A DNA stretch of 64,000 nt from an uncultured archaeon (GTDB lineage Archaea; Thermoproteota; Bathyarchaeia; Bathyarchaeales; Bathycorpusculaceae). The translations under genes and the position numbers were made by a program. The notes beneath the pieces were generated by a model. That model searched no databases and was not told the origin of the DNA. It was given only the letters and a program-made list of their open reading frames with translations. The stretch spans positions 101,969-165,968 of the forward strand of contig CAWALK010000024.1 in the NCBI GenBank assembly GCA_963782915.1, given 5' to 3'. Each line of letters begins with the position of its first letter. Within the stretch, counting starts at the first letter, position 1. Of the stretch, positions 1-64,000 are shown one piece after another.

Positions 1-81
1 AAAAAATACGTTAATCAACCTAAACCCTTTTATTTTACGGATAGGCTTTTCAAGAAATTATTACAGGTAGGTAAGACAAAA

Positions 82-261
82 ATGGTAAAAATTGTTGTCG
101 ATCCTAAATGCACTGGATGCGAAACTTGTGTCAACACTTGCCCAGTCGGCGTTTACGAAATTAAAGCCGGCAAGTCAGTTCCAAGCAAATCAAGCGAATG
201 CTTGGTCTGTAGAGCTTGTGAAGCACAATGCCCCGAAGGTGCAATTCAGGTAATCGAATAA
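82..261 (+). CDS. 2[4Fe-4S] ferredoxin (59 aa; below the ORF-track cutoff)
   Basis: Manual translation MVKIVVDPKCTGCETCVNTCPVGVYEIK...ECLVCRACEAQCPEGAIQVIE*; two CxxCxxCxxxCP motifs. Confidence 0.92.
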   Translation: MVKIVVDPKCTGCETCVNTCPVGVYEIKAGKSVPSKSSECLVCRACEAQCPEGAIQVIE

Positions 262-778
262 AATAGTCTCTCACATTGAGAGAGTTTCCCTTTTATTAAC
301 CTCTAATATTTTTTGTAATTTAACTTTAGTATCGCCGATCTGCCGTACAGAAGTTCAGATTGTTTTATTCCTGAAAATGTTGCCTCGTAAAGAGAGGACC
401 CCCCGATTCTCTCTTTGTGAAAAACTGTTTAGTCTTCTAGGTTTAGTAAGAACTCGACTATTTTGGCTAATTGTTCGGCTGTGACGCGGTCGAGGCTTTG
501 TTCTTCTTCTATGTCAATGAGTGTGTTATCGGTTTGCATAGTTACTGGTATAGGACCGCTTTTGCTATAACAGTATCTCCGAGGCTTACTTCGAAGTTCG
601 AAGTAGCGCTTTTTTGTTGTGTATGCATTTTAACAGTTTCATGTATATTCCATGGCACTTCACCCGCAGTAGCCATGTGAGAGTTGAGCTGGAAGCATTA
701 ATTCGCAGGTTTATCCATGAAAAACAGATTTGGTGGAAAAGTAAAAGTTATATCCCCAAACCACCCTAAACAGAGGTC

Positions 779-1054
779 ATGTCATCTAAAGCTCACTGTT
801 GCCACATACTGGTCAAGACCCTAACAGAAGCAAACGCAGTAAAAGCCCGCTTAGACAAAGGCGAAAAATTCGGTGAAATCGCAAAACAAGTCTCCCTATG
901 CTCATCAGGCAAAAAAGGAGGAGACCTCGGAACCTTCACGCGAGGCAAAATGGTGAAAGAATTCGAGAAAACAGCCTTTGAACTCCAGAAGGGCCAAATT
1001 TCTGCACCGGTCAAAACCCAGTTTGGCTACCACATCATCAAAAGAATAGAATAG
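779..1054 (+). CDS. ppiC: Parvulin-type peptidyl-prolyl cis-trans isomerase
   Basis: HILVK, SLCSSGKKGGDLG, MVKEFE, PVKTQFGYHII motifs. Confidence 0.93.
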   Translation: MSSKAHCCHILVKTLTEANAVKARLDKGEKFGEIAKQVSLCSSGKKGGDLGTFTRGKMVKEFEKTAFELQKGQISAPVKTQFGYHIIKRIE

Positions 1055-1147
1055 CAAAGAACAAATACTCGCTGGAGTCTTTTTTGTTCCAGCCCTTTTA
1101 TTTTCAACATCAAAATAGGATGCTAAGAATTGCAGCTTAAACAGTCC

Positions 1148-1858
1148 ATGTTAACTCAAAAAAGAACCCTTCTTTTCTGCATAGGGTTTCTTCTGGCGTT
1201 TCTGCTAGTTACAATCTTTAGACCAAGCTTTCAGAGCATTGATGTTGCAGTTAACCTTTGGACGCCAACGATTCAATCGCCCATACTAACTTTCTTTGCA
1301 GAAGGAATCGCAATTGTCTTTGATACAACCAGTTTAGTCATCATTTCTATAGTCATATCGGGGATACTTTTCCTAAAAAAGCGCAAACTTGAGGGACTCT
1401 TTTTGTTGGGTGCAATGGGTGGCGACGCATTAATCGTATCAATATTGAAAGCACTTGATCATGTTGCGAGGCCTGCCAACGCGATTGTGTCAGATACGGG
1501 TTTTTCTTATCCGAGCGGCCACAGTGCGGGCGTAGTCGTTTTTATGGGGGTTCTTGCCTATTTTGCGTGGCGTCACTGGCGAAGCACCCGTGCAAGAGCT
1601 GCGATTGGTGTAAGTTTGGGTGTGTTGGTGGGTGTTGTAGGTTTTGACAGAATTTATTTGAATGTTCATTGGCTTAGTGATGTCTTGGGCGGTTGGCTGT
1701 TTGGGGCGTTTTGGTTAGCGTTTGTTATTTTGTTGTTTGGGTGGTTTGAGCGCTCTGTTTGTTTTGAGTCGAAGAGGGTTAATGTTGTGGCTAATTGGCT
1801 TTTTGTTGTTGCGGTGATTGTTGCGGTTTTGGTTGCTTTGTCTGGTTATATCGTTTAG
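1148..1858 (+). CDS. PAP2-family membrane phosphatase
   Basis: K-x6-RP, SYPSGH, RIYLNVHWLSDV motifs; several TM segments. Confidence 0.88.
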   Translation: MLTQKRTLLFCIGFLLAFLLVTIFRPSFQSIDVAVNLWTPTIQSPILTFFAEGIAIVFDTTSLVIISIVISGILFLKKRKLEGLFLLGAMGGDALIVSILKALDHVARPANAIVSDTGFSYPSGHSAGVVVFMGVLAYFAWRHWRSTRARAAIGVSLGVLVGVVGFDRIYLNVHWLSDVLGGWLFGAFWLAFVILLFGWFERSVCFESKRVNVVANWLFVVAVIVAVLVALSGYIV

Positions 1859-1868
1859 TTACATGTTT

Positions 1869-1882
1869 TAAGATATATCTTA
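1869..1882. promoter_or_regulatory. Perfect 14-bp palindrome TAAGATATATCTTA upstream of the copA TATA box, candidate operator
   Basis: Self-complementary sequence ~10 bp upstream of TTTATAT (1893-1899); AT-rich so could be chance. Confidence 0.35.
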
Positions 1883-1944
1883 TACAGACACATTTATATT
1901 TGCGCAGTATCCATCACTAAACAAGCATAAGCGGAAGCAAGCCT

Positions 1945-4365
1945 ATGAGCCAAACCAAAACCAAAAAAATCTCACTCAACATCGGCGGAATGAGCTGCGT
2001 CAACTGTTCACGAGCCATAGAAAAAGCACTAGGCAAACTAAACGGCGTAACCCACGCCACCGTAAATTTGGCAGCAGAAAAAGCCCTCATCGACTACAAC
2101 CCCGACATCGTAGACCAAAAAACCATAGAAGACACCATCACCGAAGTGGGCTACCAAGTCATACACGAAAAAATCAGCATCCAAGTAGGCGGCATGACCT
2201 GCGTAAACTGCGCCAAAAGCATAGAAAAAGCCCTAAACGCCAAAGAAGGAGTTTACAACGCCGTCGTCAACTTCGCCACCGAGCGGGTTTTGGTTGAGTA
2301 CAATTCTGAGCAGATAGGCTTAGCAGGCATAAAAAAGACCATTCAAGATGTCGGCTACGAAGTGGTTGAGCAACAAAAAAATGTTGAAGACACCGAAGGC
2401 AAAGCTCGGCAACGCCATATCCGACGCCTAAAGCTGCTCTTAGTGGCTAGCATCGCATTAACTATTCCAATTATGCTGCTGATGTGGCTTGCACCTCTTC
2501 CCATGGAGCAGAATAACATCTTGATGTTCATCCTTGCAACCCCCGTGCAGTTTGTGGTGGGCTGGACTTTCTACGTCGGCGCATACAAAGGCTTGCGCAA
2601 TAAAACCGCTAACATGGATACCCTAATTGCCATGGGCACTTCGACGGCTTGGATATACAGCACAGTCGTCACCTTTGCCCCAGAAGTCGTTCCCAAATTC
2701 AGCGGTCTTCTTTGACACAGCCGTCATGATAATGACCTTCATCTTAGCCGGCAAACTCTTAGACGCCATCGCAAAAGGCAGAACCTCAGAAGCCATCCGC
2801 AAAATCATGGGGCTCCAAGCCAAAACGGCACGAGTTATCCGAGAAGGCGTAGAAGTTGAGTTGCCAGTGGAAGATGTTCAAGTCGGCGACATCATCGTTG
2901 TGCGTCCAGGAGAAAAAATCCCAGTTGACGGAACCGTCATCGAAGGTTACTCAGCCGTAGACGAGAAAGTCATCACAGGAGAAAGCATCCCTGTTGAGAA
3001 GCGTAAGGGTGACCAAGTCATCGGCGCCACCATGAACAAAACTGGCACATTCAAGTTCCAAGCGACAAAGGTCGGCAAAGATACTGCGCTTGCCCAAATC
3101 ATAGGCTTAGTCGAGGATGCTTTGAGTTCTAAGGCGCCTGTGCAACGGTTAGCCGACATCGCAGCAGGATATTTCGTGCCAGCCATCATCACTATTGCGA
3201 CAGTGTCGGCGTTGGCATGGTATTTCCTGTTTGGTGCAACCTACATCTTCTCGCTTACAGTGTTCATTGCGGTGTTGATTGTCGCTTGCCCATGCGCTCT
3301 TGGGACTCGCCACTCCGACAGCCATCATGGTTGGTGTCGGAAAAGGCGCAGAAAACGGCATCTTAATCAAAAGCGGAGAAGCCCTCGAAACAGCACACAA
3401 ACTCCAAGCAGTCGTATTCGACAAAACAGGCACATTAACCAAGGGCGAACCAGAAGTAACCGACATAGTAACGACCAATGTGCTCAGTGAAGAGCAACTC
3501 CTACAATATGCGGCGGTTGCAGAGAAGAATTCGGAGCATCCACTCGGAGAAGCCATAGTCAAACAGGCAACATCAAGAAACCTCAAAGTGGAGGACCCAG
3601 AAGACTTCAACGCTATTCCAGGTCACGGAGTCGAAGTCAAATACAATGGCACAACGGTGCTGCTGGGTAACCGCAAACTCATGGAAACAAACAGCATAGA
3701 CATAAGCCAACTTGAAGTAAAAATGACGGCATTTGAGGAACAGGGAAAAACAGCCATGCTAATGGCAGTTGACGGAAAAGCAGCAGGATTAATCGCTGTC
3801 GCAGACACCTTAAAGGAGCACTCCGCCGAAGCCGTGAAAGCGCTCAAAGCCATGGGTCTTGAAGTTATCATGCTCACAGGCGACAACCAAAGAACAGCCA
3901 AAGCCATCGCAGCTCAAGTGGGCGTTAACCGCGTATTAGCTGAAGTATTACCAAGCGAGAAGGCTAATGAAATCAAGCGGCTGCAAGGCAGAAGGCAAAG
4001 TCGTGGCGATGGTCGGAGACGGAATCAACGATGCCCCCGCATTGGCACAGGCAAACATTGGAATCGCAGTCGGCACAGGAACAGACGTAGCAGTAGAAAC
4101 AGGCGACATAGTCCTCATCAAAAATGACCTGCGAGATGTCGTAGTTGCCATCCAACTCAGCAGAGCAACAATGCGCAAGATCCGACAGAACCTGTTCTGG
4201 GCATTCTTCTACAACATAGCACTCATCCCATTGGCAGCAGGACTATTCTATCCGTTCCTTCATGTCCTCTTTGACCCAGTTTATGCAGCGGCAGCAATGG
4301 CAACCAGTTCCGTCACGGTAGTTTCGAATGCGGCACTGCTGCGTCGGTTCAAACCAAAACTCTAA
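1945..4365 (+). CDS. copA: Cu(+)-exporting P1B-type ATPase, split over 4 ORFs by three frameshifts (~2700, ~3300, ~3988)
   Basis: Two GMxCxxC metal-binding domains, [27 protein letters not shown] and MxxSS motifs appear in order across consecutive frames. Confidence 0.93.
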
Positions 4366-4402
4366 GTAACCCAAAAAGAATGGATTTGGAGGTGAAACAT
4401 GT

Positions 4403-4597
4403 ATGGCGAAAGATTTAGTTTGCGATATGGATGTTGACGAGAAAACAGCGAAATGGAAGACAGTGTATAAGGGCAAAACCTATTATTTCTGTGCTCCAGG
4501 CTGCAAGAAATCGTTCGAAGCTAACCCTGAAGAATACGTTGGCGACTCAAAGTCTGCTCATGATGGCGGATGCTGCTGCGGCAAACACCAACACTAG
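4403..4597 (+). CDS. YHS/TRASH-domain metal-binding protein (likely copper chaperone)
   Basis: DLVCDMDV, YKGKTYYFCAPGCKKSF; Cys/His tail; GGAGGTGA RBS; directly after copA. Confidence 0.85.
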   Translation: MAKDLVCDMDVDEKTAKWKTVYKGKTYYFCAPGCKKSFEANPEEYVGDSKSAHDGGCCCGKHQH

Positions 4598-4633
4598 CGG
4601 AAAATTTCTTTTTCTTTTTCATCTAACTCTTTT

Positions 4634-5278
4634 TTAGAGTGTGCCCAGCAGGACATGCTCAGCAAACAAGTCCTCGCTGAATGCCCCCATGAATTCGACT
4701 TTTTCGTTGATAACGATTTTGGGTACGCCGATAACGTTGTATTTCATGGCTAAATCAGGGAATTCGCCGCTTTCAATCACGTCTGCTTTGATGAGGTCGC
4801 ATTCGATGGCTAATTTGTGTGCGATGGCTGCGGCGGCTGGACAATGTGGGCAGGTTAGGGTGACGAAGACTTTGATGTTTACGGGCGCTTTAACGTCCTT
4901 TAAAACAGCCTTTGTTTTGTCGGAGAGGTCCGTTGTGCCTTTTGAAACATTGATTATGGCTTCGATAAGGGTTTGCAATTCATATCCGTATGGTATGCCA
5001 TAGATTCTTACGCCGTAGTCTTTTTTGCCGATGACTGCTATGGCGGGGACCCGTTCGATGCCGTATTCTTTTACTTTGGCTGCGTCTGCCATGAAATCGT
5101 AGACTTCAGTTGTTACTTTGTCGCTGATGGTGCCTATTTCTTGGGCTAGTTTTCTTGTTTGGCTGCAGTATTGGCATTCTACTTCTTGGGTGAATGCAAC
5201 GATTTTTACTGGATCAACCAATTTCACGTTGAAGTCGTTTTTTAGTAACTCTTTTTTGTCGTCTGGTAGTAAACTCAA
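4634..5278 (-). CDS. Protein disulfide oxidoreductase (PDO, two thioredoxin folds)
   Basis: CQYC and CPHC motifs, GIPYGYE, VIGVPKIVIN; TTG start behind GGAGG. Confidence 0.9.
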   Translation of the reverse strand: MSLLPDDKKELLKNDFNVKLVDPVKIVAFTQEVECQYCSQTRKLAQEIGTISDKVTTEVYDFMADAAKVKEYGIERVPAIAVIGKKDYGVRIYGIPYGYELQTLIEAIINVSKGTTDLSDKTKAVLKDVKAPVNIKVFVTLTCPHCPAAAAIAHKLAIECDLIKADVIESGEFPDLAMKYNVIGVPKIVINEKVEFMGAFSEDLFAEHVLLGTL

Positions 5279-5431
5279 AAGTGTTGCCTCCACAAAATCC
5301 TCGGTGTTGGGCAAAGTAGAGTTGTATTCTCCTGCATATAGACTTTAAATCAGCTAAGCGCTTTCTAACGAAACCATTATTAGGTGCACAAAGCTGACTT
5401 TTTAGTAAGTTACTGTTTTGGAGCAATTTGT

Positions 5432-6622
5432 ATGGTAAAGGTTACACTGAAAGATGGAGTAAACTGGGTTGGAGTTGTTGATTGGAACATACGGGACTTC
5501 CACGGCTACATCACCTACAGGGGAAGCAGCTACAACGCCTATTTAATTCAGGACGAAAAAACCGCGTTAGTAGACACTGTAAAAGCGGCATTCGCCAATG
5601 AACTAGTCGAACATATCAAGGAACATACCCCGCTTGAAAAAATCGATTACATCATAGTTAACCATGTGGAAATGGATCACTCAAGCAGCTTGCCAGTCAT
5701 CGCCAAACTTGCGCCCCAAGCAAAAATCTACGCTACTGCCCGAGGCAAAGAGGAACTCATCAAGCACTTCGGCGCCGAATTTGAGCGAGTGGAAATCGTC
5801 AAGTCAGGCGACAAAATCGAGTTGGGAAAGAAGACCTTGACTTTCCTTGAAGCGCCGATGCTGCATTGGCCTGATAGCATGTTCACCTATATCATCGAAG
5901 ACAAAATTCTGTTGCCTAACGATGCTTTTGGGCAGCACCTTGCCAGCAGCGGCAGATTCGACGATGAAGTAGACCAGACGATATTAATGGAGGAAGCAGT
6001 CACATACTACGCAAACATCCTCATGCCCTTCTCGCCTCTAATCGTGAAGAAAATTCAGGAAGTCGTCGCCATGAAGCTGCCCATCGACATTATTGGGCCA
6101 AGCCACGGTATCATCTGGCGAAAGGATCCCATGAAAATCGTCAACGCCTACATGGATTGGTGCACAGGCAAAACCGTGAAGAACAAAGCAGTGGTCGTTT
6201 TTGATACAATGTGGGGCAGCACCGACAAGATGGCAAGAGCTATTGGTGAAGGCATCGCCAGTCAAGGTGTCGAAGTCAAGTTGCTGAAGCTAAGGGGCAC
6301 AGACAACACTGATATAGTCACCGAAATCGTCGACACAAAAGCAGTCGTCGTCGGTTCACCGACACTAAACAATGGCATGTTCCCCTCGCTGGGCTCATTT
6401 TTAACCTACATTGGCGGGTTGAAGCCTAAGGGCAAAACCTGGTACTTCTTCGGTTCGTTTGGTTGGGGCGGCGGCGGAGTCCGAAACATGGTAAAGATGG
6501 CTAAAGAATTCGGCTTCGATGTGGTGGAGCCCAGTATGGAGTTTAAGTGGGTTCCAACCGCTGAGGAACTAAAGAAGTGCTTTGAGTTTGGTCAGCAAAT
6601 CGGCCAAAAAATCAAGGCCTAA
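5432..6622 (+). CDS. fprA: Flavodiiron protein (FprA, O2/NO reductase)
   Basis: HVEMDH, HWPDSM, NDAFGQH, PSHG and C-terminal flavodoxin domain (TMWGST, FGSFGWGGG). Confidence 0.95.
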   Translation: MVKVTLKDGVNWVGVVDWNIRDFHGYITYRGSSYNAYLIQDEKTALVDTVKAAFANELVEHIKEHTPLEKIDYIIVNHVEMDHSSSLPVIAKLAPQAKIYATARGKEELIKHFGAEFERVEIVKSGDKIELGKKTLTFLEAPMLHWPDSMFTYIIEDKILLPNDAFGQHLASSGRFDDEVDQTILMEEAVTYYANILMPFSPLIVKKIQEVVAMKLPIDIIGPSHGIIWRKDPMKIVNAYMDWCTGKTVKNKAVVVFDTMWGSTDKMARAIGEGIASQGVEVKLLKLRGTDNTDIVTEIVDTKAVVVGSPTLNNGMFPSLGSFLTYIGGLKPKGKTWYFFGSFGWGGGGVRNMVKMAKEFGFDVVEPSMEFKWVPTAEELKKCFEFGQQIGQKIKA

Positions 6623-6709
6623 TTTTCTTTTTCCTCTTTGTATTTTTTTGGCTACCGCTCGTTCTAAGTTAAATAAAAAGTAAAACAAAAAAGTTAAGGC
6701 TAAAATGCC

Positions 6710-7213
6710 TTACTCAATCTTCATAAAAAAGCTTTTTGCAGTATTGCAAATCGGGCATTTGTCTGGTGTGTTGCCTTCGAATGTGTTACCACAAACTGGA
6801 CAAACATGCAACTCAGCTTTGGGGAGGTCTTGTTTGGTTTTTGCGCTGTCGATTGCTTTTTGGTAGAGGTTAGCATGGATTGCTTCTACTTTGTTGGCGT
6901 AATCGAAGCTTTGTAGGGCTTTTTTGTTGCCTTCAGCTTTGGCTTCTTCGATGAATTGGGGGTACATTTTCGTGAATTCGTAGGTTTCGCCGGAGACCGC
7001 TGTGGATAGGTTGTCGGCTGTGGTTTTGACTTGGCCCATTACGCGGAGGTGGTTGTGGGCATGTACGGTTTCTGCTTCTGCTGCTGCTTTGAAGAGTTTA
7101 GCGATTTGGGGGAATCCTTCCTGTTCTGCTGCTTTGGCGAAGGCGAGGTAGAGTCTGTTTGCTTGGGATTCGCCTGCGAAGGCAGCTTTTAGGTTTTCGT
7201 CAGTTTTAGTCAT
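6710..7213 (-). CDS. rbr: Rubrerythrin
   Basis: AFAGESQA, AETVHA, GETYE, VEAIH and C-terminal CPVCG...CPIC rubredoxin domain. Confidence 0.95.
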   Translation of the reverse strand: MTKTDENLKAAFAGESQANRLYLAFAKAAEQEGFPQIAKLFKAAAEAETVHAHNHLRVMGQVKTTADNLSTAVSGETYEFTKMYPQFIEEAKAEGNKKALQSFDYANKVEAIHANLYQKAIDSAKTKQDLPKAELHVCPVCGNTFEGNTPDKCPICNTAKSFFMKIE

Positions 7214-7508
7214 AAATAAAATCACCATACATTGTTAAGCAAAAAGGAGTAAATAAGCACTTAGCTACCTGTTGTATGCTTGCTATCTTAGTTGCGTTTT
7301 TTCTCTATCCCCCATTATTTATAGGCTCAACAAGTGCAGTTGTGAGTTGACTGGAAGTATGCGTTTGTTGGTTGCCTATTGTGTGGTCTATACGGTTGTT
7401 GGCTGGATTGTTGGGTTGGTAGGCACCTGTTTTAGTGTCTATGTTGTTTTGGGCGCTGGGAGGTACTACCTACCTCAGACATGGACCCCCTCCCCTCTAT
7501 AGTGTAGG

Positions 7509-7555
7509 TTTGTTGCTCTGCCAAGACCCTCCCTACCCCCTATGGTGGAATAGAA
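7509..7555 (+). repeat. Dispersed ~45-bp intergenic motif, copy 1
   Basis: TTTGTTGCTCTGCCAAGACCCTCCCTACCCCCTAT..ATAGAA resembles 26878-26916 (+) and 45631-45672 (-). Confidence 0.5.
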
Positions 7556-7651
7556 AACTGCTCAGTTAACCAAACATGTTAGCCTTAACTCCTTAAAGCA
7601 AAGTATATATGCCCAATTATTCTTTTGGAAATACAGAATTTTGGTGATTTT

Positions 7652-8287
7652 ATGGAGAAAGTAAAAACATTCACTCTACCCAAACTACCCTACGAATACA
7701 ACGCCCTCGCACCCTACATATCCGAGGAGCAACTCAAACTTCATCACGACAAGCACCACCAGAAATACGTCACAGACGCCAACAAACTATTAGCCAGCAT
7801 AGACGAAGCATCCAAAGCAGACCAAACCATCGATTACTGGGTTAGCTTCGGATACGTAAAAGCACTCGCAAAAGAACTGGCCTTCAACGTAGGCGGCCAC
7901 ATGCTACACTCGATTTTCTGGGAAAACATGGCACCCGCAGGCAAAGGCGGCGGAGGAGCCCCCAGTGGAGCCATCGCGGAAATCATAAACAGCAACTTTG
8001 GCAGCTTCGAGAGATTCAAAAAATTATTCAGCGCCGCTGCAGTAAGCACAGAAGGGTCAGGCTGGGCTGCACTCGCAGTTCACCCATGCATCGACAGAGC
8101 CTTCATAGTGCAGATCGAAAAACACAACATCAACATTCCACCCAACTTCACAGTCGTAATGGCCCTTGACGTATGGGAACACGCCTACTACGTTGACTAC
8201 AAGAACGAGCGGCCGAAATTTGTTGAAGCCTTCTGGAATGTCGTCAACTGGGACAGAGTTAACAAAAACTTAGCCCTAGTAAAATAA
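7652..8287 (+). CDS. sod: Fe/Mn superoxide dismutase
   Basis: [40 protein letters not shown]. Confidence 0.96.
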
Positions 8288-8331
8288 AACAAAACAGACT
8301 GACCAATCGGTCAGTTTCTTTAATTTCTTTT

Positions 8332-8997
8332 TTAAGCTGGTTTATTTGCCGCTACTTCTTTTAGCACTGCACTTTGCCGTTTAGTGTACCTTGTTGTTAC
8401 GCCTTTTTGGATGTAGATGGATACTGCAGCTATGCTTTTGGTTGGGTCATTACGCATGATAATCGAGTATAGGTGGAATAGTTTGATGCCGACGGGGTCT
8501 TTGGAGATTTGGCCCCCAGTTAATTTTAGGGCTAATGCGATGGCGTCGTTGATGGAGCCGCCTGCTGCAACAATTTTTATTTCATCAAACTTAGCTAACC
8601 GTAACAGGCTAAGGGTGAGTAGGCGCTCAAATGTTGCTGCCCTGCTAACGCTCACTGTCTGCTCCACAACATCAGTCATGGATTTGTCTTCCCTATCAGC
8701 CAACGCAGCGTAATCGCCTGCCTGCTTCTGGGTTAAATGCGCAGAAACTGCAGCTACTGCGCCGAGCGTGGGCACTTCGATGGATGCTATATCGATGTCG
8801 TCAACGTAGGCTTTGGCAATCTCAGTTGCCATGTTAATAGCTGAACAAGCCAAAAAAAGTGAATCGTTTAAGCCAACAACGTTTACTTCGCCTGTTTCCA
8901 TTATGTCAGCGATTATGCCTTCCACTACATCTGTTGTTTTCGCTGAAGCATCTGCGGGTTGGAGGAGTATGATTTTGCCTGTGTTTTCTTGACTCAT
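8332..8997 (-). CDS. Hypothetical protein with two probable Alba-like domains
   Basis: C-terminal half follows the Alba pattern (TVSVS...EIKIVAAGGSINDAIALA...SIAAVSIYIQK); N-terminal half shows a similar repeat. Confidence 0.55.
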   Translation of the reverse strand: MSQENTGKIILLQPADASAKTTDVVEGIIADIMETGEVNVVGLNDSLFLACSAINMATEIAKAYVDDIDIASIEVPTLGAVAAVSAHLTQKQAGDYAALADREDKSMTDVVEQTVSVSRAATFERLLTLSLLRLAKFDEIKIVAAGGSINDAIALALKLTGGQISKDPVGIKLFHLYSIIMRNDPTKSIAAVSIYIQKGVTTRYTKRQSAVLKEVAANKPA

Positions 8998-9056
8998 AGG
9001 GGTGCCTAAAATTAATCCAGCGTTTGCCCATATAACACTTGCCGATGCCCCGCCGT

Positions 9057-9373
9057 TTAGGGTGGCGGAGTGATTTTAATTGCGGCTGCTGGACACTGCA
9101 TCTCACAGGCTAAGCATTGTATGCAGTCTTTTTCGCGGGCTGGGTCAGCTTTGCGATTAGACAAGGGATGCCCAGGTGTATCAACCATATCATAGAGTGA
9201 AACGGGGCAAACGTCTGCGCATACGCCGTCTCCGACGCATACATCCCAATCTACAGCGGCATTTGTTCCATGTACACCCAATGTAGTTGGGGGTTCAACG
9301 GGTCCCCAGACTTTATGTTATTATGTTCATTTACAACTTGGCGTTTAGTTTGAAAATCAGGGTCAATTGGCAA
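9057..9373 (-). CDS. zfx: Zinc-containing (Sulfolobus-type) dicluster ferredoxin; frameshift near 9317
   Basis: Restoring one base gives [36 protein letters not shown]...CVGDGVC...KADP...CIQCLACEMQCP. Confidence 0.85.
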
Positions 9374-9465
9374 AAATAGTTCACCAATTAAACTTCGGAT
9401 GAGCGGAGATATTAGTGTTTCCACAAACCATTTTGGTAGGCTAGTGTTACCAGTAAGTGAGGTTT

Positions 9466-10242
9466 ATGGTTCAATATTACTTGCCCACTGGCATGCGATA
9501 CGCCAGCTTAGATGAGCGTAAACAGTTCTACACAGAAGAATTCAATGTTCAGAAGGTGGCGGAGTGGTTTGAGCATGGATTGGGCTACACCAAGTTTGCG
9601 GTAATCATGGGCAAACACACCAAAATTTTCTTGGAGAAGTATAAGGAGGATGCCTCAACCACCATCTTAATCGACGAATACAAGACCCTCGAAGATGTGC
9701 AGGGGCAAATTGTTGATTTTCTGCCCGAAGCGGTGTATTATGATCGAAACGTCTACGATTCAAACGGTGAAAAGGTGGGGCAGGAATTGGCTTTTGATTT
9801 GGACCCCGAAAACGTCACTTGCCCCGTACATGGCACACTCGCGGACAAGATGAAGCAGAGTCAGGGCTTGAGCTTCTGCGAATTGGAACTGGAGATTATA
9901 AGAAAAGAAGCTATTGGGCTCTACGAGTTTCTTTCAGGGCGGTTTTCTGATTTGCGGGTTGTCTATTCGGGCAGGGGCTTTCATTTGCATGTTTTGGACA
10001 AAGACGCATACGCACTAAGCACTGAAGAACGCCTTAATCTTGCAAGGGAAGCTAAACAGCAGGGATTCCACATAGACGAATGGGTAACCTCAGGCGAATA
10101 CCGCTTAATCCGTTTGCCCTATAGCCTCAACGGATTAGTCTCACGAATTGTTTTGCCATTAAAAAAGAAAGAGTTAGAAAGCTTCGACGCCGTACATGAC
10201 AGCCGCTGCATTCCAAAATTTTTGGATAGCTCTACTTTTTGA
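9466..10242 (+). CDS. Archaeo-eukaryotic primase catalytic-subunit (PriS-like) protein
   Basis: ELAFDLD, YSGRGFHLHV, RLIRLPYSLNG motifs; CPVH...C possible Zn site. Confidence 0.85.
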   Translation: MVQYYLPTGMRYASLDERKQFYTEEFNVQKVAEWFEHGLGYTKFAVIMGKHTKIFLEKYKEDASTTILIDEYKTLEDVQGQIVDFLPEAVYYDRNVYDSNGEKVGQELAFDLDPENVTCPVHGTLADKMKQSQGLSFCELELEIIRKEAIGLYEFLSGRFSDLRVVYSGRGFHLHVLDKDAYALSTEERLNLAREAKQQGFHIDEWVTSGEYRLIRLPYSLNGLVSRIVLPLKKKELESFDAVHDSRCIPKFLDSSTF

Positions 10243-10324
10243 CGGCTGTTGCTTTCTTTTCGCCTTTGCTGTAGTAGGCTTGCTTTTTCTTTTGTTCTTC
10301 TGCTGAAACTGGTTTTTTGGACAT
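10232..10324 (-). CDS. Putative 30-aa Lys-rich microprotein
   Basis: MSKKPVSAEEQKKKQAYYSKGEKKATAVKK*; TATA-like TTTAAG upstream; short, unverified. Confidence 0.35.
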   Translation of the reverse strand: MSKKPVSAEEQKKKQAYYSKGEKKATAVKK

Positions 10325-10450
10325 CAAATATTCCCCATTTGAGGTTTAGGCGTTGGGGGCTTAAAGGCTTTTTTTAGCTTGGCGCTTGCAATTGAAAGGT
10401 TTATTTGACTTTGATTATTCACTTATTTGTGCATATTTGAGGCTTACTTT

Positions 10451-11833
10451 ATGGAAGAATTCGATGTACTGGTCATTGGTTCTGGTTCGGGGATGCTTGT
10501 TGCTTCAGCCGCTGTTGAGGCAGGGTTTAAGGTTGCGTTGGTTGAAGGCGGCACGATGGGCGGCACCTGCATAAACGTTGGTTGCGTGCCGTCTAAGATG
10601 CTGATTCACCCCGCAGACTTAATCACCGGCATTGCGGAAGCAGAGAAACTCGGCATAAAAGCCACCGTCACACAAGTTGATTTCCAAAACATCATGAACC
10701 GCATGCACGCCCTCGTCACCCATGACACAAGCCACCAAGCCGCCGCAGTCCAAGCCACACCCGAAATGACCTGGTTCAAAGAAAAAGGCGAATTCATCTC
10801 AGACTACACCATGCAAGTCGGAGCCCACACCATAAAAGCCAAAGTCATCTACATCGCCTCAGGCGCACGCACCGCGTTGCCCCTAATCAAGGGCATAGAA
10901 GGCATCCAATACTTAACCAGCGACACCGTTTTGCAGCTTCAAACTCAGCCTAAAAGCATCATAATCGTCGGGGGCGGCTACATTGGGATGGAGTATGGGC
11001 ATTTCTTTTCGGCTATCGGCACCAAAACCACGGTTATACAACGGGCTGATCGGGTGCTGCCGGAGGAGGAGCCTGAAGTTTCGGATTTGCTCAGAAGCCA
11101 GATAGAGAAGCGCATGGAATTATTCACCGGGTATGAGGCGTTGGAAGTCAAGCAGGAAGGTTCAATGAAGACATTGGTTGCCCGAAACCGCGTGGATGGT
11201 TCTCAGAGGGAATTCACTGCGGAAGCATTCATGGTTGCTACGGGCAGAGTCTCAAACGCAGACTTACTCAAACCCGAAAAAACCGGCGTAAAACTCGACG
11301 AGCACGGCTTCATCCAAGTCAACGAATACCTTGAAACCAGCAAAAAACACATCTACGCCTTTGGCGACGCCATCGGCAAACAAATGTTCAAACACTCAGC
11401 CAACTATGAAGCCGGCGTCGTCTGGCACAACAGCACCCATGACCACAAGTTACCCATGGACTTCTCCGCGACGCCCCACGGAGTTTTTACATATCCGCAG
11501 ATTGCCGCTGTTGGATTGAAAGAGGAGGAAGCAAAGAAGCACTACAATATCCTGATTGGCAAAGCATTCTACAGAGATACAGCTATGGGAGCCGCCATGG
11601 GTAATCCTGAAGGCTTCGTAAAAGTCATCGTTGAAAAAGAAACCGGCAAAATCTTGGGTGCCCACATCATCGGACCCGAAGCAGTCTTACTGATCCAGGA
11701 AATCACTGATGCCATGGTAACACCGCCAGGCGATTATGGACCCATCGCACGAGGCATGCATATTCACCCGGCGCTCAATGAAGTGGTGCAGAACGCTTTT
11801 GGGGCGCTCCAAGACCCTGAACATCACCACTAA
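10451..11833 (+). CDS. Class I pyridine nucleotide-disulfide oxidoreductase (dihydrolipoyl dehydrogenase / mycothione reductase-like)
   Basis: GSGSG FAD loop, GGTCINVGCVPSK redox disulfide, GGGYIGME, HIHPALNE. Confidence 0.9.
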   Translation: MEEFDVLVIGSGSGMLVASAAVEAGFKVALVEGGTMGGTCINVGCVPSKMLIHPADLITGIAEAEKLGIKATVTQVDFQNIMNRMHALVTHDTSHQAAAVQATPEMTWFKEKGEFISDYTMQVGAHTIKAKVIYIASGARTALPLIKGIEGIQYLTSDTVLQLQTQPKSIIIVGGGYIGMEYGHFFSAIGTKTTVIQRADRVLPEEEPEVSDLLRSQIEKRMELFTGYEALEVKQEGSMKTLVARNRVDGSQREFTAEAFMVATGRVSNADLLKPEKTGVKLDEHGFIQVNEYLETSKKHIYAFGDAIGKQMFKHSANYEAGVVWHNSTHDHKLPMDFSATPHGVFTYPQIAAVGLKEEEAKKHYNILIGKAFYRDTAMGAAMGNPEGFVKVIVEKETGKILGAHIIGPEAVLLIQEITDAMVTPPGDYGPIARGMHIHPALNEVVQNAFGALQDPEHHH

Positions 11834-11900
11834 CCCAGATTTCGGCCATTTCAAAAACAGTTATATCTGCCATTAACAAAATCTTAGATAGTGATTTTTT

Positions 11901-12185
11901 ATGCAATTCTCAAAGGTTTCTGGAAAGAAAAACGACCACAAAGTAACCGTTTTCGCACTATCCACCTGTGTCTGGTGCAAACTAACCAAACAGTTCCTAA
12001 GCGACAACGGAGTCGCCTACGAATTCGTCGACGTCGACCTACTCGATGACAACGACAAAAGCAAAGTTCACGAAACCATAGAAAGCAAAGGAGGCAGCCT
12101 CAGCTACCCAACCACCATCGTGGATGACAAAACCGTCATCACTGGCTTTCGCAAGGACCAGCTGAAAGAGGTTCTGGGCGTTTGA
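11901..12185 (+). CDS. Glutaredoxin-like protein
   Basis: STCVWCK active site, SYPT, ITGF. Confidence 0.88.
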   Translation: MQFSKVSGKKNDHKVTVFALSTCVWCKLTKQFLSDNGVAYEFVDVDLLDDNDKSKVHETIESKGGSLSYPTTIVDDKTVITGFRKDQLKEVLGV

Positions 12186-12749
12186 CCCTAACCATCGACT
12201 TTGTGCGCAAACGTGCTGAAGCAGACGCAAAAACCTACGGCTACTACCTGACACCCCAGCAAGACCTGCTACAGATGTTTTTGGAGGGCTTGAAGACCAA
12301 TGAGGAACGCTACGGTTACCCCTCCTGCCCATGCCGTTTAGCCACGGGCAAATTGGATTTGGACCGGGACATCATCTGCCCCTGCGACTACCGCGACCCC
12401 GATGTAGCCCAATACGGCGCATGCTACTGCCGACTTATACGTCAACAAAGCCGTCTATGAAAGCCAAAACTTACCCGAAGTCCCAGAACGCCGACCTATA
12501 GAGAAACAGCAACGAGCATACGGCACCTCAGACAAGGGAGCACAAGCAACGCCAGCTCAGACGCAGGGAGCACCCGAACAACCCAAAACACAACCCCGAA
12601 CAGAGCCAACAGTTAAGAAGAAGCTTTGGTACTGCAAACAATGCGGCTACGTAGTTTACCGGGAAGATCCACCATACATTTGCCCAATTTGCAAGGCGAA
12701 ACGGGAAATGTTTGCGGAGGTAGAAGCAAAAGTGGAGTTTAAGGGTTAA
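12182..12749 (+). CDS. Ferredoxin:thioredoxin/disulfide reductase catalytic subunit fused to C-terminal rubredoxin-like domain; frameshift near 12436
   Basis: CPC...CPC...CYC motifs; shifted frame continues YVNKAVYESQ...WYCKQCGY...CPICKAK...FKG* to 12749. Confidence 0.88.
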
Positions 12750-12899
12750 TTATCGTTCTATTTTTATTTCGATTTTTTTCCATTCTTCACCGACGCCATG
12801 AAGGGTTGTTACTGCGCCCGTTATGGTTCCGGCGAGGATGCTTTCGACAAATTCGTTTATTGGAATTTCTTTTCCATCCACTTGTAACTTTACAGCCAA
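12750..12899 (-). CDS. Small conserved-looking hypothetical protein (49 aa)
   Basis: MAVKLQVDGKEIPINEFVESILAGTITGAVTTLHGVGEEWKKIEIKIER*; AGGTGG RBS; resembles the C-terminal extension of some MobB proteins. Confidence 0.65.
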   Translation of the reverse strand: MAVKLQVDGKEIPINEFVESILAGTITGAVTTLHGVGEEWKKIEIKIER

Positions 12900-12978
12900 C
12901 TTTTCCACCTTTGCTTTTTAGGGATGGCGGGGCGGGGCAAAAAGGTTGCCCCAAAATTGGCAGAAACCAGTTTGGCGC

Positions 12979-13113
12979 CTAAAAGCGCCTTAAATTATTT
13001 TTAGTGCGGTCCTCGAACTGCAGTGTTTTCCTTTTCTCTATGGTGTATTTGGCGAATGCAACTGCAAGCGAGCTTACACCGAAGACTTCAACGCCTAAAG
13101 CTACTAAGTCCAT
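12979..13113 (-). CDS. Single-pass membrane microprotein (44 aa)
   Basis: MDLVALGVEVFGVSSLAVAFAKYTIEKRK...; AGGTGA RBS. Confidence 0.5.
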   Translation of the reverse strand: MDLVALGVEVFGVSSLAVAFAKYTIEKRKTLQFEDRTKNNLRRF

Positions 13114-13139
13114 ACATTGTCACCTTTATGCTGCGGGGC

Positions 13140-13268
13140 TTAGTGAGTCCTGTTGTGGTTTAGGTTGGCACTTGCTGTGCTGACTTTCTTCGCTAAATAT
13201 ATCTCACTTGCGAAGGAACCCACCGCCGCTGCGATGAGACCTAAACCGACTAATATTGCGCTTATCAT
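13140..13268 (-). CDS. Single-pass membrane microprotein (42 aa)
   Basis: MISAILVGLGLIAAAVGSFASEIYLAKK...; AGGTGA RBS and TTTATATT TATA box upstream. Confidence 0.55.
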   Translation of the reverse strand: MISAILVGLGLIAAAVGSFASEIYLAKKVSTASANLNHNRTH

Positions 13269-13395
13269 TTGTGTTCACCTTTTTGGTTAACACCACTATA
13301 ACTGTCCAACTAAATATAAAGATAGTTAAGATATGTTCATAACAATTAAGAAAAAATAGATAAATGGCAAACAAAGCAACTGCTTTGCTGGACAG

Positions 13396-13953
13396 TTAAA
13401 CCCTGCCAGCAGCAGGTTTAAGGATAACCCGCAGCTTAGTAAGGTTCTCTTTAATCTCAACCTTCACACCCATAGCCGCAAAGTACTCCTCAAGAAAAAT
13501 CCGAATGAAATCCTTGGAAATCTCCGAAACCAATACTAACGTGAAATCGTTGGGGGCGTTTCGTATTAGGCGGTAAAAGTTGCAGGATTCAAGCCGACTC
13601 AGCATGTCCTCGGTAGAGTGGACTTTGGTTTTTAGTTGTTCCCAATGGGTTCGGGCGAGTTCGCGGTGTTCCTTCCAGAACTGCTCTTTCTGGGGTGACG
13701 ATTCGATTAGGCGCAGAAACATTAGCCAGTGGTCTACGTCGACGATGACGTGTTCGCCGCTTAGCAGCATGTCAAGGTAGGAGTGGACTTTCTTCTTGGT
13801 CACTGGGTCGTCGAGGGCTTTGTTTTCGCTGTAGAATTTGAGTGCTCGACGCATGGTTTCGCTTTGCGATACTTCTGCGTCTTTGCTCATTTTTTCTAGC
13901 AGGTCGGCTGTGGGTTTGTCGAAGGCTACTGTTACTCGTGTGGGGTTTGTCAT
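13396..13953 (-). CDS. CopG/ribbon-helix-helix transcriptional regulator with C-terminal ligand-binding-like domain
   Basis: RVTVAFD...SQSETMRRALKFY RHH pattern; LLSGEHVIVDVDHW. Confidence 0.8.
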   Translation of the reverse strand: MTNPTRVTVAFDKPTADLLEKMSKDAEVSQSETMRRALKFYSENKALDDPVTKKKVHSYLDMLLSGEHVIVDVDHWLMFLRLIESSPQKEQFWKEHRELARTHWEQLKTKVHSTEDMLSRLESCNFYRLIRNAPNDFTLVLVSEISKDFIRIFLEEYFAAMGVKVEIKENLTKLRVILKPAAGRV

Positions 13954-14162
13954 GTTTCCACTCAACAACTATTTGACAGCTTTTCAAGTTAATGGAAATT
14001 ATATAAACATTACGCAGGCAATGTAACGCTACGGCTTACGAGTTTGCATTTTTTTTATCTATTGTTACACATATGTTTAATTATTCAATGCGGGAGCGCT
14101 CAAAAACTCTAAATGCCACACCCAACCTAAACATATCAACAACACTTCGAAGGAGAACCGCT

Positions 14163-14822
14163 ATGGGAAAACCCGAAATCTACCTTGAACCCAAAACACG
14201 AGACGCCAAAATCATCGAATTACTCGAAAAACTCTACCCAACCGCCAAAACCGCCCTAAACTACAATAGCCCACTCGAAATCCTCGTCGCAACCATGCTC
14301 TCAGCCCAAACAACCGATGTAAGAGTCAACATAGTCACCCAGACACTGTTCAAAAAATATCATAGCGCCAAAGACTACGCAGACGCCGACATAAAAGAAC
14401 TCGAAGTGGATATCCATTCAACAGGGTTTTACCACAATAAAGCCAAGAACCTCAAAGCATGCTGCCAACTGCTCGTCGAAAAATTCCACGGAGAAGTACC
14501 CAAAACCATGGAGGAGTTGATTGAACTGCCGGGAGTGGCAAGAAAAACCGCCAACATCGTACTCTACAACGCCTATGGATTAACCGCAGGCATCGCAGTG
14601 GACACCCACGTTATGAGACTTTCACAGCGGCTTGGCTTAACAGAGTCTAAGGACCAGAATAAGATAGAACAGGACCTCATGGCTATAACGCCAAAGGAGA
14701 AATGGATGCCACTCACCGATTTGCTGATTTTCCACGGCAGACAGGTCTGCACGGCAAAGAAGCCCAGATGCGACATCTGTGTACTCAACAAAATCTGCCC
14801 CTCAGCCTTCTGCTTCGACTGA
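14163..14822 (+). CDS. nth: Endonuclease III
   Basis: LSAQTTD, LPGVARKTAN, AVDTHV, C-x6-C-x2-C-x5-C FCL motif. Confidence 0.96.
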   Translation: MGKPEIYLEPKTRDAKIIELLEKLYPTAKTALNYNSPLEILVATMLSAQTTDVRVNIVTQTLFKKYHSAKDYADADIKELEVDIHSTGFYHNKAKNLKACCQLLVEKFHGEVPKTMEELIELPGVARKTANIVLYNAYGLTAGIAVDTHVMRLSQRLGLTESKDQNKIEQDLMAITPKEKWMPLTDLLIFHGRQVCTAKKPRCDICVLNKICPSAFCFD

Positions 14823-14876
14823 GCATTAGCCATTTATACAGCGCTCAACTTTCTTTTTTGTTGAGGACTAATTTTT

Positions 14877-15353
14877 ATGGTAAACATTAAAGTTGGAGAT
14901 AAAGCGCCAGACTTCACTTTGCCCGATGTGGATATGAAGCCTCGGAGTTTGCACGAGTTTTTGGGGCAAAAAGTTGTTTTAGCATTCTTTGTGGGAGCAT
15001 TCACTTCAACCTGCACAATGGAGGTGTGTGCTTTTCGAGATTCTATGGATCGATTAACAGACTTGCACGCCCAAGTGATCGGCATCAGCGTCAATGACCC
15101 ATTCTCAAACAAGGGTTTTGCAGAAAAAAATATTTTACCGTACCCAATCCTAAGCGACTACAAACGAGAAGTAATCAAGCGGTATGGGTTGGAGATGGAT
15201 GATTTTGCGGGTTAGAGGGTTACACAGTGGCGAAACGTTCAATTTTCATCCTGGACCAAGAAGGCGTTATACGTTACATGTGGGTGTCTGATAATCCAGC
15301 GGTTGAGCCTAACTATGAGTGAGATACAGGAAGCCTTAGCCCAAATCACTTAG
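14877..15353 (+). CDS. Peroxiredoxin (BCP/PrxQ-like); frameshifts near 15213 and 15320
   Basis: [22 protein letters not shown]; shifted frame gives [33 protein letters not shown]. Confidence 0.88.
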
Positions 15354-15411
15354 GCAACTGCTTTTTCTTCGGCTGCACCATTTGGGGTGTTATTGGCGGT
15401 TCCTTTGTACT

Positions 15412-16490
15412 TTTAAAACTACAACTAAGACAACAACTGCTATTGCAACAATCCGCCTATCGAAAGCTACGACGAAAATTAGCAGCATAATGCACGCTGA
15501 AAAAGATGGGAATAGTGGGAGGTGTCAGTTACGATGAGTTGGAGCAATAGGAATAGGGACTTAGAAAAAGGTTTAAATAACGAATACTATCGCCGTCTTT
15601 GGCCCAGAGTTTAAGCTTCAAGACCCTGCATAATTGGGCATCTGGCATATTGCTGATGTTTAACCAAACATGCCAGTAAGGATACAACGATGTTGTTTTC
15701 TTTAACTGGCACTTTCTGAATATGCGGCATAGACACCTGAAACATTTAAGTTTGAAGATTGAGGTTCGGGTTCCATTCGGAAAGGTTGTGTTATATCGGT
15801 AAGTTTTTCACGTAATCTTGAGCTATGGGGATGGCTTGTTCTTTTGAAAGGTTGATGGTGGTGTCGCCGGTTTTTTGGTAAACTCGGCTGTCACGGAACA
15901 ACAAATTCACTAGTACCTGAGCTGTTGCCGAAAGAAATACGGATTCCAGCATAGTCTACGCCGTTAAAGTAGTCGTAGAAGCTGTATTCTGTGAAAGTAT
16001 CCTTAACTAGAATATGCAATGCAAGGTCGCCGGAGACTTGGGTTCCATTCTTTTCGGAGCCGACCTTCTGGAGTAGAGTCACCATTTTCGAGACCTGATG
16101 GGTCGTTTGTCCAAGTTTGGTACCGTTGGAGAATGCCTAATGTGGCGTTATAGCGGTCTGATGGCTGGGTTAGAGTATAGGAAATTACCGGCACCATACA
16201 GGTTGCAGTTTCCCAACGTTCCGTTGTAGAAGCTAAAGTACACAATCACCGGGTTACCAGAACGGAAAATAGCTGGAGTTTACAGCATTAAGGTCTAAGA
16301 TTGCGATTTCCATAGCGGTCTGACTCTTGGTTCGGTGAAACTTTGTAGGTTGCCATGTCAAGTTGTAGAACATCACGTGAGAAACGACACTGCCTTATCC
16401 TCTACTTGAGGTTGTTTGGGCTTGAGGTCTTTTGGCAATACAAGCGGAATAGCTATTAAAACGAACAAGCGCAAAAACAAGGATTTTCAT
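15412..16490 (-). pseudogene. Heavily frameshifted secreted/membrane-anchored protein (pseudogene or low-quality sequence)
   Basis: Consecutive protein-like fragments in changing frames (15891-16085, 16003-16245) with hydrophobic ends; boundaries approximate. Confidence 0.45.
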
Positions 16491-17048
16491 CCAAGAGAGC
16501 GATTTAACTCTAACAGGATAGGATGTCACAAGCGGCACACGGTTTTCTTGTATGTTCACTTGAGCATTTTAAGGTTTTAAGAAATAATAGGATTGGTAAG
16601 TTACTTAGCACTGTTAATCTTTATCAGTAGATCAAAAATTTTGTCTACCATGATGGGGATTGTGTGTTCAGGTTTTTGGTTTGTTGGAAGCCTATCGTGC
16701 ACGCCTTATTGCTGCGAACATTCCTTGCTCAACGTATCTTCACATCCACACCGCGGCGCTTCGACATAGAATATGTATATTATGTGAAGAAAAACCAATA
16801 TCCCACACCCAAACAGACGCTAAATCACGTTGCAATAACAAAACAGAACCCGCTACTCAAACAGACGTATGGAAATTCAAAACCGCCACACCCACGTAAA
16901 GACAAAAAACAAAACCCCACGAACTCTAAAATTTCTAATCACTGATAAATAGGGAAGTGAGGGCAGTACCAAAGCAACAGCTTGCGCACCAAAAAGTTAT
17001 TAGTTTCCCGACAGGATAAATTGAGTAGTCATTTAACGGTGTTTTTTA

Positions 17049-17913
17049 GTGTCTTTTGAAATCCAAGAGTTACCCGACGTTATCCGAGTTATTGTGCTGT
17101 TGAACCTTAGCAAAGGCGTTAAAATCAAAAAAGTCAACGCTGAAAAACAGAATCGACCGCGTCTGCGTCAGCTATGCCTGCGTCGACTTAGCGGAACTTG
17201 ACAAGGCATTAAGGGAAATGTCGGCTGAGAAACTCATCGAGGAAAAAGGCGAATATGTCCAGTTAACACCCCAGGGGCAGAAGCTGGGCAAAGAATGGGA
17301 AAGCCTGCTGCTCAAAAAAGAGCCAATTATGGAAGTCGTTGCGGGCTTGGTTGATGGCTCCATAACAAGCTTAGTAGTCACCCTCTCAGCATTCATAGCC
17401 ACATTAACCCAAACCTCAACTTTCCTATCTAATCAGGCGACAATAATCTTCGCAGCCTTCCTCACACTAAGCGCAGTCGCCATCACAAACTTCTCCAGCT
17501 TCCTTCTGGGCGGAATCACGGAAGATTTAGCGGACATCATGACTCTGCAGAACCTGATGAATTACAGCTTAAGCGACATCCCCGACAAAAAAGAACGCGA
17601 CAAATCGCTACTGCTAGTTCAGAAGCTATTTACAGTGTTGGGCAAGGAGATTCACCGTTCAAACCTCTACGCAGCCATCATCTGCGGCGTCACAACCTTC
17701 ATAGCAGGCATAATCCCAATAGCAGCATACCTTCTTTTGCCACCGTACATCAACATTGTAGTATCGTTGGTACTGGTCAGCGCGATAGTGGGCATCTTCC
17801 TTGTCCGTTACCGCTCCAAAAAAACTCGAGTTAACTGGAAAGTAACGCTTGCAGAAACCTTAGCCATCGTCATAATCGCCACTGTGGCTTCGCTGATACT
17901 TGGCGCAGCATAA
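17049..17913 (+). CDS. VIT1/CCC1-like membrane protein with N-terminal winged-helix-like domain; frameshift near 17133
   Basis: GLVDG motif and ~5 TM helices, FIAGIIP; N-terminus ends in EKLIEEKGEYVQLTPQGQKL wing motif. Confidence 0.72.
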
Positions 17914-17916
17914 TCC

Positions 17917-18342
17917 TTAACGTCGGTGGAGATGCTCTTTCATAAGGCACTTATCCATAACGACGGTTAAGCCAGCTTGCCTTGCCGCTTCAGCCGCCGC
18001 CTCATTTATGATCCCCAGTTGCATCCAAACCACCAAGGGACGCCCAACAGCCCGCTTCAATTGGATAGCTTGCTCGACAATTGGGGGAACATCCTCGCTT
18101 TTACGGAAAATATCAACCACATCTATGGTCTTCTGTATCTCAAGTGGGATGTCGAGTAGGCTTTTGTAGCTTTTTTCGCCGAAAACTTCCTTAATGGTGG
18201 GGTTCACGGGGATTATGCAGTAGCCATGCTGTTTTAGGTAAGCAGCAACCCGATGGCTGGGTTTGCCTAACTGGTCGGATAAGCCGACGATTGCGACTAC
18301 TTTGCATTTGTTTAGGATTTCAGTTACTTCTTTTTCACTCAA
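17917..18342 (-). CDS. CoA-binding protein (YccU-like)
   Basis: VAIVGLS, IIPVNP, DVVDIFR, VWMQLGI, VVMDKC. Confidence 0.92.
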   Translation of the reverse strand: MSEKEVTEILNKCKVVAIVGLSDQLGKPSHRVAAYLKQHGYCIIPVNPTIKEVFGEKSYKSLLDIPLEIQKTIDVVDIFRKSEDVPPIVEQAIQLKRAVGRPLVVWMQLGIINEAAAEAARQAGLTVVMDKCLMKEHLHRR

Positions 18343-18359
18343 ACTTTTTCGCCTCGTCT

Positions 18360-19292
18360 CTATGGGGCTTCGCTGAGCTTCAAATCAAAGAAATGTTCCC
18401 TGCCATTACGCACAGCAAAGACTCTTACCATTTCGCCGACTCTGTGCTTATGAACTTCTGCCACTAAATCTTCGATGGTTCGAATTTGCAGGTTGCCGAC
18501 TTGCAGGATTATGTCGCCGTCTGCCATGCCTGCGGCTTCTGCGGGGCTGCCAAAAGCAACCTTCGTCACCAAAACGCCATGTTCGACTGGTAAGCTATAG
18601 TAGCGGGCGATTTGAAGCGTTAATGTTAAACCGACTATGCCCAGCCACGGCTTCTGCAGGGTGCCCGTGGTTGTGATTTCCTTGGTTATATTTTTGGCTG
18701 AGTTGATTGGGATGGCGAATCCGATGCCCTGAGCATATGGGATAATGGCAGTGTTGATGGCGACGACGTTGCCGTTCATGTCTACGAGGGGTCCGCCACT
18801 GTTACCTGGGTTGATGGCTGCGTCTGTTTGTACAAGGTTTTCGATTAAGCCGCGGTCGGATTCGATGGTACGGTTTATGGCGCTGACTACGCCGCTGGTT
18901 ACGCTGGGACCACCCGCTAAACCGAATGGGTTGCCGATGGCGTAGACTCTTTGACCCACGCGGAGTTTATCGGAGTCTCCCATTTGGGCGGATTGGAGGT
19001 CTTTGGCTTGGACTTTTATAACTGCAATGTCTTGGGTGGCGCTTGAACCCGCGATGGTGCCTTCCACGACTTGGTTGTTGTAGAGCGTTACGTTGATTTT
19101 TTCCGCTCCAGCAACCACATGGTTGTTGGTTAGGATTAAGCCGTCGTTGTTGATGATTGTGCCTGAGCCCATGCCGCCGACTGGTACGGCTTGGTAGAAG
19201 ATGTTGTGGATGAGTTTGACGGTGGATATGTTGACTACGCTTTTGCTGGCTTTCTCGATTATGTCTAGGACTGTGTTCTCATCGTATGACAA
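18360..19292 (-). CDS. HtrA/DegP-family serine protease with PDZ domain (no signal peptide)
   Basis: TNNHVV, DIAVIK, QTDAAINPGNSGGPL, C-terminal PDZ. Confidence 0.94.
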   Translation of the reverse strand: MSYDENTVLDIIEKASKSVVNISTVKLIHNIFYQAVPVGGMGSGTIINNDGLILTNNHVVAGAEKINVTLYNNQVVEGTIAGSSATQDIAVIKVQAKDLQSAQMGDSDKLRVGQRVYAIGNPFGLAGGPSVTSGVVSAINRTIESDRGLIENLVQTDAAINPGNSGGPLVDMNGNVVAINTAIIPYAQGIGFAIPINSAKNITKEITTTGTLQKPWLGIVGLTLTLQIARYYSLPVEHGVLVTKVAFGSPAEAAGMADGDIILQVGNLQIRTIEDLVAEVHKHRVGEMVRVFAVRNGREHFFDLKLSEAP

Positions 19293-19353
19293 GGCAGGGT
19301 TTCCTCAAAAAAGGAGGAACAGCGGTTTTAATAAATCTTGCAAAGCATTGGGG

Positions 19354-19435
19354 CTTGTTTTTCTAGTAGTAGATAATGGCAAGAGCTCCCTTACTCATCT
19401 TCTTCCAGCGGGCTTTGCTGAGGCGTCTGTTTTGT
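19354..19435 (+). repeat. Diverged ~80-bp dispersed repeat, copy 1 (copy 2 at 48779-48857)
   Basis: Shared AGTAGATAATGGCA.GAG..CCCTTACTC...CGGGCTT.GCT..GGCG.CTGTTTTGT. Confidence 0.7.
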
Positions 19436-19517
19436 GGTCTGCGTTTGGTTCGGGTTGCAGGCGGGTTATGGCGTATTCCTCAAGTAGATCTATGAAATGG
19501 CTGATTCTTTGAGAACC

Positions 19518-19709
19518 TCAGCCTAGCAAACGACGCTCCGCCCTACGCAGATGAACCGCCAAAGTTGAACTCGCCAAACCCAGCTTTCCCGCAAGCACAT
19601 CAACACTCACCTTACGAGGCGTATCAAAATAACCAAGCCTAAAAGCCAACACAATAGCATCCTGATGCTTCACCGTCAACCAACTAATAGGCGAAGTAGG
19701 CCCAAACAA
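19518..19709 (-). pseudogene. Isolated bacterio-opsin-activator-type HTH (HTH_10) fragment
   Basis: LT...Q...LAFRLGYFDTPRKVSVDVLAGKLGLASSTLAVHLRRAERRLL; no N-terminal sensor domain. Confidence 0.7.
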
Positions 19710-19725
19710 AGCCTAAAGGTGGAAA

Positions 19726-20118
19726 TTAGAGATCGCTTTTTTCGCGGCAGAAGAAGCATTTCTCCGCCCATTCACGGGGCATCTCCGTTTGGCATTTGGG
19801 GCACATTAAGCCTTTTTCGCGGATGGTTGTGCAGGTTTTGCAGAATAACTCGAGTACCTTTGCCTTGTTTTGGGGTTCCTTGATGAGGGAAACCACCATT
19901 TCATCGATGAGAGCTAGCACGTCGGCGGTGTTTTCGATGGCGACGAGGTTGTGGCCTCTTTCTCTGCCGACATAGCGGCTAACTGCGGATTGTGATAGGC
20001 CGAGGAGGTCGGCGGTTTGTTTTTCGTTGTAGCCATGTTTTTCGACTATGGAGCGTGCCATTATGGCTTTGACTGCTGGCAGCACTGTTTTAACTCCGAC
20101 TTCGCATGGTAGTATCAA
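19726..20118 (-). CDS. Predicted HTH transcriptional regulator with Cys-rich C-terminus
   Basis: LPCE...LP, TADLLGLSQSAVSRY...RG; CKTC, CPKC, CFFC. Confidence 0.82.
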   Translation of the reverse strand: MILPCEVGVKTVLPAVKAIMARSIVEKHGYNEKQTADLLGLSQSAVSRYVGRERGHNLVAIENTADVLALIDEMVVSLIKEPQNKAKVLELFCKTCTTIREKGLMCPKCQTEMPREWAEKCFFCREKSDL

Positions 20119-20162
20119 ATTTACACCCGAATACTGTATTTTGGTGGGATAAGTTATTTAAG

Positions 20163-20197
20163 TATGACGGCTGTCATAAACTATGACGCGTGTCAAG
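20163..20197. promoter_or_regulatory. Tandem inverted repeats TATGAC-N4-GTCATA and TATGAC-N4-GTCAAG between divergent regulators
   Basis: 20163-20178 and 20182-20197, adjacent to the CTTAAATA TATA box of the leftward gene. Confidence 0.6.
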
Positions 20198-20293
20198 ACG
20201 GGCTATCACATCCGCAATTTACAAAGCAGTTTACAATCAACCTCTAATCTCCTTAACCGTCTTGGCACACGCCCTAATAGGAGAATAAAACAA

Positions 20294-21247
20294 ATGGGCA
20301 ACGTCCTCCAACCAACCCGCAACAACGGCGAAAAAAAAGACCTCGCAACAATGCTTAAAACACTCAATGCAGAATGCAAAAACTGTGCACCGTCCTCACC
20401 GCTGGAATGCATAAACCGCTGCCAAGTCTACAAACTTAAAAATGAACTCAGAACACTCCGAGAAACAATGGACAATCCAAATTACATAAAGGAACTCTAT
20501 AACGTTTTAAAGAATGAAACAAGGCTCCACATCCTAAAAGCAATCGCTGAAGGAAGATACTCCGTCAGCCAACTCCAACAGGAACTAAAAAAAACCGGGC
20601 ACACCCACAGCCAAGACACCATAAACGAAGAATACCTCCAACCCTTAATGGCAGTGGGATTAGCTAGAGAATCACAAGACGAATACTACGCCACCACCTT
20701 CGGTGGCCGCCTCACAGAAATCCTAGGCGTTTTTCCAGAGTTCGCAGAAATGCTGCCAGCTCATTCCGAATGCTACGAAGAGACCCTACTACGGTCGCTT
20801 TTAGCTGGCCCAAAAACATTCGAAGACATAGAAACAGTCATCTCACCAAAAATTACTTCCAGAATCCTCAAACGCCTCAAAGAAGTAGGCTTAATAGAAA
20901 CCCCCGAAGAACGCGACTACATATTCTTCTTCAAATCCAAACGTGACCCCAGCAAAGAAACTTTCACGGATACAGAACGCAAAGTCTACGACGCCTTACC
21001 AAACGAAGGCATCTCTGCAGGTAAATTATCCAAAGAAACTGGCTTATCGATGAGACGAACTTACAAGTACCTCAGAGGCTTAAAAGGCAAAAAACTCGTG
21101 TTCATAAGAAAAAACCCCAAAGCATACGGCTTAACCTGCAAAGGCGAAATGCTTGCTTCAGTGCTTGAGGGGCTTGAGCAAATAGTAGAGGAAACGTGGA
21201 GTTCATCCCAACAGGTCTACCACGCCAACACTAGCGACAACGCATAA
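20294..21247 (+). CDS. Multi-winged-helix (ArsR-like) regulator with N-terminal 4-Cys motif
   Basis: CKNC-x6-C-x3-C; NETRLHILKAI, further wHTH units (YYATTFG, YGLTCKG). Confidence 0.75.
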   Translation: MGNVLQPTRNNGEKKDLATMLKTLNAECKNCAPSSPLECINRCQVYKLKNELRTLRETMDNPNYIKELYNVLKNETRLHILKAIAEGRYSVSQLQQELKKTGHTHSQDTINEEYLQPLMAVGLARESQDEYYATTFGGRLTEILGVFPEFAEMLPAHSECYEETLLRSLLAGPKTFEDIETVISPKITSRILKRLKEVGLIETPEERDYIFFFKSKRDPSKETFTDTERKVYDALPNEGISAGKLSKETGLSMRRTYKYLRGLKGKKLVFIRKNPKAYGLTCKGEMLASVLEGLEQIVEETWSSSQQVYHANTSDNA

Positions 21248-21265
21248 TCCATTTTCTTTCTTTTT

Positions 21266-21754
21266 TTATCCGCCGCCAGGTGCACCATGAAATGGCACGT
21301 TTTCCCAGAGCATCTTCCACCAGTCATCCTCAGTAATGGTTTCGCCTTTAACGACTATTTCAAGTGTCATTTTGAGCATTGCATGGTGTCGAATTTCATC
21401 TTCTAGGATTGCTTTTAGGAGAAAAACAACTTTTTCGTTTGTAATTTCTGGGATTTTCTCTTTTAGAATTTTTATGAGTTTAGCTTCTATGGCGATGTGT
21501 TTCTCGATTAAAGCTTTTTGTTTGTCAAGGTCTTCTTGAGCCAATGCCGTAGATGCGCTGGTCAAAAGCGTAATTGCTGAAGTGTAGAGTTCCGCATGCT
21601 TTACTGAATCCAGCGAAACTCCTTTTAGCACACCTTTTACCGCTGGGTTTTTCATGTCCACCAATGCTTTCTCGAGTGAATCCACGATTTCTTTTTCAAC
21701 AACAACCTGGTTTTTCAGAAAATCCAAGAGAGTATTATCGGTCTTTTTTTCCAC
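21266..21754 (-). CDS. Ferritin-like (rubrerythrin-like) four-helix protein
   Basis: E...DSVKH and E...DEIRHH diiron-type motifs. Confidence 0.75.
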   Translation of the reverse strand: MEKKTDNTLLDFLKNQVVVEKEIVDSLEKALVDMKNPAVKGVLKGVSLDSVKHAELYTSAITLLTSASTALAQEDLDKQKALIEKHIAIEAKLIKILKEKIPEITNEKVVFLLKAILEDEIRHHAMLKMTLEIVVKGETITEDDWWKMLWENVPFHGAPGGG

Positions 21755-21777
21755 AGAATATTCCCCCTCGGCTTATG

Positions 21778-22221
21778 TCAAGGCTGATTCTTCAACGTTT
21801 CGGCTATCTTTTTTCCAAGGTTTCTGCAGGCATCAATTGCTGCTTGGTCGGGTATGTATTTTGCGAGCAGTGGTGGTTCGGGGGTTTGCATTCCAAATTG
21901 TGTTTGAAGTATGTCTAGAACTTGTTTAGGTGCTTCTCCACTCCAGCCGTAAGAACCAAAAGCAGCTGCGATTTTGCCTTTTAGGCTAATGCCTTTTGCG
22001 GCGGCTTCTTCAAAGAGATTCTTGAAGTCTATAGGTATCTCTTTGCGGTAAGTTGGTGCACCGAAGAGTACAGCATCATAGCCACTTAACTCTGAAGCAT
22101 CTATATGGTAGCTTAATTCAACTATTGTATCGCTGATGCTTTGGGCGCCTTCTGCTACTGCTTTAGCCATTTTTTCAGTGTTTCCACTGCGACTATAATA
22201 CAGTACAAGTAATTTCTTCAT
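21778..22221 (-). CDS. Flavodoxin-like protein
   Basis: YYSRSGNTEKMA, GAPTY, AFGSYGWSGEA. Confidence 0.92.
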   Translation of the reverse strand: MKKLLVLYYSRSGNTEKMAKAVAEGAQSISDTIVELSYHIDASELSGYDAVLFGAPTYRKEIPIDFKNLFEEAAAKGISLKGKIAAAFGSYGWSGEAPKQVLDILQTQFGMQTPEPPLLAKYIPDQAAIDACRNLGKKIAETLKNQP

Positions 22222-22299
22222 AACCTAAAATTGGTACCTGAAAATATTTCAAGCTTATGCTTGAATGCTTAAAAAATAGGTAAACAAAAAAAGAGCAGC

Positions 22300-22569
22300 C
22301 TAAGCATTTACATTCGCTCTTTTATTGCGAGAACTAGTCTGAGACCTTGCTGCAACCTTACCCGCGGTTTTATTTCCTCTGCTTTCGCCGCCCTTGCGTC
22401 CAATCTCTCTGTAGAATTCTGATCCACGCTGCTCCGCAACCCGCTCACCACCCTTCTTTCCTATCGCCCTGTAAAATTCAGGTCCCCGTTCCCGAGCAAC
22501 CTTTTCGCCGCCGATTCTGCCAGCCTCTTGCCGCGTCAATTTCCGTTTCTGTTCACTTTTAACTGCCAA
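22300..22569 (-). CDS. KGG-repeat general stress protein (GsiB/Em-like), array member 1
   Basis: EAGRIGG, EFYRAIGKKGG, EFYREIGRKGG; GGAGGTGA RBS. Confidence 0.9.
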   Translation of the reverse strand: MAVKSEQKRKLTRQEAGRIGGEKVARERGPEFYRAIGKKGGERVAEQRGSEFYREIGRKGGESRGNKTAGKVAARSQTSSRNKRANVNA

Positions 22570-22731
22570 ACAATTTCACCTCCAAAACAAAAAGAACTCT
22601 CTTGCTATTTTCTAGTTCAGGGATAGCCCTTAAGGATATGTGGGCTTCAATCAACAATCACAAACACAATAGCGCAAGCAGGGTTTTCCGCTGGCTACTA
22701 CTTCAAGGGGTACTAAGGGAAAAGAAAAGGG

Positions 22732-23025
22732 TTACTCGATTTTGCCTATTTCCTTGGTTATATCTATAGGTGAATTGTAGGTTTTCTCAGGAAGTTTGTT
22801 AATAAGGTTCATGACATCGTCGGGTGCAGATTTGTTTTGTGCGTTATCTACAAGTTTCTGTTTTTCTGCGGGGTAATGCATGCCAGCTAAGTATTTTTCG
22901 ACGATTGCGGGGCTGACGTGTCCAGATTTTCCGCTTCGGTTAGTGTATTGTCGTCTTTCGCCTCTGCCTTGACCTATACCTCTTCGCCTGGTGGTTGTTT
23001 CTTGTTCACTTGTTGCTTCACTCGT
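22732..23025 (-). CDS. DUF2795-domain protein (97 aa), apparent ACG start; absent from ORF track
   Basis: SPAIVEKYLAGMHYPAEKQKLVDNAQNKSAPDDVMNLINKLPEKTYNSPIDITKEIG; GGAGGTG 7 nt before ACG. Confidence 0.82.
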   Translation of the reverse strand, partial: TSEATSEQETTTRRRGIGQGRGERRQYTNRSGKSGHVSPAIVEKYLAGMHYPAEKQKLVDNAQNKSAPDDVMNLINKLPEKTYNSPIDITKEIGKIE

Positions 23026-23102
23026 TGTGTTCCACCTCCAAAAAAATTGTTTAAATAAAATTGGAAAGAAAAGAAAAAGAGTTCACGAAGACCTTAATGG
23101 TC

Positions 23103-23273
23103 TCATTCTTCCTCGTGCTCTTTTCCTTCTTCAATAAGTTTTTTGACCTTTTGACCGCCTTTGTGGCCGATTTCACTGTAGAATTCTTCACCATGGGTTT
23201 CAGAAGTTTTTTCCCCGCCCATACGGCCTGCTTCTTCAACGGTCATTTTTCCTTTCTTTTTATCTTCAGACAT
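23103..23273 (-). CDS. KGG-repeat general stress protein, array member 2 (56 aa; below track cutoff)
   Basis: MSEDKKKGKMTVEEAGRMGGEKTSETHGEEFYSEIGHKGGQKVKKLIEEGKEHEEE*. Confidence 0.9.
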   Translation of the reverse strand: MSEDKKKGKMTVEEAGRMGGEKTSETHGEEFYSEIGHKGGQKVKKLIEEGKEHEEE

Positions 23274-23328
23274 GCAAGTTCACCTCCATTAAAAACTCGA
23301 CTGGAAACAATTTGTTATAAGAAACTGG

Positions 23329-23511
23329 TTACTCCTCTTCGTGCTCTTTGCCTTCTTGGATAAGCCTGCGGACCTTTTGCCCACCTTTATGTCCGATTTC
23401 CTCGTAGAATTCTCGTCCATGGGTTTCCGCGGTTCTTCGCCCACCTTTTTGACCGCCCATACGTCCAGCTTCTTCAACGCTCATTGTTCCCTTTTTTCGT
23501 TCATCAGCCAA
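23329..23511 (-). CDS. KGG-repeat general stress protein, array member 3
   Basis: MSVEEAGRMGG...HGREFYEEIGHKGGQKVRRLIQEGK. Confidence 0.9.
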   Translation of the reverse strand: MADERKKGTMSVEEAGRMGGQKGGRRTAETHGREFYEEIGHKGGQKVRRLIQEGKEHEEE

Positions 23512-23587
23512 CAAATTCACCTCCTATTGAAAACTTGGTTATTCAAAGATGGTATTTTCCTAGAAATAGAATGCTAAAGGGGGTTGC

Positions 23588-23839
23588 TTATTCGTCCTCG
23601 TGCTCTTTGCCTTCTTCAATGAGTTTCCTTACTCGTTGGCCTCCACGATGTCCTGCTTCTTCTAGGCTGGTTTTGCCTTCTGCCTCTGTACTGCCTTCAT
23701 GTTGCTTTGCACGTTGTGATCCGCCTTTGCTGCCGATTTCACTGTAGAATTCTGGGCCGTGAGTTTCAGAGGTTTTCTCTCCACCCATTCGACCAGCTTC
23801 CTCAACGGTCATTTTACCTTTCTTTTTGTCTTCGCTCAA
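23588..23839 (-). CDS. KGG-repeat general stress protein, array member 4
   Basis: MTVEEAGRMGG...HGPEFYSEIGSKGG...EEAGHRGGQRVRKLIEEGK. Confidence 0.9.
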   Translation of the reverse strand: MSEDKKKGKMTVEEAGRMGGEKTSETHGPEFYSEIGSKGGSQRAKQHEGSTEAEGKTSLEEAGHRGGQRVRKLIEEGKEHEDE

Positions 23840-24013
23840 TCATTTCACCTCCAAAAAAAGTTATACGGTCGCTTTTTCTGCAATGTCCTAGCCCAAAACA
23901 AAACTGATAAAGATATGTGGCTGTTCTTGCACAGCAACAGTCTGAAAGCTATGTTTGGGGCTTAGGATGTTACCTATCATTTTGATATAAAAAATTAAAA
24001 AACAGGGTTAAAA

Positions 24014-24217
24014 TTAGGTATTGAGGCTATTCTTCTTCTGGGCTTTGCCTTCCTCGATAAGCTTGCGAACTCTTTGGCCGCCTTTTGGTCCGCCTATCCT
24101 GCCGCCTTTGCGTCCGATTTCACTGTAGAATTCTTCACCATGGGTTTCAGAAGTTTTTAGTCCGCCTCTTCGTCCTGCCTCTTCTACTGTCATTTTACCT
24201 TTCTTTTCTTCCAACAA
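24014..24217 (-). CDS. KGG-repeat general stress protein, array member 5
   Basis: MTVEEAGRRGG...HGEEFYSEIGRKGG. Confidence 0.9.
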   Translation of the reverse strand: MLEEKKGKMTVEEAGRRGGLKTSETHGEEFYSEIGRKGGRIGGPKGGQRVRKLIEEGKAQKKNSLNT

Positions 24218-24286
24218 TTTTCACCTCCGCTAAAAATTAATCCAAGAGATGGAAAAACAAGCGTTATTGGCAAATGAACCTAGAGC

Positions 24287-24610
24287 TTATTCGCCGCCCT
24301 CGTGTTCCTTGCCGGCTTGAATCAGTCGTCGAACTCTTTGCCCACCTCTGTGGCCTGCTTCTTCTAGGCTAGTTTTGCCTTCTGCCTCTGCTGAGCCTTC
24401 GTGTTGTTTGGCACGTTCGGAGCCTCCTTTGCTGCCGATTTCACTGTAGAATTCTGGGCCTCGCTCAGATGAGACTTTTTCTCCTCCTTTGCGGCCGATT
24501 TCTTCGTAGAATTCTCGTCCATGGGTGGAAGCTGTTTTTTGTCCTCCTTTGCGGCCTGCTTCAGCAACGGTCATTTTGCCCTTTCTAGCTTCTTCAGTTC
24601 GTGTACTCAA
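24287..24610 (-). CDS. KGG-repeat general stress protein, array member 6
   Basis: EAGRKGG, EFYEEIGRKGG, EFYSEIGSKGG, EEAGHRGG. Confidence 0.9.
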   Translation of the reverse strand: MSTRTEEARKGKMTVAEAGRKGGQKTASTHGREFYEEIGRKGGEKVSSERGPEFYSEIGSKGGSERAKQHEGSAEAEGKTSLEEAGHRGGQRVRRLIQAGKEHEGGE

Positions 24611-24840
24611 AAAATTCACCTCCTACTATACTACGGAAAAGTAAACAAGAATAGTGCCGAAAGACCGCTCATAAACATATGTTGTTGTCGCATGGCAGTA
24701 ACATGCGAACTGTGCCCCAAGAAAATCATTCCTTTATGGATTAAATAGACATAAAATTGCTTACGGCATGTTTGTTGAGGTATGCATGGCATTTGGGTAA
24801 CTTAAATATCTCGGGCTTGTCAACTAAATAGTCACCTGGT

Positions 24841-26484
24841 ATGCCGATGAAGATTCTCCTCATCAATCCGCCGCAGACGTTTTATCCGGGTTCGGAGCCG
24901 CCCGCAGGCAACTTGCCCATTGGTTTAATGTATATAGCGGCTGTGCTTCAAAAAGCCGGGTATCAGGTTGAGATTTTGGATGCTTTCTTTGCCGGCGCAG
25001 ACTTTGAGAGCACTGATGAAAATCTAACTGTTGGGTTATCGTTTGAGCAAATTAAAGAGGAGATTAAAAACCGCAGACCAGACATCGTTGGTATAGCTGG
25101 ACCTTTCACTTGCCAAATAGGAAACGCCATCGAAACCAGCAGGGTAATCAAAGAGGTTAACCCAAACATCCTAACCGTCTTGGGTGGCCCCCATGTGACG
25201 TTGGTTCCCCGAGATGTTCTCCAAGAGGCCAAAACCATTGATATAGCGGTGACTGGTGAAGGGGAATACGCCATGTTTGAAATCGCCCAGCACCACGAAG
25301 GTAAAAAGGCGCTGAATGAAATCAAAGGTATAGCCTACAGAAAAGGCGAAGATATAATCGTCAATGAACGCAGGCCTTTTCTGGTTAACCTCGATGAGTT
25401 GCCATATCCCGCTTACGATTTAGTTGACATGGAAAAGTATCTTAGCCCAAGCAAGATTGGCTACCGCAGCTTCCAAGACCGAGCGATTTCGATGATTACA
25501 AGTCGTGGTTGCCCGTTTAACTGCTGCTTCTGCGCAGTGCATCTCCATATGGGACAGGGTTTTAGGGCACATTCATCCAAATACGTCTTGGACCACATCC
25601 AATATGTAGTCGAGAAATACAAAGTCAAGAACATCTTTTTTGAAGATGACAACTTAACCCTCGACTTAAAACGCTTCGAAGCCATCTGCGACGGCATAAT
25701 CCAGCGCAAAATCAAAATCGGATGGGAAACCCCCAACGGCGTCCGCGCAGACTGCCTAAACTTGGAATTGCTAAAGAAGATGAAGCAGTCAGGCGCCAAC
25801 AGCATATTCGTCGGCGTCGAATCTGGAGACCAGCAAATCCTCGACAAAGTGGTCTGCAAAAGCTTAGACCTCAACAAAGTGGTCGAGTTCGCTAAGAACA
25901 GTCAAGAAATCGGATTAAAAACGGGCGCATTCTACATTATCGGGTTCCCCGGCGAAACAAAGCAGAATATGCAGAACACCGTCGATTTCGCGCTTAATCT
26001 GAAGCGCAAATACGATGTGGGTATGCACTTGTTTGCGGCTACTCCATCCTATGGCACGCGGCTCTATGAGGAATGCAAAGCCAAAGGCTATTTGCCGGCA
26101 GACCTGTCATGGAACAGTTTTGCTCAGGCAAGACAAGCAAAAGGCATGCCGCTAATCACAACCAACGAATTCACCCCGGCAGAAGTCAAAGAGATAGCTG
26201 CTAAAGCATTGGCTGAATACAAGAAACTGTCGCTGATGGGTCATGTTAAGCATCCGCGGAAAGCGTTGAAGACTGCGTTTAGTCAACCGCAGCTGATTGT
26301 TAAATACTTGAAGAATTTAGTTGTCATAACTTTCTTTTGCATCACTATGTTGATGCCAAAGCTTATATTGAAACTTAAGACACAACAGAAAGCAGGTAAT
26401 TTGCAGAATGAAACGTCAGGAAGCGGTTACTTGCCTAAGAGAAATCAACACCACTTGCCGCAACATGTCACCCAATTCTGTTGA
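24841..26484 (+). CDS. Cobalamin-binding radical SAM protein (true stop probably near 26330)
   Basis: LLINPP B12-binding domain, GGPHVT, TSRGCPFNCCFC, FFEDDNLT, GVESG, IIGFPGET. Confidence 0.92.
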   Translation: MPMKILLINPPQTFYPGSEPPAGNLPIGLMYIAAVLQKAGYQVEILDAFFAGADFESTDENLTVGLSFEQIKEEIKNRRPDIVGIAGPFTCQIGNAIETSRVIKEVNPNILTVLGGPHVTLVPRDVLQEAKTIDIAVTGEGEYAMFEIAQHHEGKKALNEIKGIAYRKGEDIIVNERRPFLVNLDELPYPAYDLVDMEKYLSPSKIGYRSFQDRAISMITSRGCPFNCCFCAVHLHMGQGFRAHSSKYVLDHIQYVVEKYKVKNIFFEDDNLTLDLKRFEAICDGIIQRKIKIGWETPNGVRADCLNLELLKKMKQSGANSIFVGVESGDQQILDKVVCKSLDLNKVVEFAKNSQEIGLKTGAFYIIGFPGETKQNMQNTVDFALNLKRKYDVGMHLFAATPSYGTRLYEECKAKGYLPADLSWNSFAQARQAKGMPLITTNEFTPAEVKEIAAKALAEYKKLSLMGHVKHPRKALKTAFSQPQLIVKYLKNLVVITFFCITMLMPKLILKLKTQQKAGNLQNETSGSGYLPKRNQHHLPQHVTQFC

Positions 26485-26668
26485 ACTGGTCGATTCTCAA
26501 CCCAATGATGAGCACTGTACCGGGTATCAATTGCACATTCAATTGGTGCTGGATACCGAGACAGAGATTCAGATTCGCGCCATCGCTGAGAAGTATTGTT
26601 TTGCTTTGCATCAAGAGAATGGAAAAGTCGTTATTTATCAACCAAAAACTGTGTCTGCCTCGCCCTAA
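26408..26668 (+). CDS. Hypothetical protein
   Basis: 86-aa ORF with AGGT RBS and CTTATAT TATA box upstream. Confidence 0.65.
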   Translation: MKRQEAVTCLREINTTCRNMSPNSVELVDSQPNDEHCTGYQLHIQLVLDTETEIQIRAIAEKYCFALHQENGKVVIYQPKTVSASP

Positions 26669-26877
26669 CATGGTTGATGGATTTAACGCAGATGCTAAAC
26701 ATGTTTTTCTTTATTAGTTGTTGGCGAAAACCCCCTATACACAACAACAACCAGCGGGCTGTTTGGTGCAACGCTTTTTGGCATCAGCGTTTGGTGTGAA
26801 TTGCAGGCTGGTTGTGGCCGGTTAGGCAAGCAGACGCGTCTATAATCGCTAAATCTCCATTAATTGAAAGAGGGTCC

Positions 26878-26916
26878 TTTTGCTTTGCCGACCCTACCCC
26901 CCTCTATAAATAGAAT
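26878..26916 (+). repeat. Dispersed ~45-bp intergenic motif, copy 2
   Basis: TTTTGCTTTGCCGACCCTACCCCCCTCTATAAATAGAAT. Confidence 0.5.
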
Positions 26917-27024
26917 CTAAATCCACTGGCTCTCCCGTCTTCCCTCCGGCAATTAAGAAGACTACGTCAGCCTGAGCTTATCCGGAGGACATCAAAGTAA
27001 GGCAACTAAAAAGCAGTATTCGAT

Positions 27025-27921
27025 TTAGCCTCTACGGGTAGCGTCCGTCTTATAACGTCTTTTATACAAAATCACACCGACACCAAAGACAACAACAACC
27101 AGTAACGTTACAGCTGCCGCGGGCAAAAGCAGGGAGCCATTAACTTCTTCAACGGTATCGGGTGTTTCGGCGACTGAGAAATTCGCTGTTTTAGAAGAAC
27201 CGACATTGCCAGCAACATCCCAAACCCAGAAGGTCACGTTATACTGTCCAGCATCCAAATGAGGCAGCGTTGAGTTTCCAGTGACAGTTACGTTCTGTTG
27301 CCCGTTTAGGCTGTAGGCGATTTTTGTGTAAGCTTCGTTAACTGTGAGATTAAGCGGAATCGTAGAGTTCGATGATACGTTTTCTGGGGGTAAAACTGAA
27401 ACAGAGGGTGCCGTACGGTCTATTGTAAAGTAAATCGTAGCTTCCGAGTTTATCAAAAATTCCTTATAGAGCAACGAATATTTCTCGTCCGGATAGCGAC
27501 CGTACCCAACTGCCTTTATCACTATAGTATGTTGCCCTTCAGACACGTTTGAAAGCCAGAGATTGAACGAAGGCGCCTTTTCGCCGCCATGGAGAACACT
27601 GATTGGCTCTTTTTTCCAATCGGCGTCGTAGGTGACTCCTTGCACGGTTACAAATGAAGCGGTTCTTGATTGCGGAGCAGTCACATTAAACGTTAACGGT
27701 ACTCGGCTTGTATTATAAGCGGTATTGTTGATTGGCGAAGTTATGGTGATTACGGGTGGATAGGTCTCTTGGTCGGGGGGCACTTGCCCGTTAGAAGCAT
27801 AAGGATTTGCTGCACTATAGCCAACAGAGTTAGCGCCTAACACCAGTAAAACTGAAACCGCCAATGCAGAAAACCCCAGAATTCTGCGTTGCCTTGTTAG
27901 TCCCACAAGAGATTCCTTCAC
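27025..27921 (-). CDS. Secreted, C-terminally anchored protein with Ig-like domains
   Basis: Signal peptide, PVITITSPINN, DRTAPSVSV, WDVAGN, many NxS/T sequons, TM + basic tail. Confidence 0.8.
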   Translation of the reverse strand: MKESLVGLTRQRRILGFSALAVSVLLVLGANSVGYSAANPYASNGQVPPDQETYPPVITITSPINNTAYNTSRVPLTFNVTAPQSRTASFVTVQGVTYDADWKKEPISVLHGGEKAPSFNLWLSNVSEGQHTIVIKAVGYGRYPDEKYSLLYKEFLINSEATIYFTIDRTAPSVSVLPPENVSSNSTIPLNLTVNEAYTKIAYSLNGQQNVTVTGNSTLPHLDAGQYNVTFWVWDVAGNVGSSKTANFSVAETPDTVEEVNGSLLLPAAAVTLLVVVVFGVGVILYKRRYKTDATRRG

Positions 27922-28059
27922 TCAACGATTTTTTTCTTGACTAAAAAGCTTTTTTGTCACGGTTTCTTGACTAACCAGAACTGCTTTGGTCTAATACCTG
28001 ATGCAAATGAGTTTTTTGAAGTAAAAGCGACAAATACGTTGCAAGTTAAAGATTGGAAG

Positions 28060-28135
28060 CGGGCCCGCTGGGATTTGAACCCAGGATTCTCGGCTCCGGA
28101 GGCCGATGCCTTATCCGTACTAAGACTACGAGCCC
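28060..28135 (-). tRNA. tRNA-Arg(CCG)
   Basis: GGGCTCG/CGGGCCC acceptor stem, TCGGC-CTCCGGA-GCCGA anticodon arm, GGTTCAAATCC T-arm. Confidence 0.95.
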
Positions 28136-28181
28136 ACAACGAACAAACCAAACATAATTAATAATTTAAAGCTAACCCAAC

Positions 28182-28682
28182 TTATTCTTGGATTAACTCC
28201 TCATCTATCCACCAAGCCTTCTTCTTACCCGATTTTTCGCCTGCATAGTACTCAATCATTGATTTGCCCAGTTGCTTCTTGGAGTTCTTCTCGATTTTTT
28301 GCAGCCTGTTAAGGACTAGCCAACGGTTGGTTTTGAGGTATTCTGCGAGTTCAGGGGTGGTTGCGGATTTGTAGTTCATTAGGTACTCGATGATTTTGCG
28401 GTCAACATCGTCGATGGCGAATTGGAAGGGGTTGATTTTGCCGTGTTGGAAAGTGAGGATGTCTAGGTCGGCGAGATATTTTTTGATTTGGCCGAAATGT
28501 TCCTCGAGTGTGGCCATGCGTTCTTCGAGGGCTAAGAGTTTGTCTGCTTTGGGGGTTTTTTGGAGTTTCTCGTTTATGGCTTCGCGGATGAAGTCGCTTC
28601 GGTCTCCTTCGGGGATGCGCAGTGCCATTTCTTGGTAGACTTCTTCTGGCAGTTTAACAGTCACTATTCGCGGGTCAGCCAA
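28182..28682 (-). CDS. RHH + coiled-coil + wHTH DNA-binding protein
   Basis: IVTVKLP...RSDFIREAI; DDVDRKIIEYL...TTPELAEYL. Confidence 0.75.
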   Translation of the reverse strand: MADPRIVTVKLPEEVYQEMALRIPEGDRSDFIREAINEKLQKTPKADKLLALEERMATLEEHFGQIKKYLADLDILTFQHGKINPFQFAIDDVDRKIIEYLMNYKSATTPELAEYLKTNRWLVLNRLQKIEKNSKKQLGKSMIEYYAGEKSGKKKAWWIDEELIQE

Positions 28683-28813
28683 CTTTAGCCCTCTGTAGGC
28701 ATATGGGCACTCTGATTATTTCATGGTTTCTATACATACAAGCCATAATCAGCTGCTCTGGGATTGAGCAATAATCATTTATTACAGTAAAAATAGATAG
28801 GTAGACGGTGACA

Positions 28814-29731
28814 ATGTTGACCGATTGGTCTAAAAAGGATTTATTAATTTTAGCATTTGATCATCGTGCCTCTTTTATTGAAAAACTCTTCGGAATCAAA
28901 GGTCGTCCGCCAACAGCTGACGAAAAGAAAAAGATTGAAGAAGCCAAAGAAATCATTTTTGACGGCTTCAAAGCGGCTGTTAGCAAGAAGGTTCCAAAAG
29001 ATATTGCAGGTTTACTGGTTGACGAAGAATTCGGCGCAAAAATCTTGCGTGAAGCCAAAAAGGATGGCTATAACTTCGCGATGCCAGCAGAAAAATCTGG
29101 CCAGGACGAATTCGATTTTGAATATGGCGATCAATTCTCAAAGCACATCGAAGATTTTGACCCCACTTACCTCAAAGTCTTGGTGCGCTATAATCCTGAA
29201 AGCGATGCAGTAAGCAACAAACGCCAACTCCAACGCCTAAAGGTCCTCAGCGATTACCTCTTGAAAATCAAGAAACCCTTCCTCTTCGAACTCATCGTAC
29301 CAGCCACCCCCGCTCAGCTAGCAAAAGTAGGCGGAGCCAAAGAGAAATATGACCTCGAACTTCGCCCCAAACTCATGTGCGAAAGCATAAAGCAGATTCA
29401 AGACGGCGGCGTAGAAACAGCGATCTGGAAACTCGAAGGCGTCGAAGACCCAAACAACGCCAAAGCCATCGTCAAACAAGCACAAGCGGGCGGACGAAAA
29501 GCAGGCGTCATCACGTTGGGACGCGGCGAATCCAAAGACAAAGTCAAAGAATGGCTAGCAGTAGGCGCAAAAATTCCAGGCATCATCGGCTTCGCAGTCG
29601 GCAGAACAATCTTCTGGGACCCACTAGTTGAGTATAAAGCAGGTAAAATCGACCGCAAAGGTGCAGTTGAGAAAATCGCTCAATGCTACATCGAATTTGT
29701 AGAATTATGGCAAAATGAAAGGAAAAAGTGA
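28814..29731 (+). CDS. DUF2090-family (IolC-C-terminus/LacD-like) class I aldolase
   Basis: LAFDHR, EKSG, KVLVRYNP, WKLEG (Schiff-base Lys), LGRG, GFAVGRTIFW. Confidence 0.85.
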   Translation: MLTDWSKKDLLILAFDHRASFIEKLFGIKGRPPTADEKKKIEEAKEIIFDGFKAAVSKKVPKDIAGLLVDEEFGAKILREAKKDGYNFAMPAEKSGQDEFDFEYGDQFSKHIEDFDPTYLKVLVRYNPESDAVSNKRQLQRLKVLSDYLLKIKKPFLFELIVPATPAQLAKVGGAKEKYDLELRPKLMCESIKQIQDGGVETAIWKLEGVEDPNNAKAIVKQAQAGGRKAGVITLGRGESKDKVKEWLAVGAKIPGIIGFAVGRTIFWDPLVEYKAGKIDRKGAVEKIAQCYIEFVELWQNERKK

Positions 29732-29737
29732 CTAAAC

Positions 29738-30721
29738 ATGACCTCTCTTAGATCTTTAGCTCCCGCATTGACAAGAATCACCACCGCCGGCGCAGTAGGC
29801 GCTGCCCTGCACATCGGCAAAGGTGACCCCGACAAAGTAGATCAAACAGCCCTCGACTTCAGCCGAGCAGCCTTAAACCAAACGGAAGTGGACGGCGAAG
29901 TCATCTGCTGTGAAGGCCCCAAAGACAATGCACCCGCTTTTAGTTACCGAGAAAAAGTCGGAACAGGCAACGGACCCAAAGTTGAATTCGTCATCGACCA
30001 AGTAGACGGCACCACAGCCACCTCAAAAGGCAAAAAAGACGCCATTTCAGCGTTAGCATGCGCCCCAGCAGGTTGCCTCCAAGTTTTACCGGACGATGGT
30101 TACTACTTTAAAGTCGCCACTAACGGCGCAGCAAAAGGCAAAATCAATTTAGACATGCCCATTGAAGACATCGTGAAAACCGTTGCAGCTGCCAAAAAGT
30201 TAGAGCTATCCAACTTTACCGTGATTATGCTGGAACGTGAACGCCACGCGGACCTTCTTGTTCGCCTAAGAAAGATGGGTGTAAGAATCGTCTTAATTAC
30301 CGACGGCGACATCGGCGGCGCAATCGTCACCTGTTTACCCAACACAGGCATTGACTTGCTGATCGGTGCAGGCGCAGGCGCAGAAGCAACCATGGCAGCC
30401 ACAGCTGTAAAGTGCCTCGGCGGAACCATGCTGGTCAGAGTTTGGCATGATAAGAAAGATGACGCAGGCAGAATGAAGCGGCTTGAAGCAGCAGGCGTAG
30501 ACGTCACCAAAACCTACACTGAAGACGAATTGGCAAAAGGGAATGAAATGATTTTTGCCGCTTCAGGCATCACTAAGGGCGAAATGCTTGATGGCGTTCG
30601 GTTCACAGCTGAAGGTGCAACTGTTCAGTCATTCTGTACGAGGTTGCCAAGCGGCACAATCGAGTGGTCTAAAACGATTTTGAAGTTTAAAGGGCACCCA
30701 GTCTATAGCCATATTACATAG
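29738..30721 (+). CDS. glpX: Class II fructose-1,6-bisphosphatase
   Basis: EG, D-x-VDGT, RERH, LITDGD, FAASGITKGEMLDGV. Confidence 0.88.
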   Translation: MTSLRSLAPALTRITTAGAVGAALHIGKGDPDKVDQTALDFSRAALNQTEVDGEVICCEGPKDNAPAFSYREKVGTGNGPKVEFVIDQVDGTTATSKGKKDAISALACAPAGCLQVLPDDGYYFKVATNGAAKGKINLDMPIEDIVKTVAAAKKLELSNFTVIMLERERHADLLVRLRKMGVRIVLITDGDIGGAIVTCLPNTGIDLLIGAGAGAEATMAATAVKCLGGTMLVRVWHDKKDDAGRMKRLEAAGVDVTKTYTEDELAKGNEMIFAASGITKGEMLDGVRFTAEGATVQSFCTRLPSGTIEWSKTILKFKGHPVYSHIT

Positions 30722-30783
30722 GCCCTTTTTTCTTTTTTTATTTTATTTTTGTCTTTTAATTTCTAAAAAAATAGATGAGATAC

Positions 30784-31404
30784 TCAAGAGTGAGTATGAG
30801 GATGCTCGTGAGTGTGGGTGTGCGCTTCTTCGGTTTCTTCCTCTTCAGGAGGTACAGGTATATCTGCCAACTTAGAAAGCTCAAGATACCGTTGGTGAGT
30901 TATGAGATGGATTTGTTCACGCAACTCCTCGCCTGTGAGGGGCTGTTTCTTTAGCAATCCGATTTTTTTAACTAACTCTTCGTCGCCAAGTCCTTTAAAC
31001 CATGCTTCGAAGTCGCCCCGTTTAAGGTGGAATTCAACTGAGTGTATGTCTGCATTGTCGACTTTATGTGAGAAGTCCCGCAGATTATGTGCATGCACAC
31101 TAAGCGGTTTGTCAACTGTAGCGTAAAAGTGGAATGCTCTATCGTGTGGTGCATAATCTAAGATTGCTGCTGCTTTCTCTTTGGTGATTTCAGGTATGCC
31201 AAGTGCCTGTTTGCCATGTGCTGTTATGGTGTAGAAGCCTTTTTCTGGAGAAGCTACGTAGCCCATGCGTATGAGCCCTAAAAGGTGCATCATGACTGGC
31301 TGGAACTCTTTATGTGCACCCTTAGCGATGTCCATGGCTTTTTGTGGTTTGCTGCTAAGGAACATGGATTCCAGTATTTCTTGTTTAATAGGTGATAAAC
31401 TCAT
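30784..31404 (-). CDS. wHTH + DUF5752-like domain protein with acidic/His-rich tail
   Basis: AFHFY...SVEFHLKRGDFEAW...LGDEEL; N-terminal wHTH; HTHTHEHPHTHS tail. Confidence 0.72.
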   Translation of the reverse strand: MSLSPIKQEILESMFLSSKPQKAMDIAKGAHKEFQPVMMHLLGLIRMGYVASPEKGFYTITAHGKQALGIPEITKEKAAAILDYAPHDRAFHFYATVDKPLSVHAHNLRDFSHKVDNADIHSVEFHLKRGDFEAWFKGLGDEELVKKIGLLKKQPLTGEELREQIHLITHQRYLELSKLADIPVPPEEEETEEAHTHTHEHPHTHS

Positions 31405-31575
31405 TCGGAGGCACCTGCCTCTTAGTGCTATGTGTCTCGGAGTAATCAAACTTTTCCCCATGAAGCAATCCTAAAAGTCGATTCCAAGTGGGGTTTTAGC
31501 GGCTGGTTTGGATTTAGGTAAAGCTTTAGTACGCTGGTTCCTACTCCCATATGGAATAATGGTGATACAGTAAGC

Positions 31576-32826
31576 ATGAAGATTGCCGTTTTCGTCTATG
31601 AATATCCACCTAAAATCGTCGGTGGACTAGGAACATACGCAGCTGAAATCACACGCAAATTCGTCTTAAACGACCATGATGTAACCGTGTTCACAATGAA
31701 CGATGATGCAGGCTCCATGCCCACCAGAGAGATTTGGCGGGGCATAGAAATCCATCGCCCACTCCACATCGACATCTCCGATTCACTACCAGACGTAATC
31801 GCTGAGGACATCCGCAAATGGGGCAGAGGCATCCATTTATTCGGCAAACTAATGGTTTACAATTACCTATCAGCGGCCAAACTGGTTAACGAGTTAATCA
31901 AACGCGAAGGTATGAAATATGACATAGTCGTTGCGCATGATTGGCTCTCAGCTATGGGCGGCATTACAGTCAAGCGTGAAACAGGTTTGCCCTTTGCCTT
32001 CCACGTCCACTCTACCGAGAAAGGCCGCACCATGGGAAACGGCTCAAGCGTAGTGTCCAACATAGAGTTGAGGGCTGGAAAAATGGCGGATATGGTCGTC
32101 ACCGTCTCTTACGCTATGAAAGATGAACTTGTCGGGCTTGGTTTTCCTAAAGAAAAAATCCAAGTCAGCTACAATGGGGTAGACCCACAGAAATACAATC
32201 CAGAAAACATCGCTAAAGAAGACATACAACGGGTACGTGCCAAATATGGCATAAAAGACGATGATTTCATGATACTCTTCCTAGGCAGACTCGTCGGGGT
32301 TAAAGGCGTAGATAAACTCATCATGGCAATGCCCCACATCCTAACAAAAATCCCCAAAGCCAAACTAGTCATAGTCGGCGTCGGCGACCTACAAGAATAC
32401 CTATCAAACCTCACCCAAATCACAAAACAGGGCGACTACATCAAATTCTGCTTCGACTTCATCCCAGAAGAAGAACGCATCATCCACTACGCAGCATGCG
32501 ACGTAGCAGTGTTTCCAAGCTACTATGAACCCTTTGGCATCGTAGCACTCGAAGCCATGAGTATGGAAAAACCCGTTGTCGTCGGTGCAGCAGGCGTAAG
32601 CGGCATGCGAGAAATCGTCATCTGCTGTGGACCAGAACAATGCGGCTACCACATCGACCCAAACAACCCCAGCGACATAGCTTGGGGGGTAACCAACGCC
32701 CTATCAAGCCCCGAGTGGACCAAAACCTTGGGCAAGAACGGACGAAAACGGGTCTTAGCAGAGTTCACATGGAGCAAAATCGCCGAACACACTGTGGATC
32801 TTTACGAAACAATCGCGAAACGGTAA
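31576..32826 (+). CDS. GT4-family glycosyltransferase (glycogen-synthase-like)
   Basis: EYPPKIVGGLG, AHDW, HSTEKGR, GRLVGVKG, EPFGIVALEAM. Confidence 0.92.
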   Translation: MKIAVFVYEYPPKIVGGLGTYAAEITRKFVLNDHDVTVFTMNDDAGSMPTREIWRGIEIHRPLHIDISDSLPDVIAEDIRKWGRGIHLFGKLMVYNYLSAAKLVNELIKREGMKYDIVVAHDWLSAMGGITVKRETGLPFAFHVHSTEKGRTMGNGSSVVSNIELRAGKMADMVVTVSYAMKDELVGLGFPKEKIQVSYNGVDPQKYNPENIAKEDIQRVRAKYGIKDDDFMILFLGRLVGVKGVDKLIMAMPHILTKIPKAKLVIVGVGDLQEYLSNLTQITKQGDYIKFCFDFIPEEERIIHYAACDVAVFPSYYEPFGIVALEAMSMEKPVVVGAAGVSGMREIVICCGPEQCGYHIDPNNPSDIAWGVTNALSSPEWTKTLGKNGRKRVLAEFTWSKIAEHTVDLYETIAKR

Positions 32827-32831
32827 CTCCC

Positions 32832-33446
32832 TTGTCATTTGATTCCGAGCTAAAATGTCGAGTTGCACGGGAAGCCGCTACACTGCTCTATTTTGGAGCC
32901 GAAAAAGAGTACAAACAAGCTAAAGATAAAGCAGCCCAAACACTGGGAACCCACTTTTTACCCTCCAACCTCGAAATCGCCTTGGAGCTGGATAAGATTG
33001 CTGAAGAAAACGAGGGTGAGAAACGTAAGGAGCGTTTGGTTGAGATGCGCAGGGAAGCCTTGGACGTTATGAAGTTGCTGAGCGGTTCTTGCCCTGTTTT
33101 GATAGGCAGCGTTTGGCGGGGCACGATTAAGCAGGGCAGCGACATCGACATCGCCGTCTACACCGATAATCCCGAAGGCACCGTTAACGCGCTTAAAGCA
33201 GGGGGCGTAAAAGTTTCAAAAACCAACTGGACAACGGTGAACAAGAAAGGAGCAACCCTGGAATCCTTCCACATCTACGCCCAAACCCCCGCCAAGCATG
33301 GACTCGAAATCGTCGCGCGTGGCAGAGAGGAAGCAGGCAAGAAACGCAGGTGCGAAACATTCGGCGACGAACTAAAAGGCTTAAACATAAAAGAACTCAC
33401 AAAAATCCTCGAAACCCACCCAACTCAACGGTTTATCCCAACCTAA
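32832..33446 (+). CDS. Pol-beta-type nucleotidyltransferase domain protein
   Basis: VAREAATLLY, KEYKQAK, LPSNLEI, GSVWRG...SDIDI. Confidence 0.82.
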   Translation: MSFDSELKCRVAREAATLLYFGAEKEYKQAKDKAAQTLGTHFLPSNLEIALELDKIAEENEGEKRKERLVEMRREALDVMKLLSGSCPVLIGSVWRGTIKQGSDIDIAVYTDNPEGTVNALKAGGVKVSKTNWTTVNKKGATLESFHIYAQTPAKHGLEIVARGREEAGKKRRCETFGDELKGLNIKELTKILETHPTQRFIPT

Positions 33447-33517
33447 TATTAGGTCAAAAAACTGTTTTTCAGCAAAAAAGCAGATAAACCACGGTTTCAA
33501 ATCATTTTTGATGACTT

Positions 33518-33938
33518 ATGTCTGATGCTTTGGACAAGAAATCTCTCAGGAAAATGTTTCCACACCTCTACAATGAGTTAGAAACGGGAGAAGTCAAAGT
33601 TCCAATTAATGCAGTACGTAAGGATCCCTTGGAGGCTGAAGCAGAAGTTGAGGGGGAAGAATGCGGCTGCGAGGAATGCCATGAACCCGGAAGTCATAGC
33701 TCCATCCACAACTACACCTGATAAACTGCGCCATTTCAACCCGCAGGCTGTTGATTTTCTGCGTCGATGTGACACACAAGTGCAGGCTGAAGAAATCATC
33801 AGTTACTTGCAGAAGAAAGGCGAAATTACAGTGGAGTATGCTTCGGAGTTGCGGTGCCAGTTAAAGAGGGATGGAGTTCGCAGTTTTGGGCCTAAGAAGG
33901 AAGAGTATCATTACTTTAAAGAAGGCGGCCTCTGCTAA
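33518..33938 (+). CDS. DUF2095-like protein; frameshift near 33688
   Basis: KMFPHLYNEL in the first frame, then FNPQAVDFLRRCDT...EIISYL...GVRSFGPKKE. Confidence 0.75.
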
Positions 33939-34118
33939 CCCGTTTTCCTTTTGCACTTTAATTTTTGTAGAATACGAGCGCAATAAATTAAGCATAAATA
34001 GAACGTGTATCACGCAGTATTCGGAAACAGAATGAATTTTTTTGGTGAAGCCGCCGTTTATTATAAATAGCGCTTGCTTAGTTACCAATAATTCAGTTTA
34101 TGAATAAGAGAGGAGATT

Positions 34119-34778
34119 ATGAAAAAAATAACTAAAATACAGGTAACTTTAGCCACTTTATTGCTTACAACCATATTGTTAAGCGTAAGTGCACCACTCT
34201 GTTCAGCTGCTGATTCACCGCAATATATCCTAAGCGCATATGCAGTGGATTCAGCGGGAAATCCCACAGCAGCAGTAATTACTCCATCTGCAAACGAAGC
34301 CGCCATCTACATTGCAGTCACAACACAAATTCCTTCAGACACCAGAGTAACACAATCAGGTTTTAGCTGCTACGCCGACGGTCAACCGAGAGTCAACTTA
34401 AATTCAATCTCTGACCCAATTTCCACAGTGACAAACACAAACGGCTCAAAAACCGCCATCTACCGATTGTCTTTAATGGTGCCAGATAACCTTGCATCGC
34501 CAGCAGCCAGCTTCGAATTCTTCACCAAAGTCACTATAGTAAGCGGCGAAACCGAAACAGAAGTGACCCACACAGCATCTTCAACGCTTCAATACACTGT
34601 AACTGTAGCGCCAACACCAACTCCAACTGCCACAGCAACGGCGACACCTACACCAACAGCCACAATAGAGCCGTCACCAACAGTGCCAGAGTTTCCCTTA
34701 GCAGCAATCAGCATTGCTGTTCTCGTCATAGGAACAACATTTTGTGCTGTTGCTTACAAGAGAAAACAAGCAGAGTAA
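34119..34778 (+). CDS. Secreted protein with Pro/Thr linker and PEF-CTERM sorting signal
   Basis: Signal peptide; PTPTPTATATATPTPT; VPEFP + TM + KRK. Confidence 0.82.
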   Translation: MKKITKIQVTLATLLLTTILLSVSAPLCSAADSPQYILSAYAVDSAGNPTAAVITPSANEAAIYIAVTTQIPSDTRVTQSGFSCYADGQPRVNLNSISDPISTVTNTNGSKTAIYRLSLMVPDNLASPAASFEFFTKVTIVSGETETEVTHTASSTLQYTVTVAPTPTPTATATATPTPTATIEPSPTVPEFPLAAISIAVLVIGTTFCAVAYKRKQAE

Positions 34779-34989
34779 ATGAGAAAGCATTTTCTCCATT
34801 TTTTCTTAATTAATTCAGGCATAGCAAGCTAAGTTTTTTATCGATTGCAATGCCGATATAAATAATATGCATGTTATAAATTTCATAAGACGGCCTTTGT
34901 GTGAAGTGAAAGTTCCCGTATACAAAAGCATCGCCCAAACAAACAAAAAGACGCCTCTCCTTGAACATTCTTTAACATATTAATGAATT

Positions 34990-35085
34990 GCTGAGCCACG
35001 GGACCAAATTAAGAAATAAGCAAACTATAACTGTTCGAAAATTTCAAATCGTAAATTATCTCCAAGAGCCTTCTCAGCCCAGTCT
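34990..35085 (-). repeat. PQQ-gene 3' stem-loop element, copy A
   Basis: GCTGAG...GCAAACTATAA...ATCGTAAATTATCTCC...CTCAGCCCAGTCT shared with copy B. Confidence 0.65.
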
Positions 35086-35138
35086 AACATCAAAATAAAA
35101 ACAAAAAGGGAGGGAAAATAATTCCCAAGGATTTTATT

Positions 35139-37811
35139 TTATGGTCGTTTTCTTAGAGCAAGCAGTAGAACTGCGCCGACGACTGCGATTGCAATGATTA
35201 TGCCGATGACGCCAGGTACGAAGTAGAGGTCAGCCATTGATGCTGGTTGTGTTGGTTGTGGGGTAGCTGTTGCTGCTGCTGGGTCCACTGCGAAAGAGGT
35301 TTGTGCTGATGAGCCATAGTATGCTTTTGAGCCTGTGAAGCTTGCGATGACTGTGTATTTGCCGGTGATGTCTGGTGTCCATTGTAGGCTGTAGGTTCCG
35401 CTTGAGTCGCTGGTTGCTGTTCCGATGTAGCGGTAGTTGCCGTTTGCGTCAACTACAGTGAGGTATACATCGACACCTGTTGCGTTGGTTGGTTTGTTTT
35501 GTTGCATGTAGACGTATTCCATCCATGCCTGTTGACTTGCGTCAGAGACACATGGTACGCCAGTTGGGAAGCGTGCTGCTTGTTCTTCTTGTTGTGTTCC
35601 TGCTGCTATGTCTGTGATGGTGCCTCGGATTACTAGGCTTTGGCCTTGAGTGACTGCGGCTAATGGTGCATCTACTGTTAGTTTGCTTGCGCCTTTACCA
35701 ACTGAGTAGACTTGCATGTCATAGATGTTTAGGTATACGAAGTATCCGTCTGCGACAAGGTCGTTTTGTCCGACGTACATGCCTGAGCCCATTCCTGTGA
35801 GGGTCCAGATTTCTTCGCCTGTGGTTGCGTTCATGCATGCGTATATTCCGCCTTTGTAGAGTGGTTGGTCTGGTGAGTGCTCTGTTGTTCCGATGTAGAC
35901 TTTACCGTCTGCGATGACGTCGATGAATACTGGGTAGTGTCCGTATACTGTGTCTGAGCCTGAGGTTGTGGTGTTGCCTGCGCCGCCGTTGCCATAAGTC
36001 CATAGTAAGTCGCCTGTCTTGTCGTCATAGCAGTAGACTATGCCGTCGTATCCTGCTGCGTAGAGGTTGCCGTATGCACTGAGGGTGTCTCTTCTTAGGG
36101 TGTCCCATTCGCAAACGAGTGGTTCTGATGTCCAGAGGTGGTTTCCGTTGCTGAGGTCGAAGCCGTTGATTTCTAAGGTTTCTTTGTCTTCTGTGACGAA
36201 GGTACCTGCAATTGCATCAACTGCAACGAGTACTCTTGTAACGTTACCGTCTGCTGGTGCATAGGCCTTTGTCCATAGTATGTTGCCTGCTGTATCTTTG
36301 TTTAAGCTGACGCAGGTTATGTTTGCGCCGAAGCTTTCTACTCTTGGGCCAGCTCCTAAGTTGCCTTGCATGAGGAGTAATTTGTCTCCTGCAATGACAT
36401 CTCTGAAGACAGTCCAGCCTTGTCCTTTGATTGATGGTAGGGAAACGTTCCAATCGTACATGCGTATGTCTGCTGCGTTCATTCCGGGGTTTGCTGAGGT
36501 TGGGTACCAGTTGCCTGCGCCGATTTGGCCTGCTGCGAGTTGTTGGGCTCTCGATGAGTTCCATTCTTGTAGGTAGTACTTGGGGGCTGTTGAAGTGCCG
36601 AGGTTGGCCAATGAGTAGATGAGGTATTCGCCTCTTGGGCCTGCTGCTGATGCGCCGTTTGCTGAGTTGGCTGCTAAAGTGGCTGATGCTGCTGATCCGG
36701 AAGGTACGTTGGTCAGGTTAAAGGTTGTGAGCTTACCTGTGCGAGCATCGTATCCTCTCCAGACAGTGCCTTGGCCAGTAACTGATGATGTTGCGATTAG
36801 CAGACCGTTAGGTAAGACACCGTGTTGGTTGCCGTCTTCAAAACCGTATAGGTAACCGAATGATGGTACGCCAACGGTTAGTTGACTGGCATCGATGCGC
36901 CAGAGTTCTTCGCCTGTTTGTAGGTTTACTGCGACGTAGTCTCCTCCGCTACCAGAGTTGCCGTTTGGTTCTTGATAGTAGAGTGTGCCTTGTATGATGA
37001 TTGCGTTGCTGAATCTTGGGTTGTATGAGCTGCCTGTGTAGTATCCTTCGCCTTCGTTTTTGGTTGCGTCTCCACCTACGACACCACCGTTCTGAATTGG
37101 TTTAGTCCACATAACGTGTGAAGTTTCTGGTGCTGCGCCATCGCCTTGGAATCTGCCGTAGCCTGCACCGCCAGTGGATGTTGCGCCTGAGCGGATTTGG
37201 GGTGCGTTTAACCAGTTAGAGGCAATGATGTACCAGTTGCTGTTTTGACCGTTTATGGGTCTTGTCCAGTATTCAGTTGGAAGTGCTGCGCCGTTAGTGA
37301 CTGGTGGGACTTGTTCGTTTGTTACTTTAAGTGTTGTTACAGCTTGAGCAGGAAGATAATGGTCGCCTGTGTAGTTGACGGCATTAGGGCTTGAAGGAAG
37401 CCATGTGTGTATTTGTCCAGGGTAATTGAATGTTAGAGTGTAGTTGCCGACTTTGTCTGGGGTGAATGCATATGCTTGAACACCGGTAGTATCGTCAACA
37501 ACAGCCCAAGTTTGAGTGGTGTTTACACCGTCAGGGTCTGTAATTGTTAACTTGTAATCGTGTCGACGAATGTCATTTGTTACTACTGCACCGGTTATTG
37601 GTATGTCAACCCACACGAAAACGTATACTTCTTGACCGACACCCACTGGATTAGGGGCGGCGGAAACGTAAGCATACGAAGTAATGTCCCATGCGGGTGT
37701 GTGTGCACTAGCAGTCGATAGAGAGGTCAAAGGAATAGCCATAGATATCATGAGAAACAATGCTACAATAGCAAATGTCTTTTTTGATATTTCATTATTT
37801 AGCAATTTCAT
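35139..37811 (-). CDS. Secreted PQQ-like beta-propeller repeat protein 1 with C-terminal Ig-like domain and TM anchor
   Basis: Signal peptide, PNPVGVGQ, LPTEYWTRPI, repeated D-x2-TG-x3-W motifs, TM + RKRP. Confidence 0.9.
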   Translation of the reverse strand: MKLLNNEISKKTFAIVALFLMISMAIPLTSLSTASAHTPAWDITSYAYVSAAPNPVGVGQEVYVFVWVDIPITGAVVTNDIRRHDYKLTITDPDGVNTTQTWAVVDDTTGVQAYAFTPDKVGNYTLTFNYPGQIHTWLPSSPNAVNYTGDHYLPAQAVTTLKVTNEQVPPVTNGAALPTEYWTRPINGQNSNWYIIASNWLNAPQIRSGATSTGGAGYGRFQGDGAAPETSHVMWTKPIQNGGVVGGDATKNEGEGYYTGSSYNPRFSNAIIIQGTLYYQEPNGNSGSGGDYVAVNLQTGEELWRIDASQLTVGVPSFGYLYGFEDGNQHGVLPNGLLIATSSVTGQGTVWRGYDARTGKLTTFNLTNVPSGSAASATLAANSANGASAAGPRGEYLIYSLANLGTSTAPKYYLQEWNSSRAQQLAAGQIGAGNWYPTSANPGMNAADIRMYDWNVSLPSIKGQGWTVFRDVIAGDKLLLMQGNLGAGPRVESFGANITCVSLNKDTAGNILWTKAYAPADGNVTRVLVAVDAIAGTFVTEDKETLEINGFDLSNGNHLWTSEPLVCEWDTLRRDTLSAYGNLYAAGYDGIVYCYDDKTGDLLWTYGNGGAGNTTTSGSDTVYGHYPVFIDVIADGKVYIGTTEHSPDQPLYKGGIYACMNATTGEEIWTLTGMGSGMYVGQNDLVADGYFVYLNIYDMQVYSVGKGASKLTVDAPLAAVTQGQSLVIRGTITDIAAGTQQEEQAARFPTGVPCVSDASQQAWMEYVYMQQNKPTNATGVDVYLTVVDANGNYRYIGTATSDSSGTYSLQWTPDITGKYTVIASFTGSKAYYGSSAQTSFAVDPAAATATPQPTQPASMADLYFVPGVIGIIIAIAVVGAVLLLALRKRP

Positions 37812-37870
37812 AACTTTTTTTTCTCCGTTTTATAGTCTAATCAATGGTTGATAAAACGCTAATAAGCCTC

Positions 37871-37887
37871 ACTCACCTATTGTGAGT
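37871..37887. promoter_or_regulatory. Palindromic operator ACTCAC-N5-GTGAGT upstream of PQQ-like gene 1
   Basis: Same motif at 41293 and 45389, each abutting a TATA-like box. Confidence 0.75.
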
Positions 37888-38022
37888 ATAACGATTGTTT
37901 GATCCAAGAGCAGATTCGATCAAAGAACCAAAAATAACCACGTAAAGTAGTATTCAATACTTAAATTTCAAGAATAAATGACCAAGGTTATAAAAAAATA
38001 TTTTTCGTCAAGTTGTGGGTTT

Positions 38023-38126
38023 GCTGAGGCTCTGGACCAAATTAAGGAGAAAGAGCAAATGCAAAAGCTCTCTCACATACTTCCTGGGCAGGCAGCACGT
38101 GAACCGAACCAGAACCCATTCAGCCC
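38023..38126 (-). repeat. Stem-loop element, copy C
   Basis: GCTGAGGCTCTGG...CCAGAACCCATTCAGC terminal inverted repeat; left arm GGACCAAATTAAG shared with copy A. Confidence 0.6.
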
Positions 38127-38188
38127 CTTTATTTTCAATTCCTTTTTCGAAAACAGCATCATTCGGTAATTAGCCAATAATAAAGGTC

Positions 38189-38401
38189 CTAAACATTTTT
38201 AGTCTCCTTCACACGTTTCACTAATACTTTAAAATCGACAATTTCACCAATAAGCGACTTATCGACCGTAACCTGAATCCTACCATACCGATGCTCCTTA
38301 CCACATACTCTAATAACATGCGGTTTAATCTCAATAGATTCGAATTGAATTATTTCAGATGCTTTGCTATCGTCGTGTTTCAGATATAATTCCTCCCCCA
38401 A
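38189..38401 (-). CDS. Small AT-rich hypothetical protein between stem-loop elements B and C
   Basis: 70-aa ORF; YGRIQVTVDKSLIG suggests a small beta-rich fold; start uncertain. Confidence 0.45.
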   Translation of the reverse strand: MGEELYLKHDDSKASEIIQFESIEIKPHVIRVCGKEHRYGRIQVTVDKSLIGEIVDFKVLVKRVKETKNV

Positions 38402-38458
38402 ATTGCTGAGGCGGGCGCTGGTTTATCCTCAGAAAAATATTGTATTGCGCTAGGGTTT

Positions 38459-38570
38459 GCTGAGGCCCCGGGCGTGTTTTTTCTAGGAGAAAAGAAAAAA
38501 TGCAAACTATAAATCACGATGATTGCAAACATCGTAAATCATCTCCCGGGAACCTACTCAGCCCCAGTCT
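38459..38570 (-). repeat. PQQ-gene 3' stem-loop element, copy B
   Basis: GCTGAGGCCCCGGG...CCCGGGAACCTACTCAGC outer stem; inner hairpin ACGATG-N8-CATCGT. Confidence 0.7.
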
Positions 38571-38628
38571 GAACGCATATATTGGAACTAAAAAAGGGAG
38601 GGAAGAGAATTTCATTTTGTCTTCGCCT

Positions 38629-41234
38629 TTATGGATGTTTTCTTAGCACAAGTAGGGTCAATGCGATGCTGATTATGACAGCTATGAATAGTCCTGCGAT
38701 TGCGGGTAGGAAGTATAGGTCAGCCATTGATTGTGCTTGTGTTGGTTGTGGTGTTGCTGTTGCTGGTGCGGGGTCTATGTTGAATGCTGTTGTTGCTGTT
38801 GAACCCCAATAGCCGTTAGTGCCTGCGAATGTTGCGTAGAGTACGTATTTGCCTACAATGTCAGGTGTATAGACAAAGTTGTAAGAGCCTGAGGCGTCAG
38901 TCATTGCTGTTCCGATTGTGCGGTAGTTGCCGTTAGAATCGACTACATTGAGTGTTACTTGGACTCCTGTGAAGTTTGTTGGGCAAGCTGCTTGCTGGTA
39001 TACGTATGCCATCCATTCAGTCATGACTGAGTCTGCTGCTACTGGAACACCTTGTGGGAAGCGTGCTGATTGTTCGTCTTGTGTTGTGCCGCTTGCTATG
39101 TCGGTTACTTTGCCTTGGATAAGCACTGTGGTTCCGAATGTTGAGGATAGTGTTGGTGCTTCAACGGTTGTTTGGCTTGGTCCTCTGCCGACTGTGTAGA
39201 TTCTGTTGTCATAGCCGTTGAGGAAGTTGTTGTAGCCATCTGCCATTGCGCCTGTTGGTGGGCTTTGTGCTTCGCCGCGTACGCCTCTGAGTTCCCAGAC
39301 TTGGGAGCCGTCTGTTGCGTTGACTGCCCAGAACATTGATGCTTTGTAGATTGGTGTTGTTACTGTGTGTTCTGTGACTGATAGGTAGACTACTCCGTCA
39401 CCGATTGCGTATGTGGAGACTGGGTAGTGTCCAGGTACCTGTAAGCCGCTGTAGGTGCTGTTTCCTTCACCGCCATTACCGAAAGTCCATAGCAATTTTC
39501 CGTCTGTTAGGTCATAGCAGTAGAGTATGCCAGACATACCGCTGACGTAAAGTTTACCATAAGCGTATGCTGCGCCTGCTTGGTTTCCGCCTGCGTTATA
39601 GCCGCTTGCATAGAAGTTTAGTGCGTCTTGGTTACCGTCTGTTGTCCAGAGTTGAGCGCCTGTGGCCATGCTGTAGGCTGTGTACTTCATTGTTTCTTTC
39701 GATTTTTCAACGAATACACCTGCTGATTTGTCAGAGCCGCTGTAAGAGATGCTTTGGTTACCGCTTGGTGCAGCTATTGTTTTTGTCCATTGGACTGTAC
39801 CGACTGTGCTTACGTCAGGGTTTAGGTTGACTCTATAGTATGTCCATGAGAAGCTAGTTCCACCTATTGATGGATAGGAACCGCTTCTGCAGATTGCGAA
39901 TTCATCATCATATGCGATAAGTATTGAGCTAGCTGCACTTGTTATGCCGTCGAATTTTACAGAAACGTTGAAGTCATAACGGGCTGCTGTGCTTGCGTCA
40001 ACTGTAGTTGTGATTGATGGAGTACTTCCCCAAGTCCATAGATTTGTTGAGTTCCATCGGGCTAAGTACCAATTTGGATTGGTTGTGGTACCGTAGTTTT
40101 TCAATGAGTAGACTAAGTATTCGCCGTTTGGTCCTACTTCTGTTGTTCCTGGTGGGACATTGGTAGCGTTGAATAGGAAATTACCAGTGTAAGCATCGTA
40201 TACCATCCATGTTACTGGAGTTGTTATTCCCATGAATGAAGCGCCTGTGATTGCGACTAGCATTGGGTTGAATGTGCCGTGTTGGTTAGGATTCTGGACA
40301 TCGTATACAAGAGCATGTGATAGCGCTGGTACATCGGTTCTACGCCAGACTTCTTGGCCAGTGCGTAAATCTACGCAGACTGTTGCGCCTGCGACTGCAC
40401 CGATGTATGAGACTGGTTCAGTGTAGTATAATTTTCCAGCCACGATGATTGGGTTCTTGTATCTGCCGAGGTATGCTGTACCCTCAAAGAATGTTGCGCC
40501 TGCGATTGTGGATGTTTGGTTGCCGCCGACTACTCCACCGTCTTGGATTGACTTGGTCCACATTACGTGGGGAGTCTTTGATCCGATGGCATCGCCCGGG
40601 TAGCAGCTTCCATATCCTTGGTTAGTTTGGCCTGCATTTGGGCTACCGAGCCAATTTGATGAAATTGAGTACCATTGGTCGTTTTCACCAAAGATGGGTC
40701 GTGTCCAGTATTCTGTGGGTAAAGCTGTGCCGCCAGTGGTGGATACTATTGGTTCTTCTGTTACGGTTAGGCTGCAGGTTGCATTGCTGGGCATGTAATA
40801 GTCGCCGTTGTATGCACCGCTCCATGTGTATGTTTGGCCTGGGAAGTTAAAGGTAAAGTTGTATACACCGACTTGGTCGGGTGTGAAGGTATAGCTTTGT
40901 GAAGAAGTGGTGTCTTGTACTATATCCCATGTTTTGGTTGTAACGTCACCGTTGGGTGCAGTCATGGTTAATTGAAGTTGTGGAATCGGATGTCGTTTCC
41001 ATTCATCAATGCTCCGCTGATGGTTTTATCGAGCCACATGTAAACGTATGCTGTTTGACCAACGCCTATTGGGTTCATTGGAGTTTCTAAGTAGGCATAG
41101 GTTGGAATGTTCCATATGGGTGTGTGTGCACTTGTTGCTTGCAGTGTCACCATTGGAATAGTCATTGAGAGTGCGAGAAGGATTGCGATTGCAGTTATCG
41201 TCTTTTTTGAGAATTCAAAATTTTTCGAAATCAT
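38629..41234 (-). CDS. Secreted PQQ-like beta-propeller repeat protein 2; frameshift near 40968
   Basis: ORFs 40968-41273 and 38629-40965 are collinear with paralog 1. Confidence 0.88.
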
Positions 41235-41292
41235 GTTGTATTTCTCCATTTTTTTCTTTCGTATAGGTGTCATTAAATCGCTAATAAGGCTC

Positions 41293-41309
41293 GCTCACCG
41301 ATTGTTAGT
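41293..41309. promoter_or_regulatory. Degenerate operator GCTCAC-N5-GTTAGT upstream of PQQ-like gene 2
   Basis: Flanked by the same CGCTAATAAG context as the 37871 copy. Confidence 0.7.
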
Positions 41310-41417
41310 ACTAAAGGTCGTTTTTTTAACCGTGTTTAATTCTTAATCAGGAAACACCAAAAATTGAACGTAATAGCATAAACTAAAATAAGGGTGAATT
41401 GAAACACAATTAAGCAT

Positions 41418-42107
41418 ATGGACCCTATCCTTGCAACTGAACTGATTTCAATAGATGTTACCGTAATAGTTCTATGCGGTATACTACTGAAATTCATGAT
41501 AAAGCCATATCAGGTTACCGGAGAGAATAGGTATCTTGGTCTACCATTAGGGTTCGGCGTTCTCGGTTTAACGTATTTTATCGGCATTATTTCGGTTATC
41601 GGTTTTTTTGAACCCATACCCTATTTTGATGCTATAAATTGGCTTCAGCTTTCTTTGAGGTCATTCGCATTTGCTTTCTTAGCCTTAACATATTACTTTT
41701 CGAAGAAGCCCGCTCAGAAAAGCAGGATATGGTGGAATATCGCATTAAGTGTATTGATAGTTGCTTTGCTACTATCTTTTGCAATAGTCGCTGTCATTCC
41801 ACAGTTCGGAGTATCGGCTTATCGGGTAAGTGGTGCTTATACTCGAGTTTTTAATGTGCTTTGCCTCGCATTCATTTCGTCATATACAGTTAGAAGTTAC
41901 TTGAAGAAACGTGACCCTGCAACTGGGGGGAGCGCATTTGGGTACATTCAACTTGCAATAAGCCAGTTCCTATTGATATTCTGGTTTACTTATTGGGATT
42001 ATAATGTATTCTGGACAGCAATGGTATTCCTACTATCCGGATTATCTTTCTTCATATTCGTTTCTTGCAATGCATTTTATCGGAAAAAGAGGCAGGAGTT
42101 TAATTGA
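41418..42107 (+). CDS. Multi-pass (about 7 TM) membrane protein, putative sensor
   Basis: About seven hydrophobic segments; KPYQVTGENRYLGLPLGF; overlaps next gene by 4 nt. Confidence 0.75.
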   Translation: MDPILATELISIDVTVIVLCGILLKFMIKPYQVTGENRYLGLPLGFGVLGLTYFIGIISVIGFFEPIPYFDAINWLQLSLRSFAFAFLALTYYFSKKPAQKSRIWWNIALSVLIVALLLSFAIVAVIPQFGVSAYRVSGAYTRVFNVLCLAFISSYTVRSYLKKRDPATGGSAFGYIQLAISQFLLIFWFTYWDYNVFWTAMVFLLSGLSFFIFVSCNAFYRKKRQEFN

Positions 42108-42379
42108 AGAAGCTAAGAAGGGACCGACTGAAAATTTATGGCGACCTCTTAGCTATACTTGTTGATGAATCAAAAAAAGAAAAATTTACCCTAACCCGAG
42201 TTCAGGTGAGACTTAAAGTTCCTTTTGACCGCATGAAAAAATATATCGCCGAGTTAAGTGCCTTGGGGTTAATTGATAATGAAGAGTCTCTTAAACTTAC
42301 AGAAAAAGGTAAAAAATACCTAAGAGAATACGAGAAAGTTCTTGATTTTATGGAAGACATGGGTATAGGCTACGAATAG
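42104..42379 (+). CDS. Small winged-helix DNA-binding protein
   Basis: RRDRLKIYGDLL...TRVQ...YIAEL...GLI...LTEKGKKYLREY. Confidence 0.88.
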   Translation: MKKLRRDRLKIYGDLLAILVDESKKEKFTLTRVQVRLKVPFDRMKKYIAELSALGLIDNEESLKLTEKGKKYLREYEKVLDFMEDMGIGYE

Positions 42380-42551
42380 CCAGTTTCAGTTTAGTTATCG
42401 TTTAGCCGATTTTATTTTGATTTCAGGTTTTTAATCTGTTTTGCTTGTGGTTTGCTTCCATCCGTTTGCAACTACGATATTCCCATTATTTTAACTAAAA
42501 CAAAAAGCATCAAAATATCCAAAATCATATTTTTAACAAGTCATAACTTGA

Positions 42552-42642
42552 TTACTGAAATTTCGGGTATCAAGAGTAAAACAAAACTGCAATTGACCAA
42601 ATGATTAAGAACGGTGTAAATAAAACCCAGAACCACTGAGCC
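42552..42642 (-). repeat. Degenerate PQQ-gene 3' element, copy D
   Basis: TTACTGAAATTTCGGG...TGCAA...GTAAAT...CCCAGAACCACTGAGCC at the same position relative to the stop codon as A and B. Confidence 0.4.
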
Positions 42643-42702
42643 TCAATTGGCTATCATTAAAAAACAAAAAAGGAAGGGAAGATTGATTTTTAATTTATTG
42701 CC

Positions 42703-45328
42703 TTATGGTCTTTTTCTTAGTACTAATACTAAGACAACGCCAACTATGATGATAGTAGCGATTATGCCGAATCCTAGAGGTAGTAAATATTGATCTGCCA
42801 TTGATGCTGTCGGTGTTGCTGTTGGTGTGGTTGTTGCTGCTTCTCCAACTACTATTGCGGTTTCTGCGGTTGAACCATAGTATGAGCCGGAGCCAGTGAA
42901 GCTTGCTAAGATAGTGTATTCGCCTGGTACTTGTGGAGCGAATGCTAGCTTGAAGTTGCCGCTTGTGTCACTTGTGGTTGTGCCAACGTTGTAATAGTTG
43001 CCGTTAGGGTCGACTACGCTTATGGTTACTTCAACACCGGTTCCGTTTGTTGGTGCTGGTTGACCCATGTAGAGGTATTCCATCCATGCGGCTTGGCTTG
43101 CGTCAGAGACTGCTGCTACGCCATTGGGGAATCTTGCTGCTTGTTCGGTCTGTTGTGTGCCTACTGATATGTCGGTGACCATGCCTTCCACTAAGACTTT
43201 GTCGCCGAAGGTTGAAACTTTCGGTGATGCTGTCACTGTGGTTTGGCTTGGGCCTTTAGCGACTGCATAGATTTGGTTGTCGTAGTAGTTGTAGTAGACT
43301 AGTGTTCCGTCTGCCTAGAATCTGTGTGCTTAGACCTTGACCGCCGGTTTGTCCTGACCAGCCGAGCATTTTGTAGATTTGTTCACCTGTGGTTGCGTTT
43401 AGAGCGTAGATGCTGTAGCCTTTGTATAGTGGGCTGTTTGGTGAGTGTTCGTTGTTGAATGCGTAGACTTTGCCGTCTGCGATTGCTCCGATGAATGTTG
43501 GGATTAAGCCCCAAGATGTGTCGACGCCGCTGTCTGTGTTGTTGAATTTCCAGAGTGTGTTGCCGGTCTTTGCGTCAATACAGAAGATTTCTCCACCGAA
43601 ACCTTGTGTATAGAGGTTACCGTATGCAGTAACGCATCTTTGACCTGCACCTGAGCCACTGCTGAAAAATTGCATTGGTCGTACAGCTAGGTCGGTTGTC
43701 CATAGGCTGCTTCCGTCAGCTAAACTATAGCCTTGATATTGCATATCTTCAGCTGTAGTTGTAGTCCAAACACGGTTTACTGGGTCTATTGGGCCGAGGT
43801 TGAGTGTCATGTTGCTCGATGGTGCGGTAAATGATTTCTTCCAGATTAGGCTGCCTTTGTTGCTGTCTGCTAAGCTTAGTGTCCATACTTGGTATGGATT
43901 AACTGTGCCTCTTAATGATAGGACACCTGGTGCTATGTTTGGTGTTGTACCGAATAGTATGTCGCCTGGTAGTATGTACTGTATTGTTGGGTTTTGTGTT
44001 GTTAGACTGCCTGTTAAGTCTGCTGTAATGCTAACGTTCCATGAGTATGCTGTGCTTGCGTTGATGACTTTGCCGACTGGTCTGAACTGTAGGTAGTTAG
44101 TGCCTGATGTTGGGGTCCCTAGTTGTACGCCTGTACCTACTGGTACTCCGTTTGCACTTGTCCAGTTCCAGAGTGCTAGCCAACCTGATTTTGCTGTGGT
44201 GTTGTAGTTGAGTATGTATTTGACGATTTCACCTTGGCTTGTGTATGCGACTGTGCCTCCTGCGGGTACATCGGTGATGTTGAATAACCAATTGCCAGTT
44301 AGTGAGTCCCATGCGACCCAAGTGGTGCCAACTGCTTGCCATAGGTAGCCGTTTGGAACTACGCCGTGCTGGTTTGGTGATTCATAGCAGTAGAGTTCGC
44401 CGAATGATGGGTTGATGTTGTTGTTTGTCCAGAGGATTTCGCCTGTGCGTAAGTCTCTGCATACATATGCGCCTCCGCCGGTTGCTGTTGTGCTAACTGC
44501 GTCGCTTAGAGGTGCTTTGTAGTAGAGTCTGCCGCCTACGATGAGTGCGTTTTGGAATCTGCCTTCATAAGAACCGCCTGAATAGTAGGTTGCGCCGGTG
44601 ATACCTGTGTTTATTCCGCCGACGACTCCTCCGTCTTCAAGTGGAGTTGTCCACACAATGTGTGAGCTTTCTGGGCCGGTTCCGCCTTGCTGCCATAGGC
44701 TCATGCCGCTTTGTTGGAATGTTCCTAAGTAAGCACTGCCGCTGCCTAGCCAGTGTGATCCGAGTGTGTACCAGTTGTAGTCTTCACCGAAGATTGGTCT
44801 TGTCCAATATTCAGTTGGTAGTGGTGAGTCTGGTGTTGCAGAAACTGGGTCTTGTTGGACGGTTAGGGTTGCTGTTGCACTGGTGCCTAGGAAGGTTACG
44901 TTTGCCCATGCTGCGCTTCCGCCTTGTGCGGTGGTCCATGTGTATTTTTGGTCGGGGTAAGTGAAGGTAAAGTTGTATGTTCCGGTCATGGTTGGTGTGT
45001 ATGAGGTTGATTGGACACCTGTTGTGTCTGCAATTCTAGCCCATGTTTTTGTTTCTTTGGTGCCGTCGGGTGCTGTGATGACTAATTGGTAGTCATGTCT
45101 TCTGATGTCGTTGGCTTCTGATGCGCTAGGTAGTGGTACGTCGATCATCATAGCGATGTAGGTGGTTTGGCCTACACCGACTGGGTTAGGTTCCACAATA
45201 AGGTATGCAAATGATGCCATTTGGCCTGAGGTTTGTGCGTTAGTTGGGGCTACTGTAACGAGTGTTGTAGCGATAGTCAATAGTAGAAAAGTTGCGATTA
45301 AAATTGACTCTTTTCCCTTAATATTCAT
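42703..45328 (-). CDS. Secreted PQQ-like beta-propeller repeat protein 3; frameshift near 43313
   Basis: ORFs 43256-45328 and 42703-43236 are collinear with paralogs 1 and 2. Confidence 0.88.
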
Positions 45329-45388
45329 TTTTTTTCTCTCTCCTTATGTTGTAACTATAAAGTTTGCAGCCCGAATTATTAAGCCTTT

Positions 45389-45405
45389 ACTCACCTATAG
45401 TGAGT
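45389..45405. promoter_or_regulatory. Palindromic operator ACTCAC-CTATA-GTGAGT upstream of PQQ-like gene 3
   Basis: Perfect 6-bp arms, next to CTTAATAA TATA-like box on the minus strand. Confidence 0.75.
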
Positions 45406-45630
45406 GCTAAATGGGAAGAACCCACTAAGAGAGAACGTAATTATTTGCCATAGGCTTTTTGGGGCTTGGTGTTGAAATCTCTTCAACCGCCCTAATTACT
45501 TCCGCTCAGGATTACAGACAAGACTGCTACAAATGTACACTTTCAACAAACCATCACCCACAACTGTTGAGTAAACACAAAGCTCAATCAAAGAATGCAC
45601 GTTACTTTAACGGTGTACACTGCAACTGTC

Positions 45631-45672
45631 ATTCTATAAATAAGGGAGGGGGTAGGTCCACAGAGCAACAAA
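45631..45672 (-). repeat. Dispersed ~45-bp intergenic motif, copy 3
   Basis: Reverse complement TTTGTTGCTCTGTGGACCTACCCCCTCCCTTATTTATAGAAT. Confidence 0.5.
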
Positions 45673-45785
45673 AGCTCAGTCATCCAGAAGCATCACTAAA
45701 ATAAGCAATTCCATACGACTTTCCAGCCAAAGAACAACTAAAGGCCCAAAAAGCAAAGTTTACAAAAATCTTATATGAAGAGCCG

Positions 45786-46454
45786 ATGAACTATGAGGCT
45801 ATGGCTCCCAAAAATCGAAACCGAAAACCAACCATGCACTCAAAGAAGCCAATAAAACAGAACTCTAACAAGTCCATGTGGATTGCATTAGCCGTAGTTG
45901 CAGTAGTAATCATCGTTTTTGGCGCTTTAGCATTATCTGGGCAATTAAGCCAACATCCTGAACCATTAACAGTTCAACCAACCAAAGTTTTGCTGCAAAC
46001 AACTGCAGGCAACATAACCGTCGATTTAAGAACTGACAAACCAATCACATCAACGAACTTCATAAACCTGGTTAAAGCAGGCAAATATGATGGCACAACC
46101 TTCCATCGAACAGTCGCTGGCTTTATGATTCAAGGCGGACAAGTCAACGGCGTCGCAACTATAAACGATGAAATAGGCACCAACAACCGAAACACTAACT
46201 ATACAATAGCAATGGCAAAAACCAATAATCCTAACTCTGCATCAAGCGGATTCTTCATAAACGTGGAAGATAACGGATTGAAATTTGCACCGAGCTTTGA
46301 CCAAACATACACAGTGTTTGGCAATGTAATCTCGGGCCAAGACGTAGTGGATGCAATCGCTAATGCACCAGCAACGCAGAACCCGAATATGAAAAATGAA
46401 ATTAGCATTCCAGTAAATCCAGTCACAATCCTACACGCAACAATCGTACTTTAA
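45786..46454 (+). CDS. Membrane-anchored cyclophilin-type PPIase
   Basis: N-terminal TM; YDGTTFHR, FMIQGG, IAMAK, FFINV, YTVFG. Confidence 0.9.
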   Translation: MNYEAMAPKNRNRKPTMHSKKPIKQNSNKSMWIALAVVAVVIIVFGALALSGQLSQHPEPLTVQPTKVLLQTTAGNITVDLRTDKPITSTNFINLVKAGKYDGTTFHRTVAGFMIQGGQVNGVATINDEIGTNNRNTNYTIAMAKTNNPNSASSGFFINVEDNGLKFAPSFDQTYTVFGNVISGQDVVDAIANAPATQNPNMKNEISIPVNPVTILHATIVL

Positions 46455-46547
46455 GAAGCTAATTTTAGCTTCTAACTTTTCTTTAATTTCACTCTCTGGC
46501 AATAGGCATAAATGCCCATATTCTAATTGGTTATTTGGGCAATAATT

Positions 46548-47066
46548 ATGGCAGAAAAAAAAACCACTCAACCCTCAGCCACACCGGCTGCAGATGAATA
46601 TACTAACGGAACAAAAGTCCTATTGACCACATCAATGGGCGGCATAACCATCCAACTACGAAACGACATGCCAATAACAACCGCCAACTTCAAAAACTTG
46701 GTTCAAAAGGGAACCTTTAACGGTACAATCTTCCACAGAATCATCAAAGGATTCATGATTCAAGGCGGAGACCCAACCGGAACCGGATACGGCGACCCAT
46801 CAATCCCTGACATCAAAGACGAATTCACACGCAAAAACCGCAACGACAGAGGCACCATAGCAATGGCAAATGCTGGCCCAAACTCAGGAAGCAGCCAATT
46901 CTTCATCAACCTAGTCAACAACAACTTCTTAGACTCAAAGCACCCACAATTCGGCAAAGTTGTCGCTGGCATGGATGTTGTCGACAAAATAGCAGCTGTC
47001 TCAACAAACCGAAACGATAAACCACAAAAAGACGTAATAATAGTCAATGCAACAATCGTGCCATAA
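46548..47066 (+). CDS. Cytoplasmic cyclophilin-type PPIase
   Basis: FHRIIKGFMIQGGDPTGTG, MANAGPNSGSSQFFI, LDSKH. Confidence 0.94.
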   Translation: MAEKKTTQPSATPAADEYTNGTKVLLTTSMGGITIQLRNDMPITTANFKNLVQKGTFNGTIFHRIIKGFMIQGGDPTGTGYGDPSIPDIKDEFTRKNRNDRGTIAMANAGPNSGSSQFFINLVNNNFLDSKHPQFGKVVAGMDVVDKIAAVSTNRNDKPQKDVIIVNATIVP

Positions 47067-47096
47067 AAGGCATGATAAAAAATTAAGAAAAGCTAA

Positions 47097-47300
47097 TTAT
47101 TTTTTCTTTTCTTCTTCCGGTTTAGGCTTTGAGCCGATTTCTACTACTTGGATGCTAATTTGGTATTTTTTGCCGCCTGCAACCATTTTGCCTGTTCCGA
47201 AGTAGCCTCTGCTGCCTGTTTTGAAGTCTTTTTTATCGATAATGAAGTTTTGTTTATCGCCGTTTAGTTGTATAGTAGCCATGTTTGCTTGTTCACTCAT
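47097..47300 (-). CDS. Small basic hypothetical protein
   Basis: FKTGSRGYFGTGK...YQISIQVVEIGSK; AGGTGA RBS. Confidence 0.75.
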   Translation of the reverse strand: MSEQANMATIQLNGDKQNFIIDKKDFKTGSRGYFGTGKMVAGGKKYQISIQVVEIGSKPKPEEEKKK

Positions 47301-47368
47301 TAAGAGTCACCTTATGATTATTATCGTGCGTAGCTTTTCACCTTTTCGCTCACCACAGCGCTGTGTGG

Positions 47369-47833
47369 CTACTTTTTGCGTTTTTGTAATGTGCGTATGT
47401 CGAGTGCAAGCATGAAAATGAAGGGTAAAGCCAAGTAGAAGCTGGCGAAGAAGGCGTTGCCAAATAGCCATGTGAATGGGCCTGAAAACATGTTGGGGTC
47501 TGATAGGTCCAAGCCGGCATAACCGAGCATACCCAGCAAAGTGGAGCCCGCCAAAGTCAAAACTAAACTGACTAAGAATTGAATGGATAATCGGCGTTCC
47601 CTCCCAAACATAAGCGTCGAAACCATAGCTGATAACACAAACATCCATGCGAATCCGCAGATGAACACCGCTAAATCTGCGCTGGATCGTAGCCATGAAG
47701 CTACCAGCGGAACTGAACCACTCAACCCAACTGCTACAGAAGCTAATGCGGTTTGGGTGAAGATTTGGTAGCTAACCATTAGCGTCCAAGCTATAATCAA
47801 ATAGACTGAGGTTACTATGATTGGTCTTGCCAA
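47369..47833 (-). CDS. Hypothetical membrane protein (4 TM)
   Basis: Hydrophobic ORF with basic C-terminus. Confidence 0.7.
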   Translation of the reverse strand: MARPIIVTSVYLIIAWTLMVSYQIFTQTALASVAVGLSGSVPLVASWLRSSADLAVFICGFAWMFVLSAMVSTLMFGRERRLSIQFLVSLVLTLAGSTLLGMLGYAGLDLSDPNMFSGPFTWLFGNAFFASFYLALPFIFMLALDIRTLQKRKK

Positions 47834-47963
47834 GCGGATACCCGCCCACTACAAGTCATCGTTGGTTTTAAAATTTATCCATACCTTACCAAAAAAGGCT
47901 TCAACCATGCTTTTGGTTTGGAAAAGCATATATGCGCTCGCTATGTGCATTAAGAGGATTTGC

Positions 47964-48308
47964 ATGGTTAAGAATGATAAAATTATTGGCTATATTCTAT
48001 TAGCACTAGGAGTTGTACTATTGTTCTTCTCAGTCTACGAGATGATGGATGTCTACACAGGCCACACTGCGCCACCACAACTCATCAACCTATCCGACAT
48101 TTCCCTGCCAATCCAAGATGCAAACATAACCGTAATCGAAGGAGCACAACTAAGCCAGCTACCGAACTTGCTGTTCTGGTTCATCCTAAACGGCTTCATC
48201 CTGTTGGCAGGCGGAAAAATCGCGCAAGTCGGCGTAAACATGGTAAAAGAAATCAAAGTTGAAGTAAAAGAAACCTTCACAAAACCCTTCGAACAAAAAA
48301 CAGCATAA
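47964..48308 (+). CDS. Hypothetical 2-TM membrane protein
   Basis: GYILLALGV...FW...AGGKIA; paralogous to next gene. Confidence 0.7.
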   Translation: MVKNDKIIGYILLALGVVLLFFSVYEMMDVYTGHTAPPQLINLSDISLPIQDANITVIEGAQLSQLPNLLFWFILNGFILLAGGKIAQVGVNMVKEIKVEVKETFTKPFEQKTA

Positions 48309-48324
48309 AAAGGCTTGAGTATCC

Positions 48325-48741
48325 ATGGATAACGCTGCAGCTGCCTACTATATCGTTACTTTCTTTTCCATAGTGGCAGTGCTGATAGTTACTGGAGTAA
48401 TGATTTGGCTTGCAAGCCGCATGCGCAAAGAGCAAACATTTGTGGGATTCAAACGATCCCGAGACGAAATGTACGCAGGATATGTCTTGTTGGCGGTTGG
48501 AATCGCAGTCATAGTTGTCGCTGTTATCGAAATTATGCTGCTGTTAACTGGTCAAGTGGCTGCTCCATTCGGGTTAAGCTACATTTCGCTGGCCGGAATA
48601 ACCTTACCCGGGGAAATTCTCAGCATCAGTTATGGTGTTTCCTTTTGGCTGCTTATTTTGTGGGCGGCGGGTGGAAAAATCGCGTCACTTGGCTTAGACT
48701 TGCTGAGGGGTACAACAGTTAAGCTTCAAATAAAAATTTAG
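48325..48741 (+). CDS. Hypothetical 3-TM membrane protein
   Basis: GYVLLAVGI...FW...AGGKIA. Confidence 0.7.
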   Translation: MDNAAAAYYIVTFFSIVAVLIVTGVMIWLASRMRKEQTFVGFKRSRDEMYAGYVLLAVGIAVIVVAVIEIMLLLTGQVAAPFGLSYISLAGITLPGEILSISYGVSFWLLILWAAGGKIASLGLDLLRGTTVKLQIKI

Positions 48742-48778
48742 AGTTAAAGAAGAATATTGAATAGCGCGAACTCGTGGT

Positions 48779-48857
48779 CTTGTTTTTTATGAAGTAGATA
48801 ATGGCAGGAGTGCCCTTACTCTTCTTTCATCGGGCTTAGCTTGGGCGCCTGTTTTGT
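48779..48857 (+). repeat. Diverged ~80-bp dispersed repeat, copy 2
   Basis: Aligns by eye with 19354-19435 with one 3-nt gap. Confidence 0.7.
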
Positions 48858-48989
48858 AGAAACCTGTTTATTGCTTCGCAGAAAGCACTTCTGTCATATG
48901 AATCCAAAGGTGTAGTTAGCAAATCTATAGATTTTGCGAAATAAATATGAAAACCCCCATCTAATACTTAGAGCTGCGGTGATGTTATT

Positions 48990-49794
48990 TTGAGGCTGTA
49001 TATTTTAGACAATGGTTGGCTTGAGGGTGACGCTAACTGGATAGTGGCAATGTCTGTCGTTGGTACGCTTGAAAACAAGACACCGCCTATAAAATGGATC
49101 AAAATACCAGCATATTGCGTTCTTATCGACCGACCGGAAGGAAAAATCCTCTATGATACCGGCTGCCATCCAGAAGCAATGAATGGGTATTGGCCCACCG
49201 GGATTAAAATCGATTTTTCCATATTACTATAATGACAATCAGCTTTTGGCAAAACAACTTGAGTTAGCAAATACCACTCCTGAAGAGATAAAAACAGTGA
49301 TTCTTTCCCATTTGCATCTAGACCACGCAGGAAACACCCACTTATTCAGACACACAAACCTCTACGTGCACAAAAAAGACTATGAATACGCAAAACAACT
49401 AGTGGACTCAAGCCCCAACCCAAACGATCACGAAGCATATGTCAAGGCTGATCTTGACATTCCCACTGACAAACTCAATTTAGTAAACGACGACTATAAC
49501 CTAACGGATGATATCCAACTTATCTCGTTGCCAGGTCACACCCCTGGCATTCTGGGCTTAATAGTACACCTCGAAAAGGAGGGCACCCTAATTTTTCCCG
49601 CAGACGCCCTCTACACCCAAGAAAACTACGGTCCACCAACAAAAATGTCAGGAATAGTATATGACAGCGTTTCCTTCAGAGCATCCATCGAAAAAATTAG
49701 GGCTCTACAGAAAAAATTTAACGCAAAAATCATGTTTTCCCATGACTTACCCTTTTTTAAGACCATGAAACTAGCGCCACAATATTATAGTTAG
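48990..49794 (+). CDS. N-acyl-homoserine-lactonase-like metallo-beta-lactamase-fold hydrolase; frameshift near 49198
   Basis: LYDTG, SHLHLDHAG, PGHTPG, ADALY, FSHD. Confidence 0.85.
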
Positions 49795-49814
49795 GTTTTG
49801 GTGTGAGAAGAGTT

Positions 49815-49893
49815 TGGTGCGGTCGCCGGGATTCGAACCCGGGATCATTAGCTTGGAAGGCTAAAGTCCTAAACCAGACTAGACGACGGCCGC
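49815..49893 (-). tRNA. tRNA-Gly(TCC), CCA encoded
   Basis: GCGGCCG/CGACCGC acceptor, TTAGC-CTTCCAA-GCTAA anticodon arm, GGTTCGAATCC, ACCA end. Confidence 0.96.
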
Positions 49894-50168
49894 ATGCATT
49901 TTGCTGATTAAGGCTATTTTCAGGTTTTACTAGGTAATTATCTTTGTGAACTTGAATCATTGTTTTAGTTGTAGAGAGATAGATTGTGTTTTTAATAAAT
50001 CTTTCAGAGAATCTGTGCTTAGCGGATGGTATTCAAACTCTAGCTGCATTCTTCCTGTAAATAGTGCCGTGCCTGATAAGATAGCTCACCATTGGACCTG
50101 AAGAACAAGTGTATTAAGGAAACTTTACCACAAACTTTGCATTCTGAGTGTATGCATTTAATCTTCAT
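49852..50168 (-). pseudogene. Probable N-terminal integrase fragment (Int-N), frameshifted
   Basis: MKIKCIHSECKVCGK...ARHY / EFEYH... / MIQVHKDNYL...CGRRLVWFRTLAFQ running into the att repeat. Confidence 0.6.
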
Positions 50169-50421
50169 ACTAAGATTTCCTTTTACTTGGAGCTCTACAG
50201 TGTGGTCAACTTTGGATATAAAGAACGCTCCAGAACTGTTCTTTAGGGGTTATATGCTTAATTTTAGGGCATAATGAGTGAATATACTATAACTATTACT
50301 TCTGTACGGAACAGTTTTGAAATATACATTCTATAAAAAAGAAAGAAGATATATGATACATATTCACTATTGAAAGCAAAAACTAAAAGGCAATGCGCAT
50401 ATCCTCAATTGAAGGGTAAAG

Positions 50422-50719
50422 ATGGATACGAAGGCTAAATTGACCAACGCTCTCAATACCAATAAATGGTTAAGGCGTTTAGTGTTTATCTTAATTAGTT
50501 TCATTTTAGGTATGTATGGAGCAATTTCAAATCCCAACTATATTTATGGAAGTCTTGTGTTTTTTTACCATTACAGCTTTTTCAACCATTTATCTGCTAA
50601 TTCTGTTCTTTGAAGGTCATGGGAAAAAAATAGCGCATGTTCTTATTCTGGGAGTATACATTAAAAAAATACTTAATCATAACTTATTTCTTCTTTTATT
50701 TTCATCAGCTCTTCAATGA
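50422..50719 (+). CDS. Small hydrophobic cargo ORF, probably frameshifted
   Basis: Two overlapping hydrophobic ORFs 50422-50613 and 50516-50719. Confidence 0.35.
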
Positions 50720-50856
50720 CAGTGGTATTACCTTTTATTCTGCGCTTAAAATCCTCAAACATCTCTGCGTTGATACCTTTATCCGTTAGATGCTTTTGAA
50801 GTAAAATTGCAGGAGATTCTTCTCTGCCGTGCACAATGAATAGCTTTGTTTTTCAT
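50673..50856 (-). pseudogene. Truncated TIR-like nucleotide-binding domain
   Basis: KTKLFIVHGREE...GNTTVIEEL; FIVHG and G-x-T-x-IE motifs; stops after ~60 aa. Confidence 0.6.
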
Positions 50857-51093
50857 TCAATCGGTAATTGATAGATTACTTAGCAAATAATTTGATTATC
50901 TGGTTCCTATAATAGGGGTCTTTTGGAAAACTATCATCCTTTATAGATACCTATTTGTTTAATCTTTTGTGTGTACTTTCAGGGAGTTAACAATATAGTG
51001 CTTTCATAACAATGACAAGTTTGTGATTACTAAGTGAGACAACAAATTTTCATATATTACTAGCAATATAGTATGGTTATACCAAGCGGTTGA

Positions 51094-51276
51094 GTGTCTA
51101 GCTTTTTGCTAATTTGTTGTAAATGTGGAAGGAAGCTACGCAAGCCTATAAGAAAACTTGAGAATTCAGTCTTTATTGCTGAACTATATAAATGCAGAAA
51201 TTGTAGAGCAATTTACAAAGAAGCACATTATAGCAATAAGATACTTGAAAATGGAACACTTACTGTGTGTTGTTAG
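51094..51276 (+). CDS. Small Zn-ribbon-like protein (element cargo)
   Basis: CCKCG...CRNC. Confidence 0.45.
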   Translation: MSSFLLICCKCGRKLRKPIRKLENSVFIAELYKCRNCRAIYKEAHYSNKILENGTLTVCC

Positions 51277-51304
51277 GTAAAGATAGTGCCTACAGAATAC
51301 TATC

Positions 51305-51589
51305 TTAGAGTCTCTTCCTTGTAGTATCATTTTGCCAATCCTTTTTTAGTTTCCTCAAGCTGTAACGTCCCTTGATACTTCTTGAAAGCTCCCAAATACA
51401 GTTCGCACTATCCATAAAAGCAACACATTCACCCTTCTCTAAATTAATCACAAGCATCTTATCATTATCATAAAGTTCCTTCTTTGAGCCTTCAATGCCA
51501 AGTAATGCTTTGAATGCTAATCCAACTTTACCCTCAAGGTCTTTAACCCTAACTGGAGATTTTATATTAACCATTTTCTCATGCTCCAT
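51305..51589 (-). CDS. Hypothetical protein (element cargo)
   Basis: 94-aa ORF, no recognised motif. Confidence 0.45.
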   Translation of the reverse strand: MEHEKMVNIKSPVRVKDLEGKVGLAFKALLGIEGSKKELYDNDKMLVINLEKGECVAFMDSANCIWELSRSIKGRYSLRKLKKDWQNDTTRKRL

Positions 51590-51870
51590 CTGAAAAGTGT
51601 TTCAATACGGAAGAAAGTAACCTGAATTCAAGTAAGCACGCAGTAAAGAATTTTTTTACCATAACTTTCAACATAGCGTATTTTTCTTAAAAGGTAAGTG
51701 TTAGAACTACCATTTGGATGCGGGGAGAGTTCATTGAATGTAATCTTTTGGCTTTAACCTTTTAAGTGCTAACTTAGGTCTTACGTCACAGTATCCTTCT
51801 AGATACTTTTTCGTTCTTGACCCTCCAAGCAGACTGGTACAAGAAAACTTGGATATAAAATATGAGGACA

Positions 51871-52773
51871 TCAATTACAATGGGTCACAAGTTTATGCTC
51901 TGTAAGTAAATTCTCAAAGTCTGTAAGCAATAATATTGTGTTATGTGCTAGCTCCTTTGGATTCTCCTTGAGGTAAAATTGCGTGAAGACTGTCCTCTCA
52001 ACCCTCCCTTGAAGTAATGAGATTAGTTCTTGCATTAGCCCTAACTTGCGCATATTGGTAGCATAGAATTGCCTTAGCTCTTTGAATCTTTGAGGCAACT
52101 TGTTTCTAATCAGCTTCTTGCGTATTGAAGCTAAACTAATTGTACCTTCTGTGTTTGCTATCTGCTGGATTAACTCATAAGGCATAGCTGAAACATAGAG
52201 GTTCTTGGTACCACGAAGATACTGCTTATATCTGAAATGCTCAAGCATCAAAGTTTCAGTATTATAGTACTCCTCAAGTTTACCAGCTTTTGCCATCTCT
52301 CTGATTTTATCAAATGCCATCTTTGCTTCTGTTTTACGCACTCCACTTCAGGGCAAGAAATCTTAGGTATAGCCTTTCATTATCGTTAAAGATTGCAGAG
52401 GCTTGCTGATACCATTCTGGTAAGCCCTTTAGATTGTTGCCATTTAATAATCTTACAAAGGCGGTTAGGCTGTCATTGTTGTTTGCCCATTTTATTCCAT
52501 GATTCTTTATGGCTGATTTGTACACTTCATAGTTTCCCAAGTATTTGGAGAGGGTTATCATTGATTTCAAAACATTACTGCGTATGGTAGTAGGTATAGC
52601 AAGAAGTTCTGTTGGGTTATCATAACATTGGCTGTACTTTAGAAGATAGTTGAATTGAATCTCTGCATAGACATGGGAATACTTTGAGAAGAGGTATTGT
52701 TTGTATTTCTGTGGGTCAAAATTCTTTTGGTCTTGGAAGGCTAAAGTCCTAAACCAGACTAGACGACGGCCGC
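51871..52773 (-). CDS. Tyrosine recombinase C-terminal fragment (Int-C, SSV-type); frameshift near 52345
   Basis: SGVRKTE (restored), KELRQFYAT, LLQGR, terminal Y (QFY). Confidence 0.85.
52732..52773 (-). repeat. att site: duplicated 5' half of tRNA-Gly through the anticodon loop
   Basis: 42/42 identity to 49852-49893. Confidence 0.95.
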
Positions 52774-52831
52774 GCTGGAATAGTCCATATCCTCTGAGAA
52801 ATTTAAGGTTATCTGGACGCCACATTTAGGG

Positions 52832-53161
52832 TTATCTTGGAGATTCGGCGGTTGGCTGCATTTTGTATTCTACTACTTCGTAGTCGCTTCGCTGTGGTGG
52901 CTGTTCCATGAATTCCTGGGTGCCTTTGACGAATACGGAGAGTGCCGGGTTGGTTGGATTGTAGAATTGGGTCATTTGCTCTTTGGTTTCCCAAAGCGTT
53001 AACACAATCATTTCCTGCGGGTCACCCAAATTATCCAAAACCAAGAAGCCTTTGGGCCGATTTGCTTCGGTGTCAAGGGAACCTAAAAATTTTAGGAGCA
53101 ATGTTTTGTTTTTTTCTTGCATTCCCGCTTTAGAGCGTACTCTGTTGAGTTTTGCAAACAA
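52832..53161 (-). CDS. ABM-like (dimeric alpha-beta barrel) protein
   Basis: PKGF...IVLTLWETKE...PPQRSDYEV. Confidence 0.7.
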   Translation of the reverse strand: MFAKLNRVRSKAGMQEKNKTLLLKFLGSLDTEANRPKGFLVLDNLGDPQEMIVLTLWETKEQMTQFYNPTNPALSVFVKGTQEFMEQPPQRSDYEVVEYKMQPTAESPR

Positions 53162-53288
53162 AAAATCACCAATTCAACATAGGAAACATGGGTTTTTAAA
53201 CTTTCGAATTCAAACTGTCAGATGGTGGATATTCCAATCTTGAATGGAAGAGTATATCTTTGTCTCGAACCATGCTTCTTTGATTTGA

Positions 53289-53630
53289 ATGAGTTCAGAC
53301 AAAGCACCCGCCAAAGCTACCAAAGAACCCAAAGCAGAGAAACCAGTAGAACCAAAAAAAGACCTCCATAAAGTCGCTGGCAGCCGAATGAAAATACTCA
53401 CCAAAGACGCCAAACAAATGGTAAACGGACCCTACTACTGCCCAAAATGCCGCAAAGAACTCCTGAGAATCTACGCAGACACCAAAAACAAAAAAGCTTA
53501 CGCTGTCTGCAAATGCGAATTAGAATGGGAACTAACTTATGCACCGGTTTTCCAGCCCATTGATTACTATAATAAGTTCCGTGATGCCTGGAAGAAGCAG
53601 AGCTATGGCATTATAAAACAACAAAAATAA
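53289..53630 (+). CDS. Elf1-like Zn-ribbon transcription elongation factor
   Basis: YCPKC...VCKC...PIDYYNKFRD. Confidence 0.65.
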   Translation: MSSDKAPAKATKEPKAEKPVEPKKDLHKVAGSRMKILTKDAKQMVNGPYYCPKCRKELLRIYADTKNKKAYAVCKCELEWELTYAPVFQPIDYYNKFRDAWKKQSYGIIKQQK

Positions 53631-53728
53631 CTAAAAATCCATTTTATCAGTCTTCTATTTTTGAAGCGCTAACAAACCAATTCGCCTATAAATCTCCATA
53701 GCCGTATTTGGTAAGCTGAGGGGAAGGT

Positions 53729-54181
53729 TTGGGCGAAGAGAAACTAGAATTCAAACGCCGTTTTCTTGTTTTAGGTAACCTTGGGCTTCTCGCATGGATT
53801 TTTCTAGCTTCAGCATGCGCGTTATTTTACAATCAACTCTACGGTTGGGGGTACCTTCTCTTTTTGGTTTTCATGGTTTATGGTATTCTACGCAGGTTTG
53901 GGTGCAGTAGTTGCTATAAATGCAAAGCATGCACAGGCGGCTTTGGCAGGTTAGCGGGAGATTTCTTTGGCAGGGGATTTGTGAAGAAGGAGAGTGTGGG
54001 GAACAGGTTGGGTTTGGTTGTTTTCATGTATGTTTTGTTGTTGCCTGTTCCAGTGGCGCTGCTGTCGTTATCGCGTAATGGGTTTTCTTATGTTGGCGTG
54101 TTTGTACTGGTGGCGCTTTTGGCAATATCAGTTTATAGCTTGGCAACTTGGTTCAACCGTGCGGTAGTAAAAAAGATGTAA
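53729..54181 (+). CDS. 4-TM membrane protein with Cys cluster
   Basis: CSSCYKCKACTGGFG between TM2 and TM3. Confidence 0.72.
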   Translation: MGEEKLEFKRRFLVLGNLGLLAWIFLASACALFYNQLYGWGYLLFLVFMVYGILRRFGCSSCYKCKACTGGFGRLAGDFFGRGFVKKESVGNRLGLVVFMYVLLLPVPVALLSLSRNGFSYVGVFVLVALLAISVYSLATWFNRAVVKKM

Positions 54182-54235
54182 TTTGGGAGAACTTTTAAAC
54201 ATAAGACCGCCAATCAGTACGTTACCGAATGGTCA

Positions 54236-55345
54236 TTGGTTATGCCTCAGCTCAAACATAGGCAACAAAAAATCTTAATCATCATCTCATTAGCCCTAAT
54301 CATAACCACACCCCTTTTCGCCATCCATCCAGTAACCGCCCAAAGCACTGACTACATCGAAAAAAGCTTCAGTTGGGACTACGAAGGAAAACACTGGAAC
54401 TGGAACCTAAGCATACCCAACGCACTCTACCAAGCCTACAAGTCAGTGCCAGTATCCACTCGCACACACGATGGACCAGGCGGCTACGGTTACCTCACAA
54501 CAACCCAAGACTACTACATGATCACTTTAGCTAACAAACTAAACCAAACCGCAACCAACCAGGGCTACAACTCCTACGATAAAGTAAGCTTCGTCTTAGC
54601 CTTCGTACAAAGCCTACAATACACCTCAGACAACGTTACCGAAGGATACAACGAATACCCAAGATTCCCCATAGAAACCTTGGTCGATGACGGCGGAGAC
54701 TGCGAAGACACAGCCATACTCTTTGCAACTATCACAATAATCATGGGTTATGGGACAGTCTACATTAACCCACCAAACCATTACGCCGTGGGCATATTAG
54801 GCAACAACCTCTATGGCACCTACTGGGAGCATCCTCAAGACTCGAATAGAACATTCTATTACTGTGAGACTACTGGCAACGGCTTCAAGATTGGGCAGTT
54901 GCCAGATGAATTCAAGGGCCAGAGTGCGTCGATTTATGATATTGATGAAAGGGACCAATATGTTCCTGACATAGTGATTGTTCCAACTGCTGAACCGACC
55001 GCAACCAATGCACCTTTAACATCATCTGCGCCGTCGGTTGCTCCGACGCTTGATGTTGCAGACCCAACAACACAGCCACCGCTGGAATTATCATTTAATC
55101 TTATTTTCCAAAACCCCCTGCTATTCGTACTTATCATCTTCGCTATTGTTGTTTCAATCGCGTTAGCGATTATGTCTGCTAGAAAACCTAAAACCCACAG
55201 CACACCTGAATCTGAATCTCTGCCACCGCCACCCACACAAGAAGCAGCCTCACCAACTGAAGCTAACAAATTCTGTATCTACTGCGGCTCGGGCAACAAA
55301 GCGCAAGCGGCTTACTGTGTGAATTGCGGCAAACAAATCAACTAA
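54236..55345 (+). CDS. Secreted transglutaminase-like protein with TM anchor and cytoplasmic Zn ribbon
   Basis: FVQSLQY, YPRFPIETL, GDCED, H, ETT; FCIYCG...YCVNCG. Confidence 0.82.
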   Translation: MVMPQLKHRQQKILIIISLALIITTPLFAIHPVTAQSTDYIEKSFSWDYEGKHWNWNLSIPNALYQAYKSVPVSTRTHDGPGGYGYLTTTQDYYMITLANKLNQTATNQGYNSYDKVSFVLAFVQSLQYTSDNVTEGYNEYPRFPIETLVDDGGDCEDTAILFATITIIMGYGTVYINPPNHYAVGILGNNLYGTYWEHPQDSNRTFYYCETTGNGFKIGQLPDEFKGQSASIYDIDERDQYVPDIVIVPTAEPTATNAPLTSSAPSVAPTLDVADPTTQPPLELSFNLIFQNPLLFVLIIFAIVVSIALAIMSARKPKTHSTPESESLPPPPTQEAASPTEANKFCIYCGSGNKAQAAYCVNCGKQIN

Positions 55346-55869
55346 ATTAGCCCTTTTAGGATTTCTTCAGTGAATAACTCTATTTTGGCTTTGGCATTAA
55401 AGTAAATCCCAATCTCCAAGGCTATAACAACAGAAAGAAACACGGCTAAACCCAACGCTAAATTCACAAAGGTTTCTCCAGCCGAAAACTTGACCGTATC
55501 TCCAGTGGTGATTATCCAACTCCAGAAGCGGGGGTTGCCGTCAACCATGAATGCACTTAAATCTGCAGCCATCCACACGCAGATCGCTGTGAGGACAAGG
55601 GCTAAGACGCAGCCGATGATGGTGATGTTTTTCCAGTCAGAAGCCAACTTGGACGAAAATTTAATGTTTGTTTTTTCTTCAGCCGCTTCGAGGGTTATGT
55701 TGATGGTCTTTTTGGCTGTTATGGGTGATATTCCCCAAAGCGAACCCTGCTTAACCACAAGTCCAGTCGGCTCCATCTCTGAAGCGACTGTAGCGCCCTT
55801 TTGGGCTAGTGTGGTTTTGAGTTTGGCGTATGCTTCTTCGATTTTTAGGTTAACTGTGCGCTCTGGCAA
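55342..55869 (-). CDS. Hypothetical 2-TM membrane protein
   Basis: 175-aa ORF; QGSLWGISP; two hydrophobic helices. Confidence 0.7.
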   Translation of the reverse strand: MPERTVNLKIEEAYAKLKTTLAQKGATVASEMEPTGLVVKQGSLWGISPITAKKTINITLEAAEEKTNIKFSSKLASDWKNITIIGCVLALVLTAICVWMAADLSAFMVDGNPRFWSWIITTGDTVKFSAGETFVNLALGLAVFLSVVIALEIGIYFNAKAKIELFTEEILKGLI

Positions 55870-55900
55870 AGGATATCCTGCATCATAGAGGACTTGGGGG

Positions 55901-56554
55901 TTATTGTGGTTTATTCTTTGTCAAGCGACTTCGATTTTGAGGTCGTCCCTTTAAGCCTCTGATTGGTTGCTGAGCGTTTCGTTGACGCTCCAAATTTAAA
56001 ATCCGTGCATAGAGTTTTGATGCTTTGGTGTTAGAGGGCACTTTGGACCGCAATGGACGCACGGGTACAGGTGTGAAAGGTTGGGTGATTTCGAGTTTTT
56101 TCTTTTTGGGCTGCCTTGGCAGTTTACGGACTTTCTTGAATGTGACGGTGCCTTCTTTAAAGTTGACGTCTTGGACTTCCCAGCCTGCATTCAGCCATGC
56201 TTTTGCATGTATGCTTGAGGATGAGTTGCTCCACCAGAGGGGGTCTCGGTAAGCTGCCATTGGGAGGTTGGTGCCGATTAAGCCGTCGATGCGGGCAAAT
56301 TTGAGGGTGACGAGGTCGGTGAAGGCTGCGCGGAATTTAAGGTGCCCTTCCAAGCCGACGTATGGGGAAACTGGTTTTTGGTGAGACGATGCGTCTGGCG
56401 CAGTGAAGGCACAGCATCGCCATGGGTCGCCTGTGGCTACGTCGGGGGTCATGCAGTCGCGGCAATACAGTTTTTTGCAGCGTTGGCACTGCTTCATGTA
56501 AGTGGTTCGCATAACTCTGCCGCAGATTCCACATTCATCCTTCAAACCTTTCAC
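55901..56554 (-). CDS. Zn-finger-containing hypothetical protein (compensating frameshifts around 56380-56425)
   Basis: CGICG, CQRC, CRDC, and LCLHC in the alternate frame; WWSN...HAKAWLNAGW domain. Confidence 0.7.
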   Translation of the reverse strand: MKGLKDECGICGRVMRTTYMKQCQRCKKLYCRDCMTPDVATGDPWRCCAFTAPDASSHQKPVSPYVGLEGHLKFRAAFTDLVTLKFARIDGLIGTNLPMAAYRDPLWWSNSSSSIHAKAWLNAGWEVQDVNFKEGTVTFKKVRKLPRQPKKKKLEITQPFTPVPVRPLRSKVPSNTKASKLYARILNLERQRNAQQPIRGLKGRPQNRSRLTKNKPQ

Positions 56555-56594
56555 CTAGAACTGAGACTGTATCTTCATGGGTTTTTTGGCAATA

Positions 56595-58134
56595 TTAATT
56601 TTCAGTAGCCAAACCTTGGTTTTTGCCTGAATTTCTATGCGTTAACTGTTTTAGTGAACCCATAATTTCTTTCCAAACTAACCCGATGAGTTCCCTAGCC
56701 GTTTCATCAATAACTAACACTATGACGCAGTACAATGCGAAGCCAGCGACGGTTTTTGCTATCGTTGCCAGAAGCGTTGATGTTGCTGGGACAAAATAGA
56801 GCACTAAACCCATGATTAGGGCAGCGAAGATGTATTTGGCTAAACTTTTCCAAGCAATCGGAACATGAATGATACGCCTTGTCACGAAAGCCAAACCCAT
56901 GAAGGTGCCCAAATGCACCAAAATCAAAACAGCTACAACCGCAACGGCTGTTATTACGGGCCCATCAACTGGAAGCTCAGTGAGCACAAAGTATGTGACT
57001 GGCAGGGCGATGGCGGCTTGGAGGTAGGGGATGCTGAATAACTTGAAGACCTTGCTTTTAACTAAGTCTTTTAGGCGGATTTGGCCTGCTGCATCAAAAG
57101 CTTCAGAACCCATTATGACAGCCGTGTAAAACGTGGTTAGCATCACTATGAGGGTGTCAACTGTTAAGATTATCAGCACTGGCCAAGCGGGAGTATAGAT
57201 GACGTTTAGAACGGTTAGGAATGCAACTGCCATAACCATCGTTAACGTAGCCAATGGAATCGCCAGCATCAGGACAGTTTTTAGTGATAAACCGACTTCT
57301 TCTTTTGAGCATGCATTCGATAACAGTTTAGGATACAAGGAAACCGCCAAGGAGGATGCATATCCGACGATTGTTGTGAAGCTCAATGCTGCTTGGTAGT
57401 AGGCTCTTGCTTCCGTTCCCCCATACAGGTAGAGCAGGATGAAGACGAAAGAGAGCAGTTGTACGCCAGCGACGTTGTAGAGCAGTACTGGGGAGCTTTT
57501 GAGCCACTGCTTAAGGTAGCTCCAATTGATGTGTTCTTTGAAGTAGCGGCGCAGCAGGTAAGTGTAGTAGACTGTTTGGGCTGCAGGCGCAATGACTAAT
57601 GCGAGTATGGCTCCGAGGAATACTTGTTTGAAACCCTAAAATGAGCACTAAGGCGACGACGACTTTGACGATTTCTTGGATGATGAATCCATAGCCTGTG
57701 GCGTGCGGTTTAGTAGCGGTTAAGGCGGCTTCAAAGATGCTGATGAGATAGATTGTTAGGACGTTGAAGCCTGCGAGAAGATAGATGGGCAGGTACTGGG
57801 TGGTTCCTATGGCGTTAGAAATAAAATAGATAACTGGCAAATAAGCCAACGTAGCTATTAATCCGATGAAGAGTTGGCTAACTGACCCCGTTACTATAGC
57901 GCTTTCTTTGTCTCTTGCGGTGAAGCGTGTAACCCAAAACGGCAGGATACCGCTGACTAGGATGAAGTAGGGTGTATAGTCGAAGATGTTAGTCCAGATG
58001 CCAAATTCATCCGCCGTCATACTTCGGGTAAGCAGGAGTGTGAAGATGAGGCCTGTAATTACGCCTAGCAGCTGCGTCGTGAAAACGATTAATCCACTGT
58101 ATCTTAACCGTAAGTTGTTGCCGTTTTTCCCCAA
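56595..58134 (-). CDS. Polysaccharide flippase/MOP-superfamily transporter, frameshifted
   Basis: LLLTRSMTADEFGIW; many TM helices over several frames; SLYPKLL. Confidence 0.8.
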
Positions 58135-58252
58135 AGCTGGTTCCTGCTAAGCTTATGTTTAATGTATGCGTTGCTATGCCCTTAAAAAATAGTTACCCAA
58201 ATCAAACCCAAATAAGCCAGAAAACAAAGGAAAAAGAAAATTAGGGCTTACT

Positions 58253-59734
58253 TTAGCCTTTAACGACTGCTAAAGGTGTAAGCCGTGCCACTTTGGTGGC
58301 GATGCCGAGTTGGTGGCTGACTTCCGCAACCATATCCACGTTCTTATACGCTGGATCAGCTTCCTCAGCCAACACCGATGCGCTGGCTGCACGAACAGAG
58401 ATGCCGCGTTTTTCGAGGCTGGTTTTGATGTCTCCGCCCCAGAATTGACGTTTCGCTGCGCTGCGGCTCATCATGCGTCCTGCGCCATGTGCGGTGGAGC
58501 CAAAGGTTAATTCCATGGCTTTCTGGGTGCCGACCAGTACCCATGAGCTGGTGCCCATGCTGCCTGGGATGAGGACTGGTTGGCCTTCGCTGCGGTAATC
58601 CTCTGGCACGTCGGGGTGGCCTGCTGGGAATGCTCGGGTTGCGCCTTTGCGGTGAACCCAAACCTTCTTCTGTACGCCATCGCCGACGTCATGGGTTTCA
58701 AGTTTAGCAATGTTGTGGGCAACGTCGTAAACAAGGTTTAACCCGAATTTTTCGGGGTCTTGGCCGTAGACTTGCTGGAAGCTCTGGCGCACCCAATGCA
58801 TAATCGCCTGCCGATTGCAGAAGGCGTAGTTGACGGCGCATGCCATGGCTTCGATGTAGTCTTTAGCTTCTTGGCTGTTGCCGGGTGCACAGGATAGTTC
58901 ACGGTCAGGTAAGCTGATGTGGTATTTTTCTACCGCGTGCTCCATGACTCGGAGGTAGTCGCTGCAGACTTGGTGGCCGTATCCGCGGCTGCCGCAGTGG
59001 ATCATTACGGTGACTTGTCCTTCATGGGTTAATCCGAAGGCTTTGGCTGTTTTGGGGTTGAAGATTTTGTCTACTTTTTGGATTTCTAGGAAGTGGTTGC
59101 CGCTGCCTAAGGTGCCGATTTGTGTTAAGCCTCTGCTTTTGGCTGTTTGGCTGACTTTGTCGGGGTTGGCGTTTTTCATGTGGCCGTTTTCTTCGCAGTG
59201 TTTTGCGTCTTGTGCCCAGCCTAATCCGCGGTCGATGAGGTATTGGACTCCTTCGACTGCTAGGGTGTCTAATTCGCGGTTGGATATGGTCAGGTCTTTT
59301 CTGCGGCTGCCCAATCCAGAGGGCACGTTGCGGAATATGGCTTCGGCTAAGGGTCCAAGTTTGGGTCGGATATCCTTGTCTGTTAAGGTGGTGGATAGGA
59401 GTCGGACTCCGCAGTTTATGTCGTAGCCGACGCCGCCGGGGCTAATGACGCCGTGTTCGTAGTCGGTTGCTGCGACGCCGCCGATGGGAAAACCGTAGCC
59501 TTCATGGCCATCCGGCAACGTAATCGCATACTTGTAAATTCCCGGAAGTTGCGCAACATTGCTGCATTGCCAAAGCGTGCGGTCAGTCTCCATCTTCTCC
59601 AACAACGCTTGATCAGCAAAAACCATCCCTGGAACCTGCATACCAGGCTTATACTTAGGAATCTGCCACATGTAATCGTTAACTTTCTCTAACGGAACCC
59701 GCTCAGGAGGGGCTCTACTTTCGTTTTCTCCCAA
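58253..59734 (-). CDS. rtcB: RNA-splicing ligase RtcB
   Basis: PDGHEGYGFPIG, GYDINCG, GSGNHFLE, HCGSRG, HNIAK, HRKGAT, HGAGR. Confidence 0.97.
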   Translation of the reverse strand: MGENESRAPPERVPLEKVNDYMWQIPKYKPGMQVPGMVFADQALLEKMETDRTLWQCSNVAQLPGIYKYAITLPDGHEGYGFPIGGVAATDYEHGVISPGGVGYDINCGVRLLSTTLTDKDIRPKLGPLAEAIFRNVPSGLGSRRKDLTISNRELDTLAVEGVQYLIDRGLGWAQDAKHCEENGHMKNANPDKVSQTAKSRGLTQIGTLGSGNHFLEIQKVDKIFNPKTAKAFGLTHEGQVTVMIHCGSRGYGHQVCSDYLRVMEHAVEKYHISLPDRELSCAPGNSQEAKDYIEAMACAVNYAFCNRQAIMHWVRQSFQQVYGQDPEKFGLNLVYDVAHNIAKLETHDVGDGVQKKVWVHRKGATRAFPAGHPDVPEDYRSEGQPVLIPGSMGTSSWVLVGTQKAMELTFGSTAHGAGRMMSRSAAKRQFWGGDIKTSLEKRGISVRAASASVLAEEADPAYKNVDMVAEVSHQLGIATKVARLTPLAVVKG

Positions 59735-59854
59735 AACCTTTTCACCTTGCACAAAAAAGAAACTGCGGTTAGTTAAATGTTTATGATTTTTATTGCTATC
59801 GCAACTTCAGCCCTGCTTCTAAAATAATGTAGTTTTTCTTGTAATGCAGGTCAG

Positions 59855-60851
59855 TCATCTTAAGATTTTTGTTAGTTTCTTCGCTAAAACCTGAAAGGCG
59901 CTATCTAAGTAAAAGTGAATCCCCGAGTTTTTGTCCTGAACAACAACACGGTTATACCTTTTCAAAATTACAAGGTAATTTCGAAACTGCAATACTTTAC
60001 GCATTAATCTGCTTCTTTGGAAAAACCTTGGCTCAGAAATGCTACCCCAGAGATCCATTCTACGCTCGATTTCCCGGCACTGCAAACACAAAATATCCCC
60101 ACACTGGTTAAGCGCAGGGTTACCTCTAAGCAGTTCAGATTCATTGCTAATAAAATCGTAAGCAAACGTCAGGTTTGCATTGGCTTGACCGATTCGTCCA
60201 TGCCTAAGTATTCCTCGGCGGTCGAGTTCGGGGACGAGACTGGGCAGTTTCTTCTCGCAGGGCGGATGCTCAAACACGAACACGCCAATTTCGCCTCTGG
60301 AGTTCCTGTATTGCACGCCGTGGCGCAGAAACCTCGGGATGCCTGCGTGGTACTGGGCTTCGTGGCGGATAGCGACTAAATTGTTGCCTGTGCCAATAGA
60401 GAGGTATTTTCCGTTTAATTGCGCAAGAAGAGTGTAGGGTAGATATGGTCTGGGCTTTTTCGTTGTGCGTTTGGGTTAGGTATTTGGCGTTTTCTCCGAT
60501 GGCAACGACTGAGCAGACGGGGTGAGTGCTTCGTATGGCGCCTCTGCGTTTGAGCAGCGTTTTGGGGGCTATGCCCGTGTTGGGTGCGGTTGTGGCGGGG
60601 TCAAAAATGTAGTGTGAGGGTATTTCTGAGGCGGGAAACGTGTTGGTGTAAGCGTTCATCATTATGGTTCCATGCGAGCCGACGGTTTCGAGCAGGGCAT
60701 CTATGAATGTGTCTGCGCCCCCCTCTATGTAACCAATGCTTTTGAGAGAAAGCGTAACCGCCACTGTATCGCCTTCAAGGATGCCTATCGCCTTAAAGTC
60801 AGCTACAAGCTTTACTTTAGTGATAATGCCCTTGGCAGTTTGAAGCTGCAT
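59855..60851 (-). CDS. AAC(3)/YokD-family N-acyltransferase, frameshifted
   Basis: SLKSIGYIEGGA, GTIMM, FDP, RSTHP...A.G.NA; continues in shifted frames to 59855. Confidence 0.78.
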
Positions 60852-61706
60852 TTAGTTCAAACCCAAAATTTCCCGCGCTTCCTTAGGCGAAGCAATTTCA
60901 CGCCCCAATTCCTTTGCAACTTTAACTATCCTCTCAACAAGCTTAGCGTTAGTCGCCAACTCCTGTTTTGGGTAGTTATAGTAGATGCTGTCTTCGATGC
61001 CGATGCGTACATGGCCGCCCATGAGAAGTGCGGCTGCGTTGATTTGAGTTTGGAATCTGCCTATGCCTGTTGCGGACCAGTTTGACTCGGAGGGCAACGA
61101 ATTAGCGAGGTAGGTGAGGTCGTTGATGCCTGCTGGAATACTGCCCAGTGAACCCAGTAGCATGCAGAAGTGAAGGGGTTTTTTTAGGTAGCCTTTTTTG
61201 GAGAGGTACTTGGCGGTGTTGATGAAGCCGGGTTCAAAAATTTCCAGTTCCGGCAGAATGTTGCGTTCCTGCATTAGGGTTGCAAGTTTTTCTATGGTGT
61301 GCATTGGGTTTACGCTTGGGTGCTGCGGGAAATTCAGTGACCCGCAAGTGAGGCTTGCCATGTCGGGGTAGAGGTCTAAGACTTCGGCGCGGTGTTCGAC
61401 TTGGGGGTCGGTTCTGCCGCTGGTTGTGGCGCATATGATGATGTCGGGGCATTTGCGTTTGATTTCTTTAAAAATCTTATCGAAGACGGCTTTGTCACAG
61501 GTGGGTTTCCCTGTTTCCTCGTCCCTTGCATGTACGTGTACTACGGAGGCGCCGAGTTTGTAGGCTTCATAGGTGTCCGCTGCGATTTCCTCGGGGGTTA
61601 TGGGTACATGTGGGGTTTGGGTTTTTGTGGGAATCATGCCTGTGGGGGCTAACGTAATGATAAGTTTGTCGACTGGTAAAAAATCACAATCTCTAAAATG
61701 ATACAT
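60852..61706 (-). CDS. Beta-keto acid cleavage enzyme (BKACE/DUF849, Kce-like)
   Basis: IITLAPTG, PITPEEIA, VHVHARD, PDMASL, PELEIF, GGHVRIGIED, N-x-LV. Confidence 0.93.
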   Translation of the reverse strand: MYHFRDCDFLPVDKLIITLAPTGMIPTKTQTPHVPITPEEIAADTYEAYKLGASVVHVHARDEETGKPTCDKAVFDKIFKEIKRKCPDIIICATTSGRTDPQVEHRAEVLDLYPDMASLTCGSLNFPQHPSVNPMHTIEKLATLMQERNILPELEIFEPGFINTAKYLSKKGYLKKPLHFCMLLGSLGSIPAGINDLTYLANSLPSESNWSATGIGRFQTQINAAALLMGGHVRIGIEDSIYYNYPKQELATNAKLVERIVKVAKELGREIASPKEAREILGLN

Positions 61707-61831
61707 GGTGAAAAGTTCACCAATATACTAGTGGTTACTTGCTTGGTAATAAAGCGTGCGCTAATTTAGTGAATCAATAAGAAAATGGTCTATATTCTGA
61801 CGCATTTGATATAGACACTAATTATCCAAAA

Positions 61832-62755
61832 TCACAGGGGGCTTTCTGATGCAACAACCTTTCGGGCATAGTCAACGAAGCCCGCAATATCATTCTCCAT
61901 TACTGTAATCGAATAAACCGAATGCTCACTAAAGTAACCTGCAAGCCTATGCATCACTGGATCCTGCTCGAGAATAGCCATGCAAATCTCCTTTACACTC
62001 TGGTTCTTCCTAACGCCGTCTATAGCGATTTTTGCCCAAAGCTTCAATTGTTCCTTGTAGTCTCTGAGCCGTTTTACCCCGTCTGAGGCTTTTCCGAAAT
62101 GGCTAAAATAGAGAACAGTCGGGTTCAAGCTGATTAGTTTATCCAGCGAAGCCAACGATGCTTCAAGATAGAAGGGCGGAGGAGTTGTTGGAACCACCAC
62201 ATCCCAGCCTGGATGATAAGTGCCTGCTGCATCACCAGGGAAAACTCCGCCGTTGAAGGTTTCATAGTAGCTTAGGTTATGGGAGGCGTGGCCTGGAGTC
62301 TCAAGCGCTATCAATTTGCCGCCTTCTCCTAAATCAAAGGTGCCCTCGGTTATGGGGATTATGCGGTCTTGTGGTACGGGTTCGGGTTTGCCAAAGATTT
62401 CGCTCACAGTGCCAAGTACTGATTGGGCGGATGGCCAGAGTCGGTCTGGGTTGATTAGGTGGGGTGCGCCTTTTGGGTGTACGAGTACTTTTGCGTTGGG
62501 AAGATACTTCAAAAGGGTGCCTGCGCCGCCTCCGTGGTCAAGGTGAACGTGGGTGACCGCGATGTATTCTATGTCTTCACGTTTGATGTCTAATTCGTCT
62601 AAGGCTTCGAGGAGTCGGGGAATCGAATTGGTTGGTCCTGATTCTACAAGAAAGGGTTTTTCTCCGCAGATGATGTAGCTGCATATGAGTTCTTTGATGC
62701 CGCCTGTTTCTAGTTCGACTTGGTAGAGGTTCTTTCCGATTAGCTTCGCGTGCAA
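61832..62755 (-). CDS. Metallo-beta-lactamase-fold hydrolase
   Basis: THVHLDHGGG, TPGHASH, GDAAG, SHFG. Confidence 0.9.
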   Translation of the reverse strand: MHAKLIGKNLYQVELETGGIKELICSYIICGEKPFLVESGPTNSIPRLLEALDELDIKREDIEYIAVTHVHLDHGGGAGTLLKYLPNAKVLVHPKGAPHLINPDRLWPSAQSVLGTVSEIFGKPEPVPQDRIIPITEGTFDLGEGGKLIALETPGHASHNLSYYETFNGGVFPGDAAGTYHPGWDVVVPTTPPPFYLEASLASLDKLISLNPTVLYFSHFGKASDGVKRLRDYKEQLKLWAKIAIDGVRKNQSVKEICMAILEQDPVMHRLAGYFSEHSVYSITVMENDIAGFVDYARKVVASESPL

Positions 62756-62920
62756 AGGTTTTCCCTCGAGTTTGTGATGATAAAGAGTCTTGGGGCATAA
62801 ACATTTCCGAATGAACACGATCAGGTGGATAGCGAGTAGTAACCGAAAAGAATATCATTCAGGCAAGCCATAAATTACTATGTTTTAGTAGCGTTTGCTT
62901 CAATACCGCGTGGTTTTGTT

Positions 62921-64000
62921 ATGGTTTTAGTCAGTGTTGTAATGAGTTCTTATAATCACGAAAAATACATCGCTGAATCCATAGAAAGTGTCCTAGGCCA
63001 AACCTTCAGGGACTTTGAACTCATTATAACCGATGACTACTCCACCGATACCTCCCCAAAAATCATAGCGAACTACAAGCAGAAAGACTCACGTGTCAAC
63101 GCTATTTTCCATAGCAAGAACATGGGCATAACAAGGACCCTAAACGACGGCTTAGACCAAGTTCATGGAAAATACGTTTGTTTCATAGATTCAGACGACC
63201 TCTGGATGGAAGACAAACTTGAGAAACAACTCGAAATCCTAAAACAAGAGGACACTAAACTGGTTTGGTCAGACGGGGAAATAATTGATGGCCGGAGCCA
63301 AAAGACAGGCCAGCTTTTCACGGAATTCCTGGGCGCCCCAACAGGCAAGAGCGGGGATCTTTTTCAGCCGTTGCTTAAAGAACAATTCATTCTTTTCCAA
63401 ACCCTGATCCTCAAAGCGGAATACATCAAAAACCTCAGATTCGACGCAGAACTCAACTACGTCAACGACCACCGCCTTCTGGTGGATTTAGCGGCGAATC
63501 ATGAGTTTCTTTTTATGCCTCAGCACCTGGCAAAATACCGCGTACACGGCAACAACATAACATTCAAAAAAGAGCTTGAATGGGCAAAAGACAAAATTCG
63601 AATACGAAAATACTTTCTCACCGCCTATCCAGATAGGATTTCTCAGAAGGCTAAAGCGGACATAAACTACCAAATCGGATTCTACCTGTCACGGCTGGGC
63701 AAAAAAGCGGAAGCAAAACAATACTACCTACAGGCACTAAAAATCGATCATGCACACATAAACAGTGCCCTCTATACTGCGCTCGCCTTAACAACGGGGG
63801 ATGGGGTTGCTGGGCAGTTGATGGTGAACTCTTTTAATTTTACTACGGGGCTCTTGGATTCTGTTAAATCGGGTGGTTACTCCCTAAACGGCAGCTTTCC
63901 GTTGATGGGCTTTTATTCGGGTTTTGTTGCCGTAAATTTGAAGAGGGGGCAGACTTCAAAATCGGCGACGAGGCGGGTACGTTTTAGTCGAAGGCTTCGC
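62921..64000 (+). CDS. GT2-family glycosyltransferase (no stop within window)
   Basis: MVLVSVVMSSYNHEKYIAESIESVLGQTFRDFELIITDDYSTD...FIDSDD...KLEKQ; absent from ORF track because the frame runs off the end. Confidence 0.9.
   Translation, partial: MVLVSVVMSSYNHEKYIAESIESVLGQTFRDFELIITDDYSTDTSPKIIANYKQKDSRVNAIFHSKNMGITRTLNDGLDQVHGKYVCFIDSDDLWMEDKLEKQLEILKQEDTKLVWSDGEIIDGRSQKTGQLFTEFLGAPTGKSGDLFQPLLKEQFILFQTLILKAEYIKNLRFDAELNYVNDHRLLVDLAANHEFLFMPQHLAKYRVHGNNITFKKELEWAKDKIRIRKYFLTAYPDRISQKAKADINYQIGFYLSRLGKKAEAKQYYLQALKIDHAHINSALYTALALTTGDGVAGQLMVNSFNFTTGLLDSVKSGGYSLNGSFPLMGFYSGFVAVNLKRGQTSKSATRRVRFSRRLR

Follow-up and report, generated by a model that had tools for sequence, protein, structure and literature searches.

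The window analysed here is a stretch of 64,000 nt, in which three paralogous genes, P1, P2 and P3, lie in tandem order on the minus strand. The features of this array and of its flanks are collected in Table 1. The three genes had been described as co-oriented paralogs of about 870–890 aa; paralogy and orientation are confirmed, but only P1 has an open frame. P2 lacks one base near position 40966–40970, and P3 has an extra G at 43314/43315; either change splits the frame of its gene. Read through these breaks, P2 encodes about 881 aa and P3 about 874 aa, and the true start of P2 is likely the second ATG (MEKYN...). The motifs LPTEYWTRPI and EQ.ARFP.GV occur in all three proteins, and each C-terminus carries a TM helix followed by RKRP or RKHP. 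PNPVGVGQ is present in P1 and P3, but is replaced by MNPIGVGQ in P2. The proposed pattern of conserved ends and divergent middles turned out to be mild only, the identity of P2 and P3 to P1 being 43% in the propeller, 55–59% in the C-terminal domains and 43–51% in the N-terminal domain.

Two genes on the plus strand flank the array. The expected membrane cyclophilin is present, divergent from P3, with an N-terminal hydrophobic stretch seen in its translation. At the other end, the PEF motif, TM segment and basic tail of the protein proposed to be of the PEF-CTERM type are visible, but its score against TIGR03024 (13.9 bits, E 0.05) is below the cut-off of 23, and a Pfam search gave no match.

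Table 1. Features of the three-gene array and its flanks, in window coordinates. The labels "operator" and "TATA" rest on position and conservation.
Feature	Coordinates	Strand	Remarks
Flanking secreted protein	34119..34778	+	Thr/Pro-rich linker; PEF + TM + basic C-terminus
3′ element behind P1	34957..35092	-	nhmmer E 5.8e-20; starts 46 nt after stop; row in alignment A2
Pyrimidine/oligo-T tract, P1	35091..35118	-	from sequence; putative terminator
P1	35139..37811	-	open 890-aa frame; intact surface protein
Operator P1	37860..37886	-	CTCACAATAGGTGAG + TGAGG + CTTATTA (TATA-like)
3′ element, second, shorter copy in P1–P2 spacer	38010..38128	-	nhmmer E 4.8e-12; row in A2
3′ element behind P2	38432..38583	-	nhmmer E 4.5e-33; 45 nt after stop; best copy in genome
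Pyrimidine/oligo-T tract, P2	38590..38607	-	from sequence; family-wide feature
P2	38629..41273	-	paralog; 101-aa + 778-aa frames
Operator P2	41282..41308	-	CTAACAATCGGTGAG, one mismatch, + CTTATTA
7TM membrane protein	41418..42107	+	ORF, 229 aa; family without name
Sso10a-like winged-helix protein (wHTH)	42104..42379	+	91 aa; HTH_45; start overlaps 7TM stop
3′ element remnant behind P3	42571..42650	-	decayed; read by eye against consensus
Pyrimidine/oligo-T tract, P3	42659..42680	-	from sequence
P3	42703..45328	-	paralog; 690-aa + 177-aa frames
Operator P3	45377..45404	-	CTCACTATAGGTGAG + TAAAGG + CTTAATA
Membrane-anchored cyclophilin	45786..46454	+	Pro_isomerase PF00160, E 1.9e-36; divergent from P3

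As foreseen, a palindrome and a TATA-like box are found before each of the three genes. The operator is a 15-bp palindrome, CTCAC-N5-GTGAG. A TATA-like CTTATTA box follows it after a few bases, and the start codon of each gene is about 45 nt away (48 nt to the ATG at P1 and P3). The copy belonging to P2 sits in the divergent promoter between P2 and the 7TM–wHTH operon. Only four such sites exist in the 3.28-Mb genome, three of them being those before P1, P2 and P3; the fourth is carried by a TrmB-domain gene (PF01978, E 1.9e-14), at 99 nt upstream, and this gene itself precedes a family gene. The operator was found at 3 of the 31 family loci of the source genome, only P1–P3, and at none of the other 28. 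Across the genus, 28 sites occur in 18 of 41 genomes, whereas a reversed control pattern occurs in none of the 41, and 24 of the 28 sites are directly upstream of a family gene. The expectation that other paralogs would share the operator fails at the 28 other loci of this genome but holds in relatives, at arrays homologous to this one. The operator-bearing genes do not form one clade in a quick and unfinished tree (8 label changes, equalled in 42 of 500 shuffles). That sites lie on other contigs as well suggests a trans-acting factor at work. With the same 27-nt palindrome and TATA-like motif before all three genes, rare in the genome and conserved in the genus, the proposed co-regulation is plausible.

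The pair of multi-TM and wHTH genes predicted to be embedded in the array is indeed located between P2 and P3. For the 7TM protein, Pfam gave no match at E ≤ 0.01; there is a weak match to MASE3 (E 0.006), and in the Atlas it falls among unnamed archaeal clusters, with HisKA_7TM as the nearest named one at 0.83. The wHTH protein matches PF14947 (HTH_45) with 40.8 bits against a cut-off of 25.5, and the PDB profile of Sso10a (1r7j) over nearly its full length with an E of 0.002; its score against the NCBIfam Sso10a model, 31.3 bits, is below the cut-off of 60. A wHTH gene is present in 27 of the 41 genus genomes, including all 18 that carry the operator, and the operator is absent from all 14 genomes of this set that lack the wHTH; since the genomes are kin, these co-occurrence counts overstate independence. 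The spacing between palindrome and wHTH motif is fixed at 17 of 30 loci, with the palindrome at −771 to −848 nt. In one genome (G000), all five wHTH genes are within 1.5 kb of a family locus, although only about 5% of the genome is that close.

The pair was also surveyed at 77 loci from named Bathyarchaeia assemblies. The wHTH gene follows the 7TM gene at 73 of them, and a divergent family gene is upstream of the pair at 58. A palindrome with at most one mismatch is found upstream of the pair at 55 of the 77 loci, compared with 1 of 77 control stretches, a co-occurrence to which physical linkage and shared descent may have contributed in part. The remaining 22 loci lack such a palindrome, and 12 of these still have the divergent family gene. 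When the 7TM and wHTH proteins were modelled as a complex, the median score was 0.66, while the best of three controls reached 0.00; the score is the model's own confidence and no measurement. Among solved complexes 116 of 157 attain this level, among mismatched pairs 2 of 215; these counts apply only roughly here because our own alignments were used. At least 80% of contacts are shared between the runs, and the pLDDT of the partner is at least 73. The predicted interface joins residues 75–90 of the wHTH protein to residues 26–42, 91–96, 156–173 and 215–225 of the 7TM protein, stretches that correspond to alternate loops, the pattern which one face of a 7TM protein should show. The 7TM and wHTH proteins are thus predicted binding partners, and sequence and distribution make the wHTH protein a candidate regulator that may bind the operator.

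Each unit had been described as operator and TATA box, gene, pyrimidine tract and stem-loop; the first three are found at every gene, but the stem-loop is intact behind P1 and P2 only, with an extra copy in the 817-nt P1–P2 spacer. Behind P3 the 5′ half is recognisable, the 3′ closing arm is missing, and nhmmer did not detect the element. A pyrimidine or oligo-T tract follows each of the three stop codons, as predicted, and a similar tract lies behind nearly all family loci. The 3′ element comes after this tract, is about 130 nt long and matches no Rfam family. In a MAFFT alignment of 33 distinct copies (A2), the closing stem has 13 pairs, 8 of them with compensatory changes, and 95.3% of cells are paired, a level that none of 500 shuffles matches and from which slid controls, at most 48%, stay far away. 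The closing stem is supported by covariation. The alignment holds about 20 G-U cells against 5 A-C cells, an excess that favours the gene's strand. Among 16 genomic copies, 10 start 42–47 nt after a family stop codon, and 5 are not behind family genes. The element probably acts on the 3′ end of the transcript, in stability or processing, although its position behind the oligo-T tract means that it may not be on the mRNA.

Two other explanations bear on this control architecture. TrmB-type regulators bind palindromic sites, so a sugar-sensing regulator of the TrmB family might be the protein that occupies the palindrome, with the 7TM–wHTH pair a mere member of the regulon. The TrmB-domain gene at the fourth site and the TrmB-like neighbours of the family (6 of 14 TrmB-like genes are within 1.5 kb of family loci) are what would allow a TrmB-type protein to be the binder. 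That gene, however, has no close ortholog in most operator-bearing genomes (best non-self identity 45%, typically about 30%), whereas the wHTH orthologs are 54–70% identical and track the operator, and a relative holds the 7TM–wHTH pair instead at the syntenic site by an aIF5A-like gene. We therefore consider a TrmB-family binder unlikely. The flanking motifs might also be functionless leftovers, given that tandem duplication would copy the flanks of a gene together with it and that recombination between tandem paralogs is seen elsewhere in this genome. Yet the proteins are only 43–59% identical by domain while the 27-nt motif is nearly identical across the paralogs and 18 genomes, its distance to the 7TM–wHTH operon is fixed, and the 3′ element shows compensatory base changes, which leaves this reading highly improbable, the least likely of all that we considered. 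The operator, the regulator pair and the 3′ RNA element look new, no description of this architecture having been found in the literature searched.

The array proteins match PQQ_2 (PF13360) with E values of 1e-12 to 1e-15, and 8.7e-12 for P1, whose orthologs reach 89% identity. At E ≤ 0.001, 1682 of 7999 scored candidates are relatives, and the named ones are Bathyarchaeota. The source genome, 3.28 Mb and 93.5% complete, belongs to a soil archaeon. The AF2 model of P1 (pLDDT 74, pTM 0.71) consists, in order, of a signal-peptide helix, an Ig-like domain, an eight-bladed β-propeller, further Ig-like domains and a C-terminal TM helix. The best match of this model is BamB by Foldseek (E 3e-14) and YxaL by VIA (Z 16.7, rmsd 5.1 over 314 residues). 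The proteins also carry 10–11 N-glycosylation sequons and a Thr/Pro linker. The cell-surface location put forward in the original prediction is in line with this domain order, and it is plausible, as modelled, that these are secreted surface proteins with a C-terminal membrane anchor. Most likely they have no catalytic role and serve on the cell surface as inducible proteins for binding or scaffolding, in substrate capture or adhesion. For the proteins themselves the term "undescribed system" was too strong, as the family is already known from the expanded "PQQ-dehydrogenase-like" genes of Bathy-6 Bathyarchaeia, described in passages of PMC11697101.

What the proteins do, and whether P2 and P3 are functional, can be read in other ways. 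Passages of PMC11697101 propose the family as PQQ enzymes acting on lignin, and report a PqqE-like radical SAM gene together with proteomic detection; the array proteins would then be extracellular PQQ-dependent dehydrogenases that oxidise lignin-derived compounds. The PQQ_2 repeats, a marginal profile match to the methanol dehydrogenase large subunit (E 7.8e-4, about 45 residues) and a genome rich in radical SAM/SPASM genes are consistent with this, and in a genome of this completeness a pqq gene could be missing or the cofactor scavenged. Searches of NCBIfam and Pfam at E ≤ 0.01 nevertheless gave no match to a quinoprotein dehydrogenase model, only BamB models emerging, well under their cut-offs. 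In the genome, pqqB gave no matches, nor did pqqC by TIGR02111, with which the controls are also silent, or by PF03070, which is positive in 6 of 14 control genomes; the PqqE model yielded only sub-threshold radical SAM matches (best 134 bits, cut-off 381), as it did in all 14 control genomes. An adjacent Cys-Cys pair is absent from P1, P2 and P3, and no PQQ dehydrogenase is among the 50 structural neighbours shown, which are headed by the non-catalytic YxaL and BamB, though one may rank below these 50. The original prediction that these are not PQQ dehydrogenases is upheld in that the quinoprotein reading finds no support in these searches, and we regard such a function as quite improbable. 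A structural role in an S-layer or coat, with the array supplying alternative lattice subunits, is somewhat easier to imagine but still unlikely. Signal peptide, Ig-like domains, Thr/Pro linker, TM anchor and sequons are typical of archaeal surface glycoproteins, and the modelled N-domain of P1 has, among its many β-sandwich matches, an S-layer protein domain (7ptp, Z 8.5) and a PKD domain (1l0q, Z 8.2) from a surface-layer protein of Methanosarcina that also has a β-propeller. A β-propeller S-layer protein is reported in Dehalococcoides, and S-layer proteins are predicted in Bathyarchaeia, in the preprint 10.1101/2024.05.28.596244. But Z scores of 8–10 for the N-domain are in the range of generic β-sandwich matches, and with about 30 paralogs in each genome, and a dedicated local regulator for each of them, the family looks more like a set of inducible accessory proteins than like a single abundant lattice protein.

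That two of the three array genes are out of frame, that 14 of the 31 family loci of the source genome are in pieces and that the listed copies of relatives are nearly all open could mean genuine pseudogenes at P2 and P3, or switching by frameshifts, so that only one paralog is expressed at a time. The same kind of break, however, affects 26 of 117 conserved non-family control ORFs of the assembly, clean examples of which were checked, including a 1283-aa protein at about 90% identity, and breaks at such an assembly-wide rate fit errors. Two contigs of the assembly that are nearly identical align in two long blocks, of about 14 kb and about 13 kb, which hold 24 and 37 gaps. The extra G of P3 is missing from four outside contigs, two in each of two RNA-library runs of one study; the family HMM coordinates of P2 continue across its break (5–84, then 84–878), and neither break is in a long homopolymer or slippery site. 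Pseudogenes or a switch are thus very unlikely, and the one-base shifts that interrupt both genes most likely stem from errors of the assembly.

Among described systems, the closest are the Bathy-6 "PQQ-dehydrogenase-like" clusters (Nesbo et al., ISME Commun 2024, PMC11697101), which share both protein family and lineage with the array; the relatives compared here include loci of that study's complete MAG. Its passages describe duplication within genomes, with tens of copies in each, and proteins with Sec signal peptides and Ig-like domains; these passages do not contain the palindromic operator, the 7TM–wHTH pair or the 3′ RNA element that the array adds; they also differ in reading PQQ enzymes on lignin where we find neither quinoprotein signature nor pqqB/pqqC. 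YxaL, secreted by Bacillus velezensis, and BamB (PF13360) are eight-bladed PQQ-like repeat propellers with no known cofactor that act as binding or scaffold proteins. Their identity to the array proteins is only 13–19%, and the latter, about 2.5 times longer and present as about 30 paralogs, have extra Ig-like domains on both the N- and the C-terminal side as well as a TM anchor. The Methanosarcina mazei surface-layer protein fragment 1l0q, with YVTN β-propeller and PKD domains in tandem, is, like the array proteins, an archaeal surface protein that combines a β-propeller with Ig-like (PKD) domains; its PKD match is at the generic β-sandwich level only, and its propeller, which has seven blades, belongs to another repeat family.

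On the regulatory side, Sso10a of Sulfolobus, a dimeric winged helix with a C-terminal helix, is the best solved relative of the wHTH protein and of similar size. Abstracts on Sso10a discuss it as a chromatin or architectural protein, whereas the gene in the array is translationally coupled to the 7TM gene and linked to a single specific palindrome. In E. coli, the soluble regulator Mlc is sequestered at the membrane by the glucose transporter PtsG. The principle is alike, a DNA-binding regulator being held at the cytoplasmic face of a polytopic protein so that a membrane signal sets expression, but the two cases involve unrelated protein families and different domains of life, and the interaction in the array is a predicted one. 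The TrmB/TrmBL1 regulons of Thermococcales have a palindromic motif placed relative to BRE/TATA; there a palindrome next to the TATA box controls a dispersed gene set, as is proposed for the array, and TrmB-domain genes are neighbours of the family here. The motif sequence differs, and the candidate binder that best tracks the operator in the array is not TrmB.

Taken together, we favour, with confidence a little above an even balance, a model in which P1–P3 and the embedded 7TM–wHTH operon form one regulon in Bathy-6-type Bathyarchaeia, with the Sso10a-like wHTH protein as its candidate regulator, non-catalytic surface proteins as its products and the frameshifts as errors. The wHTH protein would bind the palindrome as a dimer, and could thereby govern, in whichever direction, both its own operon and the genes of the surface proteins. 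Through its C-terminal helix it would dock on the cytoplasmic loops of the 7TM protein, and a membrane or envelope cue sensed by the latter would set the share of regulator free for DNA. The oligo-T tract and then the structured RNA element come behind the genes, with the element probably acting on the 3′ end of the transcript. A shared DNA switch, apparently run by a membrane-docked DNA-binding protein, would provide a first handle on the control of this large and puzzling family.

The minus strand between 35139 and 45328 holds three paralogous genes for surface β-propeller proteins (P1, P2 and P3), whose positions are collected in the table together with those of their neighbours and of the parts of the P1 model. 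The three-paralog array described in the original prediction is largely correct, and the protein motifs quoted there were found in the P1–P3 translations. Its PEF-CTERM label for the flanking protein stands only in part: a PEF motif, a transmembrane segment and a KRK tail are seen, but TIGR03024 gives 13.9 bits against a cut-off of 23 (E = 0.05, 16 of 25 model positions). Directly 3′ of the membrane-anchored cyclophilin lies a second cyclophilin gene (46527–47066, plus strand; Pro_isomerase, E = 2.2e-49). On the upstream side of the window, 31576–33938 encodes a GT4 glycosyltransferase (31576–32826), a protein with a nucleotidyltransferase domain and a DUF2095 protein; a link of the glycosyltransferase with surface-protein glycosylation is no more than possible. 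The P1–P2 spacer has about 300 nt of unique sequence (38129–38431) between two copies of a structured 3′ element, with a possible 58-aa ORF (38205–38380, minus strand) that has no Pfam match and may be the remnant of a lost gene.

Positions of the array genes and their neighbours (window coordinates), and of the parts of the P1 model (residues)
Feature	Position	Strand	Remark
PEF/TM-tailed flanking protein	34119–34778		ends at 34778
P1	35139–37811	−	single open frame, 890 aa
P2	38629–41273	−	101 aa + 778 aa over two frames
Multi-TM (7TM) gene	41418–42107	+	229 aa; between P2 and P3
Winged-helix (wHTH) gene	42104–42379	+	91 aa; start overlaps the stop of the 7TM gene
P3	42703–45328	−	690 aa + 177 aa over two frames
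Membrane-anchored cyclophilin	45786–46454		PF00160, 126.1 bits against a cut-off of 21.7
P1 model, signal-peptide helix	residues 10–30		
P1 model, β-sandwich	residues ~40–165		
P1 model, low-confidence linker			contains the invariant LPTEYWTRPI
P1 model, large all-β domain	residues ~216–707		strands throughout
P1 model, helical and β-sandwich region	residues 709–843		
P1 model, C-terminal helix	residues 859–887		

PF13360 (PQQ_2) matches P1 with 45.6 bits, a P2 fragment with 55.5 and a P3 fragment with 49.3, all above the cut-off of 27.6 bits; Pfam further gave a Beta-prop_ACSF4 match and weak Ig-like matches. The AlphaFold2 model of P1, built with 63 homologs, has a pLDDT of 74 and a pTM of 0.71, and its residues 191/230–707 align to the eight-bladed YxaL, to BamB and to designed eight-blade proteins with Z of 13–17. 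The best Foldseek matches were BamB (E = 3e-14), tetrathionate hydrolase and YxaL, whereas the VIA structure comparison placed YxaL first (Z = 16.7), followed by eight-bladed WD40 and designer propellers, with BamB at a Z of 13.9; no quinoprotein is among the best 50 Foldseek and VIA matches listed. P1 carries 11 N-x-S/T sequons. Because a signal peptide, Ig stalks, a propeller, a Thr/Pro linker and a TM anchor occur together, the natural reading of the model is that P1-type proteins would be type-I membrane-anchored surface glycoproteins. With archaeal S-layer proteins, which form the two-dimensional surface lattice and rank among the most abundant proteins of a cell, the comparison extends to architecture and a generic β-sandwich similarity.

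Cleavage is predicted at A-x-A↓H-T-P in P1 and P2, and the mature protein would begin with His in 13 of the 30 copies of this genome with a readable N-terminus. In P1 the site is at residues 37–40 (window 37703–37692), and its pattern, A-x-A↓H-T/N-P-x-W, is also seen in P2 and 11 other paralogs of the genome. A copper "histidine brace" at this His found no support. Folded alone, the P1 N-domain (pLDDT 91.8) resembles sandwiches of the generic Ig, macroglobulin or PKD kind, with Z of at most 10.6; an AA10-type chitin-binding domain comes only at Foldseek rank 40 (E = 0.016), and neither CopC nor YcnI is among the N-domain matches listed. An alignment of 24 N-domains, in which His1 is invariant and all of which were chosen for having it, contains no second invariant His.

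Are these proteins quinoproteins, as the name of their Pfam domain would have it? The original prediction held that they are not PQQ dehydrogenases, and the searches support this view. No quinoprotein dehydrogenase model of NCBIfam or Pfam matches P1 at E ≤ 0.01; in NCBIfam at this threshold P1 matches two BamB models alone, scoring 19.5 and 18.7 bits where the cut-offs are 285 and 423. When 63 family members were combined into a profile and searched against all PDB sequences, methanol dehydrogenase came up with an E of 7.8e-4, over about 45 residues only. Quinoproteins of the methanol/alcohol dehydrogenase type have a disulfide between neighbouring Cys residues over the cofactor; in P1 no two Cys are adjacent (Cys 500, 567, 594, 659 and 754), and the same holds for the P2 and P3 fragments examined. 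For pqqC, TIGR02111 found nothing in this genome, a search that was silent in the control genomes too, and the wider PF03070, positive in 6 of 14 control genomes, likewise gave no match; TIGR02108 found no pqqB. TIGR02109 (PqqE) returned sub-threshold radical SAM matches only, the best with 134 bits against a cut-off of 381, as it did in all 14 controls. These gene searches apply to a genome that is 93.5% complete, and this, like possible cofactor scavenging, leaves the quinoprotein reading some room. As judged from sequence, the quinoprotein reading is not supported.

The array proteins are members of an already published family. At least 1682 relatives have E ≤ 0.001 among the 7999 candidates scored, orthologs of P1 are up to 89% identical to it, and the named relatives are each a "PQQ-binding-like beta-propeller repeat protein" of Candidatus Bathyarchaeota. 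The portions of Nesbo et al. (PMC11697101) available to us give 24–46 such genes per Bathy-6 genome, with Sec signals and Ig-like domains, and propose that they are PQQ-dependent dehydrogenases acting on lignin; the relatives fetched here include loci from the complete MAG of that paper. With P2 as the query, the family was found in 12/12 other genomes of the genus against 0/8 genomes from other families of the order. The genome studied here has 31 family loci on 13 contigs (17 in a single open frame, 11 in two or three pieces and 3 in five to seven), two or three of which sit on contig C5, a duplicate of part of contig C22. The identity of P2 and P3 to P1 is 43% in the propeller and 55–59% in the C-terminal domains. 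On a further contig, C12:96091–102296 has more distant PQQ-like propeller ORFs around a radical SAM/SPASM gene (C12:98411–99460), a type of neighbourhood different from that of the array.

Outside the window, C5:1–32213 and C22:179478–207732 are 98% identical, with C22 lacking 3.8 kb that comprise the end of one propeller paralog, a 7TM–wHTH gene pair and most of the next paralog. Two explanations are considered for the difference, a strain variant and an unequal crossover of tandem paralogs. Its junction falls within a 117-nt stretch common to the conserved 3′ ends of both paralogs, which suggests that, unless it is a strain variant, tandem paralogs recombine via their conserved C-terminal modules.

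P2 and P3 are each broken by a single base. In P2 one base is missing near 40966–40970 (...HNFN-stop, then LTMTAP in the next frame, where P1 has HDYKLTIT), and in P3 there is one surplus G in the GG at 43315–43314 (...QILG, then ADGTLVYY). The family HMM is continuous over both breaks (P2 5–84 then 84–878; P3 4–663 then 675–878), and the two genes show no other loss. Could these breaks reflect programmed frameshifting or phase variation? An assembly-wide control and outside contigs at 43314 put this out as the main reading. For the control, 20 evenly spaced 20-kb stretches of G003, a complete genome of the same genus, yielded 189 stop-to-stop ORFs of at least 250 aa; six that match the family HMM were set aside, and 117 non-family ORFs with a best tblastn identity of at least 45% in the present genome were kept. 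By tblastn, more than one frame is needed to cover 26 of these 117 conserved ORFs, including four with about twofold coverage that may be tandem paralogs. Spot checks gave clean frame switches with contiguous query coordinates, in one case within a 1283-aa protein of about 90% identity; C18:176886–180741 and C22:257196–259218 are examples of split frames. When two near-identical contigs of the genome are aligned, two blocks of about 14 kb and 13 kb contain 24 and 37 gaps, respectively. In two RNA-library runs of one study, two contigs per run omit one letter at 43314, which is exactly the surplus G of P3; the rows listed for these outside contigs cover this site and not that of P2. Together the split ORFs, the contig gaps and the outside contigs indicate that the assembly has many single-base indels, and the P2 and P3 frameshifts are probably not biology. 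Therefore, the 14 of 31 family loci that are fragmented are not callable as pseudogenes from this assembly, and any frameshift-based finding in it needs a conserved-ORF control.

Upstream of P1–P3, the sole alignable stretch is ACTCAC-N5-GTGAGT, followed after 4–6 bases by CTTATTA (CTTAATA in P3); an SD-like GGAG and an A-run come between this TATA-like box and the ATG. When the genome was searched with CTCAC-N3-6-GTGAG-N2-8-CTTAWTA, allowing at most one substitution, the pattern was found only four times in 3.28 Mb, and three of these sites are the promoters of P1, P2 and P3. The fourth, at C22:220861, is located 99 nt upstream of a TrmB-domain gene, which in turn precedes another family member. 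Within the genus, 18 of 41 genomes have the exact pattern, at 28 sites in total, and the reversed pattern is absent from all 41. As many as 24 of the 28 sites lead into a family gene, two into other genes and two into no ORF that was found, with the first long ATG-ORF 14–118 nt away (typically 40–50 nt) and one at 410 nt. Several relatives have arrays in which two to four family genes each come with an operator and a 3′ element. The palindrome adjoins a TATA-like box and lies about 45 nt upstream of the ATG, as would suit a promoter-proximal site in archaea, and it is in this putative sense that we speak of an operator and a TATA box. The sites lie on separate contigs in the present genome and in two others of the genus (G010 and G038), which points to a trans-acting factor.

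The original prediction had named the presence of the flanking motifs at other paralogs as a check, and the outcome is divided. Among the 31 family loci of the genome the operator stands only at P1–P3 (a looser core search upstream of all 31 added two loose matches, both without the palindrome), but homologous arrays of relatives do carry it; the 3′ element lies behind 10 of the 31. The operator does not appear to be a clade marker. In a quick tree from an unfinished search, the operator-bearing genes do not form one clade: P1 groups with clear orthologs in three relatives, P2 is in a sister group and P3 stands beside a non-operator paralog; two rows on very long branches of this tree may not be family members. 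At C22:220861–221760 (locus L074:10862–11761), the fourth operator is situated between an aIF5A-like gene and the TrmB-domain gene, and at locus L071 of a relative the same site on the aIF5A side is followed by a 7TM–wHTH pair in place of the TrmB-domain gene.

Which protein, then, would bind the operator? The 91-aa protein of the array is an HTH_45 protein (PF14947, 40.8 bits against 25.5, E = 2.2e-10, residues 5–83). It scores 31.3 bits with NCBIfam Sso10a_fam (NF053610), under the cut-off of 60, and its best solved relative in a PDB profile search is Sso10a (1r7j, E = 0.002). Homologs of it are present in 27 of the 41 genus genomes, including all 18 with the operator, and 0/14 genomes without a homolog have the operator. 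At 17 of 30 wHTH loci the palindrome (at most one mismatch) is found 771–848 nt before the IYGDLL motif of the wHTH, which would place the site in the promoter of the upstream 7TM gene. In a larger and independent draw of 77 wHTH loci from named Bathyarchaeia assemblies, the wHTH follows the 7TM gene in 73, and in 55 the palindrome lies no more than 260 nt upstream (exact in 42), as it does in only 1 of 77 control stretches; a divergent family gene is within 700 nt in 58, and palindrome and divergent family gene coincide in 46. The pair and a family gene would thus be served by one bidirectional promoter, in which a single palindrome has a TATA-like box on either side; an arrangement of this kind, if read correctly, is typical of a local regulator under autoregulation. 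The genome itself has three to four paralogous 7TM–wHTH pairs, each adjoining a family gene. At C12:257617–257790 and C5:28842–28926, next to the paralogous pairs C12:256642–257616 and C5:27865–28841, differing palindrome-like sequences were seen by eye at the same position, before CTTAATA or CTTATTA (for example, TTCAC-GCAGT-GTGCA). This visual comparison hints that regulator and operator may be diverging together across the pairs.

TrmB-like genes have to be weighed against the wHTH as binders of the palindrome. Within 1.5 kb of a family locus lie 5/5 wHTH genes and 6/14 TrmB-like genes, against about 5% of the genome (duplicates on C5 and C22 counted twice). The gene at the fourth site (C22:220987–221760, outside the window) scores 53.7 bits with PF01978 against a cut-off of 25.6, and far under the cut-offs of the TrmB, TrmBL1 and TrmBL2 equivalog models. 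Since it has no close ortholog in most operator genomes (best non-self identity 45%), it is ranked as a probable target rather than as the binder of the palindrome.

No named family was found for the 229-aa 7TM protein in Pfam, NCBIfam or Atlas; there is a weak MASE3 match (E = 0.006), and Atlas places the protein in unnamed archaeal clusters, with HisKA_7TM as the closest named set (0.83). A complex of the 7TM protein and the wHTH was predicted from alignments of 16 orthologs each; its median score is 0.66, whereas none of three controls scored above 0.00. Of 157 solved complexes 116 attain this mark, as do 2 of 215 mismatched pairs, counts that are only rough here (own alignments). At least 80% of the contacts are common to the runs, and the partner pLDDT is at least 73. 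In the predicted interface the conserved C-terminal helix of the wHTH (75–90) contacts 7TM residues 26–42, 91–96, 156–173 and 215–225, i.e. every second loop and the C-terminal tail, as would be expected of a cytoplasmic face. Binding of the two proteins is thus supported at the level of the model. The C-terminal helix of Sso10a makes the dimer, and we speculate that docking to the 7TM protein could therefore compete with dimerisation and DNA binding.

Downstream, nearly every family locus has a C/T-rich run ending in T5–8 within about 40 nt of the stop, plausibly an archaeal terminator. The 3′ element of about 130 nt follows 42–47 nt after the stop at the family loci that carry it, P1 and P2 among them. 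The expectation that each unit ends in a stem-loop element is therefore right for P1 and P2, but P3 has only a decayed 5′ half. By nhmmer the genome has 16 copies, 10 behind family loci, one as a second copy in the P1–P2 spacer and five elsewhere; in an unbiased sample of G003, 2/3 copies follow family genes. An alignment of 33 distinct copies from this genome and relatives, made by MAFFT with no fitting to structure, was given by RNAalifold a 13-bp closing stem in which GCUG...GGCUCUGG pairs with CCAGAGCC.CAGC. Compensatory changes occur in 8 of the 13 pairs, and 95.3% of the cells are paired; the observed values were reached in 0/500 shuffles, and slid controls were at most 48% paired. G-U pairs fill about 20 cells of the stem against 5 for A-C, which favours an RNA on the strand of the gene. 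At gathering thresholds, Rfam 15 finds two tRNAs only in the whole window, and at E ≤ 1 within 34800–45800 it gives two weak snoRNA-like chance matches only, away from the element. Our guess is that the element acts in 3′-end stabilisation or processing.

Other readings of the element fared less well. Integron-like cassettes with attC sites were considered because a stem-loop follows each gene; a separate promoter for every gene, the sequence conservation of the element and a G-U pattern indicative of RNA make them less likely. Pairing of its pyrimidine tract with the purine-rich SD leader of its own gene gave no gene-specific signal, the RNAduplex means being −15.6 kcal/mol for own pairs, −15.7 for cross pairs and −12.8 ± 3.6 for shuffled elements. 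A small ORF opposite the element was dismissed as well, its reading frame differing between copies when compared by eye.

Public runs yielded contigs only, with shares of at most 0.21, and contigs cannot show transcription, transcript ends or levels. Each of P1, P2 and P3 is covered in part by contigs of RNA libraries, with little or no cover of the spacers, the 7TM–wHTH operon and the 3′ elements. As such contigs are uninformative on transcription, no expression claim is made for the array.

We tentatively propose a model whose parts, taken jointly, we regard as possible but on balance somewhat improbable. The 7TM protein and the Sso10a-like wHTH would form a Bathyarchaeia-wide signal-transduction module, in which the polytopic 7TM sensor would hold the wHTH by its C-terminal helix and release it to the CTCAC-N5-GTGAG operator. 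Through this operator, and through paralogous 7TM–wHTH pairs with variant palindromes, the cell would select which of the roughly 30 surface propellers it displays, and the new structured 3′-end RNA family would add a second layer of control. Literature searches brought up no paper on the operator, the 7TM–wHTH module or the 3′ RNA element, and the portions of PMC11697101 at hand make no mention of any of them. The original prediction of an undescribed system has accordingly to be narrowed: the proteins belong to a published family, but these three control components appear to be undescribed.

Soils and sediments harbour uncultured Bathyarchaeia of the Bathy-6 group in abundance, and these rank there among the archaeal groups of highest abundance. 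The gene family most expanded in them owes its present reading, as PQQ enzymes that act on lignin, to a Pfam name; this reading is weakened here, since the proteins show none of the quinoprotein hallmarks open to testing. For the family, the analysis yields a concrete and testable control logic made up of a defined operator, a 91-residue candidate regulator and a predicted membrane partner, each of which is conserved across dozens of genomes. A further result is an RNA element with covariation support that no RNA family library contains. If the model is true, the unexplained "PQQ" gene expansion would be an inducible, sensor-coupled repertoire of surface receptors, and if its sensor–regulator part holds, the inducing cue of each propeller would offer a route to its ligand.
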